Below are positions 1 to 64,000 of a stretch of DNA of 64,000 nucleotides, in pieces (positions within the stretch are counted from its first letter, which is position 1; every line of letters starts with the position of its first letter). Source of the DNA: Thermodesulfobium acidiphilum (GTDB lineage Bacteria > Thermodesulfobiota > Thermodesulfobiia > Thermodesulfobiales > Thermodesulfobiaceae); contig NZ_CP020921.1 of assembly GCF_003057965.1 (NCBI RefSeq), positions 1,414,916 to 1,478,915 on the forward strand. The letters run 5' to 3'. The notes beneath the pieces are model-generated. The model saw only the letters and a list, made by a program, of their open reading frames with translations. It did not search any database and was not told the DNA's origin. A program made the translations under genes and the position numbers.

Positions 1-244
1 TTACTGCAAACATGCCAAACGGGTAATTATCTCTAAGATCGCTCTTTAACGTGAAGGGGAGCCTTCTGATATCCTCAATATCTCTAATATCAGAAGGGCT
101 TATCCCTAATTCGTTAAATCTCTTTCTGTAAAATGGGACAAATTCGTAGACATAGCGCACTAATCTTCTAAGTCTTGATTCCTGTAAACTAATTATCTCT
201 TTTCTGGGCAAAAGCTCCACTTCGGGTTTAAAATATTTCATCAT
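1..244 (-). CDS. paaK: Phenylacetate-CoA ligase family protein, N-terminal part (runs off the window start)
   Basis: Manual translation MMKYFKPEVELLPRKEIISLQESRLRRLVRYVYEFVPFYRKRF...LPFTLKSDLRDNYPFGMFAV is the typical PaaK-family N-terminus. AGGAG SD upstream; start at 244 or 241. Not in the ORF track. Confidence 0.85.
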   Translation of the reverse strand, partial: MMKYFKPEVELLPRKEIISLQESRLRRLVRYVYEFVPFYRKRFNELGISPSDIRDIEDIRRLPFTLKSDLRDNYPFGMFAV

Positions 245-249
245 CTCCT

Positions 250-335
250 ACTCTTCGGCTGAGTCCATAGATCTCAGGTTGGGATATTTTTAGTCCGCCA
301 TTACAAACCCTACTCCCAACAGGCGGAACTTAGGG
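250..335 (-). promoter_or_regulatory. Candidate structured 5' leader (H-type pseudoknot plus hairpin) of the paaK-like gene
   Basis: Minus strand: AGUUCCGCC pairs with GGCGGACU, loop GUUGGGA pairs with downstream UCCCAAC, then a CUGAG/CUCAG hairpin just before the SD. I do not recognise the family. Confidence 0.45.
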
Positions 336-383
336 CAAACTGCTTTAGATGTATTTTACTATATAGCAAATAAATTTAAATAG

Positions 384-749
384 TCATAACCTATCAACTA
401 AACTTATAGCATCGTTTTTACAACCCTTTACACAAACTCCACAGCCTACACATTTAGTCTCATCCACAAACGCTTTGCCCTCTACCATTGATATTGCCCC
501 TTTTTTACAAAATCTTAGGCATATCTCGCATCCCTTGCACAAAATAGGATACACTCTTGCAACCTTTAATTTTCTTGGACTCTTTTGAACAGTATTGTTA
601 GTATTTTCAACTTCGTTTAACTGAACACCTTCAATCTGAGGATTAACTACTCCAATTCCAAAAAAATTATTTAAATTATTTCTTGAAAAACACCCCAATT
701 TCCCCTTATGATGCCTTCTACCTCTATATCCGCACATTCGGCCTCTCAT
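384..749 (-). CDS. 4Fe-4S dicluster ferredoxin-domain protein
   Basis: Two CxxCxxCxxxC motifs (CKGCEICLRFC, CVGCGVCVKGC) after a Gly/Arg-rich N-terminus; GAGGTG SD. Confidence 0.85.
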   Translation of the reverse strand: MRGRMCGYRGRRHHKGKLGCFSRNNLNNFFGIGVVNPQIEGVQLNEVENTNNTVQKSPRKLKVARVYPILCKGCEICLRFCKKGAISMVEGKAFVDETKCVGCGVCVKGCKNDAISLVDRL

Positions 750-838
750 TTATTATCACCTCTAAAGTTTAATTTTAACAAAATTAATATAAAATATCCT
801 TTATCGACTTTTTAATCTAAATTTACTCTGGAGGAAAG

Positions 839-1720
839 ATGAGAATTCACACTCTTGATCTAAATTTTTTAAATTCAAAGCAAGTGCTTAGTAGCTATCT
901 TGTAGAATCAGATCCGCCATTTCTGGTAGAAACGGGTCCTGATTCTACCTTTGAAAATCTGAAAGCTGAATTGAGAAAGTTTGGTTATGAAATAAAGGAT
1001 ATCAAATATGTATTTATCACCCATATACATCTGGATCACTCTGGAGCCGCATTCAGATTCGCAAATGAAGGTGCAAAGATATACGTTCACCCAAATGGCA
1101 AGAGACATCTCGTGAACCCTGAAAAACTTATAAGATCAGCCACAATGGTTTATAAAGAGAGAACTTATGAACTCTGGGGAGATACCCTCCCTATTGACGA
1201 AGAAAAGGTAATTGAGACCTCAGATGGGCAAATTATAACTATAGGCGATATCCAGGTTAGAGTATTAGACTCTCCAGGACATGCAAAACATCACAACGTT
1301 TATTTAATTGACGATCACCTGTTTACGGGTGATACCGGAGGAGTAAGAATAGGCAATGGCCCTATTATGCCAGCAGTCCCACCTCCTGACATAGACATCC
1401 CCATCTGGTTAAAAACTATAGAGAAAATGAAAAGTTATAATGCTACTTATATATGTCCATCCCACTTCGGCTGCTTCAGCGATGTTGAATATCATCTCGA
1501 AACTTTAAGAAAAAACCTTATAAAATACGATGAATTCATAAAAAAGCAAATCAAATTTTCAGATGACTATAATACACTTTTTCCTATATTTAAAGAATAT
1601 GTAGACTCATTTTTCACAGATAAAAAGGTTAGAGATTTCTATCAGTTTGCAAATCCTGATGAAATGAACCTTGCAGGGCTGATCAGATATGCGAAGGTAA
1701 ATAAGTTTGACGTAGAATGA
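839..1720 (+). CDS. MBL-fold metallo-hydrolase
   Basis: THIHLDHSG (HxHxDH), SPGHAKHH, FTGD and PSHFG motifs. Confidence 0.9.
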   Translation: MRIHTLDLNFLNSKQVLSSYLVESDPPFLVETGPDSTFENLKAELRKFGYEIKDIKYVFITHIHLDHSGAAFRFANEGAKIYVHPNGKRHLVNPEKLIRSATMVYKERTYELWGDTLPIDEEKVIETSDGQIITIGDIQVRVLDSPGHAKHHNVYLIDDHLFTGDTGGVRIGNGPIMPAVPPPDIDIPIWLKTIEKMKSYNATYICPSHFGCFSDVEYHLETLRKNLIKYDEFIKKQIKFSDDYNTLFPIFKEYVDSFFTDKKVRDFYQFANPDEMNLAGLIRYAKVNKFDVE

Positions 1721-1779
1721 TAAAATCCTGAACTAAGTAGAGTCTAATATAACTTTCATTTCTTCTTCTTCTAGATCAT

Positions 1780-2043
1780 TTACATTTTATCCCAATTCGT
1801 TTTTCCATGATAGAAAACTACTGGAATAATTGGCTCTAATGACCTTTTATTTTTTATATTCTCTTCCCATATTGCAAGCATATATGAGAGTATCTGGATA
1901 TTACTAAAGTTCCATGTCTCTGATTTGTGCTCCAGGAGATAATACACCTGGACTGAACTATTCTTTGTCTGAAATCTAAAAGCAATGTCTAAATTAAACC
2001 TCTTTGACATGAAAAAATAAATCAATATTGAACAAATGTCCAA
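1780..2043 (-). pseudogene. Fragment of an Rpn/YhgA-like recombination-promoting nuclease (putative transposase)
   Basis: YYLLEHKS...QILSYMLAIWE...PIIPVVFYHGKTNW are the Rpn core motifs. Only about 80 aa of a normally ~300 aa protein remain. Confidence 0.75.
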
Positions 2044-2086
2044 ATAAGTTTAAAATTGTACGAAAAATGGTGAGAGGGGAATTAAA

Positions 2087-5000
2087 ATCAATACAGATCT
2101 AACCTTTATTACGAACGAAAATGGGCAAAGTTTACTTGAGCGCTTTAAGGTATTGGTAAAGGACGCTGAATTTTTCGACTGTCTAGTTGGCTTTTTTTAC
2201 ACAAGCGGCTTTTATAATCTTTATGAGGCCTTTGAGAACACAAAAAGAATTAGAATTTTAGTTGGGATTGGCACAGATAAAATAACTCATGATCTTATTC
2301 AATATCAAACCTCCTATCATCAGATAAGAGAGCTATATTCAGATAGGGTGAAAGAAGAGATAGAGAGCTCAGAAAATAAATATGAAGTAGAAAATGGAAT
2401 TGAACTTTTTAAAAAGTGGCTTAAATCTGGAAAAATTCAGATCAGAGCCTATCCAGAAAGAAATTTACACGCGAAACTATACATAATGAGCTTTTCTGAA
2501 GATGACAGGGATACAGGGCGCGTCATAACAGGTTCGAGCAATTTCAGCCAATCCGGCCTGATTAATAATTTAGAATTCAACGTCGAGCTAAAAAATGTTA
2601 GCGATTACAAGTTTGCCAAAGAAAAGTTTGAAGAACTTTGGGAAAACTCTGTTGAAGTAAGTGAAGACTATATAGCAACCGTAGAGCAAAAGACATGGCT
2701 AAGAAGTGACATATCCCCTTATGAATTATTTTTAAAATTTTTATACGAATACTTCAAGCGCGATTTGGAAGAGTCAGGCGAGCTATACAATTTAGAGCTT
2801 CCAGATGAATTTTTACACCTTGAATATCAAAAGCAGGCTGTCATAAACGCAAGGCGTATCGTGGAAGAATACGGAGGGGTCTTCCTGTCTGACGTTGTGG
2901 GGCTTGGCAAAACCTATATGGCAGCAATGCTTGCCTCACAGCTTGATGGCAGAACTCTTATATTAGCCTCTCCTGTTCTAATAGATCCCGAAAATCCTGG
3001 CTCATGGGTAAACGTGTTCAGGGAGTTTAACTTAAAATTCGAAGCAGAATCCATTGGGCAATTAAAAAGGATAAAGGAAAGATTCAACCTTGATAAGTAC
3101 AAAAATGTCATAATAGACGAGTCTCACAGGTTCAGAACTGAAGACACAGTCTCTTATACCTTTCTTTCTGAAATATGTCGTGGCAAAAGGGTAATATTGG
3201 TTAGTGCAACTCCATATAACAATTCTCCAAAGGATATCCTGTCTCAGATAAAACTATTTCAAAATCCACGAAAGAGCACAATACCAGGCATATCAGATTT
3301 AGAGGGTTTCTTTAACAATCTGGAAAAAAATTTAAAAAATATAGACAAAAGGGAAGACCCAGAAGAGTACATCGAAGCAGTTAAGGAAAACGCATATCTC
3401 ATAAGAGAAAAAATTTTAAAATATCTTATGATAAGGCGAACAAGAAGCGAGATAGAAAGGTATTTTTCTAAAGACTTAGAAAAAAATAAATTAAAATTCC
3501 CTCAGGTAAACGATCCAATAGCTCTATTTTATGAGTTAAACGACGAAGAAAGCGAAATTTTTGACGAAACCATAAAATTAATAACCAAAAAAATTCGCTA
3601 CGCAAGGTACACCCCACTTCTTTACTTGAAATCAAAAGATCTCTCGGCCATAGAAAAATATGGACAGCTAAATATGGGTACATTTATGAAAGTGCTACTT
3701 GTAAAGAGACTGGAGAGCTCTTTTTATGCATTTCGACTAACGATAGATCGCTTTATAGATGTCTATAAAAAATTTATAGATGAATTTGATAGAGGAAGTG
3801 TATATATTAGCAAAAAGTATACCAATAAAATATTCGAATATATAGAAAATGACGATGACAAAGCTATTCAGAGGTTAATAGAAGAAGATAAGGCTGAAAA
3901 ATATTCAAGCGATGAGTTTGAAGAAAAATTTAAAGAAGATCTAAAAAATGATTTCGATACTTTTTGCAGGATAAAAGAGATATGGGAAAAGGTTAATAGA
4001 GATCCAAAGCTTGAAAAGCTCCTTGAACAATTAAATACAAATAAAATTTTGAAGGATAAGAAATTAATAATTTTTAGCGAATCAAAAGATACAGTAAATT
4101 ATATTTCAAAAGAGATTAAAAAAAATCTTAATAAAAAAGTGCTGGTATTCAGCAGCTCATCAAGCAATAATACAAAAAACATCGTTATAGAGAACTTTGA
4201 TGCCAAAGCGAAGAATAAAAGAGACGACTACAATATACTCATTTCTACTGAAGTGTTGTCTGAAGGCGTGAACCTACATAGGTCAAACGTGATCATAAAC
4301 TATGATATCCCATGGAACCCCACAAGGATGATGCAGCGAGCAGGCAGAATAAACAGAGTTGATACGAAATTTGATGAACTATATGTTTTTAATTTCTTCC
4401 CCACCCAACAGTCAAACGATCAGATTAACCTCAAAGAAATAGCACAGGCCAAAATTGATGCCTTTCTCACACTACTTGGTGAAGATGCAGCAGTGCTAAC
4501 TGAGGGTGAACCAATAGGCTCACATGAACTATTTGGAAGATTGACTTCAAAAAATACAATTACTGGAGAAAGCGATTTAGACAATAGCGAATTAAAATAC
4601 TTTAGACTTCTTCAAGATATCAGGGAAAACAATCCAGATCTGTTCCAAAAAATTAAATACCTGCCAAAAAAGGCAAGAAGTGCGAAGGTTAATAAAGAAA
4701 ACACTGGTTTGCTCACTTATTTCAGAAAAGGCAAGGTTGAGAAATTTTACCTTGCAAAAAGAGGCAAATCAAGCGAATTAGATTTTATGAGCGCAGCATC
4801 CCTTCTGGAAAGCGCACAAGAAGAAAAAAGAGTAAGTCTGCCTGAAAATTTTTATGATCTTTTAGACTTAAACATAGAACAATTCTCACAAACCTTAGAC
4901 AGCGCTGAACCCATTTCCACAAGAAGAGGTAAGGATAAATCCCAAACTATATTAAAATATCTTAAAGCAATGGACAAAACTCCTCTTACAGATACGCAAG

Positions 5001-5248
5001 AACAATATATAGAAATTTTGCAAGAGAAATTAGAAGGTGGCGCAATTCCTAAAAAGATTTTAAGCAAAGTATTAAAATCTATAGAAAACCTAAAAGAGCA
5101 AAAGATAAATTCTTTAAAGCTTCTGGGCGCAGTGCAAAATGCTATACCTGAAAGGTTACTAAAAGATCACTACTCAAGCTCTTCATCTGATGAAAACATC
5201 TCAAATAAAACAGAAGTAATTTTGTCCATGTATCTAAAGGAGGGGTAA
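2087..5248 (+). CDS. PLD (HKD)-nuclease plus SNF2-type helicase fusion
   Basis: HAKLY...GSSNFS PLD motif, DVVGLGKT Walker A, DESH, SATP, SEGVNL and QRAGRINR. The frame extends upstream of the track's 2153 to ATC at 2087 (INTDLTFITNENGQSLLERF), with SD GAGGGG 7 nt before it. Confidence 0.88.
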   Translation: MNTDLTFITNENGQSLLERFKVLVKDAEFFDCLVGFFYTSGFYNLYEAFENTKRIRILVGIGTDKITHDLIQYQTSYHQIRELYSDRVKEEIESSENKYEVENGIELFKKWLKSGKIQIRAYPERNLHAKLYIMSFSEDDRDTGRVITGSSNFSQSGLINNLEFNVELKNVSDYKFAKEKFEELWENSVEVSEDYIATVEQKTWLRSDISPYELFLKFLYEYFKRDLEESGELYNLELPDEFLHLEYQKQAVINARRIVEEYGGVFLSDVVGLGKTYMAAMLASQLDGRTLILASPVLIDPENPGSWVNVFREFNLKFEAESIGQLKRIKERFNLDKYKNVIIDESHRFRTEDTVSYTFLSEICRGKRVILVSATPYNNSPKDILSQIKLFQNPRKSTIPGISDLEGFFNNLEKNLKNIDKREDPEEYIEAVKENAYLIREKILKYLMIRRTRSEIERYFSKDLEKNKLKFPQVNDPIALFYELNDEESEIFDETIKLITKKIRYARYTPLLYLKSKDLSAIEKYGQLNMGTFMKVLLVKRLESSFYAFRLTIDRFIDVYKKFIDEFDRGSVYISKKYTNKIFEYIENDDDKAIQRLIEEDKAEKYSSDEFEEKFKEDLKNDFDTFCRIKEIWEKVNRDPKLEKLLEQLNTNKILKDKKLIIFSESKDTVNYISKEIKKNLNKKVLVFSSSSSNNTKNIVIENFDAKAKNKRDDYNILISTEVLSEGVNLHRSNVIINYDIPWNPTRMMQRAGRINRVDTKFDELYVFNFFPTQQSNDQINLKEIAQAKIDAFLTLLGEDAAVLTEGEPIGSHELFGRLTSKNTITGESDLDNSELKYFRLLQDIRENNPDLFQKIKYLPKKARSAKVNKENTGLLTYFRKGKVEKFYLAKRGKSSELDFMSAASLLESAQEEKRVSLPENFYDLLDLNIEQFSQTLDSAEPISTRRGKDKSQTILKYLKAMDKTPLTDTQEQYIEILQEKLEGGAIPKKILSKVLKSIENLKEQKINSLKLLGAVQNAIPERLLKDHYSSSSSDENISNKTEVILSMYLKEG

Positions 5249-8200
5249 TGAACGAAAATCTATTCAAAAATTTAATAAAAGATATCTTTGAAAAATCGTT
5301 TGATAAAGTTCAGTTCACAAAATTTTTAAGAAATCTTCTTAACGATTTTGAGAAAGATACTTTCAAATACGTTGGCAATTATATTCCCGACAGCTTTGAA
5401 CAATATATTAAATCTTTTGAAAGAATTGGCAAATATAAAGATAATAAAAAAGAAATAGATCTATTAGTAGTTCATTTAAAAAGTGAAACCTCTCTATTAA
5501 GGGCAAGAACTGCTCAGAGAAATTTTATCGGATGGTTTTTAAACGGCAGTAGAGGCGGCAAACTTAAGGACGCAGCGCTCGTCGCTTTTGTATCGCCTGA
5601 TCAAGAAAATTGGCGCTTTTCCTTAGTAAAAATGGAATACAGGTTTGATGAAAATGGCAAGGTGATAGAAGAGCTTAGCCCTGCAAGAAGATATTCATTT
5701 CTTGTTGGAAAAAATGAAAGCAGTCACACAGCACAGTCTCGCTTTCTACCCTTACTCTCACCCGATAAAAAGCCTACACTTGATGACCTAGAAAAGGCGT
5801 TCAGTGCAGAGCGCGTAACCGATGAATTTTTTGAAAAGTATAAAGAGCTATTTATAAAAACTGTAGACGAAATAGAAGAAAGAGTAAAGACTAACGAATC
5901 CCTAAGAAAAGAATTTGAAATCAAGAATATCAACGCTGTAGACTTTTCCAAGAAACTACTGGGTCAAATTGTATTTTTATATTTCTTACAAAAAAAGGGT
6001 TGGCTTGGCGTTCCTAAAGCAAAAAATTGGGGAGAAGGGGATAAAAATTTTCTGCGCTCACTATTTGAAAGATGTATTGAAGAAAAGAAAAACTTTTTTA
6101 ACGACTACTTAGAATATCTTTTTTACGACGCCTTAAACAATGAAAGAAGCTCTCAGGCAGATCCTAGCTGGCATGAACGTTTAGACTGCAAGATACCGTT
6201 TTTAAACGGCGGTCTATTTGAACCATTTGGTGAATATGACTGGAAAAATATAGATCTATTAATACCAGATGATCTTTTTTCAAACAATGCCAAAGAAGGT
6301 ATCCTGGACATATTTGATTTATTTAACTTTACGGTAAAAGAAGATGAACCGCTTGAAAAAGAGGTAGCAGTAGACCCAGAACTTTTAGGCAAAATCTATG
6401 AAAAGCTAAACGCAATAAGAGAGGACAATTTCGAAGAATATAAAAAAGCACTGAAGAGTAAAGGTTCGGAAAATAAGTTTAACAAAGAATATGGAGTCTA
6501 CTACACCCCCAGAGAGATAGTGCACTTTATGGCACAAAACGCTCTTGTAGAGTATTTGTTTGAAAATCTTAAAGGTAAATCCCAAAATTTAGAAAGTCTG
6601 AAAGAAGATTTAAAAGCTTTTATTTTTCACTCTGAAAAGTTTATAGAAAATGATAAAACTGCAATAGAAAAGGGAGAAAAAATTGAAAAAGGAGAACAAA
6701 AAAGTACAAAATATACTTCAAAGATCCCCGCTTTTATACAGGAAAACGCTAAAACAATAGATAAGCTTTTAGAAGACATAAGAATATTAGATCCTGCTGT
6801 AGGTTCTGGAGCTTTCCCTATAGGTCTTATGCACGAAATCGTAAAGGCAAGAGAAGTCCTAAATTTATATATTGGCGACGAAACTAAAACTGCCTATAAT
6901 TTCAAGCGCCACTCTATACAAAATTCTCTATACGGAGTAGATATAGATAAAGGTGCAGTTGAGATTACAAGGCTAAGATTCTGGCTATCTCTGGTAGTGG
7001 ACGAAGAAGATTTAACCCAGATAAAGCCTCTTCCAAACTTAGATTACAAGCTGGTCTCTGGTGACTCCTTGTCATGTATTCAAAAAGACTTATTTAAAAG
7101 TTTTGATACTTTAGAGCAGTTGGAAGACGAATACCATACAACAACTAATTTAGATAGGAAAAGAAAATTAAAAAGAAAAATTGATGAAGAGATCAAAGAG
7201 CTTACAGATGGTCATACAGAATTTGACTTCGAAGTTTACTTCTCAAAAGTAATGCGCAGTGGTGGCTTTGACATTGTAATCGGAAATCCACCGTATATAC
7301 AGCTGCAAAAGAATGCTGGCTTACTTGCAAAAAAGTATAAAAAATTTAATTACGAAGTGTTTAACAGCATGGGGGATATATACACTCTTTTTTATGAAAA
7401 AGGCATAAATCTATTAAAAGAGGGTGGCCATCTTTGTTTTATAACATCAAACAAGTGGATGAGAGCAGGTTATGGAGAAAAGTTAAGAGAGTTTTTTATA
7501 AAGCAAAATCCTAAGATTTTAATTGATTTGGGTCCTGGTGTGTTTGAAAGCGCAACAGTAGACACAAACATCTTACTTATACAAAAGAAAGATAATCAAA
7601 ATAAGCTTACCGCTACCACGCTGCAAAAAGAAGACAAAAAAAATATACTAAATGCAATAGATAAAAAAGGCATACTACTTGAAAAACTCTCTAAAGATGC
7701 CTGGTTTATAGGAAGCAGTGCTGAGCAAAGATTAAAAGAAAAGATTGAGCGTCTTGGCAAACCGCTAAAAGAATGGGATGTGAATATTTATCGTGGCATA
7801 ATAACAGGCTTAAACGAAGCATTTATAATTACCACAGAAAAAAAAGATGAGATACTTACAAACTGCAAAACTGAAGAAGAAAGAGAAAGAACAAACAAAA
7901 TTATAAAGCCAATTCTTAGAGGAAGGGATATAAAGAGATATTATTATGAGTGGGCGGGGCTGTGGGTTATCGTGATTCCTGCCGGATGGACAAATAATAA
8001 TAAAGGTAACGAAAATGCACAATCATTTATTGAAAAAACTTTTCCTTCTTTAATGCAACATTTAAAATCCTTTGAAGCAAAGGCAAAAAAAAGAGATGAC
8101 AAAGGTGATTATTGGTGGGAACTACGCCATTGTGCCTACTACCCCGAGTTTGAGAAGGAGAAGGTGGTGTGGGCAGAAATAGTTAGACAACCGCAATTTT

Positions 8201-8577
8201 ATTTTGACAATGAAAAATTTTATGTTGAAGCAACAAGTTTTTTGATGACTGGTAATAATGTAAAATATATCTGTGGTTTGCTAAATTCAGGGCCAGTAAC
8301 CTATTTCTTTAAAAATTGGTATGCTGGTGGTGGCTTGGGTAAAGAAGGATACAGATATAAAAAGGCATTTTTGGAAAATTTACCCATTCCCTTTATCACC
8401 TCTTCTAACTCTTTGCTGACCAAACGCATCGAGGATCTTCTTGACAAAATCCTTGTCGCCAAAAAAGAGAACCCGCAAGCGAATACTCAGGCTTTTGAAA
8501 AAGAAATAGATGAACTGGTTTATAAATTGTATGATTTGACGGAGGATGAAATAAGAATAATAGAGGGAGGGAGATGA
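5248..8577 (+). CDS. Eco57I/type IIG-like N6-adenine DNA methyltransferase with C-terminal TaqI-like target-recognition region
   Basis: DPAVGSGAF (SAM-binding motif I), GNPPY (motif IV), YYTPRE and PFLNGGLF. Its start overlaps the helicase stop (TAATG). Confidence 0.92.
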   Translation: MNENLFKNLIKDIFEKSFDKVQFTKFLRNLLNDFEKDTFKYVGNYIPDSFEQYIKSFERIGKYKDNKKEIDLLVVHLKSETSLLRARTAQRNFIGWFLNGSRGGKLKDAALVAFVSPDQENWRFSLVKMEYRFDENGKVIEELSPARRYSFLVGKNESSHTAQSRFLPLLSPDKKPTLDDLEKAFSAERVTDEFFEKYKELFIKTVDEIEERVKTNESLRKEFEIKNINAVDFSKKLLGQIVFLYFLQKKGWLGVPKAKNWGEGDKNFLRSLFERCIEEKKNFFNDYLEYLFYDALNNERSSQADPSWHERLDCKIPFLNGGLFEPFGEYDWKNIDLLIPDDLFSNNAKEGILDIFDLFNFTVKEDEPLEKEVAVDPELLGKIYEKLNAIREDNFEEYKKALKSKGSENKFNKEYGVYYTPREIVHFMAQNALVEYLFENLKGKSQNLESLKEDLKAFIFHSEKFIENDKTAIEKGEKIEKGEQKSTKYTSKIPAFIQENAKTIDKLLEDIRILDPAVGSGAFPIGLMHEIVKAREVLNLYIGDETKTAYNFKRHSIQNSLYGVDIDKGAVEITRLRFWLSLVVDEEDLTQIKPLPNLDYKLVSGDSLSCIQKDLFKSFDTLEQLEDEYHTTTNLDRKRKLKRKIDEEIKELTDGHTEFDFEVYFSKVMRSGGFDIVIGNPPYIQLQKNAGLLAKKYKKFNYEVFNSMGDIYTLFYEKGINLLKEGGHLCFITSNKWMRAGYGEKLREFFIKQNPKILIDLGPGVFESATVDTNILLIQKKDNQNKLTATTLQKEDKKNILNAIDKKGILLEKLSKDAWFIGSSAEQRLKEKIERLGKPLKEWDVNIYRGIITGLNEAFIITTEKKDEILTNCKTEEERERTNKIIKPILRGRDIKRYYYEWAGLWVIVIPAGWTNNNKGNENAQSFIEKTFPSLMQHLKSFEAKAKKRDDKGDYWWELRHCAYYPEFEKEKVVWAEIVRQPQFYFDNEKFYVEATSFLMTGNNVKYICGLLNSGPVTYFFKNWYAGGGLGKEGYRYKKAFLENLPIPFITSSNSLLTKRIEDLLDKILVAKKENPQANTQAFEKEIDELVYKLYDLTEDEIRIIEGGR
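8389..8577 (+). repeat. Copy 1 of a ~190-bp diverged direct repeat (3' end of the methyltransferase gene)
   Basis: Aligns with 11064-11251; shares the exact 19-mer ATACTCAGGCTTTTGAAAA (8483-8501 and 11158-11176). Confidence 0.9.
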
Positions 8578-8581
8578 CGCT

Positions 8582-10030
8582 ATGATAAACGAAGTTGAAA
8601 TAGAAAACTTTCGTTCAATAAAAAGTCAGAAAATTAAGTTGGAAAATTTTAATATCATTATTGGTGACAATGGAACTGGTAAAACATCAGTTCTTGAAGC
8701 AATAAACTTTGCTTTATCACCATCATTTTTGTCTGGAAAAGTTAAGCACACAGATTTTTATAATGGTGAAGACAATCCTATAAAAATAAAAATTGGATTT
8801 CAAGAAAATTTAAAAGTACAGCTTCCAGATGGATACACAAAACAAGAAATCCCTTTTAAACAAGTTTTATTACAAATAAAATTCAGAGAACGCAAAACAC
8901 CAAAGAAAGCATTTTCAGATTTAGTAGTGATTGAGCATAGAATTGAACCATCAGATACAATATCGAAAACTTCTAAAGGGTGGTCTATTAAAAGAAAAAA
9001 TGGAAGAGATTTTAAATTTAGAGAACAACTTTTATCTTTGAATATAATTGAAACAAAGGATTTGCCAAGAAGTTTTTATTTCAACAAAGGCAGAGATAAG
9101 TAATTACAAAGAGGGTTTAATTCATCAATAAATACTGTTTTTGACGATTTGAATTGGCGATTTTTAAAAAATGAAAAGAGTCAAAATTTCTTTACAGAAA
9201 AAAGTCAGATTGAAAAAGAAAAAATACTTGATTTAATTGATATTAAGGAAAATGTATTTAAAAAATTAAATCAAAAACTTAAAGATTTTAGTATTGATAA
9301 CATAGATATTTCATTTATTGACGGAAAAGCACCATTCAATAATGCCTATTTAAGTAAAAAAGAATATATTGATTTGCCAGTTAAATATCTTGGTTCAGGA
9401 GTGGAGATGATAATTTCGCTTATGTTTCTTGAAACAATGGCTTCCATGTCAAAAGAAAAACTTGTTATCCTGATTGATGAACCCGAACTGCATTTACATC
9501 CCTCTTTGCAATACAAGCTTTCTGAATATTTAGAGAATATTTCTAAACAACATCAAATTATTGTTTCAACTCATTCGCCAATATTTTTTAAGAATTGCAT
9601 CGGAAAGGATAATATTCAATTGTTAGTAGCTAGAATTGAGAATAATGAGGTTCAGATTGAACAAAGTAAAAAATTTGATTTATTCCCCTGGAGCCCAAGT
9701 TGGGGCGAAATAAATTATTTTGCTTTTAACCACCCTACCATAGAATTTCACGATGAGCTATATGGTTATTTGCAAGAGAAGTCGAAAAAATACAAGCAGA
9801 CCGAATTTGAAAAGTGGCTTTGTAATAAGCGTAATAGCGTTCGGAAAACTAAAAAATGGACGAAAGAAAATAATGGTAACCCAAAATGCAAAGAAATAGA
9901 GGTAACTTTACCAACCTTTATAAGAAATAAAGTTCACCATCCTGAAAATCAAACTATGAAAGACAAAAATTTTAGCGATGAAGAATTAAAAGAATCAATT
10001 AAAGTTATGATTGAGTTAATTAAAAGATAA
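8582..10030 (+). pseudogene. ABC-type ATPase with C-terminal HEPN-like motif, interrupted by an in-frame TAA at 9101-9103
   Basis: ORFs 8582-9103 and 9149-10030 share a frame and are separated only by one TAA (GRDK*LQRGFNSS). Walker A GDNGTGKT, signature LGSG, Walker B/D-loop IDEPELHLHP, STHS, and a C-terminal RNKVHH (Rx4H). Confidence 0.82.
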
Positions 10031-10037
10031 TATCTTT

Positions 10038-11219
10038 ATGAGAGGCGAACCTATCAAAGTAAAACAATTACTTCAAAAAGCAAGGGATTCAGCAATACTT
10101 GCGGTTGAATTTTATAATAAGCCTGCTGTTTCTTTTAAATCAGGAGGCTATATAACAATGATGTGTATTGCCTGGACATCTCTATTTCATGCATACTTCT
10201 TGAAGAATAAGATAAAACCCTTCTATAGAGAGAAAAATAGTGATCAAAAAAAACCAAGGTTTGAACAAATAATTGAGAAATTGCCAGATGATCAAGAGAT
10301 AAAAGAAAACAAATGGTGGGAGTTGCAGGAGTGTGTTAAACAATATTTTAAAGATAATAACCCACCGGTAAGAAAAAATTTAGAGTTTTTTATTCCATTG
10401 AGAAATAAGATTGTTCATCGAAACCTTCCAGAACTTGATGATAGTATTTTTGGGGAATGTCAAGCACTGCTTATTAACTTTAATAATTTTATGGAGCAAA
10501 ATTTTGGTGAAAAATATTCTATCAAAAATTCACTTTCCTTTAGTTTACAATTGGCACGGTCACCAAAAAATTTTATAGAAGCATCAAAAAATGAATTAAA
10601 AAAGAATGATGCTCAAAAAATTGTAAACTTTATAAAAACTTATCGGTCATCGCTGACTACAGATCAGTTTGAATCACCTGAGTACTCATTTAAAGCTTTG
10701 CTTATCCAAGTAAGAAATCATGGAAGCAGAGATGCTTTAGCATTGGAATTTATAAATGAAAAAGATTTAACAGAGGAACAAAAAGAAAAACTGAAAATTG
10801 GAACGGTACTAATAAAAGAAAAAAAAGAGTTGATTGATGGCATACCTAACAATTTTCAATGGACATATAAAGAATTGCGAAAAGAAATAAAGACAAAATG
10901 CCCACATATTAAACAAACTATGTTTAACAAACTTAATAGATATTTAAGAGAAAGATATAAGAACAAACTTGCTTATGAAAGAGTACATAATCCTAAAAGT
11001 GAAAAAAAAGCTTCTACATGGTATTATGATCCTAAAATTATTGAAGAATTTAAAAAAATATATCCTCCCATCACCCCTTCCAACGAGCAGTTGGTCAAAC
11101 GCATAGAGGATCTTGTTGACAAAATCGATGCTGCCAAGAAAGAGAACCCACAAGCAGATACTCAGGCTTTTGAAAAGGAAATCGACCAACTTGTGCATAA
11201 TATAAATTATATAACTTAA
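10038..11219 (+). CDS. DUF3644-like putative HEPN protein with a C-terminal copy of the methyltransferase tail
   Basis: LLQKARDSAILAVEFYNKP...IAWTSLFHA N-terminus and RNKIVH (Rx4H). The last ~50 aa match the methyltransferase C-terminus. Confidence 0.75.
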   Translation: MRGEPIKVKQLLQKARDSAILAVEFYNKPAVSFKSGGYITMMCIAWTSLFHAYFLKNKIKPFYREKNSDQKKPRFEQIIEKLPDDQEIKENKWWELQECVKQYFKDNNPPVRKNLEFFIPLRNKIVHRNLPELDDSIFGECQALLINFNNFMEQNFGEKYSIKNSLSFSLQLARSPKNFIEASKNELKKNDAQKIVNFIKTYRSSLTTDQFESPEYSFKALLIQVRNHGSRDALALEFINEKDLTEEQKEKLKIGTVLIKEKKELIDGIPNNFQWTYKELRKEIKTKCPHIKQTMFNKLNRYLRERYKNKLAYERVHNPKSEKKASTWYYDPKIIEEFKKIYPPITPSNEQLVKRIEDLVDKIDAAKKENPQADTQAFEKEIDQLVHNINYIT

Positions 11220-11251
11220 CACAGGATGAAATAAAAATAATAGAGAAATGA
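11064..11251 (+). repeat. Copy 2 of the methyltransferase 3'-end repeat, with a 5-bp insertion at 11196-11200
   Basis: Encodes PPITPSNEQLVKRIEDLVDKIDAAKKENPQADTQAFEKEIDQLV and, after the extra CATAA, YKLYNLTQDEIKIIEK*, versus ...ELVYKLYDLTEDEIRIIEGGR* in the methyltransferase. Confidence 0.9.
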
Positions 11252-11400
11252 CACCAAAAATAGTCTTATTAATAGCAACAAAATTAGCATCTTCTTAAGG
11301 AAAGAAATCAGCATTAGTTAACAATCTATTAAGAAATAGACAATATTGTATATAAAATATATAATTTTAATTAAAATTAAAAATAACATGAAAGGAGTTA

Positions 11401-11761
11401 GTGAAGTATACCAAATTACTATACAAAGCAAAGCCATTAAAAATATCAATTCTTTTCAGAGAGTGTCATTATTTAGGAATATGTATAGTAATTTGGTTAG
11501 CAGTTTTTTCAAGCAATTCAGCGCTGCAGGCAGCACAACTTTGCGGAATTGATTCGACAAATAGTACAAAAATATGTCTTATTTTAGGTGACAATACCTC
11601 TTTAGTTTCAGTAAGCTGGTCAGGCCGTAGTTAATTGGATGGCAGATGGTCCAGGAAACCTGACCTATATTTACAAAATTTCTGATAAAGAGTCGATGGT
11701 TCAGGGCAGCGTAGAAATGAAGGCTGGGCTGATAAACGGCAAGGCAAGCCTTAATATATAG
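11401..11761 (+). pseudogene. Frameshifted remnant of a secreted MORN-repeat-like protein
   Basis: Signal-like N-terminus and ...VSVSWSG, continuing in another frame as AVVNWMADGPGNLTYIYK...QGSVEMKAGLINGKASLNI*. Confidence 0.4.
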
Positions 11762-11801
11762 ATCAGTTCAACAATGACCAGTAAGAAATTTCAATTTACC
11801 C

Positions 11802-11828
11802 GTTCATCTTCTGTTAATATTCGTTCGT
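11802..11828 (+). promoter_or_regulatory. Putative OmpR-family binding site (tandem GTTCAT/GTTAAT/GTTCGT)
   Basis: Three hexamers at 11- and 10-bp periodicity upstream of the PepSY-regulator-kinase operon. Confidence 0.4.
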
Positions 11829-11866
11829 GTATAGTTTTCTACAAGAATTAAAAATGGAGGTGTGTT

Positions 11867-12238
11867 ATGAACAAAGCAAAAAAATTTGCAGTTCTAGCTC
11901 TTGGAGGAATATTACTTACTACTTCAGTAGCAGGAATAGCTACAGCTAATCAGTATGTGACTGGCTCTATCAAGGTTACACAGGACAATGAAGCAAGCTA
12001 TGCAGACCTGTCGAACACAACAGTTGATCAGGCAATATCCAGTGCACTTGCAGCTCAGCCAGGAAAGGTTATCAAAGCAAAGCTCGAAGATGAAAATGGC
12101 ACATTGGTCTGGAACGTAGATGTAGTATCAAACAATCAGATGTACGAAGTAAAAGTAGATGCAAAGGACGCCAGAGTCTTAAGCACAGGAGTAGATCAGA
12201 CAGATAATCAGAAAGAAAGCGTTGAAGAAAAGGATTAA
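11867..12238 (+). CDS. Secreted PepSY domain protein
   Basis: Signal peptide; AISSALAAQPGKVIKAKLEDENGTLVWNVDV...EVKVDAKDARVL PepSY pattern. Confidence 0.85.
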   Translation: MNKAKKFAVLALGGILLTTSVAGIATANQYVTGSIKVTQDNEASYADLSNTTVDQAISSALAAQPGKVIKAKLEDENGTLVWNVDVVSNNQMYEVKVDAKDARVLSTGVDQTDNQKESVEEKD

Positions 12239-12245
12239 TTTTCTT

Positions 12246-12270
12246 GGGGGGCTTGTCCCCCCTTTATTTA
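12246..12270 (+). terminator. Intrinsic terminator or attenuating hairpin after pepSY
   Basis: GGGGGG-CTTGT-CCCCCC followed by TTTATTT. Confidence 0.6.
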
Positions 12271-12297
12271 TTGAAAAATTTAAAGGATTAAGGTAAT

Positions 12298-12975
12298 ATG
12301 AGCACAATGAGAATTTTGATAGTAGAAGATGAAAAAACTCTTGCAAATTTAATAAAAAAGGGCTTTGAGGAAGAAAAATTTGCTGTAGACGTCGCATACA
12401 ACGGCGAAGATGGGCTTTTTTTTGCTAAAAATAATACTTATGATGCTATAGTACTTGACATTATGCTTCCCATAATTGATGGCATTAGCTTACTGAAAGA
12501 ATTAAGAGAAGAAAATATCTCAACTCCAGTTATTATACTTACAGCCAAAGATTCAGTAAAGGATAAGGTTTTAGGTTTAGACAGCGGCTCTGACGACTAC
12601 CTTACAAAACCATTTTCATTTGAAGAGCTACTTTCCAGGGTAAAAGCTTTAATAAGGCGAAAATTTGCTGCATCAAGCCCAATAATAAAGATTTGTGATC
12701 TGGTAATTGACACAGCAGAAAAAACAGTCAAGAGAGGTAACAAGAGAATTGATCTTAGTGCAAAGGAATATGCACTTCTTGAATATCTAGCCTTAAACAA
12801 AAACAAAGTAATAAGTCGAACAGCAATAATTGAACACCTATACGATGAAGACTTTGATTTATATAGTAACGTTATAGACGTATTTATAAATAGAATCAGG
12901 AACAAAATTGATAAAAATTTTGATAAAAAATTAATCCATACATTTCGTGGCATTGGTTATAGCTTAAAAGAGTGA
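12298..12975 (+). CDS. OmpR-family response regulator (CusR/CzcR-like)
   Basis: ILIVEDE, LDIMLP, LTAKD, DDYLTKPF and a wHTH ending in RGIGY. Confidence 0.93.
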   Translation: MSTMRILIVEDEKTLANLIKKGFEEEKFAVDVAYNGEDGLFFAKNNTYDAIVLDIMLPIIDGISLLKELREENISTPVIILTAKDSVKDKVLGLDSGSDDYLTKPFSFEELLSRVKALIRRKFAASSPIIKICDLVIDTAEKTVKRGNKRIDLSAKEYALLEYLALNKNKVISRTAIIEHLYDEDFDLYSNVIDVFINRIRNKIDKNFDKKLIHTFRGIGYSLKE

Positions 12976-14294
12976 ATTCTATAAAATTTAAGCTGTTCTT
13001 ATACTACTGCATTATATCCTTTACAATATTCGGGGTATTGGGGATTTTTTTATACTTTAGTCTTGAGAATATCGTTTTAGAATCAATCGATAACGCTCTC
13101 ATTGCAAAGGCTAAGGCAATAGCTACACTTATCAATGAAGACAATGGCATAAACTTACAATTTTCAGACGAAATCATGAAAGAATATTCTAAAAGATCAG
13201 ATCAATACTTTCAGATAATTCAGAATTCAAAAATTGTCGAAAAATCTGAATCTTTAGGCTCTGATAGTCTGCCAATCGTAAATTCAGCTCAGACCATCCA
13301 TTTTAAAAATAAACCCCTTCGCATTGTTTTGTACAACATAACTATAAATAAAGATCATCTTGTAATCGAGTGTGCTCAGGATATTGAAAGCAAAGTAGAT
13401 TTTCTCAAAACATACCTCAGCATACTAATTCTGTCTATTGCAGGCGCAATTCTTTTGAGCGCCTTAGGAGGCTTATTTATTGTAAACATAATGCTCAAGC
13501 CAATTAAAAAGATCTCTCACACAATCAGCAAACTTTCTGAGTCAAATTTGTTTCATAGTCATATTGACGAAAACGTAGTAGATGAACTAAAGCCTCTTGC
13601 AGTCTCATTCAATCGTACCTTTGAAAGGCTTGACAACGCATTTACTAAACAAAAGCAATTCGTCGCAGATGTCTCTCATGAGTTAAAGACTCCCCTTAGC
13701 GTAATACTGATGGAAACAGAGATTGCACTCAGAAAACAGCGAAGTATTCAGGAATACATAAACACCATTAATCAGATAAAAGAGACTTCCCAGCATATGA
13801 AAGGCATTATAGAAACGTTGTTCAAGCTTATAAAAATAGAAAACACACAACTTCTGGAAAAGAAAACTCTCGACATTAAAGAAATAATTCAAAGATCATC
13901 TGCTCTGCTAAAAGATCAGATAGAAAAAAGAAACTTAAAGTTTAATATTCAGGGTAGCACATTTTTGATTGATGCTGATGAAACGCTAATTATGGAAGTC
14001 TTCTTAAATCTTATAGACAACGCAATCAAGTACAATAAAGAAAATGGCACAATAGACATTATGATTTATCCAGAAAAGCGCGTGGAAATTATTGATAGCG
14101 GCATTGGAATACCGAAAGATTCGCTTAACAGAGTGTTTGACAAGTTCTACAGGGCAGACCCTTCCAGGTCAAAAGAAATTGAAGGCTTAGGGCTGGGCTT
14201 TAGCCTTGTAAAGGAAATTTTAGATCTGCACAATGCAAAGATTGAAATAGATAGCACGCCTAACATGGGGACAAAAGTAAGCATATTATTTTAA
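12972..14294 (+). CDS. Sensor histidine kinase (HAMP-HisKA-HATPase)
   Basis: Two TM segments, SHELKTPL H-box, NLIDNAIKY, DSGIGI and GLGLG. Confidence 0.93.
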   Translation: MNSIKFKLFLYYCIISFTIFGVLGIFLYFSLENIVLESIDNALIAKAKAIATLINEDNGINLQFSDEIMKEYSKRSDQYFQIIQNSKIVEKSESLGSDSLPIVNSAQTIHFKNKPLRIVLYNITINKDHLVIECAQDIESKVDFLKTYLSILILSIAGAILLSALGGLFIVNIMLKPIKKISHTISKLSESNLFHSHIDENVVDELKPLAVSFNRTFERLDNAFTKQKQFVADVSHELKTPLSVILMETEIALRKQRSIQEYINTINQIKETSQHMKGIIETLFKLIKIENTQLLEKKTLDIKEIIQRSSALLKDQIEKRNLKFNIQGSTFLIDADETLIMEVFLNLIDNAIKYNKENGTIDIMIYPEKRVEIIDSGIGIPKDSLNRVFDKFYRADPSRSKEIEGLGLGFSLVKEILDLHNAKIEIDSTPNMGTKVSILF

Positions 14295-14572
14295 AAGCTT
14301 ATTCAGATTTCAATAATAATTCAACCAATTTATAATTTGCGCCTTGCTTTTAGTATTTTCTTTGTCTACATTCTTGGCATTATCTGTGGCAATTTGTATT
14401 TTATCATCATGGTCTTTACAAAATTTTTCATATTTTTTTATAGATTTTTCATAAGAGCTATCCATAAAAATTGATATAATAAAAACAAAGATGTCATAAC
14501 TTATAAAAGTTAAGATTGATTCTGAAAATTTAATTTATTTACAATCTTTAAAAAATAGAGTTACGAGGTCTT

Positions 14573-15424
14573 ATGCCAACAGTTTTAGAAAAAAATAATT
14601 GTAAAGAAAAACTAAAGGTTCATCCAATTGTTAAATGGGCAGGCGGAAAAAGACAGATCATTTCTGTGATTAAAGAAAACTTGCCTACACAATTCAATCG
14701 ATATTTCGAACCCTTTATAGGAGGCGGCGCTGTCTTTTTTGAAATACAACCTGAAAATGCCTATATTTCTGATACAAATGAAGAGTTAATAAATCTGTAC
14801 CTTGTAGTAAAAAATAATCCTGAAGAACTGATAACCGATCTTCATAAGCACAAAAATTCCAAAGAATATTTCTTAAAAATTAGAAATGCTGACAGAGATG
14901 ATAACTATAAAGAATGGTCAAATATCCAAAAAGCAAGTAGGTTTATATACCTAAACCGAACTTGTTTCAATGGACTTTATAGGGTTAATAGTAAGGGACA
15001 GTTCAATGTACCTTTTGGAAATTATTCAAACCCAAAAATTGTTGATGAAAAAAATATTCTAAATTGTTCAGAAATTTTACAAAGCACAGAAATAAGATGT
15101 GCAAATTTTACAGAAATATTAGAACATATAAAGAAAGGCGATTTTGTTTACTTCGATCCCCCATATCTTCCTTTAAATAAATCGTCAAACTTTACGTCAT
15201 ACACAAAAGAAGGATTTGACATAGGTATGCAATTTAGACTCAAAGCTGTTTGCGATGAGCTTGATAAAAAAGGTGTAAAATTTTTACTTTCCAATTCTGA
15301 TACAGAGGTTATAAATGGACTATACGCATCATATAATATCAAAAAGGTTTTTGCATCACGCAATATTAATTCAAACTCAAATGGGCGAGGCAAGATAACT
15401 GAAGTATTAATTAGAAATTATTGA
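14573..15424 (+). CDS. dam: Dam-family DNA adenine methyltransferase
   Basis: KWAGGK, EPFIGGG, NGLYRVNSKGQFNVPFG and DPPY. Confidence 0.9.
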   Translation: MPTVLEKNNCKEKLKVHPIVKWAGGKRQIISVIKENLPTQFNRYFEPFIGGGAVFFEIQPENAYISDTNEELINLYLVVKNNPEELITDLHKHKNSKEYFLKIRNADRDDNYKEWSNIQKASRFIYLNRTCFNGLYRVNSKGQFNVPFGNYSNPKIVDEKNILNCSEILQSTEIRCANFTEILEHIKKGDFVYFDPPYLPLNKSSNFTSYTKEGFDIGMQFRLKAVCDELDKKGVKFLLSNSDTEVINGLYASYNIKKVFASRNINSNSNGRGKITEVLIRNY

Positions 15425-15721
15425 ACAAATTATTTAAAATATACAAAATCAACTTAATAATGAGTACCGTTAACTTAATTGCGTCAGATTCTTCTTCCTT
15501 AACTTTCTCTTTTAATATAAGGGAGGATTACTTAATGATTTTATATTTTCAATTCAAATAAACAAAATTACTATTTGCTATTAAGGAAAAATGGCGAATT
15601 TGTTTATCTTCAGGTATAACCACTATCCTAGAAAGAGCAAAATAATATGTTTCTAGTACCTAGAAACGTCTTCTTTTACAGTTAAAAACCCACTGTCCGT
15701 TAACAACAACAAACTATAGTA

Positions 15722-15750
15722 TTGACAGTAATTAAAAGTTATAATACACT
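15722..15750 (+). promoter_or_regulatory. Sigma70-type promoter of the feo operon
   Basis: TTGACA (15722-27), 17 bp, TACACT (15745-50). Confidence 0.55.
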
Positions 15751-15754
15751 TATA

Positions 15755-15774
15755 AAGTTAGATAACTCTAACTT
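15755..15774. promoter_or_regulatory. DtxR/MntR-family operator
   Basis: Inverted repeat AAGTTAGA-TAAC-TCTAACTT (TTAG-N6-CTAA core) between the promoter and SD of an operon that encodes a DtxR-family repressor. Confidence 0.7.
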
Positions 15775-15785
15775 AGGAGGTTTTA

Positions 15786-16001
15786 ATGGAAGAATATTTA
15801 TTACATCTTTTACGTAAACACAAAGGGCTTACATTCGATGAAATATTAAAAAAAACTAATTTAGAGCGAGGTGATTTATTAAAGATAATATTCAAACTTG
15901 TTAATAAAAACAAAGTGGGTTATATGGATCTAAGTTTAAATATGTGTTCAATTTGTAAGATTTGTAATAAAAAACTTTTTCTTAAAGGAGGTAAAAAATG
16001 A
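15786..16001 (+). CDS. FeoC-like small winged-helix protein
   Basis: wHTH-like 71 aa with C-terminal CSICKIC; first gene of the feo operon; AGGAGG SD. Confidence 0.6.
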   Translation: MEEYLLHLLRKHKGLTFDEILKKTNLERGDLLKIIFKLVNKNKVGYMDLSLNMCSICKICNKKLFLKGGKK

Positions 16002-16642
16002 TCTATTTAAGTGAAACGCAAGAGGATTATTTGCTTGATATTTTTGAACAGACATCAAAAAATGCTGTAGCGCGTATTAAAGATATTGCACATGCACGAA
16101 ATGTAACCTTACCTACCGTTGCAAGTGCAATAAAAGTACTTGCAGAAAAAAAGATAATCAAACATGAAAAATATGGTTATGTTATATTGACAGACTACGG
16201 CATTGAAATGGCAAAAAAATTGCTTGAAAGAAAGAAATACATATTGAAATTTTTAACATTTACCTTGGGTATACAGGAAAGCATAGCAATTAAAGATGCT
16301 CACAAACTTGAACACGATTTATCAAATGAAACTTATGAATGCTTGGTGAAACTTACAGATTTTTTTTCTAAAAATCCAAATATCAAAGAGCAATTCGAAA
16401 ATTTTTCAAAAAAGGAGGCATATATGAGATTAAGTCAAATAAATGCAGGGGAAACTGCTAAGATTATTGGAATTGAAGGATCATCAATAAAAAGCAAATT
16501 GCTCTCTATGGGCACTACACCTGGTACGGCAATAAAGGTGGAAAAAGTTGCACCGCTTGGAAGCCCTATTGAAGTGACTCTACTTGGATACCATTTAACC
16601 CTTAGGAAAGATGAGGCGGAAAAAATAATTGTTGAAAAATAG
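15998..16642 (+). CDS. DtxR/MntR-family metal-dependent repressor with C-terminal FeoA domain
   Basis: SETQEDYL, YGYVILT and AHKLEHDLS, then LLSMGTTPG...APLGSPI (FeoA). Confidence 0.88.
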   Translation: MIYLSETQEDYLLDIFEQTSKNAVARIKDIAHARNVTLPTVASAIKVLAEKKIIKHEKYGYVILTDYGIEMAKKLLERKKYILKFLTFTLGIQESIAIKDAHKLEHDLSNETYECLVKLTDFFSKNPNIKEQFENFSKKEAYMRLSQINAGETAKIIGIEGSSIKSKLLSMGTTPGTAIKVEKVAPLGSPIEVTLLGYHLTLRKDEAEKIIVEK

Positions 16643-16868
16643 AAATATACCGCTTATTTTAGCTGATGAGAATTTGGAATATGAAATTATTGGGATAGGT
16701 GGTGGTTGTGGCTTACGCGCAAAATTGTTAGAAATGGGATTTATACCAGGAGCAAAATTGAGGTTATTATACAAAGCAAATGGACCGTTGATTGTTGCGC
16801 TTAATGGTTCCAGATATACCATGTGCAAGGGTTTTGCTTCAAAAATAATAGTCAGGGAGGTTGTATGA
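16629..16868 (+). CDS. feoA: FeoA family protein
   Basis: KLLEMGFIPGA...GPLIV FeoA pattern, directly before feoB. Confidence 0.85.
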   Translation: MLKNRNIPLILADENLEYEIIGIGGGCGLRAKLLEMGFIPGAKLRLLYKANGPLIVALNGSRYTMCKGFASKIIVREVV

Positions 16869-18862
16869 AAGAATTTACAATCGCTTTAATCGGCAACCCA
16901 AACGTTGGAAAATCAGCAATTTTTAACGAGCTTACAGGTGCTAATGCTCATGTAGGTAACTGGCCAGGCGTTACTGTTGAAAAAAAAGAAGGTAAATTCG
17001 TTTATAACGATACAAAAATAAACGTAGTAGACTTACCTGGTATTTATAGCCTAACTGCAGCTTCAATTGATGAACGTATAGCGAGAGATTATATAGTTAA
17101 AGAAAAACCTGATCTGGTTGTATGTATAGTAGATTCCACAAATTTAGTAAGAAACTTATACCTCTTTATATTATTAAAGGAACTTGGTGCTAAAACTCTT
17201 TTAGCGCTTAATATGATAGATCTTGTAGAAAATAAAATCAAATTTGATGAGTCTAAACTTTCTGAAAGTTTAAAAACTCGAATTGTAAAAACATCTGCTA
17301 CAAAAAGGATAGGAATTGATGAGCTAAAAAAAGCTATTTATGAAGAACTCCATAAAAATCAGGACGAATTTTTTGTTGATTATGGTAAAGATATCGAACA
17401 TTCAATAAAAACGATTGAAAATTTGTTAAGCAGTGTTGAATTGCCTTATAACAAGCGTTTTTTGGCTATAAAACTTTTAGAACAGGATTCAGTTATTTCA
17501 GAGGAATTGAAGCGATTACACAAAGAGAGCATTGTTGAAAGCGCTTTAATGGAAATAAATAACTTGGAAGAAATTTATTCAGATTTAGAAACAGAAATTA
17601 TTGAAAAAAGATACGCTCTTATAGAGGGAATCGTTAAAAGTTCAACTAAACATCTGGTAAGCATAGAAGATAGATTAACATTTTCAGACAAAATAGATAA
17701 GATTGTTACAAATAGATATTTAGGATTACCTATTTTTGCAATTGTGATGTTGATTGTCTTCAAAGCAACATTTACGCTTGGGGGGTTTTTTGTAGATTAT
17801 ATTAATCAGTTTTTTGATTTTCTTGGTAATTTCCTATCCAATTACATTCAAAATCCAATTTTACAATCGTTTATTAAGGACGGTTTAATTGGGGGTGTTG
17901 GTACAGTGGTAGCCTTTTTGCCAAATATACTAATTTTGTTTCTATTTTTATCCTTTTTGGAAGATGTAGGTTATATGGCAAGAGCTGCTTTTGTTATGGA
18001 CAGGTTGATGCATAGTATTGGCCTCCCAGGTAGAGCTTTTATACCTTTAATACTGGGTTTTGGCTGCAATGTACCAGCGATTATGGCAACTCGTACCATT
18101 GCTGATGAAAGGGATAGGCTTTTAACAATACTTATAAATCCATTCATGTCTTGTACTGCACGTTTGCCTATTTATGTGTTGCTAACCGGGATTTTTTTTG
18201 AAAATAATCATCCTGAACTAATTATATTTTCACTTTATACTCTAGGTATTTTTGTTGCCATATTTAGTGCAAAATTGTTTAGAAGTACAATTCCAAAACT
18301 TAAAGGCAAAGTATCATTTTTAATTATGGAACTTCCTGTTTATAGGATGCCTACCATCAAAGCCGTATCAATACACACATGGGAAAGAACAAAGGAATTC
18401 TTGAAAAAAGCTGGTACGATAATATTGTTTGGCGTTATGTTGGTGTGGTTGTTATCAAGTTTGCCATTTGGTGTAGATTATGCTGGTGAAGATTCATTTG
18501 TAGGTATTTTGGGTAAATTCTTTGCACCAATTTTAACTCCAGCTGGTTTTGGATTCTGGCAGGCTGCAGTAAGCCTAATCTTTGGACTTCTAGCAAAAGA
18601 AACGGTTGTCGGCACTATGGGCACACTATTTGGTGGCGAAGACAAACTTTCGAGTTCTTTAACACAACTTATGACTCCTTTGAGCGCATATACATTTATG
18701 GTAATGAGTCTGCTTTACATCCCATGTCTTGCAACAATTGGTGTAATTTATAGAGAAACAAATTCATTAAAATGGACAGCATTTAGCGTTTTTTACAGCT
18801 TAGTTATAGGGTGGCTTAGCGCAACTTTAATTTATCAAATATTTTCATTAGCATTTCATTAA
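16865..18862 (+). CDS. feoB: Ferrous iron transporter B
   Basis: GNPNVGKS, NWPGVTVE, DLPGIYSL, GFGCNVPA and FMSCTARLP. Start ATG at 16865 after GGGAGG. Confidence 0.95.
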   Translation: MKEFTIALIGNPNVGKSAIFNELTGANAHVGNWPGVTVEKKEGKFVYNDTKINVVDLPGIYSLTAASIDERIARDYIVKEKPDLVVCIVDSTNLVRNLYLFILLKELGAKTLLALNMIDLVENKIKFDESKLSESLKTRIVKTSATKRIGIDELKKAIYEELHKNQDEFFVDYGKDIEHSIKTIENLLSSVELPYNKRFLAIKLLEQDSVISEELKRLHKESIVESALMEINNLEEIYSDLETEIIEKRYALIEGIVKSSTKHLVSIEDRLTFSDKIDKIVTNRYLGLPIFAIVMLIVFKATFTLGGFFVDYINQFFDFLGNFLSNYIQNPILQSFIKDGLIGGVGTVVAFLPNILILFLFLSFLEDVGYMARAAFVMDRLMHSIGLPGRAFIPLILGFGCNVPAIMATRTIADERDRLLTILINPFMSCTARLPIYVLLTGIFFENNHPELIIFSLYTLGIFVAIFSAKLFRSTIPKLKGKVSFLIMELPVYRMPTIKAVSIHTWERTKEFLKKAGTIILFGVMLVWLLSSLPFGVDYAGEDSFVGILGKFFAPILTPAGFGFWQAAVSLIFGLLAKETVVGTMGTLFGGEDKLSSSLTQLMTPLSAYTFMVMSLLYIPCLATIGVIYRETNSLKWTAFSVFYSLVIGWLSATLIYQIFSLAFH

Positions 18863-18890
18863 TACAAAAAAATATTTTAGGAGGTTTATT

Positions 18891-20237
18891 ATGAAAAGAT
18901 TTTTTACGGCCTTTTGCTTTCTCTTCATTTCTGCTTATTTTGTCTCTTTTGCTTTTGCAGGGCCATTCTCTGATGTACCAGCTAATTCTTGGGCATACAA
19001 GGCAGTGCAAGATTTAGCAGCAAAGGGATTGGTCATTGGCTATGGCGATGGAACTTTTAGAGGAGAGAGACTTGCCACCCGTTATGAGATGGCAATGGTA
19101 GTTGCAAGAATGCTTGATATGTATGAAAAGGGTCAAAACGCTCAGGATCAAAAGATAGAGCTTAACGCTAACGACATCGCAACGCTTATGAAGTTAGCCC
19201 AAGAGTTTAAGTCAGAACTAGCATCTTTAAACGTCAGAGTTGCAGCACTTGAGAAGAAAGCAGCTCTTGACACTGTAAACTTCACAGGGGATGCAAGGTT
19301 TAGGTTTGGGAGCGAGAAAAGAACGTTTTATCCGATGGCTACATCTGGAACAAACGTGTTTATTAATACAGAAGGTTCATCTAAAAATGGATTTATAGTA
19401 GGTGACACCTCTCCTGCAATGTTAGCTCAAGATCCAAACCTTTCCCAGCAAAAGGACAATACGTTTATGCAGTATAGAATAAGGCTAAACGTATCAGCTC
19501 CTGTAGCAGACAACATATCCTTTAACGCAAGGCTTACAATGGAGAAGAACGCAGGAGTTAATTCAGACGGCTCTTCAAACAGCAATCCTTTGTATGCCTC
19601 TCTTACAGGTTACAATGATGACAACAACACGTTGTATGTAGAGAGATCTTACATCACCTGGACTCTTAACCCATATCCTGTAACCTTTGTACTTGGTAGA
19701 CTTCCTACTATGGATTCAGGCGCTTATTACAACAACCTGTTTATGGATACAGGCACAGAAGGCGCTATGGCAATATTTGATCTGAGCAACATATTTCCCT
19801 CTACATCTCTTTCAGCTGCATGGGTAAAGATGTTTGATGCCGGGCTTATAACATCAGCAGATGAAGCAAGCGGTTTAAAGGATAAGGATGCCTACATCTT
19901 GAACCTTAGCACAAAATTATTTAATACCTTTGGTTTAGAGGCAGACTATGGAAACGTAAACAAGTTTTCGTATATGGGAAGTGCACCAAATGGCGTATAC
20001 GGAAAGTATGATTGGTGGGCAATAATAGGTAACTGGACTATGTATAACGTAAATATGTGGGCAGGTTACAACGGCACATCTACAGATATGCCAGCACAGA
20101 CCGCCACAGGTCCAAGCTTTACAAGTTTACATTCTGTAAATGGAGGAGCATTCAGAGTTGGAGCTACCATTCCTCTTCCAGTGGGCTCTCTTACAGGAGA
20201 CTTCTGGTTTGGGAATAACAATGGGTCTATGCAATAA
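18891..20237 (+). CDS. SLH-domain outer-membrane porin (OmpM / iron-uptake-porin-like), possibly 3'-truncated
   Basis: Signal peptide, SLH (FSDVPANSWAY...GYGDGTFRG...TRYEMA), coiled coil, then beta-strands (FTGDARFRF). Ends NNNGSMQ with no terminal aromatic residue. Confidence 0.8.
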   Translation: MKRFFTAFCFLFISAYFVSFAFAGPFSDVPANSWAYKAVQDLAAKGLVIGYGDGTFRGERLATRYEMAMVVARMLDMYEKGQNAQDQKIELNANDIATLMKLAQEFKSELASLNVRVAALEKKAALDTVNFTGDARFRFGSEKRTFYPMATSGTNVFINTEGSSKNGFIVGDTSPAMLAQDPNLSQQKDNTFMQYRIRLNVSAPVADNISFNARLTMEKNAGVNSDGSSNSNPLYASLTGYNDDNNTLYVERSYITWTLNPYPVTFVLGRLPTMDSGAYYNNLFMDTGTEGAMAIFDLSNIFPSTSLSAAWVKMFDAGLITSADEASGLKDKDAYILNLSTKLFNTFGLEADYGNVNKFSYMGSAPNGVYGKYDWWAIIGNWTMYNVNMWAGYNGTSTDMPAQTATGPSFTSLHSVNGGAFRVGATIPLPVGSLTGDFWFGNNNGSMQ

Positions 20238-20251
20238 TAACCAAAAGCCCC

Positions 20252-20902
20252 CTATAAAAGCCCAACAACCTTGTGCATCTGAATTGAAAATATAAGTTCA
20301 TCCAATAATTTTTCGTCCCTCTCCCTGATAAAGTTTACAATGTCTAAAATCTTTTCTCCTTTCGCATCCAGCGGGCTAATTGCAAACTGAAAAAGGCCGT
20401 GCATCTTTGAAAGAACCTGAAAGACAAACTCAAGATCTTCTTCAGAATTGTCCACTACCAGCTTCACTATGACCCTGTGTTCTATCCAGTTATCAATAAA
20501 CTCCTCAAATGACGGCATTCTGTCCATCATGCCGGAAGATGGACCCTTATAGTCCACCACCCAGCCGCAATCGGATAAATATCCCTTTGGCAGGGAAATG
20601 CTCCCATTAGTTTCCACCTGAACAAAGTGTTTTTTCTCTATCAGGTAATCTATCAACTCAAGAGTTTCTTTTTGGATAAGAGGCTCTCCCCCGGTAAGAA
20701 GTACTTTTGAATTCTTGCATCTGGCTACCACATCATCAATTGAAAGTATATATTTAGCTTCAATGCTCTGAGATTCTTTTGTGTCGCACCACCTGCACCT
20801 TAGATTACAACCCTGAAGCCTCACTATAGTGCACCAGGAGCCCTGGGAGATAAAGCCTACTTCACCAGATATGCTTTCAAATATAGAATGAATCGCTATC
20901 AC
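20252..20902 (-). CDS. queE: 7-carboxy-7-deazaguanine synthase (radical SAM)
   Basis: IFESISGE, GCNLRCRWCDT, TGGEP and VETNG; overlaps queD. Confidence 0.85.
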   Translation of the reverse strand: MIAIHSIFESISGEVGFISQGSWCTIVRLQGCNLRCRWCDTKESQSIEAKYILSIDDVVARCKNSKVLLTGGEPLIQKETLELIDYLIEKKHFVQVETNGSISLPKGYLSDCGWVVDYKGPSSGMMDRMPSFEEFIDNWIEHRVIVKLVVDNSEEDLEFVFQVLSKMHGLFQFAISPLDAKGEKILDIVNFIRERDEKLLDELIFSIQMHKVVGLL

Positions 20903-21270
20903 TTGAGAGATATCTCTACATATGAAGTTTCTGATTCCCAGAGCCTTATGAACTCTAAGTTTACGCTTTCAGGCATATAATCCTTTAATTCATCTAAAAT
21001 CCATTCGCAAACTCTCTCAGCAGTAGGATTGTGTATGATATCGTTTAAGTATTTATGATCCAGTTTAGAGACTACCCTCTCTTCTACAATATTCTTGAGA
21101 ACCTTAAAATCTATCACCATAGAGTTTTCTCCAACAGATCCAGATACTGCAACCCCCAGTTTATATGTATGCCCATGAAGATTGGCGCACTCGCCGTTAT
21201 AGTCTACCAGCTTATGTGCAGCAGAAAAATTAAATTCCTTATAAACCTTTATCCTCATATATATCCACAC
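20899..21270 (-). CDS. queD: 6-carboxytetrahydropterin synthase
   Basis: FSAAH, CANLHGHTY, LDHKYLN, PTAE and LWESE. Confidence 0.9.
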   Translation of the reverse strand: MWIYMRIKVYKEFNFSAAHKLVDYNGECANLHGHTYKLGVAVSGSVGENSMVIDFKVLKNIVEERVVSKLDHKYLNDIIHNPTAERVCEWILDELKDYMPESVNLEFIRLWESETSYVEISLK

Positions 21271-21314
21271 TATCCTTTCTTAAGAAACAGTTTTTGGTCA
21301 AAAAGAGGCTCTAG

Positions 21315-22181
21315 CTATTCCTTATACTTTATAACACTACTTCTTATATCAACTCCAAGTTCTTTTGCTATTACATTACACTTTGCCATCAACATAAAGA
21401 AGATATTATGAAAGTCACTTAACCCCTCGAAATTACCCTGCCCTTTAGAAATTACTATATCATGTTCCTCTATATATCTTCTTACCTCATCGCTTCTCCT
21501 TGAGGAAGCGCTATTTTTTTCTCCGTTTGAAATCTCTAAAAATCTAATATTAGGAAGCCTATCAAGTCCAACCTCATAGGCATCTTCTAACATTGCATCG
21601 TTTATTATAGGCCCACTCTTTACTACAAAACTAATTTGTTCAAAGGGCTTATTTCTTGTCCTTAGCATCTCTTCAATGAATATCTTGTCAAATACTATCT
21701 CCCCCGCATTATCAGCAAAGTAAAGCATGCTCTCAGAAGAGACTACTTTTTCTTCCAGACTCTTAAAATTATTAATTGTCAGATCTTTAGACATCACTTC
21801 ATCAATAGTACTTTCAAGATCAAACTCATTTGAAGGACCAAAGTCTATTATGTTTCCCGCAATAGCAATTTTTGCCGCAGTATAAAGGCGATTTCCTGAA
21901 CTTTCCCTATCTAAAAGCTTTTTTAGAACTGGATACATCTTAAGTGAAATCTCGTTGCTTCTTTTTTTAATCTCTTTATATGGATCTGATAAACCCGAAA
22001 CTTCCCTTATAATACGGTGAACTTCGTTTGCAAACTCGTCAGATGAAGTTTTCCAATCAGCGTTATACAGAAAAAACATCACCTTTTTCAAAATCCTGGA
22101 TCTCAGTTCATCGTCTAAATCCTTTGTCGCAAAGAGAGCCTGTTTTTGGAAACAAACTATACAATCAAGACACAATTTCAT
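21315..22181 (-). CDS. DUF89/ARMT1-like damage-control phosphatase
   Basis: CxxC N-terminus, DPYKEIK, AGNIID, DNAGEIVFD and KGQGNFE. Confidence 0.88.
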   Translation of the reverse strand: MKLCLDCIVCFQKQALFATKDLDDELRSRILKKVMFFLYNADWKTSSDEFANEVHRIIREVSGLSDPYKEIKKRSNEISLKMYPVLKKLLDRESSGNRLYTAAKIAIAGNIIDFGPSNEFDLESTIDEVMSKDLTINNFKSLEEKVVSSESMLYFADNAGEIVFDKIFIEEMLRTRNKPFEQISFVVKSGPIINDAMLEDAYEVGLDRLPNIRFLEISNGEKNSASSRRSDEVRRYIEEHDIVISKGQGNFEGLSDFHNIFFMLMAKCNVIAKELGVDIRSSVIKYKE

Positions 22182-22524
22182 CTATATAATTGTTCACAAT
22201 TTTATTATTTTTTTGTTTGATCCTTCCTATGATATTAATAGCCTCATCTGAGTCAATTTGTTTTAGAGCCTTACATATTGCGATAAGCTCCAGCGGATCG
22301 CTTGATCTATTTACGAGATCAGATAATTTTGGCAAAGCCTTTTTAATTTGTTTGTCACCAACCAATTTAATAGCTACCATTCTGATATCGAGTATTGGAT
22401 GATCTAGAGATAATATTATCTTGTCTTCATAAGAAACATTACTCCTTAAATTTGCTTTGCAACAAGGACAGATATCTAAATTTTCAGGTAACTCAGCTTT
22501 GCAAAATGGACAAAAATAATTTAT
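22165..22524 (-). CDS. Zinc-ribbon plus HEAT-repeat protein (probable ATA start)
   Basis: The track ORF 22165-22380 extends in frame to ATA at 22524 (INYFCPFCKAELPENLDICPCCKANL...YEDKIILSLDHP), with GGGAG 6 nt upstream. Confidence 0.65.
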   Translation of the reverse strand: MNYFCPFCKAELPENLDICPCCKANLRSNVSYEDKIILSLDHPILDIRMVAIKLVGDKQIKKALPKLSDLVNRSSDPLELIAICKALKQIDSDEAINIIGRIKQKNNKIVNNYIDEIVS

Positions 22525-22559
22525 AACTTACTCCCAATAAACCTTTCAGTAATAAAAAT

Positions 22560-23267
22560 TTAGTCTCTTCTATTACCCATTATGTTTAATAACATTAGAA
22601 ACAGGTTTATAAAGTCCAAATAAAGTGTCAGGGCACCAAGCACTGTCTCTTTTCGCTCATCAAAGAGACCAGCTGCATATATCTTTTTCAGTTTTTGCAT
22701 GTCATATGCCGTAAGCCCTAAAAAAACAATCACGCCTACCACAGATAAAAGAAGTACCAGAGCACTGCTGTGTAAGAAAATATTTACGACAAAACCTATT
22801 ATTATTGCAATAAGTCCTGCCATCATAAAAGTTCCCATCTTAGTAAGGTCTGCCTTCGTGGTATAGCCAAGCACTGCCATTATACCAAAAGATATAGCGG
22901 TAACGATGAAGGTAGAAGCTATAGAACTAGAAGTATAGACTACAAACAGCGTAGAAAACGTTACGCCTGTCAAGGCAGAATACAATATAAAGATAAATTC
23001 TGCAAGCTCAGCAGGTAGCTTCGTAATAGCAGCAGATAAGGTTATCACTGCAACAAATTGCAAACCGATTATCCCATAAAACAAAATAGGATTGCCCAAA
23101 ATAAGTTGCAAAATTGAAACATTAGATGCTACTACGTAAGAAATTACACCAGTAAACATGAGTCCTAAAAACATCCACGTAAAAACTCCTCTAAAAAAGC
23201 CCGACACGTCTAAAGTTTCTGCTCTACTCGTTAACTCATCATTATATGATCTATACATACTTTCCAC
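22560..23267 (-). CDS. Bax inhibitor-1/YccA family membrane protein
   Basis: 7 TM; LTAYDMQKLK and GALTLYLDFINLF. Confidence 0.92.
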   Translation of the reverse strand: MESMYRSYNDELTSRAETLDVSGFFRGVFTWMFLGLMFTGVISYVVASNVSILQLILGNPILFYGIIGLQFVAVITLSAAITKLPAELAEFIFILYSALTGVTFSTLFVVYTSSSIASTFIVTAISFGIMAVLGYTTKADLTKMGTFMMAGLIAIIIGFVVNIFLHSSALVLLLSVVGVIVFLGLTAYDMQKLKKIYAAGLFDERKETVLGALTLYLDFINLFLMLLNIMGNRRD

Positions 23268-23329
23268 TCCTTTTTTTACTTATCCTTAATATTTTATATT
23301 TTATATCTAAAACGTTTATTTTACAATAA

Positions 23330-23364
23330 AAAAGGGCATCGACCAATTATGCGATCAATACCCT
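23330..23364 (-). terminator. Intrinsic terminator
   Basis: Minus strand AGGGTATTGATC...GGTCGATGCCCT (with G-U pairs) followed by a T-run. Confidence 0.55.
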
Positions 23365-23376
23365 GAATTAAAAAAA

Positions 23377-23604
23377 CTATTTCTCCCCTTTTAACTTCTT
23401 TATCTCTTCCTTTAATCTATTTATTTCTTTTATAAGTTCTTCATTCGAAGCGCCACTTGATATAGAACATCTGCTCATTGCTGGTCTGAAAAGGTAAAAG
23501 AAAGCAAAAACCAATATACCAAGAAACAAAATAGGAAAGAACATGCCAAAAAATGGCATTCCGTAAAAACCATGACCATAAAAGCCCGGACCTGAGCACC
23601 ACAT
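23377..23604 (-). CDS. Small membrane protein (Gly-rich N-terminus, one TM, coiled tail)
   Basis: MWCSGPGFYGHGFYGMPFFGMFFPILF... after a GGAGGTG SD; start at 23604 is more likely than the track's 23667. Confidence 0.6.
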   Translation of the reverse strand: MWCSGPGFYGHGFYGMPFFGMFFPILFLGILVFAFFYLFRPAMSRCSISSGASNEELIKEINRLKEEIKKLKGEK

Positions 23605-23712
23605 ATATATCACCTCCACATTTGTATTATATAATAGTTTATGATAAAAGTAAACTTTTTTATGCACAGATATTCTATTAATAAAAATAACTTTTTGAGC
23701 TATAATATCTTC

Positions 23713-23973
23713 ATGTTCGAAACTTATCTTGGATTGTTTGCAGGTCTACTTACCACCAGTTCTCTCGTGCCTCAGGTAGTAAAGGCATGGAAAACGCGTT
23801 CAACAAATGATATATCCCTCATAATGTTAATTATGATGTGGATAGGAGTATTTTGTTGGGTGATATATGGCCTTTCTATATTTCAGATGCCCATAGTATT
23901 ATGGAATTTCATAAGCTTTGTTTTACTATCAATTCTTTTATATTTCAAAAAAAATTCCAAAAATTCATGTTAG
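23713..23973 (+). CDS. SemiSWEET / PQ-loop transporter
   Basis: GLFAGLLTTSSLVPQVVKAWKTRSTNDIS...WVIYG; likely start ATG at 23713. Confidence 0.85.
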   Translation: MFETYLGLFAGLLTTSSLVPQVVKAWKTRSTNDISLIMLIMMWIGVFCWVIYGLSIFQMPIVLWNFISFVLLSILLYFKKNSKNSC

Positions 23974-25478
23974 CTCATATTCTTTACATAACTTATCAAA
24001 GCCTTTACCAATCCGTTTATGTTGTATTCTTCTGCTTGAGCCACCACATTAAATCCCAAATTCTTTGCTTTCCCTGAGGTAATAGGCCCAATAGACACAA
24101 CTTTAGCTTTTCTAAGCACTATATCTCTATAATCTCCTAATGATTCATAATAATACTCAGCTGTCTTAGAACTCGCAAAGGTTAGAAAGGTTTCTTTATC
24201 ATCATTGAAAACCATTTCGATGTCATCCTTTGAAATTTTTTCTGGTTGTACGGAATATATATGAAAATCATCTACTACATATCCCTTTTCCAACAATCCT
24301 CTTACAAGCTCATCTCTGCCTTCTTTTGCTCTCGGTATCAAAATTTTTTTGGCTTCATCAGTTCTTTCAATACAATCAACAAGGCTTTCTGCCACAAACT
24401 TCTCAGGCACAATATCAGCTCTTATCCCATACTTTAAAAGAGCTTCGCTAGTCCCATCGCCTATCACAGCAATCTTGGATCTTATACACCTGCTATCATA
24501 TCCAGATCTAAACAAGTTTTCAAAAAAGATATCTACTCCCGTTGATGAACTAAAAACAATGTACTCATAGCTATACAAGTTATTAAAAATAAAGTCAAAT
24601 TCACTTTGATTAGCTATTTGAATACACTTTATAACAGGTATTTCAAAGACCTCTGCTCCTTCTTCTTTTAGCCTTTCACTTAGTAAACTCGCTTTTTTTC
24701 TTGATCTTGTTACTACAACTCTTTTTCCAAACAACGGTTTTTTCTCAAACCACATTAAGTCCTCTCTTAACTTTACTACGTTCCCAACCACAAACAGTGC
24801 AGGAGGTTTAATCGAATTTTCTTCAGCAAGATCTACTATATTTGACAAGTTTCCAATTACCACTCTCTGATTAGGAAGAGTGCCATTTTGAATAAGTGCA
24901 CATGGTATTTCTTTATCTTTTTTAACAGCAATTATTTTTTCTACTATCTTATCAAGTCTCTCTACCCCCATAAAGAACACAAGGGTATCTGCCCCAAGAG
25001 AGTGCTCCCAATCAATAGTAGAGTTCTCCTTTGTGGGATCCTCATGCCCGGTAAAAATAGCATACGATGAAGCCACTTTCCTGTGTGTAACAGGAATTCC
25101 TGCATACAAAGGCACAGCCAAGGCTGCACTAATTCCAGGAACCAATTCAAATTCTATACCTCTTTCTTTTAGATATAAAGCCTCTTCACCTCCCCTACCA
25201 AACAAAAATGGGTCACCACCCTTTAGTCTGACTACTATTTTGCCATCAGATGCTCTATCAGCAAGTAATTTGTTTATATCTTCTTGTTTCATTGCATGTT
25301 TACTTGATTCTTTTCCCACATAGATTTGTTCACAGTCTTCTGGTGCAATTGCCAAAAGCTCTTTGGGAATAAGCCTATCAAATACCAGAACTTGAGCCTT
25401 TTTTAAAATATTCATTCCTCGTATAGTAAAGAGTCCTTCGTTTCCAGGACCTGCACCTACTAAGAAAACCTTCCCCAT
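23970..25478 (-). CDS. cobA: Uroporphyrinogen-III C-methyltransferase / uroporphyrinogen-III synthase fusion (CobA-HemD)
   Basis: VFLVGAGPG, RLKGGDPFLFGRGGEE, and a C-terminal HemD domain (VVVTRS, FASSKT, SIGPIT). Confidence 0.92.
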   Translation of the reverse strand: MGKVFLVGAGPGNEGLFTIRGMNILKKAQVLVFDRLIPKELLAIAPEDCEQIYVGKESSKHAMKQEDINKLLADRASDGKIVVRLKGGDPFLFGRGGEEALYLKERGIEFELVPGISAALAVPLYAGIPVTHRKVASSYAIFTGHEDPTKENSTIDWEHSLGADTLVFFMGVERLDKIVEKIIAVKKDKEIPCALIQNGTLPNQRVVIGNLSNIVDLAEENSIKPPALFVVGNVVKLREDLMWFEKKPLFGKRVVVTRSRKKASLLSERLKEEGAEVFEIPVIKCIQIANQSEFDFIFNNLYSYEYIVFSSSTGVDIFFENLFRSGYDSRCIRSKIAVIGDGTSEALLKYGIRADIVPEKFVAESLVDCIERTDEAKKILIPRAKEGRDELVRGLLEKGYVVDDFHIYSVQPEKISKDDIEMVFNDDKETFLTFASSKTAEYYYESLGDYRDIVLRKAKVVSIGPITSGKAKNLGFNVVAQAEEYNINGLVKALISYVKNMS

Positions 25479-25498
25479 TCTCTTACGCTCCTTAAAGT

Positions 25499-26080
25499 TT
25501 AAGATTTATTGTTGCACTTCCACGGTTTTAAAAGATTGTTGTCAATTCCTATCCTGTTTAAAGTCTTTGCTACTACAAAATCTACCATATCTTCTACTGA
25601 TTTTGGTTTATTATAAAATCCTGGGCAAGCAGGCAAAATAATGCCTCCTGCCATAATAACCCTTTTCATATTCTCAACATGAATCAAATTTAAAGGAGTT
25701 TCTCTAAAAACCAAAATCAGTTTTATACCTTCCTTGAGAGCTACATCACAAATTCGCTCCAAAAGATTTGAAGACAAACCATTGGCTACGCTGGAAAGAG
25801 TTGCAGCAGAACATGGGCAAATAATTACAGCTTCAGGTTTTTGTGAGCCTGATGCATATTTGCAGTTAAAATCACTTTCATCATAAAAGCTTACATCGCT
25901 ATACCTTTTTTTTATCGAATTTACATCGACACCCTCTTCATCCATCATCACAAGACTCGCTGCCCTGGTATATATCACACACAGATCATATTCTCTTTTT
26001 AAAACATCAATCATTCTTAATGCATACCTGATCCCACTTGCTCCAGTAATACCTATTACAATCTTTTTCAATTTATCCAC
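25499..26080 (-). CDS. ubiX: UbiX-family flavin prenyltransferase
   Basis: GITGASG, ASGS, PCS, RETP and PGFY. Confidence 0.92.
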   Translation of the reverse strand: MDKLKKIVIGITGASGIRYALRMIDVLKREYDLCVIYTRAASLVMMDEEGVDVNSIKKRYSDVSFYDESDFNCKYASGSQKPEAVIICPCSAATLSSVANGLSSNLLERICDVALKEGIKLILVFRETPLNLIHVENMKRVIMAGGIILPACPGFYNKPKSVEDMVDFVVAKTLNRIGIDNNLLKPWKCNNKS

Positions 26081-26087
26081 CTTGGTA

Positions 26088-26936
26088 TTATTTTATTAAC
26101 ACAGAAAAAATTACAAAAGTAGCATATATAAATGAACAAATAGCATTAACGTTAAAAAAAGCCATATCTATTTTAGAAAGATCGTTAGGCTTTACTAGCG
26201 AATGCTCGTATAACAGAAGGCCTGCAAATATAATTAAGCCTAGATAGTAAATAAAATTTATGTGAGCCATTATTCCAATTGGAGACAAAAAGAGTATTGT
26301 CAGAGAGTGAAATAATCTCGCTACATATAAGGAATTCTTTTCACCTATTGCAACGGGAATAGAATGAAGTCCCTGTTTTATATCATACTTTAGATCCTGA
26401 AGGGAGTACAAAACGTCAAACCCTGCAAGCCAGAAAACTACAGCCAGCATCATAAAAAATGGCACTAAACCGAAATCATTTCTCAATGCTATCCACGCTC
26501 CGCCAGGAGCTAGACTGAGTGCAAGACCTAAAACAATATGACTTAGTGCGGTAAACCTTTTCGTATATGAATAGAAAAAAACTATAAAAAGCGCTACAGG
26601 AGACAATAAAAAAGTCAAATTTCCAAGTAAATAAGAGGTCAAAATAAACATCGTTGAACAAAAACATACAAACAAAAACATATCTTTTCTTTTTACTGCG
26701 CCTTTGGGAATAGATCTCTTCGCAGTTCTTGGATTGAATTTATCAATATTTGCATCTGCAAATCGATTAAAAGACATGGCAGCAGCCCTTGCAAACAAAA
26801 GCGCTAGTACTATAAGAATCAATTTATTAATTTCAGGGAAACCATTTGAAGCTATAAATGCAGAGGCCAATAAAAAAGGCAGCGAAAAAACAGTATGTTC
26901 TACTCTTATATCGTTGAGAATGTTCGTTAGTTTCAA
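26088..26936 (-). CDS. UbiA-like polyprenyltransferase (MqnP-type)
   Basis: EHTVFSLPF, AMSFNRFADANIDKFNPRT and GFDVLYSLQD. Confidence 0.88.
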   Translation of the reverse strand: MKLTNILNDIRVEHTVFSLPFLLASAFIASNGFPEINKLILIVLALLFARAAAMSFNRFADANIDKFNPRTAKRSIPKGAVKRKDMFLFVCFCSTMFILTSYLLGNLTFLLSPVALFIVFFYSYTKRFTALSHIVLGLALSLAPGGAWIALRNDFGLVPFFMMLAVVFWLAGFDVLYSLQDLKYDIKQGLHSIPVAIGEKNSLYVARLFHSLTILFLSPIGIMAHINFIYYLGLIIFAGLLLYEHSLVKPNDLSKIDMAFFNVNAICSFIYATFVIFSVLIK

Positions 26937-26979
26937 TACAAATTGATTAATTATATTCTCAAACCCCTTTCAATCAAGG

Positions 26980-28431
26980 CTAAAATCCATATTCTTTCCA
27001 ACGTTTGCTTACTAAATCTTTTATTTTTTTGTCCATCTTGATATCAGGAGGAAATTCTCTTACCAGTCCCTCTTCTTTCATTTTTCGTGTTGCGTCTATA
27101 CCCATCTTGGAACCAAATCTTGGATAAGGTGCAGCATGATCCAGAACGTCCACCGGACCCTTTACAATTTCAATGTCCCTTTCTGGATCCACGTTATTAA
27201 GAGCTTTCCATCTTACAAATGACATATCGTGAACGTTTACATCTTCATCAACCACTATAATAAATTTAGTAAAACTCATCTGACCAAGTCCCCATAGCGC
27301 ATGCATAACCTTTCTAGCATGACCAGGATATTGCTTTCTAATTGAAACTACTGCTAAATTATGAAAAACCCCCTCAATAGGCAAGTTTATATCTACTATC
27401 TCAGGCAAAGTCATCTTTAACATAGGGAGAAATATTCTTTCAGTAGCCTTGCCAAGATATGCATCCTCCATAGGAGGTCTACCCACAATAGTAGCTACAT
27501 AAATAGGATTTTTTCTATGAGTAATACACTCAACATGAAAAACAGGAAAATCATCTTCCAAAGAATAAAATCCAGTATGATCTCCAAATGGTCCTTCTCG
27601 TCTAAGTTCTCCCTTAATTACATATCCCTCTAGTACAAATTCAGCTTGGGCTGGCACAAATAAATCAGAAGTTATAGCCTTAACCATCTCCACACCAGAA
27701 CCTCTCAAAAAACCTGCAAAAACGAATTCATCAACGTTTGGGGGTAAAGGTGCCGTAGCAGCATAAATAGTAGCTGGGTCAGCTCCAATAGCTACCGCGA
27801 CAGGCATTTTTTCCCCAGGATTTAACTTTGAGTAGTGTCTTGCTCCATCTTTGTGATGATGCCAGTGCATACCAGTCGTATTTTTATCAAAAACTTGCAT
27901 CCTATACATCCCAAGGTTTCTCTCTTTTGTCATTGGATCTTGAGTAATAACAAGCGGCAGAGTAATAAAAGGGCCACCATCAAGCGGCCAACAATATAGT
28001 ACTGGCAAATCCCCTAAATTTACACTATCCCCTTCTAAAATTATTTCCTGGCACGGAGCCTTACTTACAATTTTTGGTTTAATGTTCATAAGTCCTAAAA
28101 TATCAGGCAAAGACTTCAGAGCGTCCCAGAAGCCAATTTTCTTGGTAGGAAACCTAAGCAATTCTTCAATCCTTTTAGCAATGTCATCAGGATTTCCTAT
28201 TGCGCTTACCACTCTATCCCAAGTACCAAAAATATTAATAGCCAAAGGAAAATTAGAGTCTTTTACCTTTTCAAAGTAAAGAGCAGGTCCTCCTACTTTT
28301 ACAAATCTATCCGCAATCTCCGTTATTTCAAGATACCTGTCAACTTCAACCTTTATTTTTTTCAGTTCATTTCTCTTCTCTAAAAAGGATAGGTATTCAC
28401 CCAACGACGAAAAGGCGCTTATTTTACTCAC
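26980..28431 (-). CDS. ubiD: UbiD-family decarboxylase (menaquinone/futalosine-pathway type)
   Basis: RNLGMYRMQ, EGPFGDHTGFY, GRPPMED and GSKMGIDAT. Confidence 0.92.
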   Translation of the reverse strand: MSKISAFSSLGEYLSFLEKRNELKKIKVEVDRYLEITEIADRFVKVGGPALYFEKVKDSNFPLAINIFGTWDRVVSAIGNPDDIAKRIEELLRFPTKKIGFWDALKSLPDILGLMNIKPKIVSKAPCQEIILEGDSVNLGDLPVLYCWPLDGGPFITLPLVITQDPMTKERNLGMYRMQVFDKNTTGMHWHHHKDGARHYSKLNPGEKMPVAVAIGADPATIYAATAPLPPNVDEFVFAGFLRGSGVEMVKAITSDLFVPAQAEFVLEGYVIKGELRREGPFGDHTGFYSLEDDFPVFHVECITHRKNPIYVATIVGRPPMEDAYLGKATERIFLPMLKMTLPEIVDINLPIEGVFHNLAVVSIRKQYPGHARKVMHALWGLGQMSFTKFIIVVDEDVNVHDMSFVRWKALNNVDPERDIEIVKGPVDVLDHAAPYPRFGSKMGIDATRKMKEEGLVREFPPDIKMDKKIKDLVSKRWKEYGF

Positions 28432-28503
28432 TCCCTAAAAAAAATAAAAACTACACTAGAGCCACACAGCTCTTAAAAAGTATTATTTTATTATTTTAAT
28501 ATT

Positions 28504-28932
28504 CTATTTAACCAGAATTACCGGAACCTTTGCATTTTTTAAGATTGAATAAGCAACGCTACCCAGAAGTCCGGATAAAGGGTTTAGCCCTTTATTTCCA
28601 ACTACAATTCTATCAATATTATTTTCTTCAACATACTTCAAAATTTCTTTCGCAGGGTCACCGCCAGATAGTAATACTGCCTTTACATTAACTCCTGCAT
28701 CATCAAAAATTTTTTTTGCTTCATTCAATTTTTTGGAAAAAGCTAAATCACAAGCTTCATTAATCTTCTCTGGATCCACAAAAACATCGTCACTTACATA
28801 TGTCCAGTCATATGCGCAACCAACTGTAAGCAATATAACTTCAACCGATTGGTGCTCCTTTGCTAAATTTAAAGCAAATTCAGCAGCCTTCAATGAGGGC
28901 TTCGACCCGTCCACAGCAACTAAAACTTTCAT
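28504..28932 (-). CDS. Universal stress protein
   Basis: MKVLVAVDGS...GDPA...VVGNKG...LLGSVA...PVILVK; start ATG at 28932 after AAGGAGG. Confidence 0.9.
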   Translation of the reverse strand: MKVLVAVDGSKPSLKAAEFALNLAKEHQSVEVILLTVGCAYDWTYVSDDVFVDPEKINEACDLAFSKKLNEAKKIFDDAGVNVKAVLLSGGDPAKEILKYVEENNIDRIVVGNKGLNPLSGLLGSVAYSILKNAKVPVILVK

Positions 28933-28955
28933 TTTTACCTCCTTAAAGTTATGGT

Positions 28956-29300
28956 TTAGATTTTTGCCAGATCCATTAGAAGCCTCGGATCTGGATTTAT
29001 ACATAAATACGGAGCCTCTGTAACATCATCATAACAAAGATCTAACACATGATCAATTTGTCCAAAGTATTTATCTGTAAGGAAATCAATGTACACGTTT
29101 AGTTCTTCTTCCCAGAAAATCAGATCATGCTTAAATTTATTAATCTCATCTGGTAATACAATTCTTGCCTGCAAACTGCTAGGCTCTGGATCAGCTCAAG
29201 CACCACAATATTTTATAGGTGCACTAATAATGATATAAGCTGTTCCTTTTGTTCTCGCATGAATAAATTTTCTTGCTTCATCTGTTACTCTTATTTTCAC
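28956..29300 (-). CDS. Putative selenoprotein (HesB-like/CC-Se-motif-like) with in-frame UGA in a C-G-A-U motif
   Basis: GTG at 29300 with GGGGAG SD; MKIRVTDEARKFIH...IKYCGA-TGA(29196-98)-ADPEPSSLQAR... continues into track ORF 28956-29174. A hairpin starts 11 nt after the UGA. Confidence 0.65.
29167..29184 (-). promoter_or_regulatory. SECIS-like hairpin
   Basis: GCCU-A-GCA-GUU-UGC-AGGC, G-containing apical loop, starting 11 nt 3' of the UGA. Confidence 0.5.
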
Positions 29301-29378
29301 AGCTGCATCTCCCCACATTCAAACTAAAATCTTAATTTTTTAAAATTTAACTCCCCTCACAGCCAAATTTAACTTTAG

Positions 29379-30038
29379 TTAGGGCTTCATATGCTTTACG
29401 TTCTTGCCTCTCACAATATATAACACGTCTTCAGCAATATTTGTAGCATGATCTCCCAATCTTTCAAAATGTCTGGTAATAAACAACCAATCGATAATTC
29501 TCTCGCAATTAAAGCGTCTTTCAGTAAGTTCCTTTTTTAAATTTTGCAGGATATTGTGATAATCCTCATCTACAGCATCATCATCTTCTATTACGCTAAG
29601 AGCCATTTCTTCGTTTTTTTCAACAAGAGAAGTAATAGCGTTTCTTACCATAACTTTCACTTTCTTAGCCATATCAGGAATTTTTTGCATAAAGAGTTCA
29701 ATTGGTGGATCTTTTAACAAATTTATAGCAGACACTGCAATACTTTTCGTTTCATCAGACATCCTTTCAAGATCTACGATTATTCTCATAATCATAACTA
29801 TATATCTAAGATCCTTTGCTACTGGTTGATAAAGCGCCAGCATAGTCATGCACTGTTCTTCTATATCTATCTCAAGTTCATCAGTAATCTTCTCGCTTTC
29901 AATAACTTCTTGAGCTATTCTTGAATCCCTCTCTAGAATAGAAAGAATTACCAAATCTATCGCTCTCTCCACAAGAGTTGTCATTTCAAAAAGCTTTTTC
30001 GTTAATTCTCTGATCTCTATATCAAAATGTCTTTCCAA
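29379..30038 (-). CDS. phoU: Phosphate signalling protein PhoU
   Basis: QPVAKDLR, DLERMSD and ERLGDHATNIAE. Confidence 0.95.
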   Translation of the reverse strand: MERHFDIEIRELTKKLFEMTTLVERAIDLVILSILERDSRIAQEVIESEKITDELEIDIEEQCMTMLALYQPVAKDLRYIVMIMRIIVDLERMSDETKSIAVSAINLLKDPPIELFMQKIPDMAKKVKVMVRNAITSLVEKNEEMALSVIEDDDAVDEDYHNILQNLKKELTERRFNCERIIDWLFITRHFERLGDHATNIAEDVLYIVRGKNVKHMKP

Positions 30039-30055
30039 AGATACACCTCTCTTTC

Positions 30056-30808
30056 TTAACCAAATCTACCAGTTATATAATCTTCTGTAAGCTTTTCTTT
30101 TGGAACCTTAAATATCTGTTCTGTTACACCATATTCTATCAAACTTCCAAGATACATAAACGAAGTAAAATCAGAAATTCTTGCCGCCTGTTGCATGTTG
30201 TGTGTAACTATAACAATTACTATTTCATTTTTTAGATTCACTATCAATTCTTCTATTTTCGCAGTAGAAATAGGATCAAGTGCCGATGTAGGCTCATCCA
30301 TCAAGATAATTTCAGGATCGTTTGCAAGAGCCCTTGCAATGCAAAGCCTTTGTTGCTGACCACCTGAAAGATTTGTAGGGAGTTCCTTTAATCTATCCTT
30401 AGTTTCTTCCCATAAAGCAACTCTAATTAAATTTTTTTCACAAATCTCCTCTTTTTGTTTTTTTGAAAGCCTTTTTCCACTCATTAGAAATCCTGCTAGA
30501 ACATTGTCCTGTATAGACATAAATGGAAAGGGATTAGGTCTTTGGAAAACCATTCCAACCTTTCTTCTCACTTTATACAGGTCCATCTTAAAAATATTTT
30601 CATTGTCCAAAAGTATTTTGCCCTTAACAGATGCATTTTTGTCAAGCTCATGCATTCTATTCAGACACCTCAAAAGGGTTGTTTTCCCACATCCAGAAGG
30701 TCCAATTATCGCTGTAACAGCCCTGTCGTAAATATCAAGGTTTATACCCTTCAAGACTTCGTTTTTTCCAAAAAAGGCTCGAACGTTCTCCAATTTCATC
30801 TTTATCAT
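30056..30808 (-). CDS. pstB: Phosphate ABC transporter ATPase
   Basis: [29 protein letters not shown] and YITGRFG. Confidence 0.95.
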
Positions 30809-30819
30809 ATTTTTTTCGC

Positions 30820-31638
30820 CTACTCCCCAAGTCTTCTATAACGACCTAAAATTATACTTAAAACTGTAACAAATGTTATTAGAACTAATGCCCCAGCCCA
30901 GGCCAGCCTGTGCCATTCATCATATGGAGAGATCGCATATATAAATATTTGTAACGGTATCGCAGCCATTGGCCTTGTAGGATTTAATTCTAAAAAGCTG
31001 TTTCCAAAAGCTGTAAAAAGAAGTGGAGCTGTTTCTCCAGCTATTCGCGCAAGAGTCAAAAGTGAAATAGCTAGAAGTGGAAATTTTGCAAATCTAAGCA
31101 CTACATAAAAAATAACCCTTGTCCTAGAAAGACCAAGCGAATAAGCCGCCTCAAGCAAAAGAGTAGGAGTCATATTAAAAATCTGTTCACTAGCAAGTAC
31201 CATATAAGGTATTCCCACTAATGCAAGTGCTATTGAACCAGCAAGGCCAGAAAAGTGCCCCATTTGCTTCACAACTATATAATAAACACAAATACCACAA
31301 ACAATTGTAGGCGTCCCCTGAAGCAAAGACATGGCTTCTTTTAAAAACTTAGCAAAGAGACTTCCTGAATAGAGGTGTAAATAGAGACCACCTAAAATAG
31401 ACAAAGAAACTATTATTACCATTGCAAGTGAATCAATAATTATCGAGCCTACAATCGCCTGTTTAAATCCTCCTGAACTAGAACCTACTGGTCTTGCCGT
31501 TTCAGTAAAAAAATTAATGCTTAGCGAGCTAATTCCATCCTTTATAAGTTGAAAGAGAATAAAGGCTAAGACCAAAGATACAAAAATCGCCACAGACAAT
31601 GTAAAAATTTGAAAAACTTTATCAATAATAAACCTCAA
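30820..31638 (-). CDS. pstA: Phosphate ABC transporter permease
   Basis: [13 protein letters not shown] and AWAGALVL; operon position. Confidence 0.9.
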
Positions 31639-32580
31639 CTATGCCCTCCTGTACAAAAGCCTTAGTAAGAGCTTAGCTAAAACATTAGTAGTGAATACAA
31701 GAATAAACAAAATAAGTCCAAGCTCAAACAAAACAGATAAATATATTCTAGAAAAAGCTTCAGCAAACTCATTTGCAATAATACTTGTCAGCGTTGCCGT
31801 TGGAGAGAAAAGTGAATTTGGGAAAAAAGGCCTGTTTCCAATAAGCATTGCTGTAGCCATAGTCTCTTCCATACCCCTTGCAAGTGAGAGAAATATTACA
31901 GCTATTATGCCCTCTCTAATAAATGGAAGAATCAAACATTTAACAATCTCAAACTTTGTTATTCCAAGACTAAAACCAGCTTCAATTAAACTTTTAGGAA
32001 CTAAAATTATTAATTCCTTAATCAAAACAGTCTGAATCGGAACAAGCATCAAAGTTAAGATCAAAATAGTAGTAAAAAGACCAAATGGAGAAGGGGTCCC
32101 ATTCAAAAATGGAATAAAGCCAAACAAAGTTTTTATTATAGTTTCAATTTTATCAATATGTGGAGCTACATAAAAAATAGCCCACAAACCAAGAACCACT
32201 GATGGTATAGACGCAAGCGCATCTATAACTGTAGAAAAAAAGGAAGAAATTTTTCCTCTTGAATAAAACGAAAGAAAGAGGGCTATTGGAGTTGAAATCA
32301 TCAAGCCAAAAATTGTGCTAATAACGCCAACCATAACTGTTACAAATAAAGGCGCTATGACACCAAATTTATCGTTTACAGGATCCCAGTTGTTCGTAGT
32401 AAATACGCTTAAACCCAAATGCTCTATTGCAGGCAAAGAATTTATAAACAAAACTATAAAAATCAAAACTGGCAACAATACCAAAAAAAGTGCAGAAAGT
32501 TTTAACAACAAATCAAAAAAAGAAAAATTAGTAAGTCTCAAAGCGCCAAAATCGAATAAAAAATTAGCTTTTTTGAACAC
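31639..32580 (-). CDS. pstC: Phosphate ABC transporter permease
   Basis: LASIPSVVLGLW, ARGMEETMA and TLTSIIANEFAEA. Confidence 0.9.
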   Translation of the reverse strand: MFKKANFLFDFGALRLTNFSFFDLLLKLSALFLVLLPVLIFIVLFINSLPAIEHLGLSVFTTNNWDPVNDKFGVIAPLFVTVMVGVISTIFGLMISTPIALFLSFYSRGKISSFFSTVIDALASIPSVVLGLWAIFYVAPHIDKIETIIKTLFGFIPFLNGTPSPFGLFTTILILTLMLVPIQTVLIKELIILVPKSLIEAGFSLGITKFEIVKCLILPFIREGIIAVIFLSLARGMEETMATAMLIGNRPFFPNSLFSPTATLTSIIANEFAEAFSRIYLSVLFELGLILFILVFTTNVLAKLLLRLLYRRA

Positions 32581-32637
32581 TAAGTACTTTCGCTCCTTAA
32601 AGTTAACATAAGATATATCTTTTAATTTATCGTAATA

Positions 32638-32655
32638 ATGTTAATTTTATGTTAA
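32638..32655 (-). promoter_or_regulatory. Pho box upstream of pstC
   Basis: Minus strand TTAACAT-AAAA-TTAACAT with 11-bp periodicity, matching PhoP/PhoB TT(A/T/C)ACA repeats. Confidence 0.6.
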
Positions 32656-32787
32656 TAAAAAAATTTTCCACATATTTTTATCTTAAAATATCTAATTTCA
32701 AATTTCCATAAAACTATAAAAGCCTTACAGCTCTTTTAATTGAGAGGACATGCAAATTCAATTCTAAGTTTAAAAACTTAATTATAT

Positions 32788-33591
32788 CTACAACAAATTT
32801 TCTAAACCTATTACAAATCCATTCAAGCCCTGCACCTTTCTAATAGCAAGTAACACCCCTGGCATAAAAGATTCTCTTGACAAAGAGTCATGTCTAATTG
32901 TCAGAATTTCACCCACACCGCCAAAAAGAACTTCTTGATGCGCTACAAATCCAGGCAACCTCACAGAATGGATTCTAATACCGTTTACTTCCCCACCAAG
33001 AGCACACTTTATTTTCTCTTCACCTTGAACAGTATCCTTATTGAAAACTTTTAAATTTTCTGACATTAAATAAGCAGTTCTTAAAGCTGTCCCAGAAGGA
33101 GCATCAGCTTTCTGATTGTGATGAAGCTCTATTATCTCAGCATGATCCAGATACCTGGCTGCTTTTTTTGCAAACTCCATCATTAAGACAGCACCCAGAG
33201 AAAAGTTAGGTGCCAGGAAAAATCCTACTTTCAATTCATTTGCCATTTTACCCAAGCGATCTAGCTCTTTGCCATCAATTCCTGTTGTCCCTACTACCAC
33301 ATTTCTTCTGTATTCGAGAGTTTTTTCGATAGTATGAGGAGCAACATTGCCTCTTGTAAAATCTATTAATACGTCAAACTGAGTTTTTACCAACAGGTCC
33401 TCTATAGTAGCACTTACAGGAGTAGAATCATCGATCTTGAATAATTCGCCAAGAGTTTTCCCCGCAATAGCAGGATCAACCCCACCCACCAACTTCATAT
33501 CATGTTGTTTTAAAACAGTTTCAGAAACCATTCTTCCCATCTTCCCACCAATACCAGATACTACTACCCTAATCATCCTTATCTCCTCCAA
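32788..33591 (-). CDS. dapB: 4-hydroxy-tetrahydrodipicolinate reductase
   Basis: GIGGKMG, IDFT, VGTTG and ELHHNQKADAPSGTA. Confidence 0.95.
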   Translation of the reverse strand: MEEIRMIRVVVSGIGGKMGRMVSETVLKQHDMKLVGGVDPAIAGKTLGELFKIDDSTPVSATIEDLLVKTQFDVLIDFTRGNVAPHTIEKTLEYRRNVVVGTTGIDGKELDRLGKMANELKVGFFLAPNFSLGAVLMMEFAKKAARYLDHAEIIELHHNQKADAPSGTALRTAYLMSENLKVFNKDTVQGEEKIKCALGGEVNGIRIHSVRLPGFVAHQEVLFGGVGEILTIRHDSLSRESFMPGVLLAIRKVQGLNGFVIGLENLL

Positions 33592-33610
33592 AAATAAATA
33601 AAGTACAAAT

Positions 33611-34498
33611 TTAGAGAATTAAATTCTCAGGATCAATTAAAAAAGTTTTTAATCGCTTCATAAAATTTAAAACAAAAGATAAATTTTTCTCAAAATTGCA
33701 TTGAAAAAATAAACTTAACTCCCCTTTAGTCTCTTCGTTTCCAAATTTTACTCTATTATACGTACAAATAAGTAAAGAGGTTTTATTATTCAAGCTTAAC
33801 TCTACTTCATCCAAATCAATCTCTTTACAAAAAAGTATACTCAAACCTTCATTAGTCGAAAAGTCAATAATTTTACTTTTTTCTTTTTTAAATTCGTCCA
33901 TAGATCTTAATCCCTCAATCTGCACTTTTCTAAACAAATCATCTGAAGAGGAAAAAATACTTTCTAAACCATTGTCAGTTAGTTCAAAAAAGCTAATAGG
34001 ATAACCTTGTCCAAAAAAGGGATATTTTACATATGATTTTAAGATACAAAAAAATAAATAATTCGAAAGACTAATAGAATTTCTTTTAACGAAATTAACA
34101 CTTCTTGAAATATCAATTCTGCTCTTTAGTTTCAAAAAACTTCCTGCCGGTATCCTTACAAAACTATCAAAATCCCTTTTATCTTCTTCTTTTGTCTTCT
34201 TTGCCTGACTTTCTAAACCTTTATTTGTATCCAGAGAGGGGCTAATATTAACTAATACATCTACAACCTCAGCAACTGGTTGACCTACATTTATAAAAGT
34301 ATTTTCCTGAAGCATATTAATCAGCTTTCCAGAAAAGGGGGACTTTATAACGCTTGTCACTTTCTGATTTTCAATCAAAGCTATCTCTTCGCCAATCTTT
34401 ACTATATCATTTTCCTTCTTTAACCATTTCACTAATCTATTTCTTATGCTATCCTTGTTTATTTCTGGCATTAAAATCTGCACAATCAAACACCTCAA
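33611..34498 (-). CDS. Lipoyl-domain protein with a degenerate 2-oxoacid dehydrogenase E2-like C-terminus
   Basis: LVKWLKKENDIVKIGEEIALIENQKVTSVIKSPFSG lipoyl domain. The C-terminus FMKRLKTFLIDPENLIL resembles E2 but has no DHRxxDG. Confidence 0.65.
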   Translation of the reverse strand: MRCLIVQILMPEINKDSIRNRLVKWLKKENDIVKIGEEIALIENQKVTSVIKSPFSGKLINMLQENTFINVGQPVAEVVDVLVNISPSLDTNKGLESQAKKTKEEDKRDFDSFVRIPAGSFLKLKSRIDISRSVNFVKRNSISLSNYLFFCILKSYVKYPFFGQGYPISFFELTDNGLESIFSSSDDLFRKVQIEGLRSMDEFKKEKSKIIDFSTNEGLSILFCKEIDLDEVELSLNNKTSLLICTYNRVKFGNEETKGELSLFFQCNFEKNLSFVLNFMKRLKTFLIDPENLIL

Positions 34499-34508
34499 AA
34501 ATTAGTCT

Positions 34509-34853
34509 TTAAATACTTATATACAAATATCCTGCCCTATAGAGCTTTACAAGTTCTATTAGACCAGCATCAATAACGTCTAAAAAAGGATACTCGTCAA
34601 ATTTTACTTTTCCATCACCCGGTAATACTAACTTGAATTTTACCCCATAAGTACTTAAATCTTCCATTTTCCTTATAAGGTCTTCTGAAATCTTGTGTTT
34701 ATAAAACAAATCAATTCCCTCAAAAGTAAAAAGAAATATCACCGAAATAGATCCCTTGCTTACTTTCTGATAAAGTCTCTCAACCTGCTCAATTGCAATT
34801 CCCAATCTATATGTATCACAACTTTTTACATGCAAAGCAATCTGATAAAGCAT
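34509..34853 (-). CDS. DsrE/F-like protein
   Basis: IALHV...EGIDLF...GVKFKL...AGLIELVKLYRAGYLYI pattern. Confidence 0.55.
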   Translation of the reverse strand: MLYQIALHVKSCDTYRLGIAIEQVERLYQKVSKGSISVIFLFTFEGIDLFYKHKISEDLIRKMEDLSTYGVKFKLVLPGDGKVKFDEYPFLDVIDAGLIELVKLYRAGYLYISI

Positions 34854-34924
34854 ACAGACCCCCTTCTGATGAAATTAATTCGAAAATAACTACAATATAA
34901 TAATAAAGATTTTAACACATTTAG

Positions 34925-35965
34925 TTAAAAATCTAACTTAAGAGGCCAACTTGAAGGTAAAAAATTTTTCTCAAAAAACAAGACTATGTAAGAATCAGTC
35001 ATTCCAGAAATATAATCCTTTATAGCAATATTTGATTTTTCTGAATCAGAATCATATCCTATATATATCTCAGATAAATTTAAAATTTTATCAATATTAG
35101 ACTTTAAATATTCTATTATGAAGTTAAACATTCTGGTGACCTTCTCTTCTTCCCTTCTTAAAATTTCTGCTGAATATACACTTTGCATCATAAAATCCCT
35201 TAAATTCTTAACTACATCAATAAATTTTGCGTCATTTTTAAATCCTTCTTCTTCATCAAATCCACCAATAACAAGCCTTATAAGAGTATCTACTCGCTCG
35301 CTATGAGTCTTACCAATTTCTTTAACAAAGGATGGCAAATCATTATATTTCAACAAACCTGCTCTTATTGCATCGTCGAGGTCATGACATATGTAAGAAA
35401 TCTTATCACAATATCTTACCAATAAGCCTTCCTGAGTGATAGGTTTAATCTTATCGTTTATGCTATGTCTTAAAATACCATCTCTTGTCTCCTGAGTAAG
35501 ATTTAGACCAAAACCCTTCCCTTCTCTTTTCTCTAAAATGTCAACAACCCTTAAACTCTGTTCCTCATGATTAAATGGAGGCAACAACCTGTTTAACACA
35601 TCCTCACCTATATGGCCAAATGGAGTATGTCCAAGATCGTGACCCAGACTTATTGCCTCTACTAGATCTTCATTTAATCCTAGAATCCTTGCACACGTTC
35701 TCGAAATCTGAGAAACTTCAAGCACATGAGTAAGTCTCGTTCTAAAATGATCTCCCTCTGGAGAAATAAAAACTTGAGTCTTATGTTTCAAACGTCTAAA
35801 TGCCTTTGAATGAATAATTCTATCCCTATCTCTTTGAAATGGATTTCTGTATTCGCATTCAGGCTCTGAAAATTGGCGACCCAAAGTCTTTGAGCTAAGA
35901 GTCGCCAATTTTGAAAGATATTCTTTCTCTCTTTTTTCCTGAGTAGTCCTATAAACCAGCATCAA
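34925..35965 (-). CDS. dgt: dGTP triphosphohydrolase (HD)
   Basis: FQRDRDRIIHSKAFRRLKHKTQVF, RTRLTH and HDLGHTPFGH. Confidence 0.93.
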   Translation of the reverse strand: MMLVYRTTQEKREKEYLSKLATLSSKTLGRQFSEPECEYRNPFQRDRDRIIHSKAFRRLKHKTQVFISPEGDHFRTRLTHVLEVSQISRTCARILGLNEDLVEAISLGHDLGHTPFGHIGEDVLNRLLPPFNHEEQSLRVVDILEKREGKGFGLNLTQETRDGILRHSINDKIKPITQEGLLVRYCDKISYICHDLDDAIRAGLLKYNDLPSFVKEIGKTHSERVDTLIRLVIGGFDEEEGFKNDAKFIDVVKNLRDFMMQSVYSAEILRREEEKVTRMFNFIIEYLKSNIDKILNLSEIYIGYDSDSEKSNIAIKDYISGMTDSYIVLFFEKNFLPSSWPLKLDF

Positions 35966-35987
35966 ATCTTAAAAGACTAATTAAAAA

Positions 35988-38645
35988 TTATTTATCAGCT
36001 TCATACTGCCTTTTTGCAAGAATAGTTGCTCTTGCAGCAGCCAATCTAGCCACTGGCACCCTAAAGGGAGAACAACTAACATAATTAAGACCTATTTCAT
36101 AGCAAAAAGCTATTGATTCAGGGTCTCCACCATGTTCACCACATATACCAATTTCCAGATCTTTGTTTACCTTTTTCCCTCTTTCGACAGCAATCTTCAT
36201 CAGCTCACCAACTCCATCTCTATCAAGCGTTTGAAATGGATTTACAGGCAGTATTCCCCTCTCTAAATACACTGGCAAAAATTTGCTTTCTGCGTCATCT
36301 CGGCTAAAGCCAAAAGTCATTTGAGTAAGATCGTTTGTGCCAAAAGAGAAAAATTTTGCATATTTTGCAATTTCATCAGCTCTTAGCGCTGCCCTTGGAA
36401 GTTCTATCATGGTACCAAATAAATATGGTATCTGAATGCCCTGTTCCAAAATAACTTCCTTTGCAACCTCTTCAAGTTTTTCTCTAACAAATCTTATTTC
36501 ATTTATATGGCCTACTAGTGGTACCATTATTTCAGGAAAAACCCGGTCACCCTCTTTCATTACTTTCGCTGCCGCTTCTAAAATAGCTCTAACCTGCATC
36601 TCATTTATTTCAGGATAAACAAGGCCTAACCTGCATCCCCTAAAACCCATCATTGGGTTAGATTCTTTAAGAGCTTCTGCCCTTCTAAGAAGTCTCTTCT
36701 TTTTCTCTGCAATGTCTTTTTCTCCATTTTTTTCATGTTGGGATATTTCTTCTTTCAAGATTTCCCTTTTTGGCAAAAATTCATGTAAAGGCGGGTCAAG
36801 AAGTCTAATTATTACAGGATACCCTTTCATTTCTTTAAATATCCCATAAAAATCTTCTCTTTGCATGGGAAGCAGCTTTTCAAGTGCAGCCTTTCTTTCT
36901 TCTATAGTCTCGGCTACTATCATTTCTTGCATAGCTGGAAGTCTATCCTGAGCCATAAACATATGTTCAGTTCTACAAAGGCCTATTCCCTTTGCCCCAA
37001 ATTCATAGCTTCTTTTCGCATCTTCTGGAGTATCAGCGTTGGCTCTAACTTGAATATTAGCTAATTTATCAGACAAAGACAACAAATTCTTGAGATCCTC
37101 ACTGAGCTCTGGCATAATAAGTGGAGCAACGCCTTTGAAAATATTTCCAGAAGTCCCATCTATTGTTATAACGTCAAATTCCTTTACAGTTTCACCATTT
37201 ACAGTAAATAATCTTTCTTTTAGATCTATTTTTATCGATTCAGCACCTACTACAGCAGGCTTTCCCATTCCTCTAGCTACCACAGCAGCATGACTTGTCA
37301 TTCCACCTCTTGCAGTAAGAACACCCTTTGCAGCAGCCAAACCGTGGATGTCATCTGGAACAGTCTCTGGTCTAACTAAAATTACGTCCTCATCACTCAT
37401 CTTAGCAGCAAGATCAGCATCAAAAACAACTTTCCCTGTAGCAGCACCCGGAGATGCACCTAACCCCTTTGCTATACTTTGAAGCTTGGAGGAGACATTA
37501 ATTCTTGGATGAAGTAAAAAGTCCACCTGGGACGGTTCAACTCTTAAAATTGCTTCTTCTTCGCTGATCAACCCTTCATTCAAAAAGTCCATAGCAAGTT
37601 TTACAGCTGCACCAGGCGTTCTTTTGCCCGTTCTAACTTGAAGCATATAAAGCTTTCCCTTTTCTATGGTAAACTCTATATCTTGCATATCTTTATAGTG
37701 TTCTTCTAAAATTTTGCAAAACTTCAAAAGCTCATCATAAACAGCTGGCATTTCCTTTTTCAACTCGATTATAGGCTTTGGGGTCCTTATACCGGCAACT
37801 ACATCTTCACCCTGTGCATTTACTAAATATTCACCAAAAATCCCCTTATCGCCTTTCTTTGGGTCTCTTGTAAATGCTACACCAGTAGCGCTATCATCGC
37901 CCATATTTCCAAAAACCATGGTTACAACGTTTACAGCTGTGCCAAGGTCATCCGGAATATTATTAATTCTTCTATAAGTAATTGCACGAGGAGCGTTCCA
38001 CGATCTGAATACGGCTTCTATGGCCATTCTCAATTGAATAAAAGGGTCCTGTGGAAATTCTTTATTAAACTTCTTATATATGTCAAAATATCTTTTTATA
38101 AGCTCCTTGAGGTCATCAGCACTTAGTTCTACATCATATTTAATGCCTTTTTTGGCCTTTAAACTTTCAAGTTCATTTTCAAAAGGCTGTAAGCCCATAT
38201 CCAATACAATATCGCCAAACATCTGAATAAGTCTTCTATAAGAATCATAGGCAAGTCTTGGATTAGAAGATTCCTTACTAAATAATTCTACCGTCTCATC
38301 GTTTAAGCCAATATTTAAAACGGTATCCATCATCCCTGGCATCGAAAACTTTGCACCTGACCTAACCGAAAAAAGAAGAGGTAACCCAGACTTTGCAGCA
38401 AACTTTTTCCCCGTTTTTTCTTCAACAATCCTGACATTTTCCAAAACCATTGGCCAAAGCTCTTCGATAACTTTTTCGCCCTTTTTCATATAGAGATTAC
38501 AAACTTCAGTTGTAATAGTAAACCCTGGGGGTACAGGCAAACCAATGTTTGTCATCTCTGCAAGACCAGCACCCTTACCGCCCAACAAGTCTCTCATGGA
38601 AGCGTTGCCTTCTTCAAATAAATATACCCATTTCCCCATGTTCAC
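35988..38645 (-). CDS. ppdK: Pyruvate, phosphate dikinase
   Basis: LLGGKGAGL, SVRSGA, GGMTSHAAVVARG and FSFGTNDLTQ. Confidence 0.97.
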   Translation of the reverse strand: MNMGKWVYLFEEGNASMRDLLGGKGAGLAEMTNIGLPVPPGFTITTEVCNLYMKKGEKVIEELWPMVLENVRIVEEKTGKKFAAKSGLPLLFSVRSGAKFSMPGMMDTVLNIGLNDETVELFSKESSNPRLAYDSYRRLIQMFGDIVLDMGLQPFENELESLKAKKGIKYDVELSADDLKELIKRYFDIYKKFNKEFPQDPFIQLRMAIEAVFRSWNAPRAITYRRINNIPDDLGTAVNVVTMVFGNMGDDSATGVAFTRDPKKGDKGIFGEYLVNAQGEDVVAGIRTPKPIIELKKEMPAVYDELLKFCKILEEHYKDMQDIEFTIEKGKLYMLQVRTGKRTPGAAVKLAMDFLNEGLISEEEAILRVEPSQVDFLLHPRINVSSKLQSIAKGLGASPGAATGKVVFDADLAAKMSDEDVILVRPETVPDDIHGLAAAKGVLTARGGMTSHAAVVARGMGKPAVVGAESIKIDLKERLFTVNGETVKEFDVITIDGTSGNIFKGVAPLIMPELSEDLKNLLSLSDKLANIQVRANADTPEDAKRSYEFGAKGIGLCRTEHMFMAQDRLPAMQEMIVAETIEERKAALEKLLPMQREDFYGIFKEMKGYPVIIRLLDPPLHEFLPKREILKEEISQHEKNGEKDIAEKKKRLLRRAEALKESNPMMGFRGCRLGLVYPEINEMQVRAILEAAAKVMKEGDRVFPEIMVPLVGHINEIRFVREKLEEVAKEVILEQGIQIPYLFGTMIELPRAALRADEIAKYAKFFSFGTNDLTQMTFGFSRDDAESKFLPVYLERGILPVNPFQTLDRDGVGELMKIAVERGKKVNKDLEIGICGEHGGDPESIAFCYEIGLNYVSCSPFRVPVARLAAARATILAKRQYEADK

Positions 38646-38727
38646 TCCTCCTAAAATAGATTTTAAACCCTTTTGTCCTCAGAATTACTAAACTAGATTT
38701 TAGCACAACAAACAAATATAAACTTTC

Positions 38728-39540
38728 TTAGGAAATTTTATTATTGCTCAAAATATTAAGTATTTCTGTCGCAGTTTCCTCTACTGCCTTGTTTGTTGCA
38801 TCAACAACTTTACAACCGATCCTCTTCATAATATTTTTAGCAAAAAGGAGCTCTTCCTCTACAAATCGTATATCCATATACGCCTTCATGCCGGTAATAC
38901 CCATTTTCTCCAATCTCTTTGCTCTTATAGCAGCTAAAGCATTTGGTTCTATAGTCAAACCGATTATTTTCTCCTTAGGCAGATCAAACAATATGCTAGG
39001 AGGTTCTATGCCTAATACCAAAGGAATATTTGCAACCTTGTATCCTTGATGTGCCATATACATTGAAAGTGGGGTCTTAGAAGTTCGAGATACACCAATT
39101 AATATTAAATCAGCTTTTAACAAATCGCCTAGATTTGCTCTCCCATCATCACATCTTACAGCAAACTCTATTGCCTCTACCCTGCTAAAATACATGGTAT
39201 CGAGTTTGTGTAAAATTCCAGGTTTTTCAATTGGGCTCTGTCTTGTAAACGTTTTTATTGCATCAATTGTTTGGCCTAAAACATCAACAGCCTTTATAGA
39301 TCTTTTCTCTACCTCATCCTTTAAAAGCGATCTAAGTTGACTGGTTACAATTGTGTAGAGTATCAACGTATCTTCTGGATTAATGTTTTCTAAAATTTCA
39401 ATAAGCTTTTTCTCATCAGTTACATAAGGAATTCTTTTAATTCGAAAATCAACGGCATTCTCAGGAAAAAGGCTTGTTGCAGCCACTGCTACTGCTTGTG
39501 CAGTGTGACCGGTTGAATCAGATAATATTAGAATATTCAC
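38728..39540 (-). CDS. PPDK regulatory kinase/pyrophosphorylase (DUF299)
   Basis: SDSTGHTA, DDG and GVSRTSKTPLSMY; adjacent to ppdK. Confidence 0.92.
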   Translation of the reverse strand: MNILILSDSTGHTAQAVAVAATSLFPENAVDFRIKRIPYVTDEKKLIEILENINPEDTLILYTIVTSQLRSLLKDEVEKRSIKAVDVLGQTIDAIKTFTRQSPIEKPGILHKLDTMYFSRVEAIEFAVRCDDGRANLGDLLKADLILIGVSRTSKTPLSMYMAHQGYKVANIPLVLGIEPPSILFDLPKEKIIGLTIEPNALAAIRAKRLEKMGITGMKAYMDIRFVEEELLFAKNIMKRIGCKVVDATNKAVEETATEILNILSNNKIS

Positions 39541-39564
39541 TTTGACTCCTTAAAAAGAAAGTTA

Positions 39565-41640
39565 TCACTGATTTCTTACTATCTTTTTCCAATTCCACAA
39601 TCTAAAAAACGGCAATGATATTAAGTTTAACAACGCTTTTCTGTTATCTCTAAGTTTCTTATCCTCCACATTAACAAGAACATTTTCAAAAAAAGTGTGA
39701 ATTGATCCAGAAAGATTAATGATTATGTTTAAAATCTCATCGTACTTTTTGTTTAGTATTGCATCTTCCAAATTATCTTTATTATTGATAAATTTTTCAT
39801 AAAGGTCCCTTTCATCTCTCTCAACTAACAAAGATGGATCAAATGCTACCAGTTCTTCTTTTTCCGAAATAATTCTTCCAAGTCGAATAATAGTGCTTAC
39901 AATATCAAAGAAATCTTTTCTCTTAGACCATTCAGTAAGAACGTCCAATCTTCTTTTAGCCTTTACAGGTGAAGACGTAATATCCAGAACAGCGTCAACC
40001 AAGTCGTATCTGTAACCCATATCAATAAACAAAGACGACATCCTGATTTTCATAAAGTTAATTAACTGACTAATGTCCCTTGAAGGGAGGGTAGTTATAT
40101 ATGAAATAGAATTCAGGGCAAAGTTAAATATTTCTTCAAGTTCGTTTTCATAACCATTATCCATCAATATTCTCAACACTCCAGCACTTGCTCTTCTTTG
40201 ACCATATGGATCCCCTGCACCTGACGGAGTCAAATTATTCAAAAAAGACATAAAAAGGTGATCGCATTTGTCAGAAAAGGAAAATAACTTACCTAATAAA
40301 GTAGTAGGAAGAGGGGATTTCATGTTTATTGGCAAATAATGCTCCTCTATTGCAAGTGCAATTTCAGGATCTATCCCTTCCTTTTCAGCATAAATTCTCC
40401 CCATTGTACCTTGTAATTCTGGAAATTCAAAAACCATCTGAGTAACAAGATCACACTTCAAAAGCGTCGATGAATTTTTTATCAACTCTTCATCAAGATT
40501 TATATTAAAAAACCTATTAAACGCAAGAGATAGTTCTCTAATTCTAAAAGTTTTGTCTAAATAGTTTCCTAACCCTTCCAGGTAAGAAACGCTAACGAGA
40601 TCGTCTAATCTGTCCCTTAACTTTTTCGTTAAATCCTTTTTCATGAAAAACATTGCATCTGAAAGCCTCGCTTTTAAAACCTTTTCGTTTCCGGCTCTAA
40701 CTATCTTTGTATCCTTATTTACACCATTTATTATTCCTACAAAATTGGGCATTATCTCGTTATTGTTATCTACTACAGCAAAATATCTTTGATGCCTTGC
40801 CATTACAGTTGTAAGAACTTCTCTAGGAAGATTTAAAAAATCAGGATTAAATGAACCCAAAAATGCCTTAGGACTTTCAACCAAAAACAATACCTCTTTT
40901 AAAAGATTCTGATCATAAACAATTTTTTTATCCTTATCCAAAACTTTTTTAATTTCAAGTTCTATAGTCTTTGCTCTTTCGTTCTGATCGATGATAATAT
41001 TTTTTTCTTTCATAATATTAAAGTAATCTTCAATCGATTTTACTTCATACTGCTCATTGGGAGTAAATCTCTCAAGATAAGTAAATTTATCTGATTCCAA
41101 TTTCCCAAGATGAACCTTAACATACCCTGAATCAGAAAGAGATAAGATCCATCTTATTGGTCTTACAAATCTAATTTTAGCTCCCCATCTCATACTCTTT
41201 GTCATTTTCAATTCTGAAATTACTCTGGGTAAAATATTGGGAATAATATCTGAAACCTTTAGGCCTTTATCTATTTTATAAAATACTACATATTCTCCAC
41301 CTTCACTCTTGTCAATCTTTACATTATCAATAGAAATATTAAATTTTTCAACAAATTTAAACAGCGCAGGCATAGGCTTCATGTTAGAGTCATAAGCAAA
41401 TCTTACAGGAGGTCCTTTTACTTTTTGTTTTGTTTCCGGAGTAAAATCAGGCAAATTAGAAAACAAAACAATTCTTCTAGGAGTAACATAACATTCTGTG
41501 TTTTGTCTTATCATTTCAAAATCCTTGCTACCAAATATCTCTGAAAATTTGTTTAAGAATATCTCTTTAAAGTCTTTACAAACGCTCGATGCAAAGTTAG
41601 ATGGCATCTCTTCACAACCTATTTCCAACAAGTACTTCAT
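39565..41640 (-). CDS. glyS: Glycine-tRNA ligase beta subunit
   Basis: LLEIGCEEMP, TPRR, FVRPIRW, EFPELQG and EHYLP. Confidence 0.95.
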   Translation of the reverse strand: MKYLLEIGCEEMPSNFASSVCKDFKEIFLNKFSEIFGSKDFEMIRQNTECYVTPRRIVLFSNLPDFTPETKQKVKGPPVRFAYDSNMKPMPALFKFVEKFNISIDNVKIDKSEGGEYVVFYKIDKGLKVSDIIPNILPRVISELKMTKSMRWGAKIRFVRPIRWILSLSDSGYVKVHLGKLESDKFTYLERFTPNEQYEVKSIEDYFNIMKEKNIIIDQNERAKTIELEIKKVLDKDKKIVYDQNLLKEVLFLVESPKAFLGSFNPDFLNLPREVLTTVMARHQRYFAVVDNNNEIMPNFVGIINGVNKDTKIVRAGNEKVLKARLSDAMFFMKKDLTKKLRDRLDDLVSVSYLEGLGNYLDKTFRIRELSLAFNRFFNINLDEELIKNSSTLLKCDLVTQMVFEFPELQGTMGRIYAEKEGIDPEIALAIEEHYLPINMKSPLPTTLLGKLFSFSDKCDHLFMSFLNNLTPSGAGDPYGQRRASAGVLRILMDNGYENELEEIFNFALNSISYITTLPSRDISQLINFMKIRMSSLFIDMGYRYDLVDAVLDITSSPVKAKRRLDVLTEWSKRKDFFDIVSTIIRLGRIISEKEELVAFDPSLLVERDERDLYEKFINNKDNLEDAILNKKYDEILNIIINLSGSIHTFFENVLVNVEDKKLRDNRKALLNLISLPFFRLWNWKKIVRNQ

Positions 41641-41703
41641 ACTTTTATCTACATTTCCTCTCTTTCTTTAAGATAATATGCTTTAAATTAAACATCTTTA
41701 CTT

Positions 41704-42585
41704 TTATTTTTTATTCTCTTTATTATTTTTCTCAGCAATTGCTACTCTTTTTGCAACTTCTTTTGCTAGATTTCTAACTCTTGATATATAATGAGTCCTT
41801 TCTAATACTCCAATCGCACCCCTTGCGTCCAAAAGGTTAAAGTTATGCGAACACTTAAGCACATAATCATAAGCAGGTCTTATCAAATCTAATTCTATTA
41901 ACCTTAAAGCTTCTTCCTCATAATCATCAAAGTGCCTTTTTAGCATCAGAATATCAGCTTCTTCAAAATTAAATTTTGACCATTCTACTTCACTATTAAA
42001 ATGAATATCGCGATAGGTTACTTTATCGTTAATTTTTATGTCAAAAACATTGTCTACATCCTGTAGATAAAGAGCTATCCTTTCTAACCCATAGGTTATT
42101 TCAAGAGAAATAGGGTCAAGATCTATTCCACCAGCCTGTTGAAAATAGGTAAACTGGGTTATTTCCATACCATCCAACCACACCTCCCAACCTATCCCCC
42201 AAGCGCCAAGAGTCGGAGATTCCCAATCATCTTCTACAAACCTAATATCGTGTTTTTTTACATCAAGGCCTAAAGCCTCAAGACTTCTTATGTATATATC
42301 CTGAGTAAACGTTGGGGCAGGCTTTAATATAACCTGAAACTGATAATAGTGTTGTAGTCTATTAGGATTTTCTCCATATCTACCATCAGTAGGCCTTCTA
42401 GAGGGCTCAACATAACAGGTATTCCAGCTATCTGGTCCCAAAACCCTTAGAAAAGTTGAAGGATTCATTGTTCCAGCCCCTTTTTCCACATCATACGGCT
42501 GAAGCAACACGCACCCATTCTTTGTCCAAAAATCTTGAAGTTTTAATATGATCTGTTGAAAATTTAATTTTTTGATTTCAAACAC
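41704..42585 (-). CDS. glyQ: Glycine-tRNA ligase alpha subunit
   Basis: [32 protein letters not shown] and EITYGLER. Confidence 0.97.
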
Positions 42586-44032
42586 CTCCTAAACGTTTTG
42601 GGGAAACCCATGTACTAGGTTTGTTATCAAACAAAACCCTTTTAAAAACAAAAAACATTATAAACATCCAGGTTAACATATAAAGGGAAAAAAATAGAGA
42701 AAGTAAGATTCTTTTCATAAAACCGATATTAAAATAATCTTTTAAAAAAAACATTGAAATTGGAAATAATAATGCTGGATAAGACAAGATGATAACTAAA
42801 AGTATTAAAATATCACCTTTTCCAAAGATTAATAATCCTATTTCTTCAAACATAGATAGTATAGCAAAAAAAGGTATTAAAAATTCTGAAATAAAAAAAA
42901 GAAAAAAATCAAGGTTAGATTTTGTTGATTCAAAAGAAATTTCCTTCAAACAATTATTACATCTATTTGAAATTGCTCTTCTTAGTATAAGTGCTGAATA
43001 TTTAATGTATCTTCTGAGCGAACCCTCAAGCCACCTAAACCTTTGCGTCCACCATGACAAGAGATCAAAAACAGTTTGTTCATAAACAAAGGGTTCTTCA
43101 AGAAATACTATCTTCTTCCTGTTAAAGAACAGCCTTGAAGACATTTCTAGGTCGTCTGTAATAGACTCTTCATCAAATCCATGAACCTCTTTTAACACCT
43201 CTCTGCTAATAACCATGCCTGATCCTCGAAGTTCAACAGCCCCTCCAAAGGCATTTCTAGATTTTTGCATAAAGGAATCCAAACACAATTCAAGATAAGA
43301 TAAGTAAGAAATAAGGTTATAGTTTGGGTTTGATGAAACCTTTCTTAATTGAATCGCATCTGGTTTAAATTTGTTTATAAAATTAGAAATTTTAACCAAA
43401 GCATCTCTGTCAATAAAATATGAATCTGCATCCAACATAACAACGTAATCGCCTGAACAAAGCTCTATCCCATCGTTTAAGCTAGCCGATTTACCCGGTT
43501 TAGAATCATGAGTTCTATGTAAAACTTTAATTTCCTTGTCAGAATCAAATTCCTTTTTATATGCTAAAACAAAATCATCTACTATTTTTCCTGTTTTATC
43601 TTCAGATCTGTCATCTACTATTATTATTTCAAAATTCCCATTCAACTCAATAATTTTTTTTAAGGTATTTTCTATAACGCTCTCCTCGTTGTGAGCACAT
43701 ATTAAAATGCTAAATTTATAAAAAAAGTCATTACTCTCAAGATCATTTTGCTTAGAATCGATTATATCATCCATACTCTTCAACTTCTTAATTAGAAAAA
43801 AAAGATAAATGAAAAATATTAAAATAAAAAAAACGTAAAGAGCCATTATAACCCTTCTAATATAAAACCATACAATAAAGTAAAGGAGGATAAATATCAA
43901 CGATAAAATTGATTTGTACTTTGTTAAATTAAAAAGTATAAAAGACATCACTTTTAATCTGAGTTCTTCTGATCTCTCCTGTTCAAAACATACAATATTT
44001 TTGTTCTCTATTTTCTTTTGATTAATTTTCAC
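42578..44032 (-). CDS. GT2 membrane glycosyltransferase, MgdA (monoglucosyl-DAG synthase)-like
   Basis: [41 protein letters not shown] and QRFRW; N- and C-terminal TMs. Confidence 0.8.
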
Positions 44033-44076
44033 ACCTTCTAAATAATTTGATAAAAAATATTTATTTATTCAAATAT

Positions 44077-45198
44077 TCAAACTTTGCTTTTCTCCAAAAA
44101 CTTCCTGAAATTTATTACATTATAGTAAACATCTTCCAAAATTTGTATCTGTCTAAATATATTAAAGTTACTTATAATTCTTTCTCTTGCTTTACTAGAA
44201 AACTTACTTCTTAGTTCTTCGTTTTGATAACTAATCTTTAAAGCATGAATTAATTCATCCTTTAATTTCATAGGGTTAAGCAGTATTCCAGAATCCTGAA
44301 GTGCATCCTGTGTAGCTCCTACATTTGTTGCTATACACATCAATTTGGAACTCATTGCCTCTAAAAGAGCTAGAGGAAGCCCCTCTATTGATGACGGCAA
44401 AACAAAGACATCACTAGACCTAAAAATTTCTTGTTTTCTATCCTGATTTGCTTCGCCAAAAAATATTATGTTTTCGCTATTAAAATCCCTCTTCAATTTT
44501 AAAAGATCAATTCCATCACCAACAATCAGTAGTTTAACTTTTTCAGGAAAGTTGTTCTCCAAAAAAGCCTCACATAAAACTTTTACATTCTTCTCAGGGC
44601 TTATCCTCCCTAAATAAAGAAAAAGAAAATCAGCATTCAACCTTTCTTTCAAATCAGAATAACCTGGGGAATATTTTATAGGATCTACTCCGTTTGGTAT
44701 TATTTGAAGTTTTTCTTTTTTTACTCCTTTTTCCATTAGAAAATCGCTTTGTACGGATGAAAGAGTAATAATTTTATCATAATTACTCAAAAAAGGAGCA
44801 TAAACGTTGTAAACAACTTGTGAAAAAACACCCCAAAGAGTTTTGTTTTTATCAAAAGGCGGATGGAATGTAGCAATTACTGGAATATCGTCGAATATAT
44901 CCGGGATAAAAAAATCTAAAAAGGAAAGGGTTAAAGATATATGAATACAATCGGGCTTCACAGACTTTACAATGTCTTTTAGTTTTCTTATTGTTGAAGG
45001 AGCTATCATAATATACGGCTGAGTTTTGAATAGATAAGGCAAAAAACTTCTATCTTTTTCATCCTCACCTTCATCAAAAAGTAATAGATGAACGCTGTGA
45101 CCTCTTTCGTCAAGTTTTTCTTTTATTTCCTGCACATAAACCGAATTGCCATCAATTGGAGAAAGTCTGCCAAGAATTAGTATTTTAAGTTTATTCAA
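44077..45198 (-). CDS. GT4 glycosyltransferase, cyanobacterial DgdA-like
   Basis: LPYLFKTQPY, HISLTLSFLDF, ATFHPPFD, IPNGVD, GRISPEKN and EGLPLALLEAM. Confidence 0.8.
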   Translation of the reverse strand: MNKLKILILGRLSPIDGNSVYVQEIKEKLDERGHSVHLLLFDEGEDEKDRSFLPYLFKTQPYIMIAPSTIRKLKDIVKSVKPDCIHISLTLSFLDFFIPDIFDDIPVIATFHPPFDKNKTLWGVFSQVVYNVYAPFLSNYDKIITLSSVQSDFLMEKGVKKEKLQIIPNGVDPIKYSPGYSDLKERLNADFLFLYLGRISPEKNVKVLCEAFLENNFPEKVKLLIVGDGIDLLKLKRDFNSENIIFFGEANQDRKQEIFRSSDVFVLPSSIEGLPLALLEAMSSKLMCIATNVGATQDALQDSGILLNPMKLKDELIHALKISYQNEELRSKFSSKARERIISNFNIFRQIQILEDVYYNVINFRKFLEKSKV

Positions 45199-46402
45199 TC
45201 CTATCAGCCTCCACTGCTACAGATTTTATAGAAAAATATAAAAGTGAAGTTAAAATTCCAAGAATTAAAAAACAAATTCTTACGCCAAACATATCAGCTA
45301 ATTCGCCTGCAAAAAGAATAGGAAATGTCGAAGTAAAGCTAATAAACATATTTAATATTGCAAAAACTCTTCCCCTAAAAGATTCCTTTACTACTTTTTG
45401 CATCATAGATTGAATTGGAATATTTACAAGTGCATTAGCAATACCTAACAAAAAAGAAATTATTGGTATAATAAGTATTTGAGTAATTGTGGACATCAAC
45501 ACCAAACATAGGCTGGCAAACAGTATTCCTATGCTTACAATGGTGGAATTTTTAAAAGTTGGAGTTTTAATATGACCAATTATTAAAGAACCCAAAACCA
45601 TTCCAAATCCTGCAGGAACAACAATTATAGAAAAATTAGCTTCACTAAGGTGAAGAACTTCTCTAACATAACCTACAGCTAAAACGCTTACCATTCCCAT
45701 CAAAGAAGTTGCAATAGATTGTTCAAGTATTAAAACCTGAATAAGCTTTGAAGACTTTATATAGGTAAAGGAGTCAAAAAGAGCCTTTCTAAAAGAGCAA
45801 TACTTTACTTCTGAATGTGGTCTGTCATTTGGTAAAATTGAAGAAACAATAGCAGCTGCCAAATAAGACATAGCTGTAAGCACCACAGCCACTTTTATAC
45901 CAAAAAATAACACAACTGGACTAATAGCAGCAAAACCAAGTATAAATGACATTACCCATGTAACGTTAAAGAGTGAGTTGGCAGCTGACAAATTTTTTTT
46001 CGATGCAGTTTTTGGTATCATTGCAAATTCTGCTGGAGCAAATATAACAATCAAAGAAGCTATTAAAAAGCTATAAAAATAAATTGCAAATAAATTTTCT
46101 AGAAAAAAAACTAATAAAATAGATAACAAACTTCTTAAAATGTTTATTGAAACCAGGATAAACTTTCTGTCTACCTTATCTAAAAAAACACCTATAAAAG
46201 GAGCTATCACCACAGATGGCAGGGCAAAGGACACCATAAGTGACGAAACGCTAATATTTGTATTGGTTATATTTGAAACTGCAATCATTAAAGCTGCCAT
46301 TAAAAATTTATCCGAAAACTGTGAAAAAATCTGCGCTATCCACAATCTTAAAAAGTATTTATCTTCAAAAAGCCAGACTCTATTCATAAAATTCCTTTTC
46401 AA
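45191..46402 (-). CDS. MFS transporter
   Basis: FLRLWIAQIFSQFSD, GVFLDKVDRK, FAPAE and RGRVFA; about 12 TM. Confidence 0.9.
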   Translation of the reverse strand: MKRNFMNRVWLFEDKYFLRLWIAQIFSQFSDKFLMAALMIAVSNITNTNISVSSLMVSFALPSVVIAPFIGVFLDKVDRKFILVSINILRSLLSILLVFFLENLFAIYFYSFLIASLIVIFAPAEFAMIPKTASKKNLSAANSLFNVTWVMSFILGFAAISPVVLFFGIKVAVVLTAMSYLAAAIVSSILPNDRPHSEVKYCSFRKALFDSFTYIKSSKLIQVLILEQSIATSLMGMVSVLAVGYVREVLHLSEANFSIIVVPAGFGMVLGSLIIGHIKTPTFKNSTIVSIGILFASLCLVLMSTITQILIIPIISFLLGIANALVNIPIQSMMQKVVKESFRGRVFAILNMFISFTSTFPILFAGELADMFGVRICFLILGILTSLLYFSIKSVAVEADRIE

Positions 46403-46916
46403 TTAACTTTATCGATTTTGGCAAATAGCCTAGAATTTCAATCATTTGCTTCTTCAAAGCCTTAAAATCACTAATATCTTTTTCATAGTGCAATTCATCT
46501 ACAAAACCAGCATAATAAAATTCTTCCTTCAAGGATTTTACAAACCAATCAAGGTCTTTAAATTGCGTTTCGTTCTCAAAAAAAATGTTCGCATACACTC
46601 TTTTAACAGACTCAAAAGCACCCCTTGCAATCTTATCTATAATATCCAAATACGAAGAGAGTAAAATTGATTGCCTAAAGGAGCCTATGTTAGGCGATCT
46701 TATTATACTATATTCATTTAATATCATAATCTCTCCCTTTGTTTTAACAAGTTCAACATCCATAAATGTGCCTGGAAAAATTAATTTTCTAAATATAGCC
46801 TTCTTACTACCCTTCAGGAGAGCTGGTAAAGAACCAAAACTATCAGTTAAAATTTTAACAATAAAACTATTCTCTTTAATAGGATAAGATCTTAAAAAAA
46901 TCCCCTGTTCTATCAT
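46380..46916 (-). CDS. recO: DNA repair protein RecO (short, divergent)
   Basis: EQGIFLRSYPIKENSFIVKILTDSFG OB-fold N-terminus; conserved position after cdd. Confidence 0.7.
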   Translation of the reverse strand: MIEQGIFLRSYPIKENSFIVKILTDSFGSLPALLKGSKKAIFRKLIFPGTFMDVELVKTKGEIMILNEYSIIRSPNIGSFRQSILLSSYLDIIDKIARGAFESVKRVYANIFFENETQFKDLDWFVKSLKEEFYYAGFVDELHYEKDISDFKALKKQMIEILGYLPKSIKLIEKEFYE

Positions 46917-47359
46917 TTATGCAAGCTAAATGGGTGTCTTAAAAGATCCGAAAAAGGTATAACCCTTATTTCTTTACTAGAAATTAGAATGATTGGAAAA
47001 TTACTATCCACAAATTCAGACATAACCTGAAGGCAACATCCACATGGATATGGCAAAATATCTTTATTATATACTGCAAGACATAAAAAACTTCGCTCTC
47101 CAGAAGAAAGAGCTTTAAAAAAAGCTACTCTCTCTGCGCAAACAGTAGACCCATAAGAAGAGTTCTCTATATTACAACCCTGAACTATGCTTTTATTTTC
47201 CAACAACAAACCAGCTCCAACCGCAAACCTTGAGTAGGGTGAATAAGAATACATTGAAGCATTTTTAGCTTCATTTATAAGTGTTTCTATTAAATCTTTA
47301 TAAATTTTATTTTTAGAACCTAAAAGCAAATTTACTTCCTTCTCTATATCCAAAATCAC
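46913..47359 (-). CDS. cdd: Cytidine deaminase
   Basis: YSPYSRFAVGA, GCNIEN, CAER and PCGCCLQ. Confidence 0.93.
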   Translation of the reverse strand: MILDIEKEVNLLLGSKNKIYKDLIETLINEAKNASMYSYSPYSRFAVGAGLLLENKSIVQGCNIENSSYGSTVCAERVAFFKALSSGERSFLCLAVYNKDILPYPCGCCLQVMSEFVDSNFPIILISSKEIRVIPFSDLLRHPFSLHK

Positions 47360-47436
47360 TGCACTCCAAATAAAATTTAAGAATAACCAGACCTCTACTT
47401 ATTGACTTAAAAAAGCTTTAAAGAAAAAGCTTTAAA

Positions 47437-49062
47437 TTATAATTTATCAGATATTGCAACTTTCATAAAATCAAAAAACAATGGATGAGGCTTGTTAGGT
47501 CTCGACTTAAATTCTGGGTGAAATTGGGTTCCCAAATACCATTTGTGACCTCTTAACTCTACAATTTCTACTAGATTTTTTTCCTCAAATATGCCGCTAG
47601 CAATCATACCGTGTTCTTCAAAATCTTTTTTAAATAAATTATTGAATTCATATCTATGCCTGTGCCTTTCGAAAACCAAATCCTGGTTGTATGCGCGCTT
47701 TGCAAGAGTATTATCCACCAGTTTACATGGAAATGCCCCGAGCCTCATCGTAGCCCCCTTATCAACTATCCTCTTCTGTTCTTCCATCAAATCAATCACA
47801 GGAAATTTTGTATTTTCATCAAATTCTGTGCTATTTGCACCTTTTAATCCAAGTACATTTCTCGCAAATTCAATACACATAATCTGCATACCCAAACATA
47901 ATCCAAAATACGGAATGTTGTTTTCACGAGCAAATCTTGCTGTCAATATTTTGCCCTCAATACCTCTAACCCCAAAACCACCAGGAACCACAATGCCCTT
48001 TACTCCTTCAAGCATTTTTCTAGCATCATCCATAGAGTTGATATTTTCTGTATTTATCCATCTAATTTTTAATTCGTATCCTAAATGTAAACTGCTGTGT
48101 CTCAAAGATTCCACTACGCTAATATAAGAATCAGGCAATCCAACGTATTTACCTGCAATAGCAATTTCAACCATATCCTTTAAATTCTTAGCCATTTCAA
48201 TTATTCTAATCCAACTATCTAATTGAGGTTCTACATATGGTTCAATCTTTAGTTTATTTGCTACTAGTTTGCTTAATTTGTTGGACTCAAGCATAATTGG
48301 CGCCTCATAAATTACATGTCTTACGTCTTCTAGTGGGATTACTGCTTCGGGATCTACATCACAGAATAGAGATATTTTCTCCCTTATGGAATTATTAATA
48401 GATTTCTCTGATCTAAGTATTATTATATCGGGTTGAATTCCAATACTCCTTAATTCTTTGACGCTGTGTTGAGTGGGTTTTGTTTTTAGTTCTCTTGCAG
48501 CTTTTAAATAAGGAACGAGTGTTAGATGGATATAAAGAGTATTATCCCTGCCAACATCCTTTTTAAATTGTCTGATTGCCTCTAAAAATGGCTCACCCTC
48601 TATATCTCCTACTGTACCTCCAACCTCACAAATTAAAACACCTCCATCGATAAGCCTGGCAGCTTCTCTGATCTTCGACTTTATTTCATTTATTACGTGC
48701 GGCACAACCTGAACAGTACCGCCCAGAAAGTCTCCGCGCCTTTCCTTTAAAAGTATTTCCTGATAAACCATACCAGAAGTTAAATTCGATGACTTTGTAA
48801 GATTTGTATTTATAAATCTTTCATAGTGTCCCAGATCAAGGTCAGTCTCAGCTCCATCATCAGTTACAAATACCTCACCGTGTTGATAAGGGTTCATTGT
48901 ACCTGGATCTACGTTTAAATATGGATCAAGTTTAATAACATTTACCCTTAAACCCATAGACTTCAATATTCTTCCCAAAGAAGCAACCACTATACCCTTA
49001 CCCAGAGATGAGGTAACCCCACCAGTGACGAAAACAAATTTTGTGTTATTGTCTAACTTCAT
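47437..49062 (-). CDS. pyrG: CTP synthase
   Basis: GGVTSSLGKG, KTKPTQHSV, GLCLGMQ and QFHPE. Confidence 0.97.
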   Translation of the reverse strand: MKLDNNTKFVFVTGGVTSSLGKGIVVASLGRILKSMGLRVNVIKLDPYLNVDPGTMNPYQHGEVFVTDDGAETDLDLGHYERFINTNLTKSSNLTSGMVYQEILLKERRGDFLGGTVQVVPHVINEIKSKIREAARLIDGGVLICEVGGTVGDIEGEPFLEAIRQFKKDVGRDNTLYIHLTLVPYLKAARELKTKPTQHSVKELRSIGIQPDIIILRSEKSINNSIREKISLFCDVDPEAVIPLEDVRHVIYEAPIMLESNKLSKLVANKLKIEPYVEPQLDSWIRIIEMAKNLKDMVEIAIAGKYVGLPDSYISVVESLRHSSLHLGYELKIRWINTENINSMDDARKMLEGVKGIVVPGGFGVRGIEGKILTARFARENNIPYFGLCLGMQIMCIEFARNVLGLKGANSTEFDENTKFPVIDLMEEQKRIVDKGATMRLGAFPCKLVDNTLAKRAYNQDLVFERHRHRYEFNNLFKKDFEEHGMIASGIFEEKNLVEIVELRGHKWYLGTQFHPEFKSRPNKPHPLFFDFMKVAISDKL

Positions 49063-50350
49063 CTACATCTCCTTTCTCTTTGGTAACCAATACTTCCTTT
49101 ATTCTTCTGCCATCTACTTTCAAAATTTTAAATTCGATGCCTTTAAATATTATTTTCTCGCCTTCCTTTGGTATCTTTCCAAAGAGGGCGAACAATAGGC
49201 CAGCAAGCGTTTCTTCATTGTAACCATCAATAAAATCTTCAAAATCAAAGTCAACTTTAGCCGCAAACTCTCTAAGACTCAGTCTTCCATTCGCAATAAA
49301 GCTATTTTCGTTAAAATCTTTCACGAGCGCTTCCTCATCAAAATCATATTCGTCTCTTATTTCTCCTACTATTTCTTCAACCAGATCTTCTACCGTCAAA
49401 AGTCCTGCTGTACCTCCAAATTCATCCACTACAATAGCCATATACAATCTCTTGGCTTGAAGTTCTCTAAATAGTTCGCTAATATTTTTCCCCTCTGGAA
49501 CAAAGTAGGCTTCTCTAAGGGATGAATCAATAGTTTTAGAATAATCGGTAGATGGACCTAGATTCATAAGAATATCTTTTACATATAAAATGCCTACAAT
49601 ATTATCTATGTCTTTATCATAAACAGGATATCTTGAATGTCCCTCGTTCCTTATAATTTCCAAAGTATCGCTTAAAGTAGTCCCCTTTTTTATACACACC
49701 ATATCAATTCTTGGAACCATAATTTCTCTTACCACTTTATCCTTAAATTCAAAAACCCCACTTATCATTTCTTTTTCTTCCTTTTCTATAACTCCCTCTT
49801 CTTCACTTACGTTTACGAGATATCTCAGTTCACTTTCTGTAATTGACGGTAATCCTTTAATGTTCTTTATACCAAACGGAAATAAGAAAGTCTTTGATAA
49901 AGAAGTAAATAAGAAAACAAAGGGTCTACTTATATAAGTCATAAAATAAAGTGAAGATATAAAAACAAAAAATAATTTATCAGCAAAATAATAGCCAATA
50001 GTTTTTGGAACAATTTCGCCAATTACAATAATAAAAAGTGAAGAAATAATCACAGATAAAGAGGCGGCAACTGCTATAGAACCAATGTTGTTTAAAGAAA
50101 ATAACTCTATCATAAAAGACGTTACCAAAGTAGAAAGAGCAATATTAACAAAACTGCTCAATAACAAAAGAGTTGTTATTACCTCTTGAGGATGTGTCAA
50201 AAGAAAACCTGCTTTTTCATGCCCAGACTCTTTGTCATTGATCCATTGCATAATTTTTATTCTACTAGCCTTAGTAAAAACAGTTTCATTACACGACAAA
50301 AAAGCTGAGCATATAATTAAAAACAAAGTTAAAAGAAGATAAGTTATCAT
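49046..50350 (-). CDS. CNNM/CorC (hemolysin-family) CBS-domain protein
   Basis: GEIVPK, EIMVPR, HSRYPV and VDEFGGTAGLLTVEDLVEEIVGEI. Confidence 0.92.
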   Translation of the reverse strand: MITYLLLTLFLIICSAFLSCNETVFTKASRIKIMQWINDKESGHEKAGFLLTHPQEVITTLLLLSSFVNIALSTLVTSFMIELFSLNNIGSIAVAASLSVIISSLFIIVIGEIVPKTIGYYFADKLFFVFISSLYFMTYISRPFVFLFTSLSKTFLFPFGIKNIKGLPSITESELRYLVNVSEEEGVIEKEEKEMISGVFEFKDKVVREIMVPRIDMVCIKKGTTLSDTLEIIRNEGHSRYPVYDKDIDNIVGILYVKDILMNLGPSTDYSKTIDSSLREAYFVPEGKNISELFRELQAKRLYMAIVVDEFGGTAGLLTVEDLVEEIVGEIRDEYDFDEEALVKDFNENSFIANGRLSLREFAAKVDFDFEDFIDGYNEETLAGLLFALFGKIPKEGEKIIFKGIEFKILKVDGRRIKEVLVTKEKGDVDEVRQ

Positions 50351-50763
50351 GTTAGTTTAAAATCCTTAAAATGATTATTAAAACAACTATTTAACCCAAA
50401 AATATATGGGGCAAAACGATTTAAAATTAGAATCAAAAAAATGATTATAGAAAAAAGACATGCGATAAGAACAAATGAGGCAGACATATCCTTTATCGTT
50501 TTAATCCTGTCATCAAATTCAGGATTTATATAATCCATTATTCTTTCTATGACTGAATTAATCATCTCAGAAACGATAACAATAGAGGACGATAACAAAA
50601 CAATAGTCCATTCAAATGGTTCAAACCTTAATATAAATCCGATGGTTAATAACAAAAAAAATATACCTAACTGAATTTTTAAGTTTCTCTCTTCCTTAAG
50701 AGCTACTAAAAGACCCATTATTGCAAAATAAAAACTTTTATAAATATTGTGAGACCTTTTCAA
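50347..50763 (-). CDS. dgkA: Prokaryotic diacylglycerol/undecaprenol kinase
   Basis: EERNLKI, EMINSVIE and IKDMSA. Confidence 0.88.
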   Translation of the reverse strand: MKRSHNIYKSFYFAIMGLLVALKEERNLKIQLGIFFLLLTIGFILRFEPFEWTIVLLSSSIVIVSEMINSVIERIMDYINPEFDDRIKTIKDMSASFVLIACLFSIIIFLILILNRFAPYIFGLNSCFNNHFKDFKLT

Positions 50764-51187
50764 GACAATCTTTCTCCTTGGATCTCATTTCTTTTTCGCT
50801 AACATCGTTGTCGTGATCAAATCCTAAATTATGTAGGATCCCATGAACAATGAGCCACAACAAATAACTTTCAAAATTTTTTTTGGCAACTTCAGGAATT
50901 ATGTCGCCATAAGAACAGGACAAGAAATCCTCCTTTGCCCTTTCTACAGAAATTACTATATCTCCTAAAACACCTAAATTTATATCTCCTTCAAACGAAA
51001 GAACATCTGTGGGACAATCATTTTTACGAAACTCTTTGTTCAAAGTTCTAATTTCGTCATTGTCCGTAAGTAATAAACTAAGTTCACATTCCCCTACGCC
51101 AAGAAAATTCATAGATTCTTTAATAGCCTTTTTTAATTGTATATAATTCAATTTATACCTTTTCCTTTTAGATAATACTAAACTCAT
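50738..51187 (-). CDS. ybeY: rRNA maturation RNase YbeY
   Basis: PTDVLSF, GDIVIS and HGILHNLGFDH. Confidence 0.93.
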   Translation of the reverse strand: MSLVLSKRKRYKLNYIQLKKAIKESMNFLGVGECELSLLLTDNDEIRTLNKEFRKNDCPTDVLSFEGDINLGVLGDIVISVERAKEDFLSCSYGDIIPEVAKKNFESYLLWLIVHGILHNLGFDHDNDVSEKEMRSKEKDCLEKVSQYL

Positions 51188-51288
51188 AAAAGAATTGCAA
51201 ACCCTAAAATTATATTAAAATTAAAGTACAACATACTATTTTTTAGCGTACAAAACCTCCAACATTCTAAGATTATTTTCTATTAAGA

Positions 51289-53337
51289 TTATTGAGATTT
51301 GCCAGTAAGATTTGCCAGGTCTGGATACTCAATTCTTTGATGAAAAGACCCTACGAACAACCTTATAAAAACTTCTTTTATTTTAAGAAGCTCTTGAAGA
51401 GTAATTGGCGATTCGCTTAGTTGGCCATCTTCAAGTTTATTTTTAAAAATTCTATCAACTAAACTGTCTATTTTTGGTGAAACTGATCCAGATGATGCCC
51501 TTACAGCAGCCTCAACTGCATCTGCCAGCATTACTATAGCAGCTTCTTTAGTTTGAGGGAGAGGCCCAGGATATCTGAAATCTTTCTCTTCGACTTCAGA
51601 AAAACCAGATTGTAAAGCCTTATGATAAAAAAATACAATTAAGCTTGTGCCATGATGTTGAGAAATTATATCCAATATCTTGTCTGGAATACCATATGAC
51701 TTAGCAATTTCTACACCATCTTTTACATGGGAAGTCAAAATAGTAGCAGATAGCCAAGGAGATATTTCCGAATGTAAATTTACACCATTCTTTTGATTTT
51801 CTACAAAGAATTGAGGTCTTTTAAGTTTTCCTACATCATGATAATAAGATGCAACCCTAGCAAGCAAAGGATCTGCGTTAATTTCTTCAGCTGCCGTTTC
51901 AGCAAGATTTGCTACTATTATACTGTGGTGATAGGTCCCGGGAGCCTCCATTTGTAACCTTTTTAATAAGGGATGACTGGGATTTGATAAGTCCATTAGT
52001 TTCAATGGACTAAGAACTCCAACAGTGCTCTCGATATAAGGAAGTGCGCCCATTGCAGCAATCGATGATAGAAATCCGTTTGCAATAGCAAAAGCGAACT
52101 GGCTAAGAGAGTCGAGTACGTTTATACCGCTCCAGATATCCCAAAGTAGAACTGCCAAAAAAAACGTTAATGAAAACAAAAAAGCCGTATCAGACAAATC
52201 CCCTCTTCTTTGTATTCCTTTGCCCAAAAAGGCACCTGCAAAAGCACTAACTACTGCTATATAAAAACCAAGCAAACTAAAATTGCCAAAAAAGAAGACT
52301 AAAATTGCCAGAATAACCGAATAAAGAAGAGATATAGCAGGTGTGAAAATCAAAGATAAAAGTAAAGAAATACTGGCAAGAGGGACAATGATTGGTGAAA
52401 TAGGGAACAAAACAAAAACAAAAAGTATATAAACTGAAGAAAGAGCGCCAAGAACTATCAAGTGTCCTCTATCAAGAGTTATTTTCGGTGAAAAACTGTA
52501 AACAATAAATCTAAAAGCAAATAACATTAGTGCTGAGAAGAAAAATAGACTGACAAAATTTCTAACTCCAGAAAGGTTGTCCATAATTCCCAGTTCTTTT
52601 AACAAATAAGCTTTTTCTGGAGTCAAAATCTCTCCACTTCTAACCAATATTTGCCCTTTTTTGACATCAATTACAACTGGGGTAATTCCTTCAATTGCTT
52701 TTTGTTTAAGCTCATTGGTTAGTTTGTTATCTATGGTTGCATTTATCCTGAAATAACCTAAAATTAAATTCATAAATGCTTGAGAAGTATCTGGATCTAG
52801 CTTCAAAGAACTTATAATATTCGCAACCCGATTGGACAGTACGTCTAGTCTTTCTTCTTTTTGCAAAAGTGCAAAAATCTTGTTAGTATCAGCTTCTAAT
52901 TCTTTTGGATTTGATGAGATTAGAGCCTCTATGTCTCTCTCAGTTAAAAATGGTGCAATATCTTTAAGCTTTGCAACTCTTTGAGATTCAGAAAGATTTT
53001 TTGTAGATTCTAAATTTGAAAGGAAGTAATTAATAGAATCGTGAATAGAACCAAATTTATCATATGTTACAACCAAGACATCGGGTACAGCTCTTTCCCT
53101 TTGAATTTTTAAGTCCTCTGTAGCAACTTTATTTACAATTTGAGCGTCTTTAGGGGAAATCACATCGAAAGGGACCATTTTCCCAACAGCCAAAGTTGGA
53201 TAGACTCCTCTTAAATTATAAAGAAGAGCTGCTAACAAAAAAGCAATTAATAAATAGCTAAAGAGTTCTTCTCCTTTAAAACGCGACCAAAAAGGCTTTA
53301 GCTGCCCCAAAAGAGAGCCAAAGCGGTTAAAGTTCAT
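51289..53337 (-). CDS. 7TM-HD phosphohydrolase (PgpH-like c-di-AMP phosphodiesterase)
   Basis: Extracellular domain, 7 TM, APGTYHHS, YYHDVGK, QHHGT and LADAVEAA. Confidence 0.88.
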   Translation of the reverse strand: MNFNRFGSLLGQLKPFWSRFKGEELFSYLLIAFLLAALLYNLRGVYPTLAVGKMVPFDVISPKDAQIVNKVATEDLKIQRERAVPDVLVVTYDKFGSIHDSINYFLSNLESTKNLSESQRVAKLKDIAPFLTERDIEALISSNPKELEADTNKIFALLQKEERLDVLSNRVANIISSLKLDPDTSQAFMNLILGYFRINATIDNKLTNELKQKAIEGITPVVIDVKKGQILVRSGEILTPEKAYLLKELGIMDNLSGVRNFVSLFFFSALMLFAFRFIVYSFSPKITLDRGHLIVLGALSSVYILFVFVLFPISPIIVPLASISLLLSLIFTPAISLLYSVILAILVFFFGNFSLLGFYIAVVSAFAGAFLGKGIQRRGDLSDTAFLFSLTFFLAVLLWDIWSGINVLDSLSQFAFAIANGFLSSIAAMGALPYIESTVGVLSPLKLMDLSNPSHPLLKRLQMEAPGTYHHSIIVANLAETAAEEINADPLLARVASYYHDVGKLKRPQFFVENQKNGVNLHSEISPWLSATILTSHVKDGVEIAKSYGIPDKILDIISQHHGTSLIVFFYHKALQSGFSEVEEKDFRYPGPLPQTKEAAIVMLADAVEAAVRASSGSVSPKIDSLVDRIFKNKLEDGQLSESPITLQELLKIKEVFIRLFVGSFHQRIEYPDLANLTGKSQ

Positions 53338-53347
53338 TTTAATTTAA

Positions 53348-53527
53348 TTATCTTTTTTTTCTCTTTTTTGCTGCCTCAGCCCTCTTTTTCTTTTTCTTTA
53401 CGCTAGGACTTTCGTAGAATTCTCTCTTTCTAACCTCAGAAAGAATTCCTTCCTGTTGTACCACCTTGTTAAAACGTTTCAGAGCACTGTCTATTGATTC
53501 ATCTTTGTTAATACGAATTTCTGGCAA
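53348..53527 (-). CDS. rpsU: 30S ribosomal protein S21
   Basis: Manual translation from [71 protein letters not shown]. Below the track's size cut-off. Confidence 0.95.
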
Positions 53528-53550
53528 AGTTTAACAACCTCCTCAAATTA

Positions 53551-53886
53551 TCATCCCGGTGGCCAATCCATAGGCCTACCGCCTATCACATGAAAATGAA
53601 GATGAAATACGGTCTGACCTCCATCATCTCCAACATTTGTCACCACTCTGTATCCCTTCGTCAGCCCTTCTTTTTGAGCAACCAGATTACAAACATACAA
53701 TAAATGAGAGACCAGATTGAAATCTTCAACATCTCCTAAACTCCTTATATGCTTCTTTGGTATTACAAGAACATGAAAAGGAGCTACCGGATTGATATCC
53801 TTAAAAGCTAAAGAAATATCATCCTCATATATTATCTGAGAATCAAGCTTTTTTTCTGCTATAAGACAAAATACACAGTTTTCCAG
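53551..53886 (-). CDS. HIT-family nucleotide-binding protein (probable CTG start)
   Basis: CVFC, FKDINPVAPFH and HLHFHVIGG; AGGAGG-6nt-CTG at 53886. Confidence 0.9.
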   Translation of the reverse strand: MENCVFCLIAEKKLDSQIIYEDDISLAFKDINPVAPFHVLVIPKKHIRSLGDVEDFNLVSHLLYVCNLVAQKEGLTKGYRVVTNVGDDGGQTVFHLHFHVIGGRPMDWPPG

Positions 53887-53904
53887 ATAAATCCTCCTAA
53901 ATAA

Positions 53905-54076
53905 AGTACTCCCACAGTGCCGTGTACCAAGAGTCTTGAACCCAAGCCTCATACAATAATGGACCTACCTTCCTGCAGTCGTTCGCAAAAAGCGAACATA
54001 ATACACGAAGAGATCGGTCCTCGAACTTCGGTGTTAGCTCAAGATCTCAAGAGCATCACGAACACCGCAGGAACTT
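53905..54076 (-). ncRNA. ssrS: 6S RNA
   Basis: About 170 nt with 5' UCCUGCGGUGUUCGUG pairing to 3' CACGGCACUGUGGGA and the conserved GGGUUCAA near the 3' end; extended -10 (TGTTATACT) just upstream. Confidence 0.8.
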
Positions 54077-54192
54077 ATAAGAGTATAACATAAAATAAGC
54101 TCGGAGTTAATAGAAAAAAAATTCTGCATAAAAAACTTTAAGAAAGTTTACTTAAAATAAGTAAAAATCTAAGTAAGTATTATAATAATAAC

Positions 54193-55191
54193 ATGCAAGT
54201 AAGAGGGAAAACAAAGATTCTTGTCATATTCGGATATCCTGGTATTGGTGATATATTACTAGCCTCACCAGTATTAAGAGCAATATATGGTTATTATAAT
54301 GATGTAGAATTTACTCTTTTCGCAAGAAAAATCCCATCTCTTTCCAGTGTTTTCAACATTATCCCTCATTGTGAAAGGGTTGTTTTCTATGACAAAAATA
54401 GAGAACACAAAAGTAATTTATCCTTCTTTAGGTTATGCGTATCTCTTAGAAAAGAAAAATTTGACCTCGCCGTAGTCTTGCATCATTCTCCAAGAAATTC
54501 TATAGTATCTTTCCTTTCGAACGCAAAAAATAGAATAGGATTTGATTACGGAATAAACAAAATCTTCTTAACTAAACATATAGCACCAAACGAGGACCAA
54601 AATATTATTTACTACTATGCTGATATCTTGAAAACTATAGGAATAAAAGAGTTTGACCCAAAGCCATGGATTATAAAACAAAATGTAAAAAAAGTAAAAA
54701 ATAGAATAGTTTTTTCAATTGGTTCTAGCTGGTATCGCAAAGAATGGCCGCCTGAAAATTTTGCTTTTCTAGCAAATATGCTTTACAAAGCAGGTTATGA
54801 AATAATTTTGGTGGGATCAGAAAAAGATATAGAAAAAGCAAACATTATTAAATCAAATTCAATAGTTACTAATATGGTTAACAAGACAAAAGACCTTCTA
54901 GATCTTTGTAAGATAATAGAGAGTTCAAATCTTTTAATTTGTCCCGATACAGCAAGTCTTCATATTGCTAGAGGACTTGGCACAAAAACTATCAGCCTTT
55001 TTGGGCCAACTTCTCCACTAATATACGGTCCTCTTCCAGAAGAAAAAGCAGATCACAAAACAATATATAGCAACCTTCCATGTTCTAATAAATGCATTGA
55101 CAGAGAATGCTCAGACAACTTATGTATGAAAAGAATTACTCCAGATGAGGTTTATAAAAAAGCAATAAAAGCTCTCTCTTCTAATCAGTAA
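54193..55191 (+). CDS. GT9 LPS heptosyltransferase family
   Basis: GIGDILL, RKEWP, DTASLHIA and LFGPT. Confidence 0.9.
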   Translation: MQVRGKTKILVIFGYPGIGDILLASPVLRAIYGYYNDVEFTLFARKIPSLSSVFNIIPHCERVVFYDKNREHKSNLSFFRLCVSLRKEKFDLAVVLHHSPRNSIVSFLSNAKNRIGFDYGINKIFLTKHIAPNEDQNIIYYYADILKTIGIKEFDPKPWIIKQNVKKVKNRIVFSIGSSWYRKEWPPENFAFLANMLYKAGYEIILVGSEKDIEKANIIKSNSIVTNMVNKTKDLLDLCKIIESSNLLICPDTASLHIARGLGTKTISLFGPTSPLIYGPLPEEKADHKTIYSNLPCSNKCIDRECSDNLCMKRITPDEVYKKAIKALSSNQ

Positions 55192-56329
55192 GCTTTATTG
55201 TCGAGAGAGCCATAAAATAAGCCAATATTTCAAGTTGCATTCTACCATAAAACATATTCCCTGTAAGGCCCTCACCAAGCCAATATCCTGTTATAAAAGT
55301 AAGCAATACTGAAGACAGCGCCCACTGGAACCTGCTTGAAGTTTTAAATATGTTTATAGTCTGTTTATAATACTGATAAAGCAGGACAACAAGACAGGTC
55401 AGGCCAACTAACCCCATATCAGTTAGAACTTGAATAAAGGTATCATGTGCGTGAGCCACTGAGTTTGCAAGAGGATCTTTCGGGTTAAGATATCTATAAT
55501 GATAGGCAAAATGTCCTGCACCCACACCAATTATTGGGCTAAGCGGAAATATCTTAAAGATAGCTACCTTCCAGAACATTATTCTTTCATAATTGGCTGT
55601 ATAAGTAAAGTTTAAAAGATCTAAGAAATTCGTTATACCTACGTTCCTTTTTATAGGTGCAAGCAAACCAAACAATAAAATTGCTACAGCGGCAATTAAA
55701 CCTTTTATCCTGAAAATTAATATTACAAACAAACAAAGTCCTATTACGCTGGATATAAAGCTACCTCTCGCACTTGAGACATACAATACAAAAAATTCAA
55801 AGAAAAAGATAGCAAACCAAAAATAAAAAGATTTTTTTCTAAAGTTATAAACCGCAAGAATAAATGGTGCAAGAAGAGCAAGAGCCTGGTAAGCGCTGTA
55901 AGCTGTGTAATAATGAAAGCTTCCAACGACTTCTTTTCCCTTTAGCCATTGGAAGAAAAACGCATAAATCGTAATAGGTAGAGAAGAACAGGTCATTGCT
56001 ACAAAAGAAAAAATTACATCACTTTTAGATTTTACAATGCAATAAGTAACAAATATTACAATAGCATATTCAAGATAAGTACTAGTCCACCTGAGCCATA
56101 ACTCTTTATCTGCTGCAGCAATACCAGACAATACAGCTGATCCGAACAACAACAAAGCATAAGGCAATATTCCCTTTTTCAAAACAGACAAATTCTCCCT
56201 GGTTAAACAGGTTAGCAATGAAAGCGTTAGAAAAATATAATCAACAGCATTGCTTAAAGGATTAGAAAATAAAAAAAGACAAAAGAATAACAGAGAAATT
56301 TTATGTCTATCAATACTAAATTTTTTCAT
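55181..56329 (-). CDS. O-antigen ligase family protein
   Basis: Multi-TM; SSARG, ERIMFW, GVGAG and HAHD...GLVG. Confidence 0.85.
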   Translation of the reverse strand: MKKFSIDRHKISLLFFCLFLFSNPLSNAVDYIFLTLSLLTCLTRENLSVLKKGILPYALLLFGSAVLSGIAAADKELWLRWTSTYLEYAIVIFVTYCIVKSKSDVIFSFVAMTCSSLPITIYAFFFQWLKGKEVVGSFHYYTAYSAYQALALLAPFILAVYNFRKKSFYFWFAIFFFEFFVLYVSSARGSFISSVIGLCLFVILIFRIKGLIAAVAILLFGLLAPIKRNVGITNFLDLLNFTYTANYERIMFWKVAIFKIFPLSPIIGVGAGHFAYHYRYLNPKDPLANSVAHAHDTFIQVLTDMGLVGLTCLVVLLYQYYKQTINIFKTSSRFQWALSSVLLTFITGYWLGEGLTGNMFYGRMQLEILAYFMALSTIKLTD

Positions 56330-56410
56330 AAATGACTCCCTGATAAAATTTTTTACATTTTAACACCAAAAGCAATAATGCGTCATAAAATTTTCTTTTG
56401 AAAAGTCTGT

Positions 56411-56440
56411 TTTACAAACTTTTTTCACAAAAAATTAACA
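56411..56440 (+). promoter_or_regulatory. Possible Pho box upstream of the EAL-CBS-GGDEF gene
   Basis: TTTACA (56411), TTCACA (56424) and TTAACA (56435); the last two are 11 bp apart. Confidence 0.4.
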
Positions 56441-56469
56441 ATTTTCTTATTTAATATTTTGTATAGGAG

Positions 56470-58269
56470 GTGAATAGTTTGAAAAACTTATTAAAAAAAA
56501 TAATAGAAAATAAAGATTTTACTACATTATTTCAACCTATTTTTTCACTTTCAAACGGTATAGTAGTTGGTTATGAAGCTCTTACAAGAGGCCCAGAGAA
56601 CACTATTTTCTACAATCCAGAAAAACTATTCGAAAGCGCAAAAACTGAAAATTTGCTATGGGAAATGGAGTTATATACAAGGTTAAGTGCCATTGAGAAA
56701 TTTTATAGCTTTAAATCTGATAAAATTTTATTTTTAAACGTAGATCCAGATATAATAAGAGACAAAAAATTTACCAAGGGTACTACAAAACATTTATTTG
56801 AAAATATAATTAATACCTCAAACATAGTATTTGAAATTACAGAAAAAACAGCAATAAAAGACTACGTAGAGTTCAAAGAAATTATCCAAAATTACAAAAC
56901 TCAAGGTTATAAAATTGCAATTGACGACGTTGGTTCGGGACATTCTGGTCTAACTACTATATCAGAAGTAAGACCAAATTATATAAAAATTGACATGTTT
57001 CTAATTAGAGACATTGATAAAAATAACTTCAAAAAATCTATAGTAAAGGCGCTCGTAGAACTTGCTAATGACTTAGATCTAAAACTAATCGCAGAAGGAA
57101 TAGAAACATTAGACGAACTAAAAACTGTAATAGAATTAGGAATCCCTTTAGCACAGGGTTTCCTATTAGGAAGGCCATCAAAGGAACTTTTGGAAATGAA
57201 TTTAACATTAAAAGACTTTATCAAAGAAACAAAATCCTCTTTGGAAATGAGAAAATTCAAATCTGCTTGTGAAATTAATATTGGAAAACTAGCAAGAAGA
57301 GATAATGCAGTTCAATTTTCAACTCTATCAATAGATATAGAAAAAATTTTTTTAAATAATTTCCGATTACATGGCATAGCAGTATTAAATGGTGAAAAGG
57401 TCATAGGGCTAATTACAAAGAGAAATTTTTTCACACAACTTGGCACTCGATTTGGAAGAGAGCTTTATTTAGAAAAACCTATAGAAAAGATTATGGATAT
57501 AGAACCTTTAGTAGTTGACTATTTCACACCAATAAGTGAAGTGATAAAAAGAATAGCAAATAGAGAAGAACATAAATTATATGATTATGTAATAGTTGAA
57601 AGGGATGAAAAGTATTTTGGAGTAGTTCCAATAATAAATCTTCTAGAAAAATCTATGGAATTAGAATTAAATATAGCCAAGTACTCAAATCCGCTAACAG
57701 GGTTACCTGGAAATTTAATAATTGAAGAAAAAATTAGAGAGTCTATAAATAATAAAATACCGTTTTCGTTAATTTATTTCGATCTAAATAATTTCAAATC
57801 TTTCAATGATTACTACGGCTTTGAAAGAGGTGATAGAGTCATAAAATATATTGCAAATATACTTGAGAGGCACATGGATTTTTATAAAGATTCGTTTTTA
57901 GGGCACGTAGGTGGAGATGATTTCATAGCCATAGTAAAATCCTATGAAATAGAAAAATTATGCTATAACATAATTGAAGAATTTGATTTTAATATTAAAA
58001 GATTTTATAACGAAGAAGATATAAAACAGGGCTACATAACATCAATAGATAGAGATGGCACAAAAAAACATTTCCCAATTATAAGCATTTCAATATCATC
58101 TGTAAACAATAGAAATTTTTTAAACTATGAAAAAGTGATAGAAAGAATTTCAGAAATAAAAAAGCTATGCAAAGAATTGTGCAAAAAGTTTAAGAAAAGT
58201 TACTTTTTAATGGAAGAAGAAGTTCTTGCGAAAGAGAAAAATGAAAAGACACTTGCAAACAATTTTTAA
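56470..58269 (+). CDS. EAL-CBS-GGDEF c-di-GMP metabolism protein
   Basis: YEALTR, AIDDVGSG, AEGIE, a CBS pair, NPLTGLPGN and HVGGDDF. Confidence 0.92.
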   Translation: MNSLKNLLKKIIENKDFTTLFQPIFSLSNGIVVGYEALTRGPENTIFYNPEKLFESAKTENLLWEMELYTRLSAIEKFYSFKSDKILFLNVDPDIIRDKKFTKGTTKHLFENIINTSNIVFEITEKTAIKDYVEFKEIIQNYKTQGYKIAIDDVGSGHSGLTTISEVRPNYIKIDMFLIRDIDKNNFKKSIVKALVELANDLDLKLIAEGIETLDELKTVIELGIPLAQGFLLGRPSKELLEMNLTLKDFIKETKSSLEMRKFKSACEINIGKLARRDNAVQFSTLSIDIEKIFLNNFRLHGIAVLNGEKVIGLITKRNFFTQLGTRFGRELYLEKPIEKIMDIEPLVVDYFTPISEVIKRIANREEHKLYDYVIVERDEKYFGVVPIINLLEKSMELELNIAKYSNPLTGLPGNLIIEEKIRESINNKIPFSLIYFDLNNFKSFNDYYGFERGDRVIKYIANILERHMDFYKDSFLGHVGGDDFIAIVKSYEIEKLCYNIIEEFDFNIKRFYNEEDIKQGYITSIDRDGTKKHFPIISISISSVNNRNFLNYEKVIERISEIKKLCKELCKKFKKSYFLMEEEVLAKEKNEKTLANNF

Positions 58270-58281
58270 ATGTGATAATAT
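58253..58281 (+). promoter_or_regulatory. Sigma70-type promoter of tRNA-Asp
   Basis: TTGCAA, 17 bp, TAATAT. Confidence 0.45.
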
Positions 58282-58296
58282 ACTCATCAATTCAAA

Positions 58297-58373
58297 GGGG
58301 TGGTGGTGTAGAGGCCTAACACACCTGCCTGTCACGCAGGAGATCGCGAGTTCGAATCTCGTCCACCCCGCCA
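58297..58373 (+). tRNA. tRNA-Asp(GTC)
   Basis: GGGGTGG/CCACCCC acceptor stem, anticodon arm CCTGC-CTGTCAC-GCAGG, TTCGAAT T-loop, encoded CCA. Confidence 0.97.
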
Positions 58374-58479
58374 ATAAATCGTTATCTTCTTTTGGAAATA
58401 GGAAAATTTCTTGTTCGTTTTTAATTTTCTTCTAATTTTTAGGTTTATAATAAGTTAGTTAACGCATTCAAAAGAGGTT

Positions 58480-59184
58480 GTGGTGGAGAAAAAATTATTT
58501 ATCTTAATATTATTCCTTTTTGTGAATATAGCTTTCAATACTTATTCCTTTGCCATTACTCTTAAACCGGGGGACATTTCGGATGACGTTCAAAACATAA
58601 AAGAAAAACTCTATGACTTGGGTTATAACGTTACAGTTAACAAGATTTACGATGAAAAAACCGAAAGAGCTGTAAAACTTTACCAGAAGGAAGCAAAATT
58701 GCCAATTACTGGCATAGTTGACGACATAACATATCAGTGTCTTACAATTGGCAGAATGGCTGTAATAGAAAAGTATAAGACTTTTGATCTCGCATCATTA
58801 GCTAGACAAATGGACTTCAATTCAAACCCTATTATAAGAACTGCAATAAGATTTATGGGAATATCCTATAGATGGGGTGGGGAACTTCCATCCACCGGAT
58901 TTGATTGCTCAGGATTCGTTCAATATGTATTTAGACTAAATGGTATAAATCTTCCCAGAACAGCTGATTTGCAATATGATGCAGGAAGACCAATTTCGAT
59001 ATCAGAGCTTAGGCCAGGAGATTTAGTATTCTTTACTACTTACCTTCCTGGAGCATCTCATGACGGCATTTATATCGGAAATGGAAAGTTTATAGCAGCA
59101 AATACAAGTACAGGCGTAAGCATCTGTTCTCTTGACGATCCGTACTGGAAAAGCAGATATTACGGAGCAGTTAGAATTCAATAA
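58480..59184 (+). CDS. Peptidoglycan-binding NlpC/P60 endopeptidase
   Basis: Signal peptide, PG-binding domain, YRWGG...FDCSG and PGDLVFF...HDGIYIG. Confidence 0.92.
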   Translation: MVEKKLFILILFLFVNIAFNTYSFAITLKPGDISDDVQNIKEKLYDLGYNVTVNKIYDEKTERAVKLYQKEAKLPITGIVDDITYQCLTIGRMAVIEKYKTFDLASLARQMDFNSNPIIRTAIRFMGISYRWGGELPSTGFDCSGFVQYVFRLNGINLPRTADLQYDAGRPISISELRPGDLVFFTTYLPGASHDGIYIGNGKFIAANTSTGVSICSLDDPYWKSRYYGAVRIQ

Positions 59185-60001
59185 GTTTCAACTCTAAAGG
59201 TTTTAAACAAGAAGTAATAACCTTTCCCATTCCTAACAGCTTTTTCTCTATGTGTTTTGTTCTATTAGTCTTAGCATAGAAAACAGAACCAGAACCGCTC
59301 ATCAGATTCCATTCACACTCTTCATTTAAGATTTCTTTAATTTTTTTTAGTTCAGCATCAGACGACAAAACTAAATCCTCAAAAACATTCCCAAGTTTAA
59401 TAAAACCTTCTTTTTTTGCATCAAAAAACTGTTTTGTATAATTACTGGCTCTTGGGCTTTTATCGAACAAACTATAAGCAAAAGAAGTTGATATTCCTTT
59501 ATTTGGAATCACTAATATTATTTCTTCACTCAAATATTCATCCAATTTAAAAACCTTTTCTCCCCTACCCTCTACCAAACACATTCCGCCATAAAAAAAA
59601 TAGGCTATATCTGATCCAAAATTAATTGATACATCAACTAAATCTTCTCTAGATAGTCCTAAAGAAAAAATTAAATTGATAGCATATAAAAAAGCTGCTG
59701 CATCACTAGAACCCCCTCCCAACCCCCCCATTAAAGGAGTACTTTTTCCCAGATATAGATATACCCCCTTTTTAATATCAAAATTCAAAGACACATAATT
59801 CCAAATTTTATGTATAATGTTATTTTTTATCTCAATGTTAGAATCAATTATTAACTTTTTTTCTTCTATAAGTTCTAGGCGTAATAGATCAAAGAGTTCA
59901 ATGCTGTGAAATACCGATCTTATTTCATGATAACCATCCGGGTATTTTCCTATTACGTCAAGGCTTAAGTTAACTTTTGCAAATGCATTGATCTCAAAAA
60001 T
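59171..60001 (-). CDS. ispE: 4-diphosphocytidyl-2-C-methyl-D-erythritol kinase (probable ATT start)
   Basis: The track ORF extends in frame to ATT at 60001 (MFEINAFAKVNLSLDVIGKYPDGYHEIRS). GLGGGSSDAA, GSD and MSGSGS; 276 aa. Confidence 0.9.
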   Translation of the reverse strand: MFEINAFAKVNLSLDVIGKYPDGYHEIRSVFHSIELFDLLRLELIEEKKLIIDSNIEIKNNIIHKIWNYVSLNFDIKKGVYLYLGKSTPLMGGLGGGSSDAAAFLYAINLIFSLGLSREDLVDVSINFGSDIAYFFYGGMCLVEGRGEKVFKLDEYLSEEIILVIPNKGISTSFAYSLFDKSPRASNYTKQFFDAKKEGFIKLGNVFEDLVLSSDAELKKIKEILNEECEWNLMSGSGSVFYAKTNRTKHIEKKLLGMGKVITSCLKPLELKLIEF

Positions 60002-60112
60002 ATTTTCTCTCCCCTAACGTTAAATAAGTTAGTTAAACTTAATCAAATTATAATCTAAAAATTAGATTATAATTGATATAATATTCTAAACTATAATTCA
60101 AGGAGTAAGCCT

Positions 60113-60778
60113 TTGGAACAACTTTCTAATCTATTAAACGTAATCTATATTAACGTTATAAATTTAAACATGAGCATATGGACCTTTTACTTTATTGCCT
60201 TTGTTTGGCTTTCTTTAGACTCAATGGGATTGCCACTGCCTTACGAAGGAATGTTGCTAATTACAGGTGCACTAGTTGGAGCAGGTTTTATAAACCCATT
60301 AGAAGCAATTATTTTAACTATTTTTTCTACAGTTTTTGGAGCCTGTTTGTCCTTTTTGATAGGAACAAGATTAAAGTTCTTAACGTCTAAGGTTAGCACA
60401 AAGTATAAAAATATTTTAGATCATATTTTATATCTCATTGAGGGAGAGAAAGGTTTTTTTATACTAATAATTGTGCGCTTTTTGCCTGGAATTAGACATT
60501 TTTCTTCTTATATTGCAGGTATTTCAAGGGTTAACTTAAAGGACTTCTTCCTTCCCACAACGATAGGCAGTTCTATCTGGAGTATTTTTGTATTAATGGT
60601 TGGATTTTCTGGCATAGAAAGTGTAAAAATGTTCAAAGAAAATTCACTTCTAGCATCTTTAATTCTCGTAATCACAATTACTCTATTCGGATATATTTAT
60701 TTCTCTCTACACAAACATAGCAAAAGATTGCTTAAGGTTAAAAAAGGAGAAATTTATGAAAAAGAGACTACTAATTGA
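60113..60778 (+). CDS. DedA family membrane protein
   Basis: GLPLPYE, RFLPGIR and AGISR. Confidence 0.85.
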   Translation: MEQLSNLLNVIYINVINLNMSIWTFYFIAFVWLSLDSMGLPLPYEGMLLITGALVGAGFINPLEAIILTIFSTVFGACLSFLIGTRLKFLTSKVSTKYKNILDHILYLIEGEKGFFILIIVRFLPGIRHFSSYIAGISRVNLKDFFLPTTIGSSIWSIFVLMVGFSGIESVKMFKENSLLASLILVITITLFGYIYFSLHKHSKRLLKVKKGEIYEKETTN

Positions 60779-61121
60779 AATGGGTATGGGAGTTGACCAA
60801 CACGGTCAATCTCCTACCAAAGCAGCAATAAAAGCCATTAAAAATGCAATTCAAAACGTATATATAACAGGATTAATAGAGATATTCAACATAAAAAATT
60901 TAAATGAGATTGAAATCGTTGCTGAACTAGCAGCTCCTCGTCCAGAAGAAGTAAACATAGAAGAAGTAAAAAAAGCTTTTCCAATTCAGGGCAACATAGA
61001 GATAATAGTTAAAGAAGGAGGAATGTCAATAAAAGCACTCAAAATTGAAGAGCTAAAAGATATTAGCAACGAAGTAATTATTTGTTGCGCAGCTGTAAGT
61101 GTATTTGTAAACGTGAACTAA
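60756..61121 (+). CDS. Lin0512 family protein
   Basis: IEMGMGVDQHGQSPTKAA...EVKKAFP...EGGM. Confidence 0.85.
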   Translation: MKKRLLIEMGMGVDQHGQSPTKAAIKAIKNAIQNVYITGLIEIFNIKNLNEIEIVAELAAPRPEEVNIEEVKKAFPIQGNIEIIVKEGGMSIKALKIEELKDISNEVIICCAAVSVFVNVN

Positions 61122-62269
61122 AAAACACTATCTATTTTTGAAATATTTTCGAGAGTTCTTTTCCTTATTATTGAGTCATCAGGATAGGGCTCTTCAATAG
61201 GAGAAAGAAGAGGGATTGTTTTTGACTTACAAACTAAACAAATAGATTCAAGGTTTTTCTTTTTAAAAACAACAAATCTCCTACCACATACGGGACAGTA
61301 TACTAACTCTTTTTGTCCTGACTTTTTGCCTCTTTTTGCAATCGGCACTCCTTCAATTTCTACAATATCCATTGAAAAATTTATTATAGGTGCATTCGTT
61401 AAAGCGGTACCTACACCAAAAATATCTACTATATCACACAGATCTCCAGCTATATATTCATCTATTCCGCCAGAAAGTACAATTTTTACTTTCTTAAAGC
61501 CTCTTAAGTCGAGTTCCCATCTCACTTCTTCAACAATTTTTCTCACATCCCCCCTTCTCGAAAAAGGAGTATCAAGCCTAACAGCATACAGTCCTTCGCC
61601 CAAAAGTTTGGCAGCTTCAATAGCTTCAAATTTTTCATCGCAAAAAGTATCAATAAGAGCAATTCTAGGAGTATCCTTTTCAATTACATCGTCAAAAGCT
61701 TTAAGTGCTTCTTTTAAAGATCCCATGAGAAGGACGAGCGAGTGAGGCATTGTTCCCCTTGGAGTTTGATTTATTGTTCTTGCACCAATAATACTCGAAA
61801 CGCCGTTACATCCGCCAATATAAGCATTTCTTTCAAGGTGAGCAGTAATTGAAGGATGAGCACGTCTTGAACCAAAGGAAATAAGTTCTTTAGATCCAAT
61901 AACCTTTTTAATTCTAGCTGCCTTTGTAGCTACTGCAGATGCCTGGCAAAGAATGCCCAGGATAGCAGTTTCAAAAATAGCAAAATCCAAATAGTTTCCC
62001 TTTATTATTAAAACAGGTTCATCAGGATAAAAGACGCTGCCCTCTTTAAGAGATAAAACTTCTATATCCTTTAATTCATTAAGGATTAGCCTGACTTCAT
62101 TAATACCTGCAAAAATAGCCCAATTATAACCAGATGGAAAAGAGGAGGCTTTAATCTCAGCTACAACTTTTTTATTAATGCCTTTTTCCTTAAGGATTCT
62201 AAAAGTCCTTAAAAAGTAAGAGTCTGCAGTAAGGCCTTCAATTATATCATCAAAATTTGAAATAAGCAC
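61118..62269 (-). CDS. pncB: Nicotinate phosphoribosyltransferase
   Basis: TADSYF, FGSRR, GTMPH, VRLDTP, SGG and FGVGT. Confidence 0.9.
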   Translation of the reverse strand: MLISNFDDIIEGLTADSYFLRTFRILKEKGINKKVVAEIKASSFPSGYNWAIFAGINEVRLILNELKDIEVLSLKEGSVFYPDEPVLIIKGNYLDFAIFETAILGILCQASAVATKAARIKKVIGSKELISFGSRRAHPSITAHLERNAYIGGCNGVSSIIGARTINQTPRGTMPHSLVLLMGSLKEALKAFDDVIEKDTPRIALIDTFCDEKFEAIEAAKLLGEGLYAVRLDTPFSRRGDVRKIVEEVRWELDLRGFKKVKIVLSGGIDEYIAGDLCDIVDIFGVGTALTNAPIINFSMDIVEIEGVPIAKRGKKSGQKELVYCPVCGRRFVVFKKKNLESICLVCKSKTIPLLSPIEEPYPDDSIIRKRTLENISKIDSVF

Positions 62270-62275
62270 TTTATT

Positions 62276-62989
62276 TCAAGACTCTTTTTTTGGTTTTCTA
62301 CCACAAGATTTCTCCTCATTGCAATATCCAATGATTTCACACTTTGGGCACAAAAATTCAGAAAGAAAGGGAGAAATCTCAAAAACTCTTTTCTTGATTT
62401 CCTCAAACACTAATCTTATTTCCCATTGAGCTCTTTGACAAAGTCTGAGACTAGAAGCATGCATAAGTTCTCTGAAATTCATTGTCATCACAAGAGAGGT
62501 GTGAGCGCTATTTGGCAAAATATATCTTGCATCTTCAGCAGGTACCCCTTTAGATAACAGATCCTCATAAAGCCTTCTGCCCAATTCCAAATAATCTCTA
62601 TACTTAGTTAAAATCGAGGGATGTTTCTGAAAGGATGGAGGGAAAACATATAAATCTCCAATTTCAATTCTCTTATCAGTTCCTGATGCTAAGGCTTTTA
62701 CTCCAAATCTTGTATATCTTTGACTTTTTTGAGTAAATGAAGCAATCCTGTGTCTTACAAGTTGATGCGAACAAGACCTGGAAATGTTTTCAATACCAAA
62801 TGTAAAAGAAACGTGTTCAAAGGGCGTGTGATGTCCCATTTTATATAGCCTTTTTACCAGTTCTTGAGCCTCATCCTCTTTTAGTTCAGAATAAACGCCA
62901 AGAATAGATTTATTAGTAACCGAAACTCTTGCCCCCAGGGCAATAGCCCTGACAGGGTCTGGAGTGTTGTAAATTAGGGAAACCTTAAT
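62276..62989 (-). CDS. thyX: FAD-dependent thymidylate synthase (probable ATT start)
   Basis: [27 protein letters not shown] and AQWEIR. The frame extends to ATT at 62989 ([21 protein letters not shown]), overlapping the rpmE stop. Confidence 0.92.
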
Positions 62990-63209
62990 TTTCGCTTTCT
63001 CCCTTATTTTTTTTGCTATATTTCTTGTTAAACTTTTCTATTCTGCCTTCAGTATCAACAAGCTTTTGAGTGCCCGTAAAAAACGGATGACATTTTGAAC
63101 ATATTTCTACCTTTATTGACTTCCTTGTTGATCCAGTGGTAAAGGTATTGCCACAAGCACATGTAACAACACAGTCCTCATAAAATCGAGGATGAATTCC
63201 TTCTTTCAA
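62985..63209 (-). CDS. rpmE: 50S ribosomal protein L31 (Zn-binding type)
   Basis: MKEGIHP...CACG...[13 protein letters not shown] start at 63209 after GGAGGTG. Confidence 0.95.
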
Positions 63210-63310
63210 TTGATACACCTCCAATTCAAGTTAAGATATTTTAACATAAATTAAAAAAGAATATATAATTAACAAGATTATAGAAAATATTTTTTTTAAG
63301 GAGGTAACAT

Positions 63311-63673
63311 ATGTCTGAGAAACTTGTCGTAACAGTAACAGTTGGTCCTGACGATCCAGAAAAAGCCACATTTGCATTTATTATGGCCAATACAGCCTTG
63401 ATAATGGAAATGGACGTAACAATGATATTTCAATCTAACGGCATTTACAATGTAACCAAAGGTACATATGAGCACATAAGAGCAGTTGAACATGAGAGCA
63501 TCAAAGAACACGTCGAAAATTTTATTGAAAACGGCGGAAAACTTCTTGCATGTATTCCCGCCTGCATTTCCAAAGAAATACCTAAAGATCAGCTCATAGA
63601 TGGTGTTCAAATGATAAAAGCAGGAAGGGCGCTCAAAGAGATGATGGAAGCAGATCTTGTCCTGAATTATTAA
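63311..63673 (+). CDS. DsrE-family protein
   Basis: GPDDPEKA...GGKLLACIPAC...ADLVLNY. Confidence 0.8.
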   Translation: MSEKLVVTVTVGPDDPEKATFAFIMANTALIMEMDVTMIFQSNGIYNVTKGTYEHIRAVEHESIKEHVENFIENGGKLLACIPACISKEIPKDQLIDGVQMIKAGRALKEMMEADLVLNY

Positions 63674-63724
63674 AGCTTATTTATATACTATCTAACAAAA
63701 ATATTTTTAAATAGTTTATAAACA

Positions 63725-63773
63725 AAACAACAAGGTGTACGAACCACATATAAGTTCATACACCTTGTTGTTT
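63725..63773. terminator. Bidirectional terminator between convergent genes
   Basis: AAACAACAAGGTGTA...TACACCTTGTTGTTT long inverted repeat. Confidence 0.75.
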
Positions 63774-63777
63774 GTAT

Positions 63778-64000
63778 TTAATAACCTTCTCCTTTACCTT
63801 CCTTTATCTTATAACTAAACGTTTTATATGTCCAAAATTTATAGAAGAGCACGATTGGAACAAATATTATAACAACAATTGTCATCACAGCTAGGGTATA
63901 TTGACTCGAAGATGAATTAAATGCGCTCAAGCTAAAGGCATTGTTAATACTAGACGGAATAAGATTTGGATATAGACCGCCTACACCAGTAAAGGTTAAG
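63778..64000 (-). CDS. cydB: Cytochrome bd oxidase subunit II, C-terminal part (start lies beyond the window)
   Basis: Manual translation GLYPNLIPSSINNAFSLSAFNSSSSQYTLAVMTIVVIIFVPIVLFYKIWTYKTF...GY* is the typical CydB end. Confidence 0.85.
   Translation of the reverse strand, partial: LTFTGVGGLYPNLIPSSINNAFSLSAFNSSSSQYTLAVMTIVVIIFVPIVLFYKFWTYKTFSYKIKEGKGEGY

What the first reader, a model, noticed from the sequence alone, without database searches (positions are those of the whole stretch)
28956..29300. Unannotated selenoprotein candidate with a CxxU motif and SECIS-like hairpin
Seen: an SD-led 114-codon frame with one in-frame TGA in the context Y-C-G-A-[TGA]-A-D-P. A GCCU-A-GCA-GUU-UGC-AGGC hairpin starts 11 nt downstream. 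Known: bacterial Sec insertion uses a hairpin just 3' of the UGA with a G in the apical loop (11-nt offset in E. coli fdhF), CxxU is a common redox motif, and the MKIRVTDEARKFI start resembles HesB-like/CC-Se families. Inference: a small redox or Fe-S-related selenoprotein co-transcribed with a Usp and possibly the ubiD-ubiA-ubiX-cobA genes.
Basis: partly seen in the sequence, partly recalled or inferred. Interest (0 to 1): 0.7.

Follow-up and report, generated by a model that had tools for sequence, protein, structure and literature searches.

The report
Unannotated selenoprotein gene in Thermodesulfobium
A small gene that databases record only as two broken pieces most likely reads its internal UGA "stop" as selenocysteine; it is a genus-restricted, distant relative of a known selenoprotein family and of iron-sulfur carrier proteins.

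Summary
On the minus strand, window 29300..28956 is a 114-codon frame with a GGGGAG ribosome site and a GTG start. It has one in-frame TGA at codon 35 (Y-C-G-A-U-A-D-P), and a hairpin begins 11 nt after it.

The gene is very probably a real selenoprotein gene:
- The genome has tRNA-Sec, selB, selA and selD.
- All 6 distinct orthologues found keep the TGA.
- dN/dS is 0.03-0.18 on both sides of the TGA.
- The hairpin is the longest invariant stretch of the gene, with 0 of 8 codons synonymously variable against 39 of 69 elsewhere.
- Profile alignments cross the TGA and place Sec on the near-invariant Cys of the CC/Se motif family NF041239 (hhalign 91%) and on the GGCSG Cys of IscA (weak, 30%).
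- The predicted fold is IscA/HesB-like.

It scores below the NF041239 cut-off (18.5 against 40 bits). It was found only in Thermodesulfobium. Databases hold only its 34-aa and 67-72-aa pieces.

The mechanism is ordinary. The gene is a new, divergent member of a known kind. Its function is unknown; a redox or Fe-S/metal-handling role is inferred.

The parts
28956..29300 (-). Selenoprotein coding sequence: 114 codons plus TAA, GTG start, Sec at codon 35
   Evidence: Translation. Orthologues in 4 of 4 Thermodesulfobium genomes and 2 metagenome contigs each have exactly 1 TGA. dN/dS is 0.04-0.18 upstream and 0.03-0.09 downstream of the TGA.
29309..29314 (-). Shine-Dalgarno GGGGAG, 8 nt before the start codon
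   Evidence: Read. GGGGAG is conserved in the 4 genomes aligned. The in-frame ATG at 29318 is out of frame in 2 of those 4 orthologues, so it is not the start.
29196..29198 (-). UGA codon 35, read as selenocysteine (C32-G-A-U35)
   Evidence: TGA is present in 6 of 6 distinct orthologues. It aligns with the near-invariant Cys of NF041239 relatives and, weakly, with the GGCSG Cys of IscA.
29167..29184 (-). SECIS hairpin: 4-bp and 3-bp stems with a bulged A and a GUU loop. G and U fall at positions 23 and 24 counted from the U of UGA.
   Evidence: Folds. It meets the published bSECIS rules as quoted. It is invariant in 6 of 6 orthologues. 0 of 8 codons there vary synonymously, against 39 of 69 in the flanks.
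29161..29186 (-). Longest invariant nucleotide run of the gene (CDS nt 115-140), covering the hairpin
   Evidence: the run is 26 nt; the next longest is 21 nt.
29205..29207 (-). Cys32 codon, partner of Sec35 in the CxxU motif
   Evidence: Invariant in the 4-sequence alignment A1 and in the 2 metagenome orthologues.
29001..29036 (-). Stretch holding the two further invariant cysteines, Cys89 (29036..29034) and Cys100 (29003..29001), followed by an N-P-D-P motif
   Evidence: Invariant columns. NPDP aligns with the NPNA of IscA.
28504..28932 (-). Universal stress protein gene, starting 23 nt after the selenoprotein stop, with its own AAGGAGG site
   Evidence: Pfam Usp at 95.3 bits. The junction is conserved in the 4 genomes aligned.

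Best explanation
Window 29300..28956 (minus strand) is one gene for a 114-residue selenoprotein.

How it is read (inferred from the standard bacterial pathway). During translation, SelB carrying Sec-tRNA(Sec) binds the hairpin that starts 11 nt after UGA-35. Selenocysteine is inserted and translation goes on for another 79 codons.

What the protein is.
- It is a very divergent relative of the CC/Se motif selenoprotein family (NCBIfam NF041239, CxxU motif).
- Like that family, it has an IscA/HesB-type fold.
- Sec35 sits in the loop that holds the conserved Cys of that family and, on weak evidence (hhalign 30%), the first cluster-binding Cys of IscA.

What it most likely does (inferred, not tested). 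With Cys32 it forms a CxxU centre. This centre most likely either cycles as a selenenylsulfide redox pair, or binds and passes on an Fe-S cluster, metal or sulfur species. The invariant Cys89 and Cys100 may help.
For: Sec machinery is complete.
- tRNA-Sec scores 77.5 bits.
- selB is adjacent to it; selA is present.
- selD is itself UGA-containing.
- TGA is otherwise an ordinary stop: it ends 211 of 1,021 long open frames.

Conservation.
- The protein matched in 4 of 41 genomes searched: the window's own genome plus 3 of 3 of the same genus, and 0 of 37 others. Each match has exactly 1 TGA.
- Two further metagenome orthologues also keep the TGA.
- Nucleotide identity among the six is 81-95%, so they are not copies of one sequence.

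Selection acts on both halves in one frame.
- dN/dS is 0.04-0.18 for codons 2-34 and 0.03-0.09 for codons 48-114.
- Amino-acid-invariant codons vary synonymously at 13 of 25 sites upstream and 26 of 44 downstream.

RNA-level constraint on the hairpin.
- 0 of 8 hairpin codons vary synonymously (Fisher p = 0.002 against the flanks; the sequences are kin, so this overstates the case).
- The hairpin lies in the longest invariant run of the gene, 26 nt.
- dS for codons 36-47 is 0.14-0.32. In the three-species comparisons the flanks reach up to 1.75.

The hairpin fits the published bSECIS model as quoted.
- Loop of 3-9 nt.
- G then U at the start of the loop.
- 19 nt between the UGA and the loop (allowed range 16-37).
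- Energy of -8.2 kcal/mol with flanks.

Other UGA genes of the same genome have similar loops.
- fdhA has loop AGUUUA with G23/U24.
- A BFD-like 2Fe-2S selenoprotein has loop CGUGUA with G23/U24.
- Two NF041239 paralogues have loop AGUUA.

Homology crosses the UGA.
- hhalign against a 14-sequence NF041239 alignment gives probability 91.2% and E = 9.8e-7 over residues 1-58, with Sec on the near-invariant Cys.
- hhalign against 14 IscA sequences gives E = 5.4e-4 over residues 1-105, with Sec on the Cys of GGCSG and NPDP on NPNA.

Fold.
- Seven IscA/SufA/DsrR-type chains take the top 7 places among 48,161 chains, Z 6.5-4.8; the next scores 2.9.
- The same seven chains lead for a bona fide NF041239 member, Z 8.8-5.0; the next scores 2.0.
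Against: - No selenium incorporation, protein or transcript has been observed. No RNA run was available.
- The hairpin shows no compensatory changes because it never varies. On its own it is not statistically unusual.
- The protein fails the curated NF041239 cut-off (18.5 against 40 bits) and matches no Pfam family.
- The link to IscA is weak by sequence (probability 30%).
- That link also rests on a mediocre model (pLDDT 66.4; the CxxU loop, residues 28-40, is below 50).
- Foldseek gave no match at E <= 0.001.
- No orthologue with Cys in place of Sec was found. The usual Sec/Cys pair criterion is therefore met only through remote paralogues.
- All orthologues come from one genus, so the comparative evidence has limited depth.
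Confidence: 0.85

Rival explanations
1. Two separate small genes. A 34-residue peptide ends at a genuine TGA stop. An independent 72-residue protein starts at the TTG at 29174, as gene callers have annotated it.
For: Public protein sets hold exactly these pieces. Proteins of 67-72 aa, named 'hypothetical protein', appear. A 34-aa and a 72-aa piece are the only 2 hits among 1.84 billion representatives.
Against: - The TTG lies inside the hairpin and has no purine-rich ribosome site before it. The real starts nearby have GGGGAG or AAGGAGG.
- The two halves stay in the same frame with no indel in 6 of 6 orthologues.
- Profile alignments to NF041239 and to IscA run straight across the TGA and put it on a conserved Cys.
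- The predicted fold needs both halves.
Confidence: 0.05
2. A pseudogene: a simple nonsense mutation in a once Cys- or Trp-encoding codon.
For: None beyond the presence of the stop codon.
Against: - TGA is present in 6 of 6 distinct orthologues at 81-95% nucleotide identity.
- Purifying selection is strong on both sides, dN/dS 0.03-0.18.
- The hairpin after the TGA is invariant.
Confidence: 0.02
3. The UGA is read through, but not as selenocysteine. It might be read as Trp or Cys by near-cognate decoding. The conserved hairpin would then serve as a readthrough or regulatory signal, not as a SelB site.
For: Nothing here shows selenium directly.
Against: - The organism has the full Sec system and at least five other UGA-containing selenoprotein genes.
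- The loop has G and U at positions 23 and 24, as in fdhA and the BFD-like gene of the same genome.
- The UGA sits in a CxxU motif on a conserved Cys column, the usual place for Sec.
Confidence: 0.05

Closest known systems
[quoted passage not shown] A 2026 review lists it as a predicted selenoprotein family with a CxxU motif (PMC13188914, Table 1 passages read).
   Same: - Same N-terminal layout: short strand, helix, strand, then a loop carrying CxxU.
- Sec falls on the family's near-invariant Cys column.
- Same predicted IscA-like fold.
- The same genome holds three clearer members. One is a Cys form at 90 bits. Two adjacent genes have TGA, at 54.5 and 32.3 bits.
   Different: - It scores 18.5 bits against the 40-bit cut-off.
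- hhalign covers only residues 1-58.
- It is 114 residues long; the family profile has 91 positions.
- The C-terminal half differs. It carries two extra invariant Cys and an NPDP motif that the family lacks.
- It was found only in Thermodesulfobium. The family itself occurs in 8 of 401 genomes sampled, spanning 4 genera.
A-type Fe-S carriers IscA/SufA/HesB (Pfam PF01521), and the IscA-like DsrR.
   Same: - Predicted fold: IscA 1r94 scores Z 6.5 (rmsd 4.2, 93 residues aligned). DsrR 2k4z scores 6.3 and SufA 2d2a scores 5.8.
- The profile alignment covers residues 1-105. Sec35 falls on the Cys of GGCSG and NPDP on NPNA.
   Different: - There is no HMM match to PF01521, even at E <= 10.
- The hhalign probability is only 30%.
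- The C-terminal CGCG motif that supplies the other two cluster ligands of IscA is absent. That ligand role is recalled, not tested here.
- Cys89 and Cys100 lie elsewhere in the sequence.
HesB-like selenoprotein (NCBIfam TIGR01911, motif UxGP; PMC13188914 Table 1).
   Same: A small selenoprotein of the HesB/IscA type, with Sec in the equivalent early loop. That position is recalled for TIGR01911, not tested.
   Different: - TIGR01911 has no match anywhere in the genome at E <= 10, nor to the protein.
- The motif here is C-G-A-U-A-D-P, not UxGP.

Membership tests
Bacterial SECIS-dependent selenoprotein gene | In-frame UGA conserved among orthologues, with coding constraint on both sides | tested here: met
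   6 of 6 distinct orthologues have the TGA. dN/dS is 0.04-0.18 upstream and 0.03-0.09 downstream.
Bacterial SECIS-dependent selenoprotein gene | bSECIS hairpin: 3-9 nt loop, upper stem of at least 4 bp, G in the first two loop positions, 16-37 nt from the UGA, MFE <= -7.5 kcal/mol (rules as quoted from PMC13188914) | tested here: met
   The loop is GUU. The stems are 3 + 4 bp with one bulged A. Nineteen nt separate the UGA from the loop. Energy is -8.2 kcal/mol with flanks but only -6.7 for the bare 18 nt. bSECISearch itself was not run.
Bacterial SECIS-dependent selenoprotein gene | selA, selB, selC and selD in the genome | tested here: met
   all score above the curated cut-offs.
Bacterial SECIS-dependent selenoprotein gene | Homologues with Cys at the Sec position | tested here: inconclusive
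   No Cys-form orthologue was found. Only remote relatives have Cys at the aligned column (hhalign).
Bacterial SECIS-dependent selenoprotein gene | Selenium in the protein | not testable with these tools
   Needs 75Se labelling or mass spectrometry.
NF041239 CC/Se motif family | HMM score at or above the curated cut-off (40 bits) | tested here: not met
   18.5 bits, E = 0.0015; 17.2 bits in the six-frame genome search.
NF041239 CC/Se motif family | CxxU or Cys motif at the conserved column | tested here: met
   C32-G-A-U35. U aligns with the near-invariant Cys. CxxU is the motif listed for the family in PMC13188914.
NF041239 CC/Se motif family | Remote homology by profile-profile comparison | tested here: met
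   hhalign probability 91.2%, E = 9.8e-7, 54 columns, N-terminal half only.
IscA/HesB A-type carrier (PF01521) | HMM match to PF01521 | tested here: not met
   No Pfam family at E <= 10. No PF01521 match in the genome at E <= 10.
IscA/HesB A-type carrier (PF01521) | IscA fold | tested here: inconclusive
   The top 7 of 48,161 chains are all IscA-type, Z 6.5-4.8; the next scores 2.9. But the model has pLDDT 66.4, and Foldseek's best match is E = 0.038.
IscA/HesB A-type carrier (PF01521) | Three cluster-ligand cysteines: one in the GCSG loop and two in the C-terminal CGCG (ligand role recalled) | tested here: not met
   The first position is matched by Sec35. The C-terminal CGCG is absent.
HesB-like selenoprotein (TIGR01911) | HMM match, and the UxGP motif | tested here: not met
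   No match at E <= 10. The motif here is U-A-D-P.

The most novel reading that the evidence does not exclude
No canonical A-type Fe-S carrier was found in Thermodesulfobium: PF01521 matched 0 of 4 genomes at E <= 1e-8, and nothing in the window's own genome at E <= 10. Instead the window's own genome carries four IscA-fold CC/Se-type paralogues (the other three genomes two to three each at the thresholds used), three of them with selenocysteine at the position of the family's conserved Cys, which hhalign places on IscA's first cluster ligand. On this reading these proteins are selenium-bearing substitutes for IscA/SufA in Fe-S cluster or sulfur handling. The gene studied here would be a genus-specific, obligately Sec-containing branch with its own second ligand set (Cys89, Cys100).
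Probability: 0.15. Interest if true: 0.65.

Novelty: new member of a known kind. Interest (0 to 1): 0.4.

Why it matters
1. It corrects an annotation. In public protein sets this gene exists only as 34-aa and 67-72-aa 'hypothetical' pieces. One of them is Thena_1480 of T. narugense.

2. It adds a sixth selenoprotein gene to a small 1.77-Mb genome.

3. It shows a blind spot of Sec/Cys-pair pipelines.
- A 2025 deep-learning survey lists four selenoproteins for a Thermodesulfobium genome and none like this one (PMC12013277, supplement file 1, part 10).
- Its authors say selenoproteins without Cys homologues may be filtered out (passage read).
- Whether the genome they used holds this gene was not checked.

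4. The predicted-fold and profile links tie the CC/Se motif family to the IscA/HesB fold. That gives a testable functional lead for a family with no known role.

Tried and rejected
- Pfam on the read-through protein: 0 families at E <= 10.
- PDB sequence search with the orthologue profile and with the family profile: only chance-level rows, E >= 0.6.
- Rfam on 28800..29450 at E <= 10: 6 rows, all snoRNA, miRNA or SscA noise at 15-16 bits.
- RNA evidence: no RNA holder listed.
- ESM Atlas look-up: the tool does not take a protein read with TGA as a residue.
- Hairpin statistics as stand-alone evidence: rejected as weak. The criteria were also chosen after seeing the hairpin, and they missed the known fdhA and paralogue SECIS elements, whose top stems are shorter.
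- Upstream ATG at 29318 as the start: rejected, because it is out of frame in 2 of the 4 aligned orthologues.
- Wider homologue searches found only Thermodesulfobium-type sequences:
  - a profile against 1.84 billion representatives gave 2 hits, both pieces of this gene;
  - Genome contigs gave 1 locus, identical in the CDS to one already held;
  - Metagenome contigs gave 2 loci;
  - 37 non-genus genomes gave 0 hits.
- Compensatory base changes in the hairpin: none can be counted, because the hairpin is invariant.
- Spatial closeness of Cys32, Sec35, Cys89 and Cys100 in the model could not be read with the tools at hand.
- Literature (2 papers, 3 papers): no mention of this protein in what I read.
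  - Passages and one supplement part of PMC12013277 were read.
  - Passages of PMC13188914 were read.
  - PMC13582414, PMC9312934 and PMC1287953 were seen only as search listings.

Full report
**1. What is in the sequence**

The feature lies on the minus strand. Window 29300..28956 translates, with TGA read through, into 114 residues ending at TAA. The single TGA is codon 35 (29198..29196), in the context K-Y-C-G-A-U-A-D-P.

The start is GTG, preceded by GGGGAG (29314..29309) at a spacing of 8 nt. In the other five orthologues the start is ATG. An in-frame ATG at 29318 is out of frame in two of the four aligned genomes, so it is not the start.

Eleven nucleotides after the TGA, the sequence GCCU-A-GCA-GUU-UGC-AGGC (29184..29167) forms a hairpin. 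It appears in both the minimum-energy and the centroid fold.

**2. Is the hairpin more than chance?**

On the hairpin alone, no.
- The 76-nt stretch folds no better than its shuffles (z = 0.94; 168 of 200 shuffles fold at least as well).
- The bare 18-nt hairpin has -6.7 kcal/mol, or -8.2 with flanking bases.
- A comparable hairpin follows 140 of 61,250 TGA triplets in the genome. 'Comparable' means an AGUU loop, at least 7 pairs, and G at positions 20-30. I chose these criteria after seeing the hairpin.
- Of the 1,478 TGA triplets with at least 30 open codons on both sides, 6 have such a hairpin.
- Five of those six lie inside a much longer frame (259-589 codons) in another frame or strand, so they sit within ordinary genes. 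Only this one does not.

**3. Organism and Sec machinery**

The window belongs to a 1.77-Mb single-contig genome. Database names on near-identical proteins place it in Thermodesulfobium.

The genome carries the full Sec system:
- tRNA-Sec at 77.5 bits;
- selB immediately beside it, 364.7 bits;
- selA at 531.2 bits;
- selD at 326.1 bits, itself with a UGA.

TGA is otherwise an ordinary stop. It ends 211 of 1,021 open frames of 250 codons or more.

**4. Comparative evidence**

*Where the gene occurs.*
- The read-through protein matched 4 of 41 genomes: the window's own genome and 3 of 3 of the same genus, and 0 of 37 others. Each match has exactly one TGA.
- A genome-contig scan added one locus whose CDS is identical to one already held.
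- A metagenome scan added two new orthologues.
- The six distinct sequences are 81-95% identical in nucleotides. All six keep TGA at codon 35 and have no indel.

*Selection on the protein.*
- dN/dS is 0.04-0.18 for codons 2-34 and 0.03-0.09 for codons 48-114. Both halves are therefore under purifying selection in the same frame.
- Codons whose amino acid never changes vary synonymously at 13 of 25 sites upstream and 26 of 44 downstream.

*Selection on the RNA.*
- Within the hairpin (codons 39-46), 0 of 8 such codons vary (Fisher p = 0.002; the sequences are kin, so this overstates the case).
- The hairpin lies in the longest invariant run of the gene, 26 nt at CDS positions 115-140.
- dS for codons 36-47 is 0.14-0.32. 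For the same pairs the flanks reach up to 1.75.
- This is the pattern expected of an RNA element overlaid on coding sequence.
- Because the hairpin never varies, no compensatory change can be counted.

**5. Fit to the SECIS model**

A 2026 review gives the bSECIS rules (PMC13188914, figure-legend passage read):
- a 3-9 nt loop and a 4-16 bp upper stem;
- G in the first two loop positions, mostly followed by G or U;
- 16-37 nt between the UGA and the loop;
- MFE of -7.5 kcal/mol or lower.

Here the loop is GUU (or AGUUU if the closing A-U pair opens). The stem has 7 pairs with one bulge. Nineteen nucleotides separate the UGA from the loop. The energy is -8.2 kcal/mol with flanks.

Counted from the U of UGA, the loop G and U are at positions 23 and 24. 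I recall that this is also the position in E. coli fdhF; no call tested that.

Other UGA genes of the same genome:

| Gene | Loop | Position of G, U |
|---|---|---|
| fdhA | AGUUUA | 23, 24 |
| BFD-like 2Fe-2S selenoprotein | CGUGUA | 23, 24 |
| NF041239 paralogue (par2) | AGUUA | 28, 29 |
| NF041239 paralogue (par3) | AGUUA | 28, 29 |
| selD | AGGUG | G 31 and 32, U 33 |

**6. What the protein is**

*Family searches.*
- Pfam gives nothing at E <= 10.
- NCBIfam gives one sub-threshold hit: NF041239, 'CC/Se motif family (seleno)protein', 18.5 bits against a cut-off of 40.
- That family is listed as a predicted selenoprotein family with a CxxU motif (PMC13188914, Table 1 passage).

*Paralogues in the same genome.*
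- One Cys form at 90 bits.
- Two adjacent TGA forms at 54.5 and 32.3 bits, carrying C-F-S-U and C-S-T-U.

*Profile comparisons.*
- I aligned 14 family sequences taken from 8 of 401 sampled genomes.
- hhalign of the orthologue alignment against them gives probability 91.2%, E = 9.8e-7, over residues 1-58. Sec falls on the family's near-invariant Cys.
- I built an IscA alignment from 14 PF01521 matches.
- The family aligns with IscA at probability 82%, E = 1e-5.
- The candidate aligns with IscA at probability 30%, E = 5.4e-4, over residues 1-105. Sec falls on the Cys of GGCSG, and the candidate's NPDP on IscA's NPNA.

*Predicted structures.*
- The AlphaFold model of the candidate is of middling quality: pLDDT 66.4, pTM 0.62, with the CxxU loop below 50.
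- In an all-against-48,161-chains comparison, its seven best matches are all IscA, SufA, DsrR or 'putative Fe-S biosynthesis' chains. They score Z 6.5-4.8; the next chain scores 2.9.
- Foldseek ranks the same proteins first, but only at E = 0.04-0.28.
- A better model of the Cys-form paralogue (pLDDT 83.4) hits the same seven chains at Z 8.8-5.0; the next scores 2.0.

*Conclusion.* The candidate is a divergent, longer relative of the CC/Se family, and both have an IscA/HesB-type fold. It is not a member of NF041239 by the curated threshold. It is not a member of PF01521 or TIGR01911 either. The C-terminal CGCG of IscA is missing. Instead, Cys89 and Cys100 are invariant.

**7. Mechanism**

*Shown.*
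- A conserved in-frame UGA.
- A conserved hairpin at the canonical distance.
- Complete Sec machinery.
- Coding constraint across the UGA.

*Inferred from the established bacterial pathway.* SelB with GTP and Sec-tRNA(Sec) binds the hairpin loop and delivers Sec to UGA-35.

*Inferred for function.* The CxxU centre on an IscA-like scaffold either cycles as a selenenylsulfide redox pair or binds an Fe-S cluster, a metal or a sulfur species. I cannot separate these two readings. Neither has been tested.

**8. Context**

All of these genes are on the minus strand:
- upstream: pstC, pstA, pstB and phoU (29379..32580);
- downstream: Usp (28504..28932, starting 23 nt after the stop, with its own AAGGAGG site);
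- then UbiD, UbiA, a UbiX-type flavoprotein and a cobA/hemD fusion.

No terminator-like site lies between the selenoprotein gene and usp. One lies just after usp, at 28473..28458. Co-transcription with usp is therefore plausible but untested, and no RNA run was available. The context gives no functional clue that I could use.

**9. Rivals**

- *Two separate genes.* This is how public sets record it: 67-72-aa pieces, and a 34-aa plus a 72-aa piece as the only 2 hits among 1.84 billion representatives. Three things speak against it. The TTG start lies inside the hairpin and has no ribosome site. The two halves keep one frame in all six orthologues. Homology and fold both span the UGA.
- *A pseudogene.* Excluded by the conservation and the dN/dS values.
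- *Readthrough as another amino acid.* Cannot be excluded without chemistry, but it is unlikely given the SECIS fit and the position in a CxxU motif.

**10. Novelty**

A 2025 survey lists four selenoproteins for a Thermodesulfobium genome (PMC12013277, supplement file 1, part 10):
- FdhA;
- the 'Moorella' hypothetical protein;
- a CopZ-type 2Fe-2S protein;
- SelD.

Nothing in that list resembles this gene. Its authors note that selenoproteins lacking Cys homologues may be filtered out (passage read). I did not check whether the genome they used holds this gene.

My two literature searches found no mention of this protein in what I read. The kind of thing and its mechanism are well known. The gene is a new, genus-restricted member.

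I saw its UGA-x-x-UGA-stop and its hairpin myself.

Noticed in passing
L015:1501-1740 (minus strand; G000:C1:1747731-1747970), next to L014:1501-1761: A second, sub-threshold NF041239 paralogue (32.3 bits, motif C-S-T-U, hairpin loop AGUUA) lies directly upstream of the clear one (54.5 bits). At E <= 1e-5 it was matched in 2 of the 4 Thermodesulfobium genomes. It is not in the four-gene list that the 2025 survey gives for a Thermodesulfobium genome.
   Followed up: partly
L066 (G000:C1, TGA at 1514929..1514927, minus strand): A 71-codon BFD/CopZ-like 2Fe-2S selenoprotein gene with motif G-T-U-C. Its SECIS loop is CGUGUA, with G23/U24.
   Followed up: partly
G000:C1 around 921266, minus strand (outside the window): A small ORF ends C-R-K-U-K-S-U-stop and is followed by a 14-bp hairpin with an AGUUU loop. 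The hairpin shares CAGUUUG with the hairpin studied here.
   Followed up: partly
Genus-wide: G000-G003: No PF01521 (IscA/HesB) match in 0 of 4 Thermodesulfobium genomes at E <= 1e-8, and none in the window's own genome at E <= 10. All four carry 2-3 NF041239 matches plus the gene studied here. Other Fe-S assembly genes were not surveyed.
   Followed up: partly
window 29025..29045 and 29028..29056, minus strand: The second-longest invariant nucleotide run of the gene is 21 nt, at CDS positions 256-276 (codons L-D-L-C-Y-D-D). It overlaps a promoter-like site (TTGATC, 17 nt, TATGAT, with TG) that faces usp. This may be an internal promoter, or it may only reflect protein constraint.
   Followed up: no
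window 23970..28431, minus strand: UbiD, UbiA and UbiX-type genes are followed by a fused uroporphyrinogen-III methyltransferase/synthase gene, in an anaerobe. I recall that such UbiD/UbiA/UbiX trios can serve late menaquinone (futalosine-route) steps. This was not tested.
   Followed up: no

Follow-up and report, generated by a model that had tools for sequence, protein, structure and literature searches.

The window, that is, the whole stretch of 64,000 nucleotides analysed here, carries a run of minus-strand genes in the order cdd-recO-MFS-GT4-GT2-glyQ-glyS. Neighbouring genes overlap by 4-23 nt or are separated by gaps of at most 63 nt. The interval of interest (42578-46916) reaches from the stop of the GT2 gene to the start of recO.

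The upstream neighbour cdd (46913..47359, minus strand) encodes a cytidine deaminase (NCBIfam TIGR01354, 122.3 bits against a cut-off of 113.65) and overlaps recO by 4 nt. The recO gene (46380..46916, minus strand) encodes a short protein of 178 aa with a Pfam RecO_N domain (1.5e-10). Pfam finds no RecO_C domain in it, and its score against the NCBIfam reco model (34.6 bits) lies below the cut-off of 48.7. An overlap of 23 nt joins recO to the gene of an MFS transporter (45191..46402, minus strand; 403 aa, about 12 TM helices; Pfam MFS_1 5.5e-39, MFS_3 1.3e-15). If the MFS protein starts at the sixth codon, as in the Atlas record, then this spacing becomes +6 nt. The MFS gene in turn overlaps by 8 nt the gene of a GT4 glycosyltransferase without a TM helix (44077..45198, minus strand; 373 aa). 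After 44 nt follows a membrane GT2 glycosyltransferase (42578..44032, minus strand; 484 aa; Pfam Glyco_tranf_2_3 5.5e-28), whose stop is overlapped by glyQ (8 nt). Both downstream neighbours, glyQ (41704..42585; Pfam tRNA-synt_2e 4.8e-144, NCBIfam glyQ models above cut-off) and, further downstream, glyS (39565..41640), lie on the minus strand as well.

The ORF coordinates and spacings thus bear out the initial annotation, which had described recO, MFS, GT4, GT2 and glyQ as overlapping or close together. The motifs it quoted are all present in the translations, both for GT4 (LPYLFKTQPY, HISLTLSFLDF and ATFHPPFD) and for GT2 ([40 protein letters not shown]). In Firmicutes, recO usually leads straight to glyQ. 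The host, a heat-loving, sulfate-reducing, non-photosynthetic anaerobe without thylakoids, is a Thermodesulfobium, as 82-90% identity to T. narugense proteins shows. It belongs to the phylum Thermodesulfobiota (NCBI taxonomy) and is not a Firmicute.

No curated NCBIfam model names the MFS, GT4 or GT2 protein; all matches are far below cut-off. NCBIfam has no model for DgdA or MgdA, as even cyanobacterial DgdA-type proteins reach none. Elsewhere in the same window there are LPS-type genes (GT9, 54193-55191; Wzy_C, 55181-56329).

Kinship of GT4 with cyanobacterial DgdA

In a search of 5.8 billion proteins, the nearest family of the window GT4 is the DgdA group. Four Thermodesulfobium-type sequences match the window GT4 at 80-100% identity, and the T. 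narugense DSM 14796 protein is 90% identical. The 116 matches listed from outside the genus cover 94-99% of the query at 38-42% identity, and those that carry an organism name all come from cyanobacteria. Almost all of these listed matches (115 of 116) share 67% identity or more with the gene at one set of loci, the best 80 in GTDB. These 80 loci are all cyanobacterial, either by title or, for a single locus (L069), by near-identity to another (L061). They take in Gloeobacterales, marine Synechococcus and Prochlorothrix and contain no Thermodesulfobium locus. At all 80, a DgdA-type gene aligns over its full length with 37-42% identity. The best single-piece plasmid match reaches just 106 bits and 26% identity. 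Hence the earlier claim that GT4 is DgdA-like holds: all 116 listed non-genus matches form one cyanobacterial orthologue group.

The name of this group comes from gene context. At a Snowella locus (L045), the order is GT4-TrkH-TrkA, with GT4 directly upstream of a TrkH-family gene (381 bits against an NCBIfam cut-off of 331). Two papers equate slr1508 with DgdA and KtrE, and slr1509 with KtrB. Because the GT4-TrkH adjacency matches slr1508/slr1509, we identify the cyanobacterial GT4 group, and with it the nearest relatives of the window GT4, as DgdA.

The domain architecture agrees as well. DgdA is described as a GT-B enzyme with an N-terminal Glyco_transf_4 and a C-terminal Glycos_transf_1 domain (PMC4742570). 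The window GT4 has the same two domains (PF13439, 2.8e-21, residues 17-173; PF00534, 9.5e-28, residues 190-340), and so do the cyanobacterial copies. A full-length alignment of GT4 with DgdA-type proteins contains 98 invariant columns, including the EX7E motif (E272-x7-E280) as well as G197 R198 and E202 K203 N204. Judged by these features, the GT4 is a predicted DgdA-type enzyme and a deep-branching sister of cyanobacterial digalactosyl-DAG synthase. It differs from DgdA in its modest identity, in its place outside the crown cyanobacterial clade and in its host, which has no photosynthesis and no thylakoids.

Gene order is shared too. Of the 80 best cyanobacterial loci, 73 have an MFS gene directly upstream of GT4 and on its strand, and 67 have recO-MFS-GT4 (61 deoC-recO-MFS-GT4 and 6 recO-MFS-GT4), the same order and strand as in the window. 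Among 13 diverse loci, Pfam confirmed the gene order in 8. The recO-MFS-dgdA adjacency named in the initial annotation is therefore real and widespread in cyanobacteria, and recO, the upstream anchor of the shared order, is with MFS a common neighbour of DgdA genes and of the window GT4. The window departs from this pattern downstream: here GT2 follows GT4, whereas no cyanobacterial GT2 occurs within 10 kb at the best 80 loci. Just two weak GT2 matches (45-50 bits) were found elsewhere in these loci.

Alternatively, the operon may make glycolipids of another chemistry. GT4 could act in the manner of SqdX or as a GT4 lipid transferase of some other type (sulfoquinovosyl, glucuronosyl or GlcNAc-PG), or GT2 could act on a hopanoid, a carotenoid or a ceramide. 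PMC4742570 presents SqdX, the GT4-family sulfoquinovosyl-DAG synthase (SqdX/SQD2), as a close relative or paralogue that has the dual GT domain in common with DgdA, and since the window GT4 stands outside the crown DgdA clade, its specificity may differ. Below the NCBIfam cut-offs, GT4 matches the models of GlcN-PG synthase and of alpha-MGlcDAG synthase, among others, and GT2 those of HpnB and CruG; GT2 relatives also bear a Pfam GT21 (ceramide glucosyltransferase-like) domain. Yet these alternative curated models all score far below cut-off. No SqdX-context gene occurs among the 116 listed GT4 matches or at the best 80 loci, all of which are in dgdA context, and a Pfam scan of the window ORFs finds no sqdB-like gene. 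We consider this alternative unlikely and keep to hexosyl-diacylglycerols as the expected product.

The membrane GT2 and the MFS transporter

The window GT2 is 82% identical to a protein of T. narugense DSM 14796 but just 26-36% identical to any relative outside the genus. In IMG, the GT2 orthologues at 70-71% and many relatives are named, by automatic naming, 1,2-diacylglycerol 3-beta-glucosyltransferase. The top look-alike clusters in the Atlas are called 'Beta-monoglucosyldiacylglycerol synthase' (score 0.99).

The likeness to MgdA extends to topology. The Pfam GT2 domains occupy residues 107-336. By a Kyte-Doolittle hydropathy estimate, which is not the output of a dedicated predictor, hydrophobic blocks lie at 31-87, with room for two TM helices, and at 373-404, 395-431 and 441-468, which would give three more. 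In PMC3916417, Sll1377 (MgdA) is described with its GT2 domain between two N-terminal and three C-terminal TM helices, a layout that the window GT2 matches. When GT2 is aligned with 15 members of the family that IMG and KEGG label mgdA and that occurs in Melainabacteria, 49 columns are invariant, among them the motifs DDRSxD, DAD, ELRGxG, TDDL and QRxRWxEG. What sets the window GT2 apart from the family is a longer N-terminus and 12 residues inserted behind the QRxRWxEG region.

The motifs of GT2 also bring to mind a different kind of enzyme. TED-like and QxxRW motifs are typical of processive GT2 enzymes, and the window protein bears both. Its best curated match, PgaC_IcaA, spans the full length (95.6 bits; residues 61-480 on positions 10-406 of a 407-position profile), and BcsA is among its best PDB matches. 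The operon might then be an envelope polysaccharide or oligosaccharide module, with GT2 as a processive PgaC- or cellulose-synthase-like polymerase, GT4 decorating or priming the product and MFS exporting it in soluble form; the LPS-type genes of the window would fit such a role. However, the PgaC model has a cut-off of 422, which the window protein misses by far. In the GT2 tree, the window protein groups with 32 family members and is split from three PgaC/IcaA/Bcs-linked outgroups at 99/98. Its scores point the same way, with 187-216 bits against the family labelled mgdA and at most 96 bits (27% identity) against plasmid-borne PgaC-type proteins. The ORF list shows no PgaB/D, BcsB or Wzx/Wzy partner within the operon, and the family nearest to GT4 consists of lipid glycosyltransferases whose synteny is conserved. 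Taken together, these observations make a polysaccharide module quite improbable, and a lipid glycosyltransferase remains our reading of GT2.

The proposal that GT2 is MgdA-like stands only in part. IMG names, Atlas clusters, motifs, topology and the separation from PgaC/IcaA in the tree speak for it, and GT2 falls in the family labelled mgdA. Against it, a long stem of about 2 substitutions per site leads to GT2 from an unresolved base of that family, and the named relatives of GT2 are non-photosynthetic Melainabacteria/Vampirovibrionia rather than oxygenic cyanobacteria. None of the relatives recovered comes from a named oxygenic cyanobacterial isolate. Two sequences (P0404 and P0421) bear oxygenic family names, and P0404 is 79% identical to a protein of Vampirovibrio chlorellavorus. 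We found no description of the lipids of Melainabacteria/Vampirovibrionia in the literature. GT2 is therefore best called a candidate beta-hexosyl-diacylglycerol synthase of the MgdA-type family.

The kinship of the MFS transporter again leads to the dgdA locus. In tblastn, it reaches up to 152 bits against dgdA-linked MFS genes (median 128 over 73 loci, some of them contig-truncated), and at most 81 bits against 7.3 Gb of plasmids. Identity is 24-32% in the 70 long alignments. In the MFS tree, it forms one clade with 19 dgdA-linked MFS proteins (support 98/94). Its NCBIfam matches (TIGR00900 152 bits, Aas-type 83, LplT 66.3, LtaA 17.8, all below cut-off) follow the same pattern as those of a cyanobacterial dgdA-linked copy. 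The transporter is thus a candidate orthologue of the MFS protein encoded upstream of dgdA in cyanobacteria.

Its functionally named matches hint at a possible lipid cargo. For both the window protein and the cyanobacterial copy, the best of these are LplT and the MFS domain of the LplT-Aas fusion (66/83 bits for the window MFS; 62/104, full length, for the cyanobacterial copy). Cut-offs are 297 bits for LplT and 1221 for the Aas type, so the window MFS is far below both, and no acyltransferase partner adjoins it. A second parallel is the YpfP/UgtP-LtaA pair of Staphylococcus aureus, a diglucosyl-DAG synthase and an MFS glycolipid flippase in one operon; as in the window operon, a glycolipid synthase gene adjoins an MFS gene. 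The literature describes LtaA as a flippase. YpfP is a GT28 enzyme, whereas the window combines GT2 and GT4. The LtaA model gives just 17.8 bits against a cut-off of 450, and the window shows no LTA synthase. The AF2 model of the transporter (pLDDT 84.5) gave a generic MFS result in a fold search, where transporters of drugs and of amines matched besides LtaA (6s7v, rank 14, TM 0.75), and its Atlas neighbours are generic MFS proteins of Bacillota and Chloroflexota. We propose that the transporter is a translocator of glycolipids or lyso-lipids.

A proposed glycolipid module

We propose that MFS, GT4 and GT2 form a three-gene glycolipid module within the recO-glyQS run, which makes and moves hexosyl-diacylglycerols, a reading that we hold to be fairly probable. 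The operon most likely yields mono- and di-hexosyl-diacylglycerol, which would then be translocated.

In the scheme that we infer for the substrates, sugars, anomeric linkages, order of the two steps and MFS cargo, the polytopic GT2 would take a hexose from a UDP-sugar and attach it to diacylglycerol on the cytoplasmic side, giving beta-monohexosyl-DAG, as MgdA does. GT4, a retaining DgdA-type enzyme of the GT-B class that is either soluble or peripheral, would add the second hexose to form dihexosyl-DAG. The MFS transporter, related to the LplT/Aas-type lipid-handling branch, might carry the glycolipid, or the lyso form of it, through the cytoplasmic membrane of this diderm cell or out of it.

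The second step raises a question of specificity. In cyanobacteria, DgdA depends on MgdE for its galactolipid. The remark that the window holds no MgdE agrees with our Pfam scan, in which none of the 52 window ORFs resembles MgdE (a hydroxylase/Rossmann fusion or an epimerase domain). Since DgdA needs an MgdE-made galactolipid, a GlcDAG acceptor would call for a different GT4 specificity. A lipid analysis of Thermodesulfobium was not found in the literature.

Age and origin of the module

If the module is what we propose, it offers a non-photosynthetic outgroup for the study of how thylakoid sugar lipids originated.

The GT4 tree splits Thermodesulfobium and cyanobacteria at 100/100. When rooted, the order is (Thermodesulfobium,(P0189,(Gloeobacterales, other cyanobacteria))), with supports of 95/85 and 97/97, where P0189 is a metagenomic lineage. 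Because the outgroups of the rooted GT4 tree and of the MFS tree have saturated branches, long-branch attraction could set Thermodesulfobium artificially deep. GT4 lies outside all 23-44 sampled cyanobacterial sequences, Gloeobacterales included, and hence not inside the crown clade formed by the DgdA of cyanobacteria and of Cyanidiales plastids; it is a sister lineage.

A recent horizontal acquisition would give a different picture. The donor could have been a crown cyanobacterium or a melainabacterium in a shared hot spring, with a chance insertion beside recO. Indeed, GT4 and MFS have their nearest relatives among cyanobacteria and GT2 among Melainabacteria, while Thermodesulfobiota are far from Cyanobacteriota (NCBI taxonomy). 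But GT4 nests in no cyanobacterial subgroup: identity is 54-63% inside crown cyanobacteria, the range that Gloeobacterales reach, and 37-42% to the window GT4. The gene is common to the four Thermodesulfobium-type sequences. That a module would land by chance beside recO in the cyanobacterial order is itself improbable, and we regard a recent acquisition as very unlikely.

The module thus appears to be old and not a late acquisition from crown cyanobacteria, since GT4 stands outside the sampled oxygenic cyanobacteria and the base composition is local. The GC content of MFS, GT4 and GT2 (0.286-0.316) fits that of the flanks (0.30-0.36; window 0.335). The neighbouring recO is not cyanobacterium-like; its similarity to cyanobacterial RecO is weak, confined to the N-terminus and worth at most 35 bits.

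Gene context of the transporter and the two glycosyltransferases

Three genes lie between recO and glyQ on the minus strand: an MFS transporter gene (45191-46402, 403 aa), a GT4 gene (44077-45198, 373 aa) and a GT2 gene (42578-44032, 484 aa). They belong to a run of window ORFs on this strand that is unbroken from a PgpH-like 7TM-HD gene to PPDK. By Pfam, the upstream part of the run (46913-53337) holds the 7TM-HD gene, ybeY, dgkA, CNNM/CorC, pyrG and cdd. According to Pfam and NCBIfam, cdd (46913-47359) is followed by a short recO (46380-46916, 178 aa), our three genes, glyQ (41704-42585), glyS (39565-41640) and, at the end of the run, a PPDK regulator with PPDK. From cdd to glyQ neighbouring genes overlap by 4-23 nt, and the sole exception is a gap of 44 nt between GT4 and GT2. 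Between 35500 and 54000, promoter-like sites (69 vs 66.4 +/- 8.3 in shuffles) and terminator-like sites (14 vs 9.3 +/- 3.4) do not inform the operon boundaries. All motifs quoted for GT4 and GT2 in the initial annotation are found in the translations.

Thermodesulfobium forms a phylum of its own in the NCBI taxonomy, Thermodesulfobiota, and the genus is described as thermophilic and sulfate-reducing (PMC7565709). T. narugense DSM 14796 encodes proteins with 82% identity to the window GT2 and 90% to the window GT4. Two details of the gene run deserve mention. There is no era gene among the window ORFs between cdd and recO, and dgkA (prokaryotic diacylglycerol kinase family) shares the run with the putatively DAG-using genes.

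DgdA-type GT4 and its gene neighbourhood

The GT4 is of the type of the cyanobacterial digalactosyl-DAG synthase DgdA. In a search of 5.8 billion proteins, four Thermodesulfobium-type sequences rank first. The next 116 matches listed show 38-42% identity over 94-99% of the query, and every organism name among these matches from outside the genus is cyanobacterial. The best 80 loci of a GTDB genome scan, none of them from Thermodesulfobium, are all cyanobacterial as well; they span Nostocales to Gloeobacterales, marine Synechococcus and Prochlorothrix. Nearly all of the listed protein matches (115 of 116) share 67% identity or more with the gene found there. An alignment of the GT4 with eight cyanobacterial and three Thermodesulfobium-type proteins has 98 invariant columns, which take in the motifs of the initial annotation and the EX7E pair.

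In the Snowella locus L045 the dgdA-type gene is directly followed by a TrkH-family gene (above the NCBIfam cut-off) and then by TrkA. Published descriptions name slr1508 as DgdA/KtrE and slr1509 as KtrB. Because the TrkH adjacency matches this slr1508-slr1509 pairing, we take the GT4-like gene at the 80 loci to be dgdA. NCBIfam holds no DgdA model, and cyanobacterial DgdA-type proteins, like the window GT4, fall below every cut-off. A PDB sequence search with GT4 finds nothing close (best BshA/PimA-type, at most 63 bits). As controls and outgroups we used matches of GT2, GT4 and MFS to 7.3 Gb of plasmid records (PLSDB, tblastn), with no copy from a cyanobacterial chromosome among them. Plasmid GT4 proteins score at most 106 bits against the window GT4 (26% identity, single-piece), compared to 260-282 bits for cyanobacterial ones.

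The gene order is shared as well. The adjacency of recO, MFS and dgdA in cyanobacteria, which the initial annotation put forward, is real and occurs in 67 of the 80 loci: 61 with deoC-recO-MFS-GT4 (for example, L018:6298-11146 and L048:7107-11170) and 6 with recO-MFS-GT4. Another six loci have MFS-GT4 only, and seven have neither. In all, 73 of 80 loci carry a window-type MFS homologue as the immediate upstream neighbour of GT4, encoded on the same strand no more than 1 kb away. Four of the six MFS-GT4-only loci are cut by a contig end; the other two (L066 and L077, with 10 kb and 2.4 kb of upstream DNA) contain no recO match. In three loci with neither gene (L033, L070 and L071) the upstream DNA is too short for a judgement, and in four the MFS is truly absent upstream of GT4. 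These MFS-less loci belong to Snowella (L045:10010-13221), Crocosphaera, Xenococcus and 'SU3' (L039, L049 and L051). Of 13 diverse loci examined with Pfam, 8 bear out the gene order, and an operon predicted in the literature for Synechococcus WH8102 (SYNW0663-0667, where KtrE is SYNW0663) is consistent with it. Within the reach of our literature search, which left out most subscription journals, no paper ties dgdA to an MFS.

The transporters themselves are related. Against the dgdA-linked MFS, the window protein reaches as much as 152 bits (median 128 over 73 loci), at 24-32% identity in the 70 long alignments. Its best plasmid match reaches 81 bits, and cyanobacterial plasmid MFS reach 57-63 bits. 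In a tree with long branches, the window MFS and 19 dgdA-linked MFS form one group (support 98/94) vs six plasmid MFS. We reject a chance adjacency of the MFS on this tree together with the 73 of 80 count. An Atlas search and an AF2 model compared with Foldseek return generic MFS matches alone and no substrate signal, and a PDB sequence search has no meaningful match. LplT and Aas-type MFS domains are the best functionally named relatives, below the NCBIfam cut-off. The ORF holding the cyanobacterial dgdA-linked MFS is often 450-630 aa long and may thus include some 130 additional residues at the N-terminus.

Where does the GT4 branch? In an unrooted tree, four Thermodesulfobium sequences are separated from 44 cyanobacterial ones by a long branch (100/100), and they nest in no cyanobacterial order. 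With five plasmid GT4 proteins as the outgroup, the tree reads (Thermodesulfobium,(P0189,(Gloeobacterales, other cyanobacteria))), with support of 95/85 and 97/97; saturation of the outgroup branches makes this root provisional. Copies from Gloeobacterales and marine Synechococcus share 54-63% identity with other cyanobacterial copies; for the window GT4 the figure is 37-42%. Judged from the trees and from an identity lower than that of any cyanobacterial copy, the window GT4 is a sister lineage of crown DgdA, outside that clade.

A recent transfer from crown cyanobacteria could also have brought the gene to Thermodesulfobium. We reject this as the leading origin on the trees and identities and on the GC content of the MFS, GT4 and GT2 genes (0.286-0.316, like the flanks), and rank it lower. 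Similarity between the window RecO and cyanobacterial RecO is weak and N-terminal (at most 35 bits). There is no sign of recO having been part of a transfer. Cyanobacterial copies have 273-351 aa. The 178-aa window RecO has an N-terminal OB-fold match but no RecO_C match in Pfam, and its NCBIfam score is below the cut-off; there is no room for the C-terminal domain, because the MFS ORF begins inside or right after the end of recO.

A third DgdA-type GT4 lineage was also seen. The protein match P0189 (cluster members P0500 and P0501, on IMG/ENA contigs of up to 155 kb) shares 41% identity with the window GT4 and 38-46% with cyanobacterial copies; in the rooted tree it falls between Thermodesulfobium and cyanobacteria.

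The GT2 as an MgdA-type candidate

The initial annotation read the two glycosyltransferases as a DgdA-like and an MgdA-like enzyme. That reading is for the most part correct, most firmly for GT4 and the synteny and less so for GT2. The GT2 core spans residues 107-336 (Pfam). Ahead of it, a hydrophobic block at 31-87 has room for two helices; behind it lie three C-terminal blocks. This layout is like the 2+3 helices reported for Sll1377, the cyanobacterial MgdA (PMC3916417). In IMG, the 70-71% orthologues and many other relatives are named 1,2-diacylglycerol 3-beta-glucosyltransferase; the closest Atlas clusters are named Beta-monoglucosyldiacylglycerol synthase. A cluster look-up of the GT2 relatives gives IMG names without taxa. 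Together with 15 relatives, the GT2 has 49 invariant columns, including DDRSxD, DAD, ELRGxG, TDDL and QRxRWxEG. A PDB sequence search with GT2 finds nothing close (BcsA at 33 bits).

A module for polysaccharide synthesis could likewise use a GT2. We rank this explanation lower: in the GT2 tree, the window protein and 32 family members are split from PgaC, IcaA and a Bcs-linked GT2 with support of 99/98.

Within its family the MgdA-type candidate stands apart: its stem measures about 2 substitutions per site and starts at the poorly supported family base. An exhaustive search of representatives yields 56 clusters at E <=1e-30, and beyond the genus identity stays at or below 36%. Relatives with an organism name come from Gastranaerophilales, Vampirovibrio and other Melainabacteria; the mgdA orthologue group has been reported in more than 95% of Gastranaerophilales (2026 preprint). 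A profile search from the GT2 representatives also returns named matches from Melainabacteria and Vampirovibrio, and none of the searches with GT2, including this profile, recovered the MgdA of a named oxygenic isolate. NCBIfam holds no MgdA model, and the Vampirovibrio chlorellavorus relative (P0400) is likewise below every cut-off.

Two MAG proteins carry NCBI names of oxygenic groups, P0404 a Coleofasciculaceae and P0421 an Oculatellaceae cyanobacterium. As P0404 shares 79% identity with a V. chlorellavorus protein, we count neither of the two as bona fide MgdA; the bins or labels may be other than oxygenic cyanobacteria.

A probable glycolipid pathway and the cell envelope

In the most probable pathway, GT2 would make a beta-hexosyl-DAG on the inner side of the membrane, GT4 would add a second hexose, and the MFS would translocate the product or a lyso form. 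The logic parallels that of ypfP-ltaA in Staphylococcus. Cyanobacterial DgdA depends on the product of the GlcDAG epimerase MgdE; the Thermodesulfobium GT4 may thus differ in specificity. A Pfam scan found no MgdE-like ORF in the window, and hence a Glc-based acceptor is possible. Alternatively, the genes could make a glycolipid of different chemistry, including by an SqdX-like activity. DgdA and the sulfoquinovosyl-DAG synthase SqdX are described as close relatives (PMC4742570), and the GT4 trees were built from sequences other than SqdX; we rank this alternative below the DgdA/MgdA-type pathway. Our literature search, with most subscription journals outside its reach, returned no lipid data for Thermodesulfobium.

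Homology and gene order predict a DgdA/MgdA-type pathway joined in one operon with its conserved MFS partner, in a non-photosynthetic phylum. DgdA has been treated as cyanobacterial (plus the Cyanidiales plastid) and of uncertain origin, perhaps from an SqdX-like gene, and the origin of MgdA has been called difficult to find (PMC4742570, PMC6946739). For rooting DgdA, a cultured thermophile that is non-photosynthetic and carries a deep-branching gene of the DgdA type provides a natural outgroup. According to PMC3916417 no in vitro DgdA assay exists, and a simple two-enzyme operon is open to expression and assay. It also gives a concrete functional hypothesis for the uncharacterised MFS upstream of cyanobacterial dgdA.

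A wider scenario, which we consider rather unlikely, would make recO-MFS-dgdA ancient, predating crown oxygenic cyanobacteria, and the MFS the missing translocator of DGDG synthesis. The Thermodesulfobium pathway would then be the fuller one, with the first-step GT2 in the operon. 'Thylakoid' glycolipids would have begun as envelope lipids of non-photosynthetic diderm anaerobes, and would later have been recruited for photosynthetic membranes.

Other window genes concern the envelope. Pfam identifies an SLH-domain protein with porin-like regions (18891-20237, plus strand) and a GT9 heptosyltransferase with a Wzy_C/O-antigen-ligase-like gene (54193-56329). Their combination fits a diderm envelope, and the genes are markers of one with an SLH-anchored outer membrane. 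Such an outer membrane is also known from cyanobacteria.

Finally, a likely restriction/defence island occupies 2153-11219 on the plus strand. By Pfam it contains a PLD-SNF2 helicase of 1031 aa, an Eco57I/TaqI-type methylase of 1109 aa, an AAA_15 ATPase divided between two ORFs (8582-9103, 9149-10030) and a protein with DUF3644.
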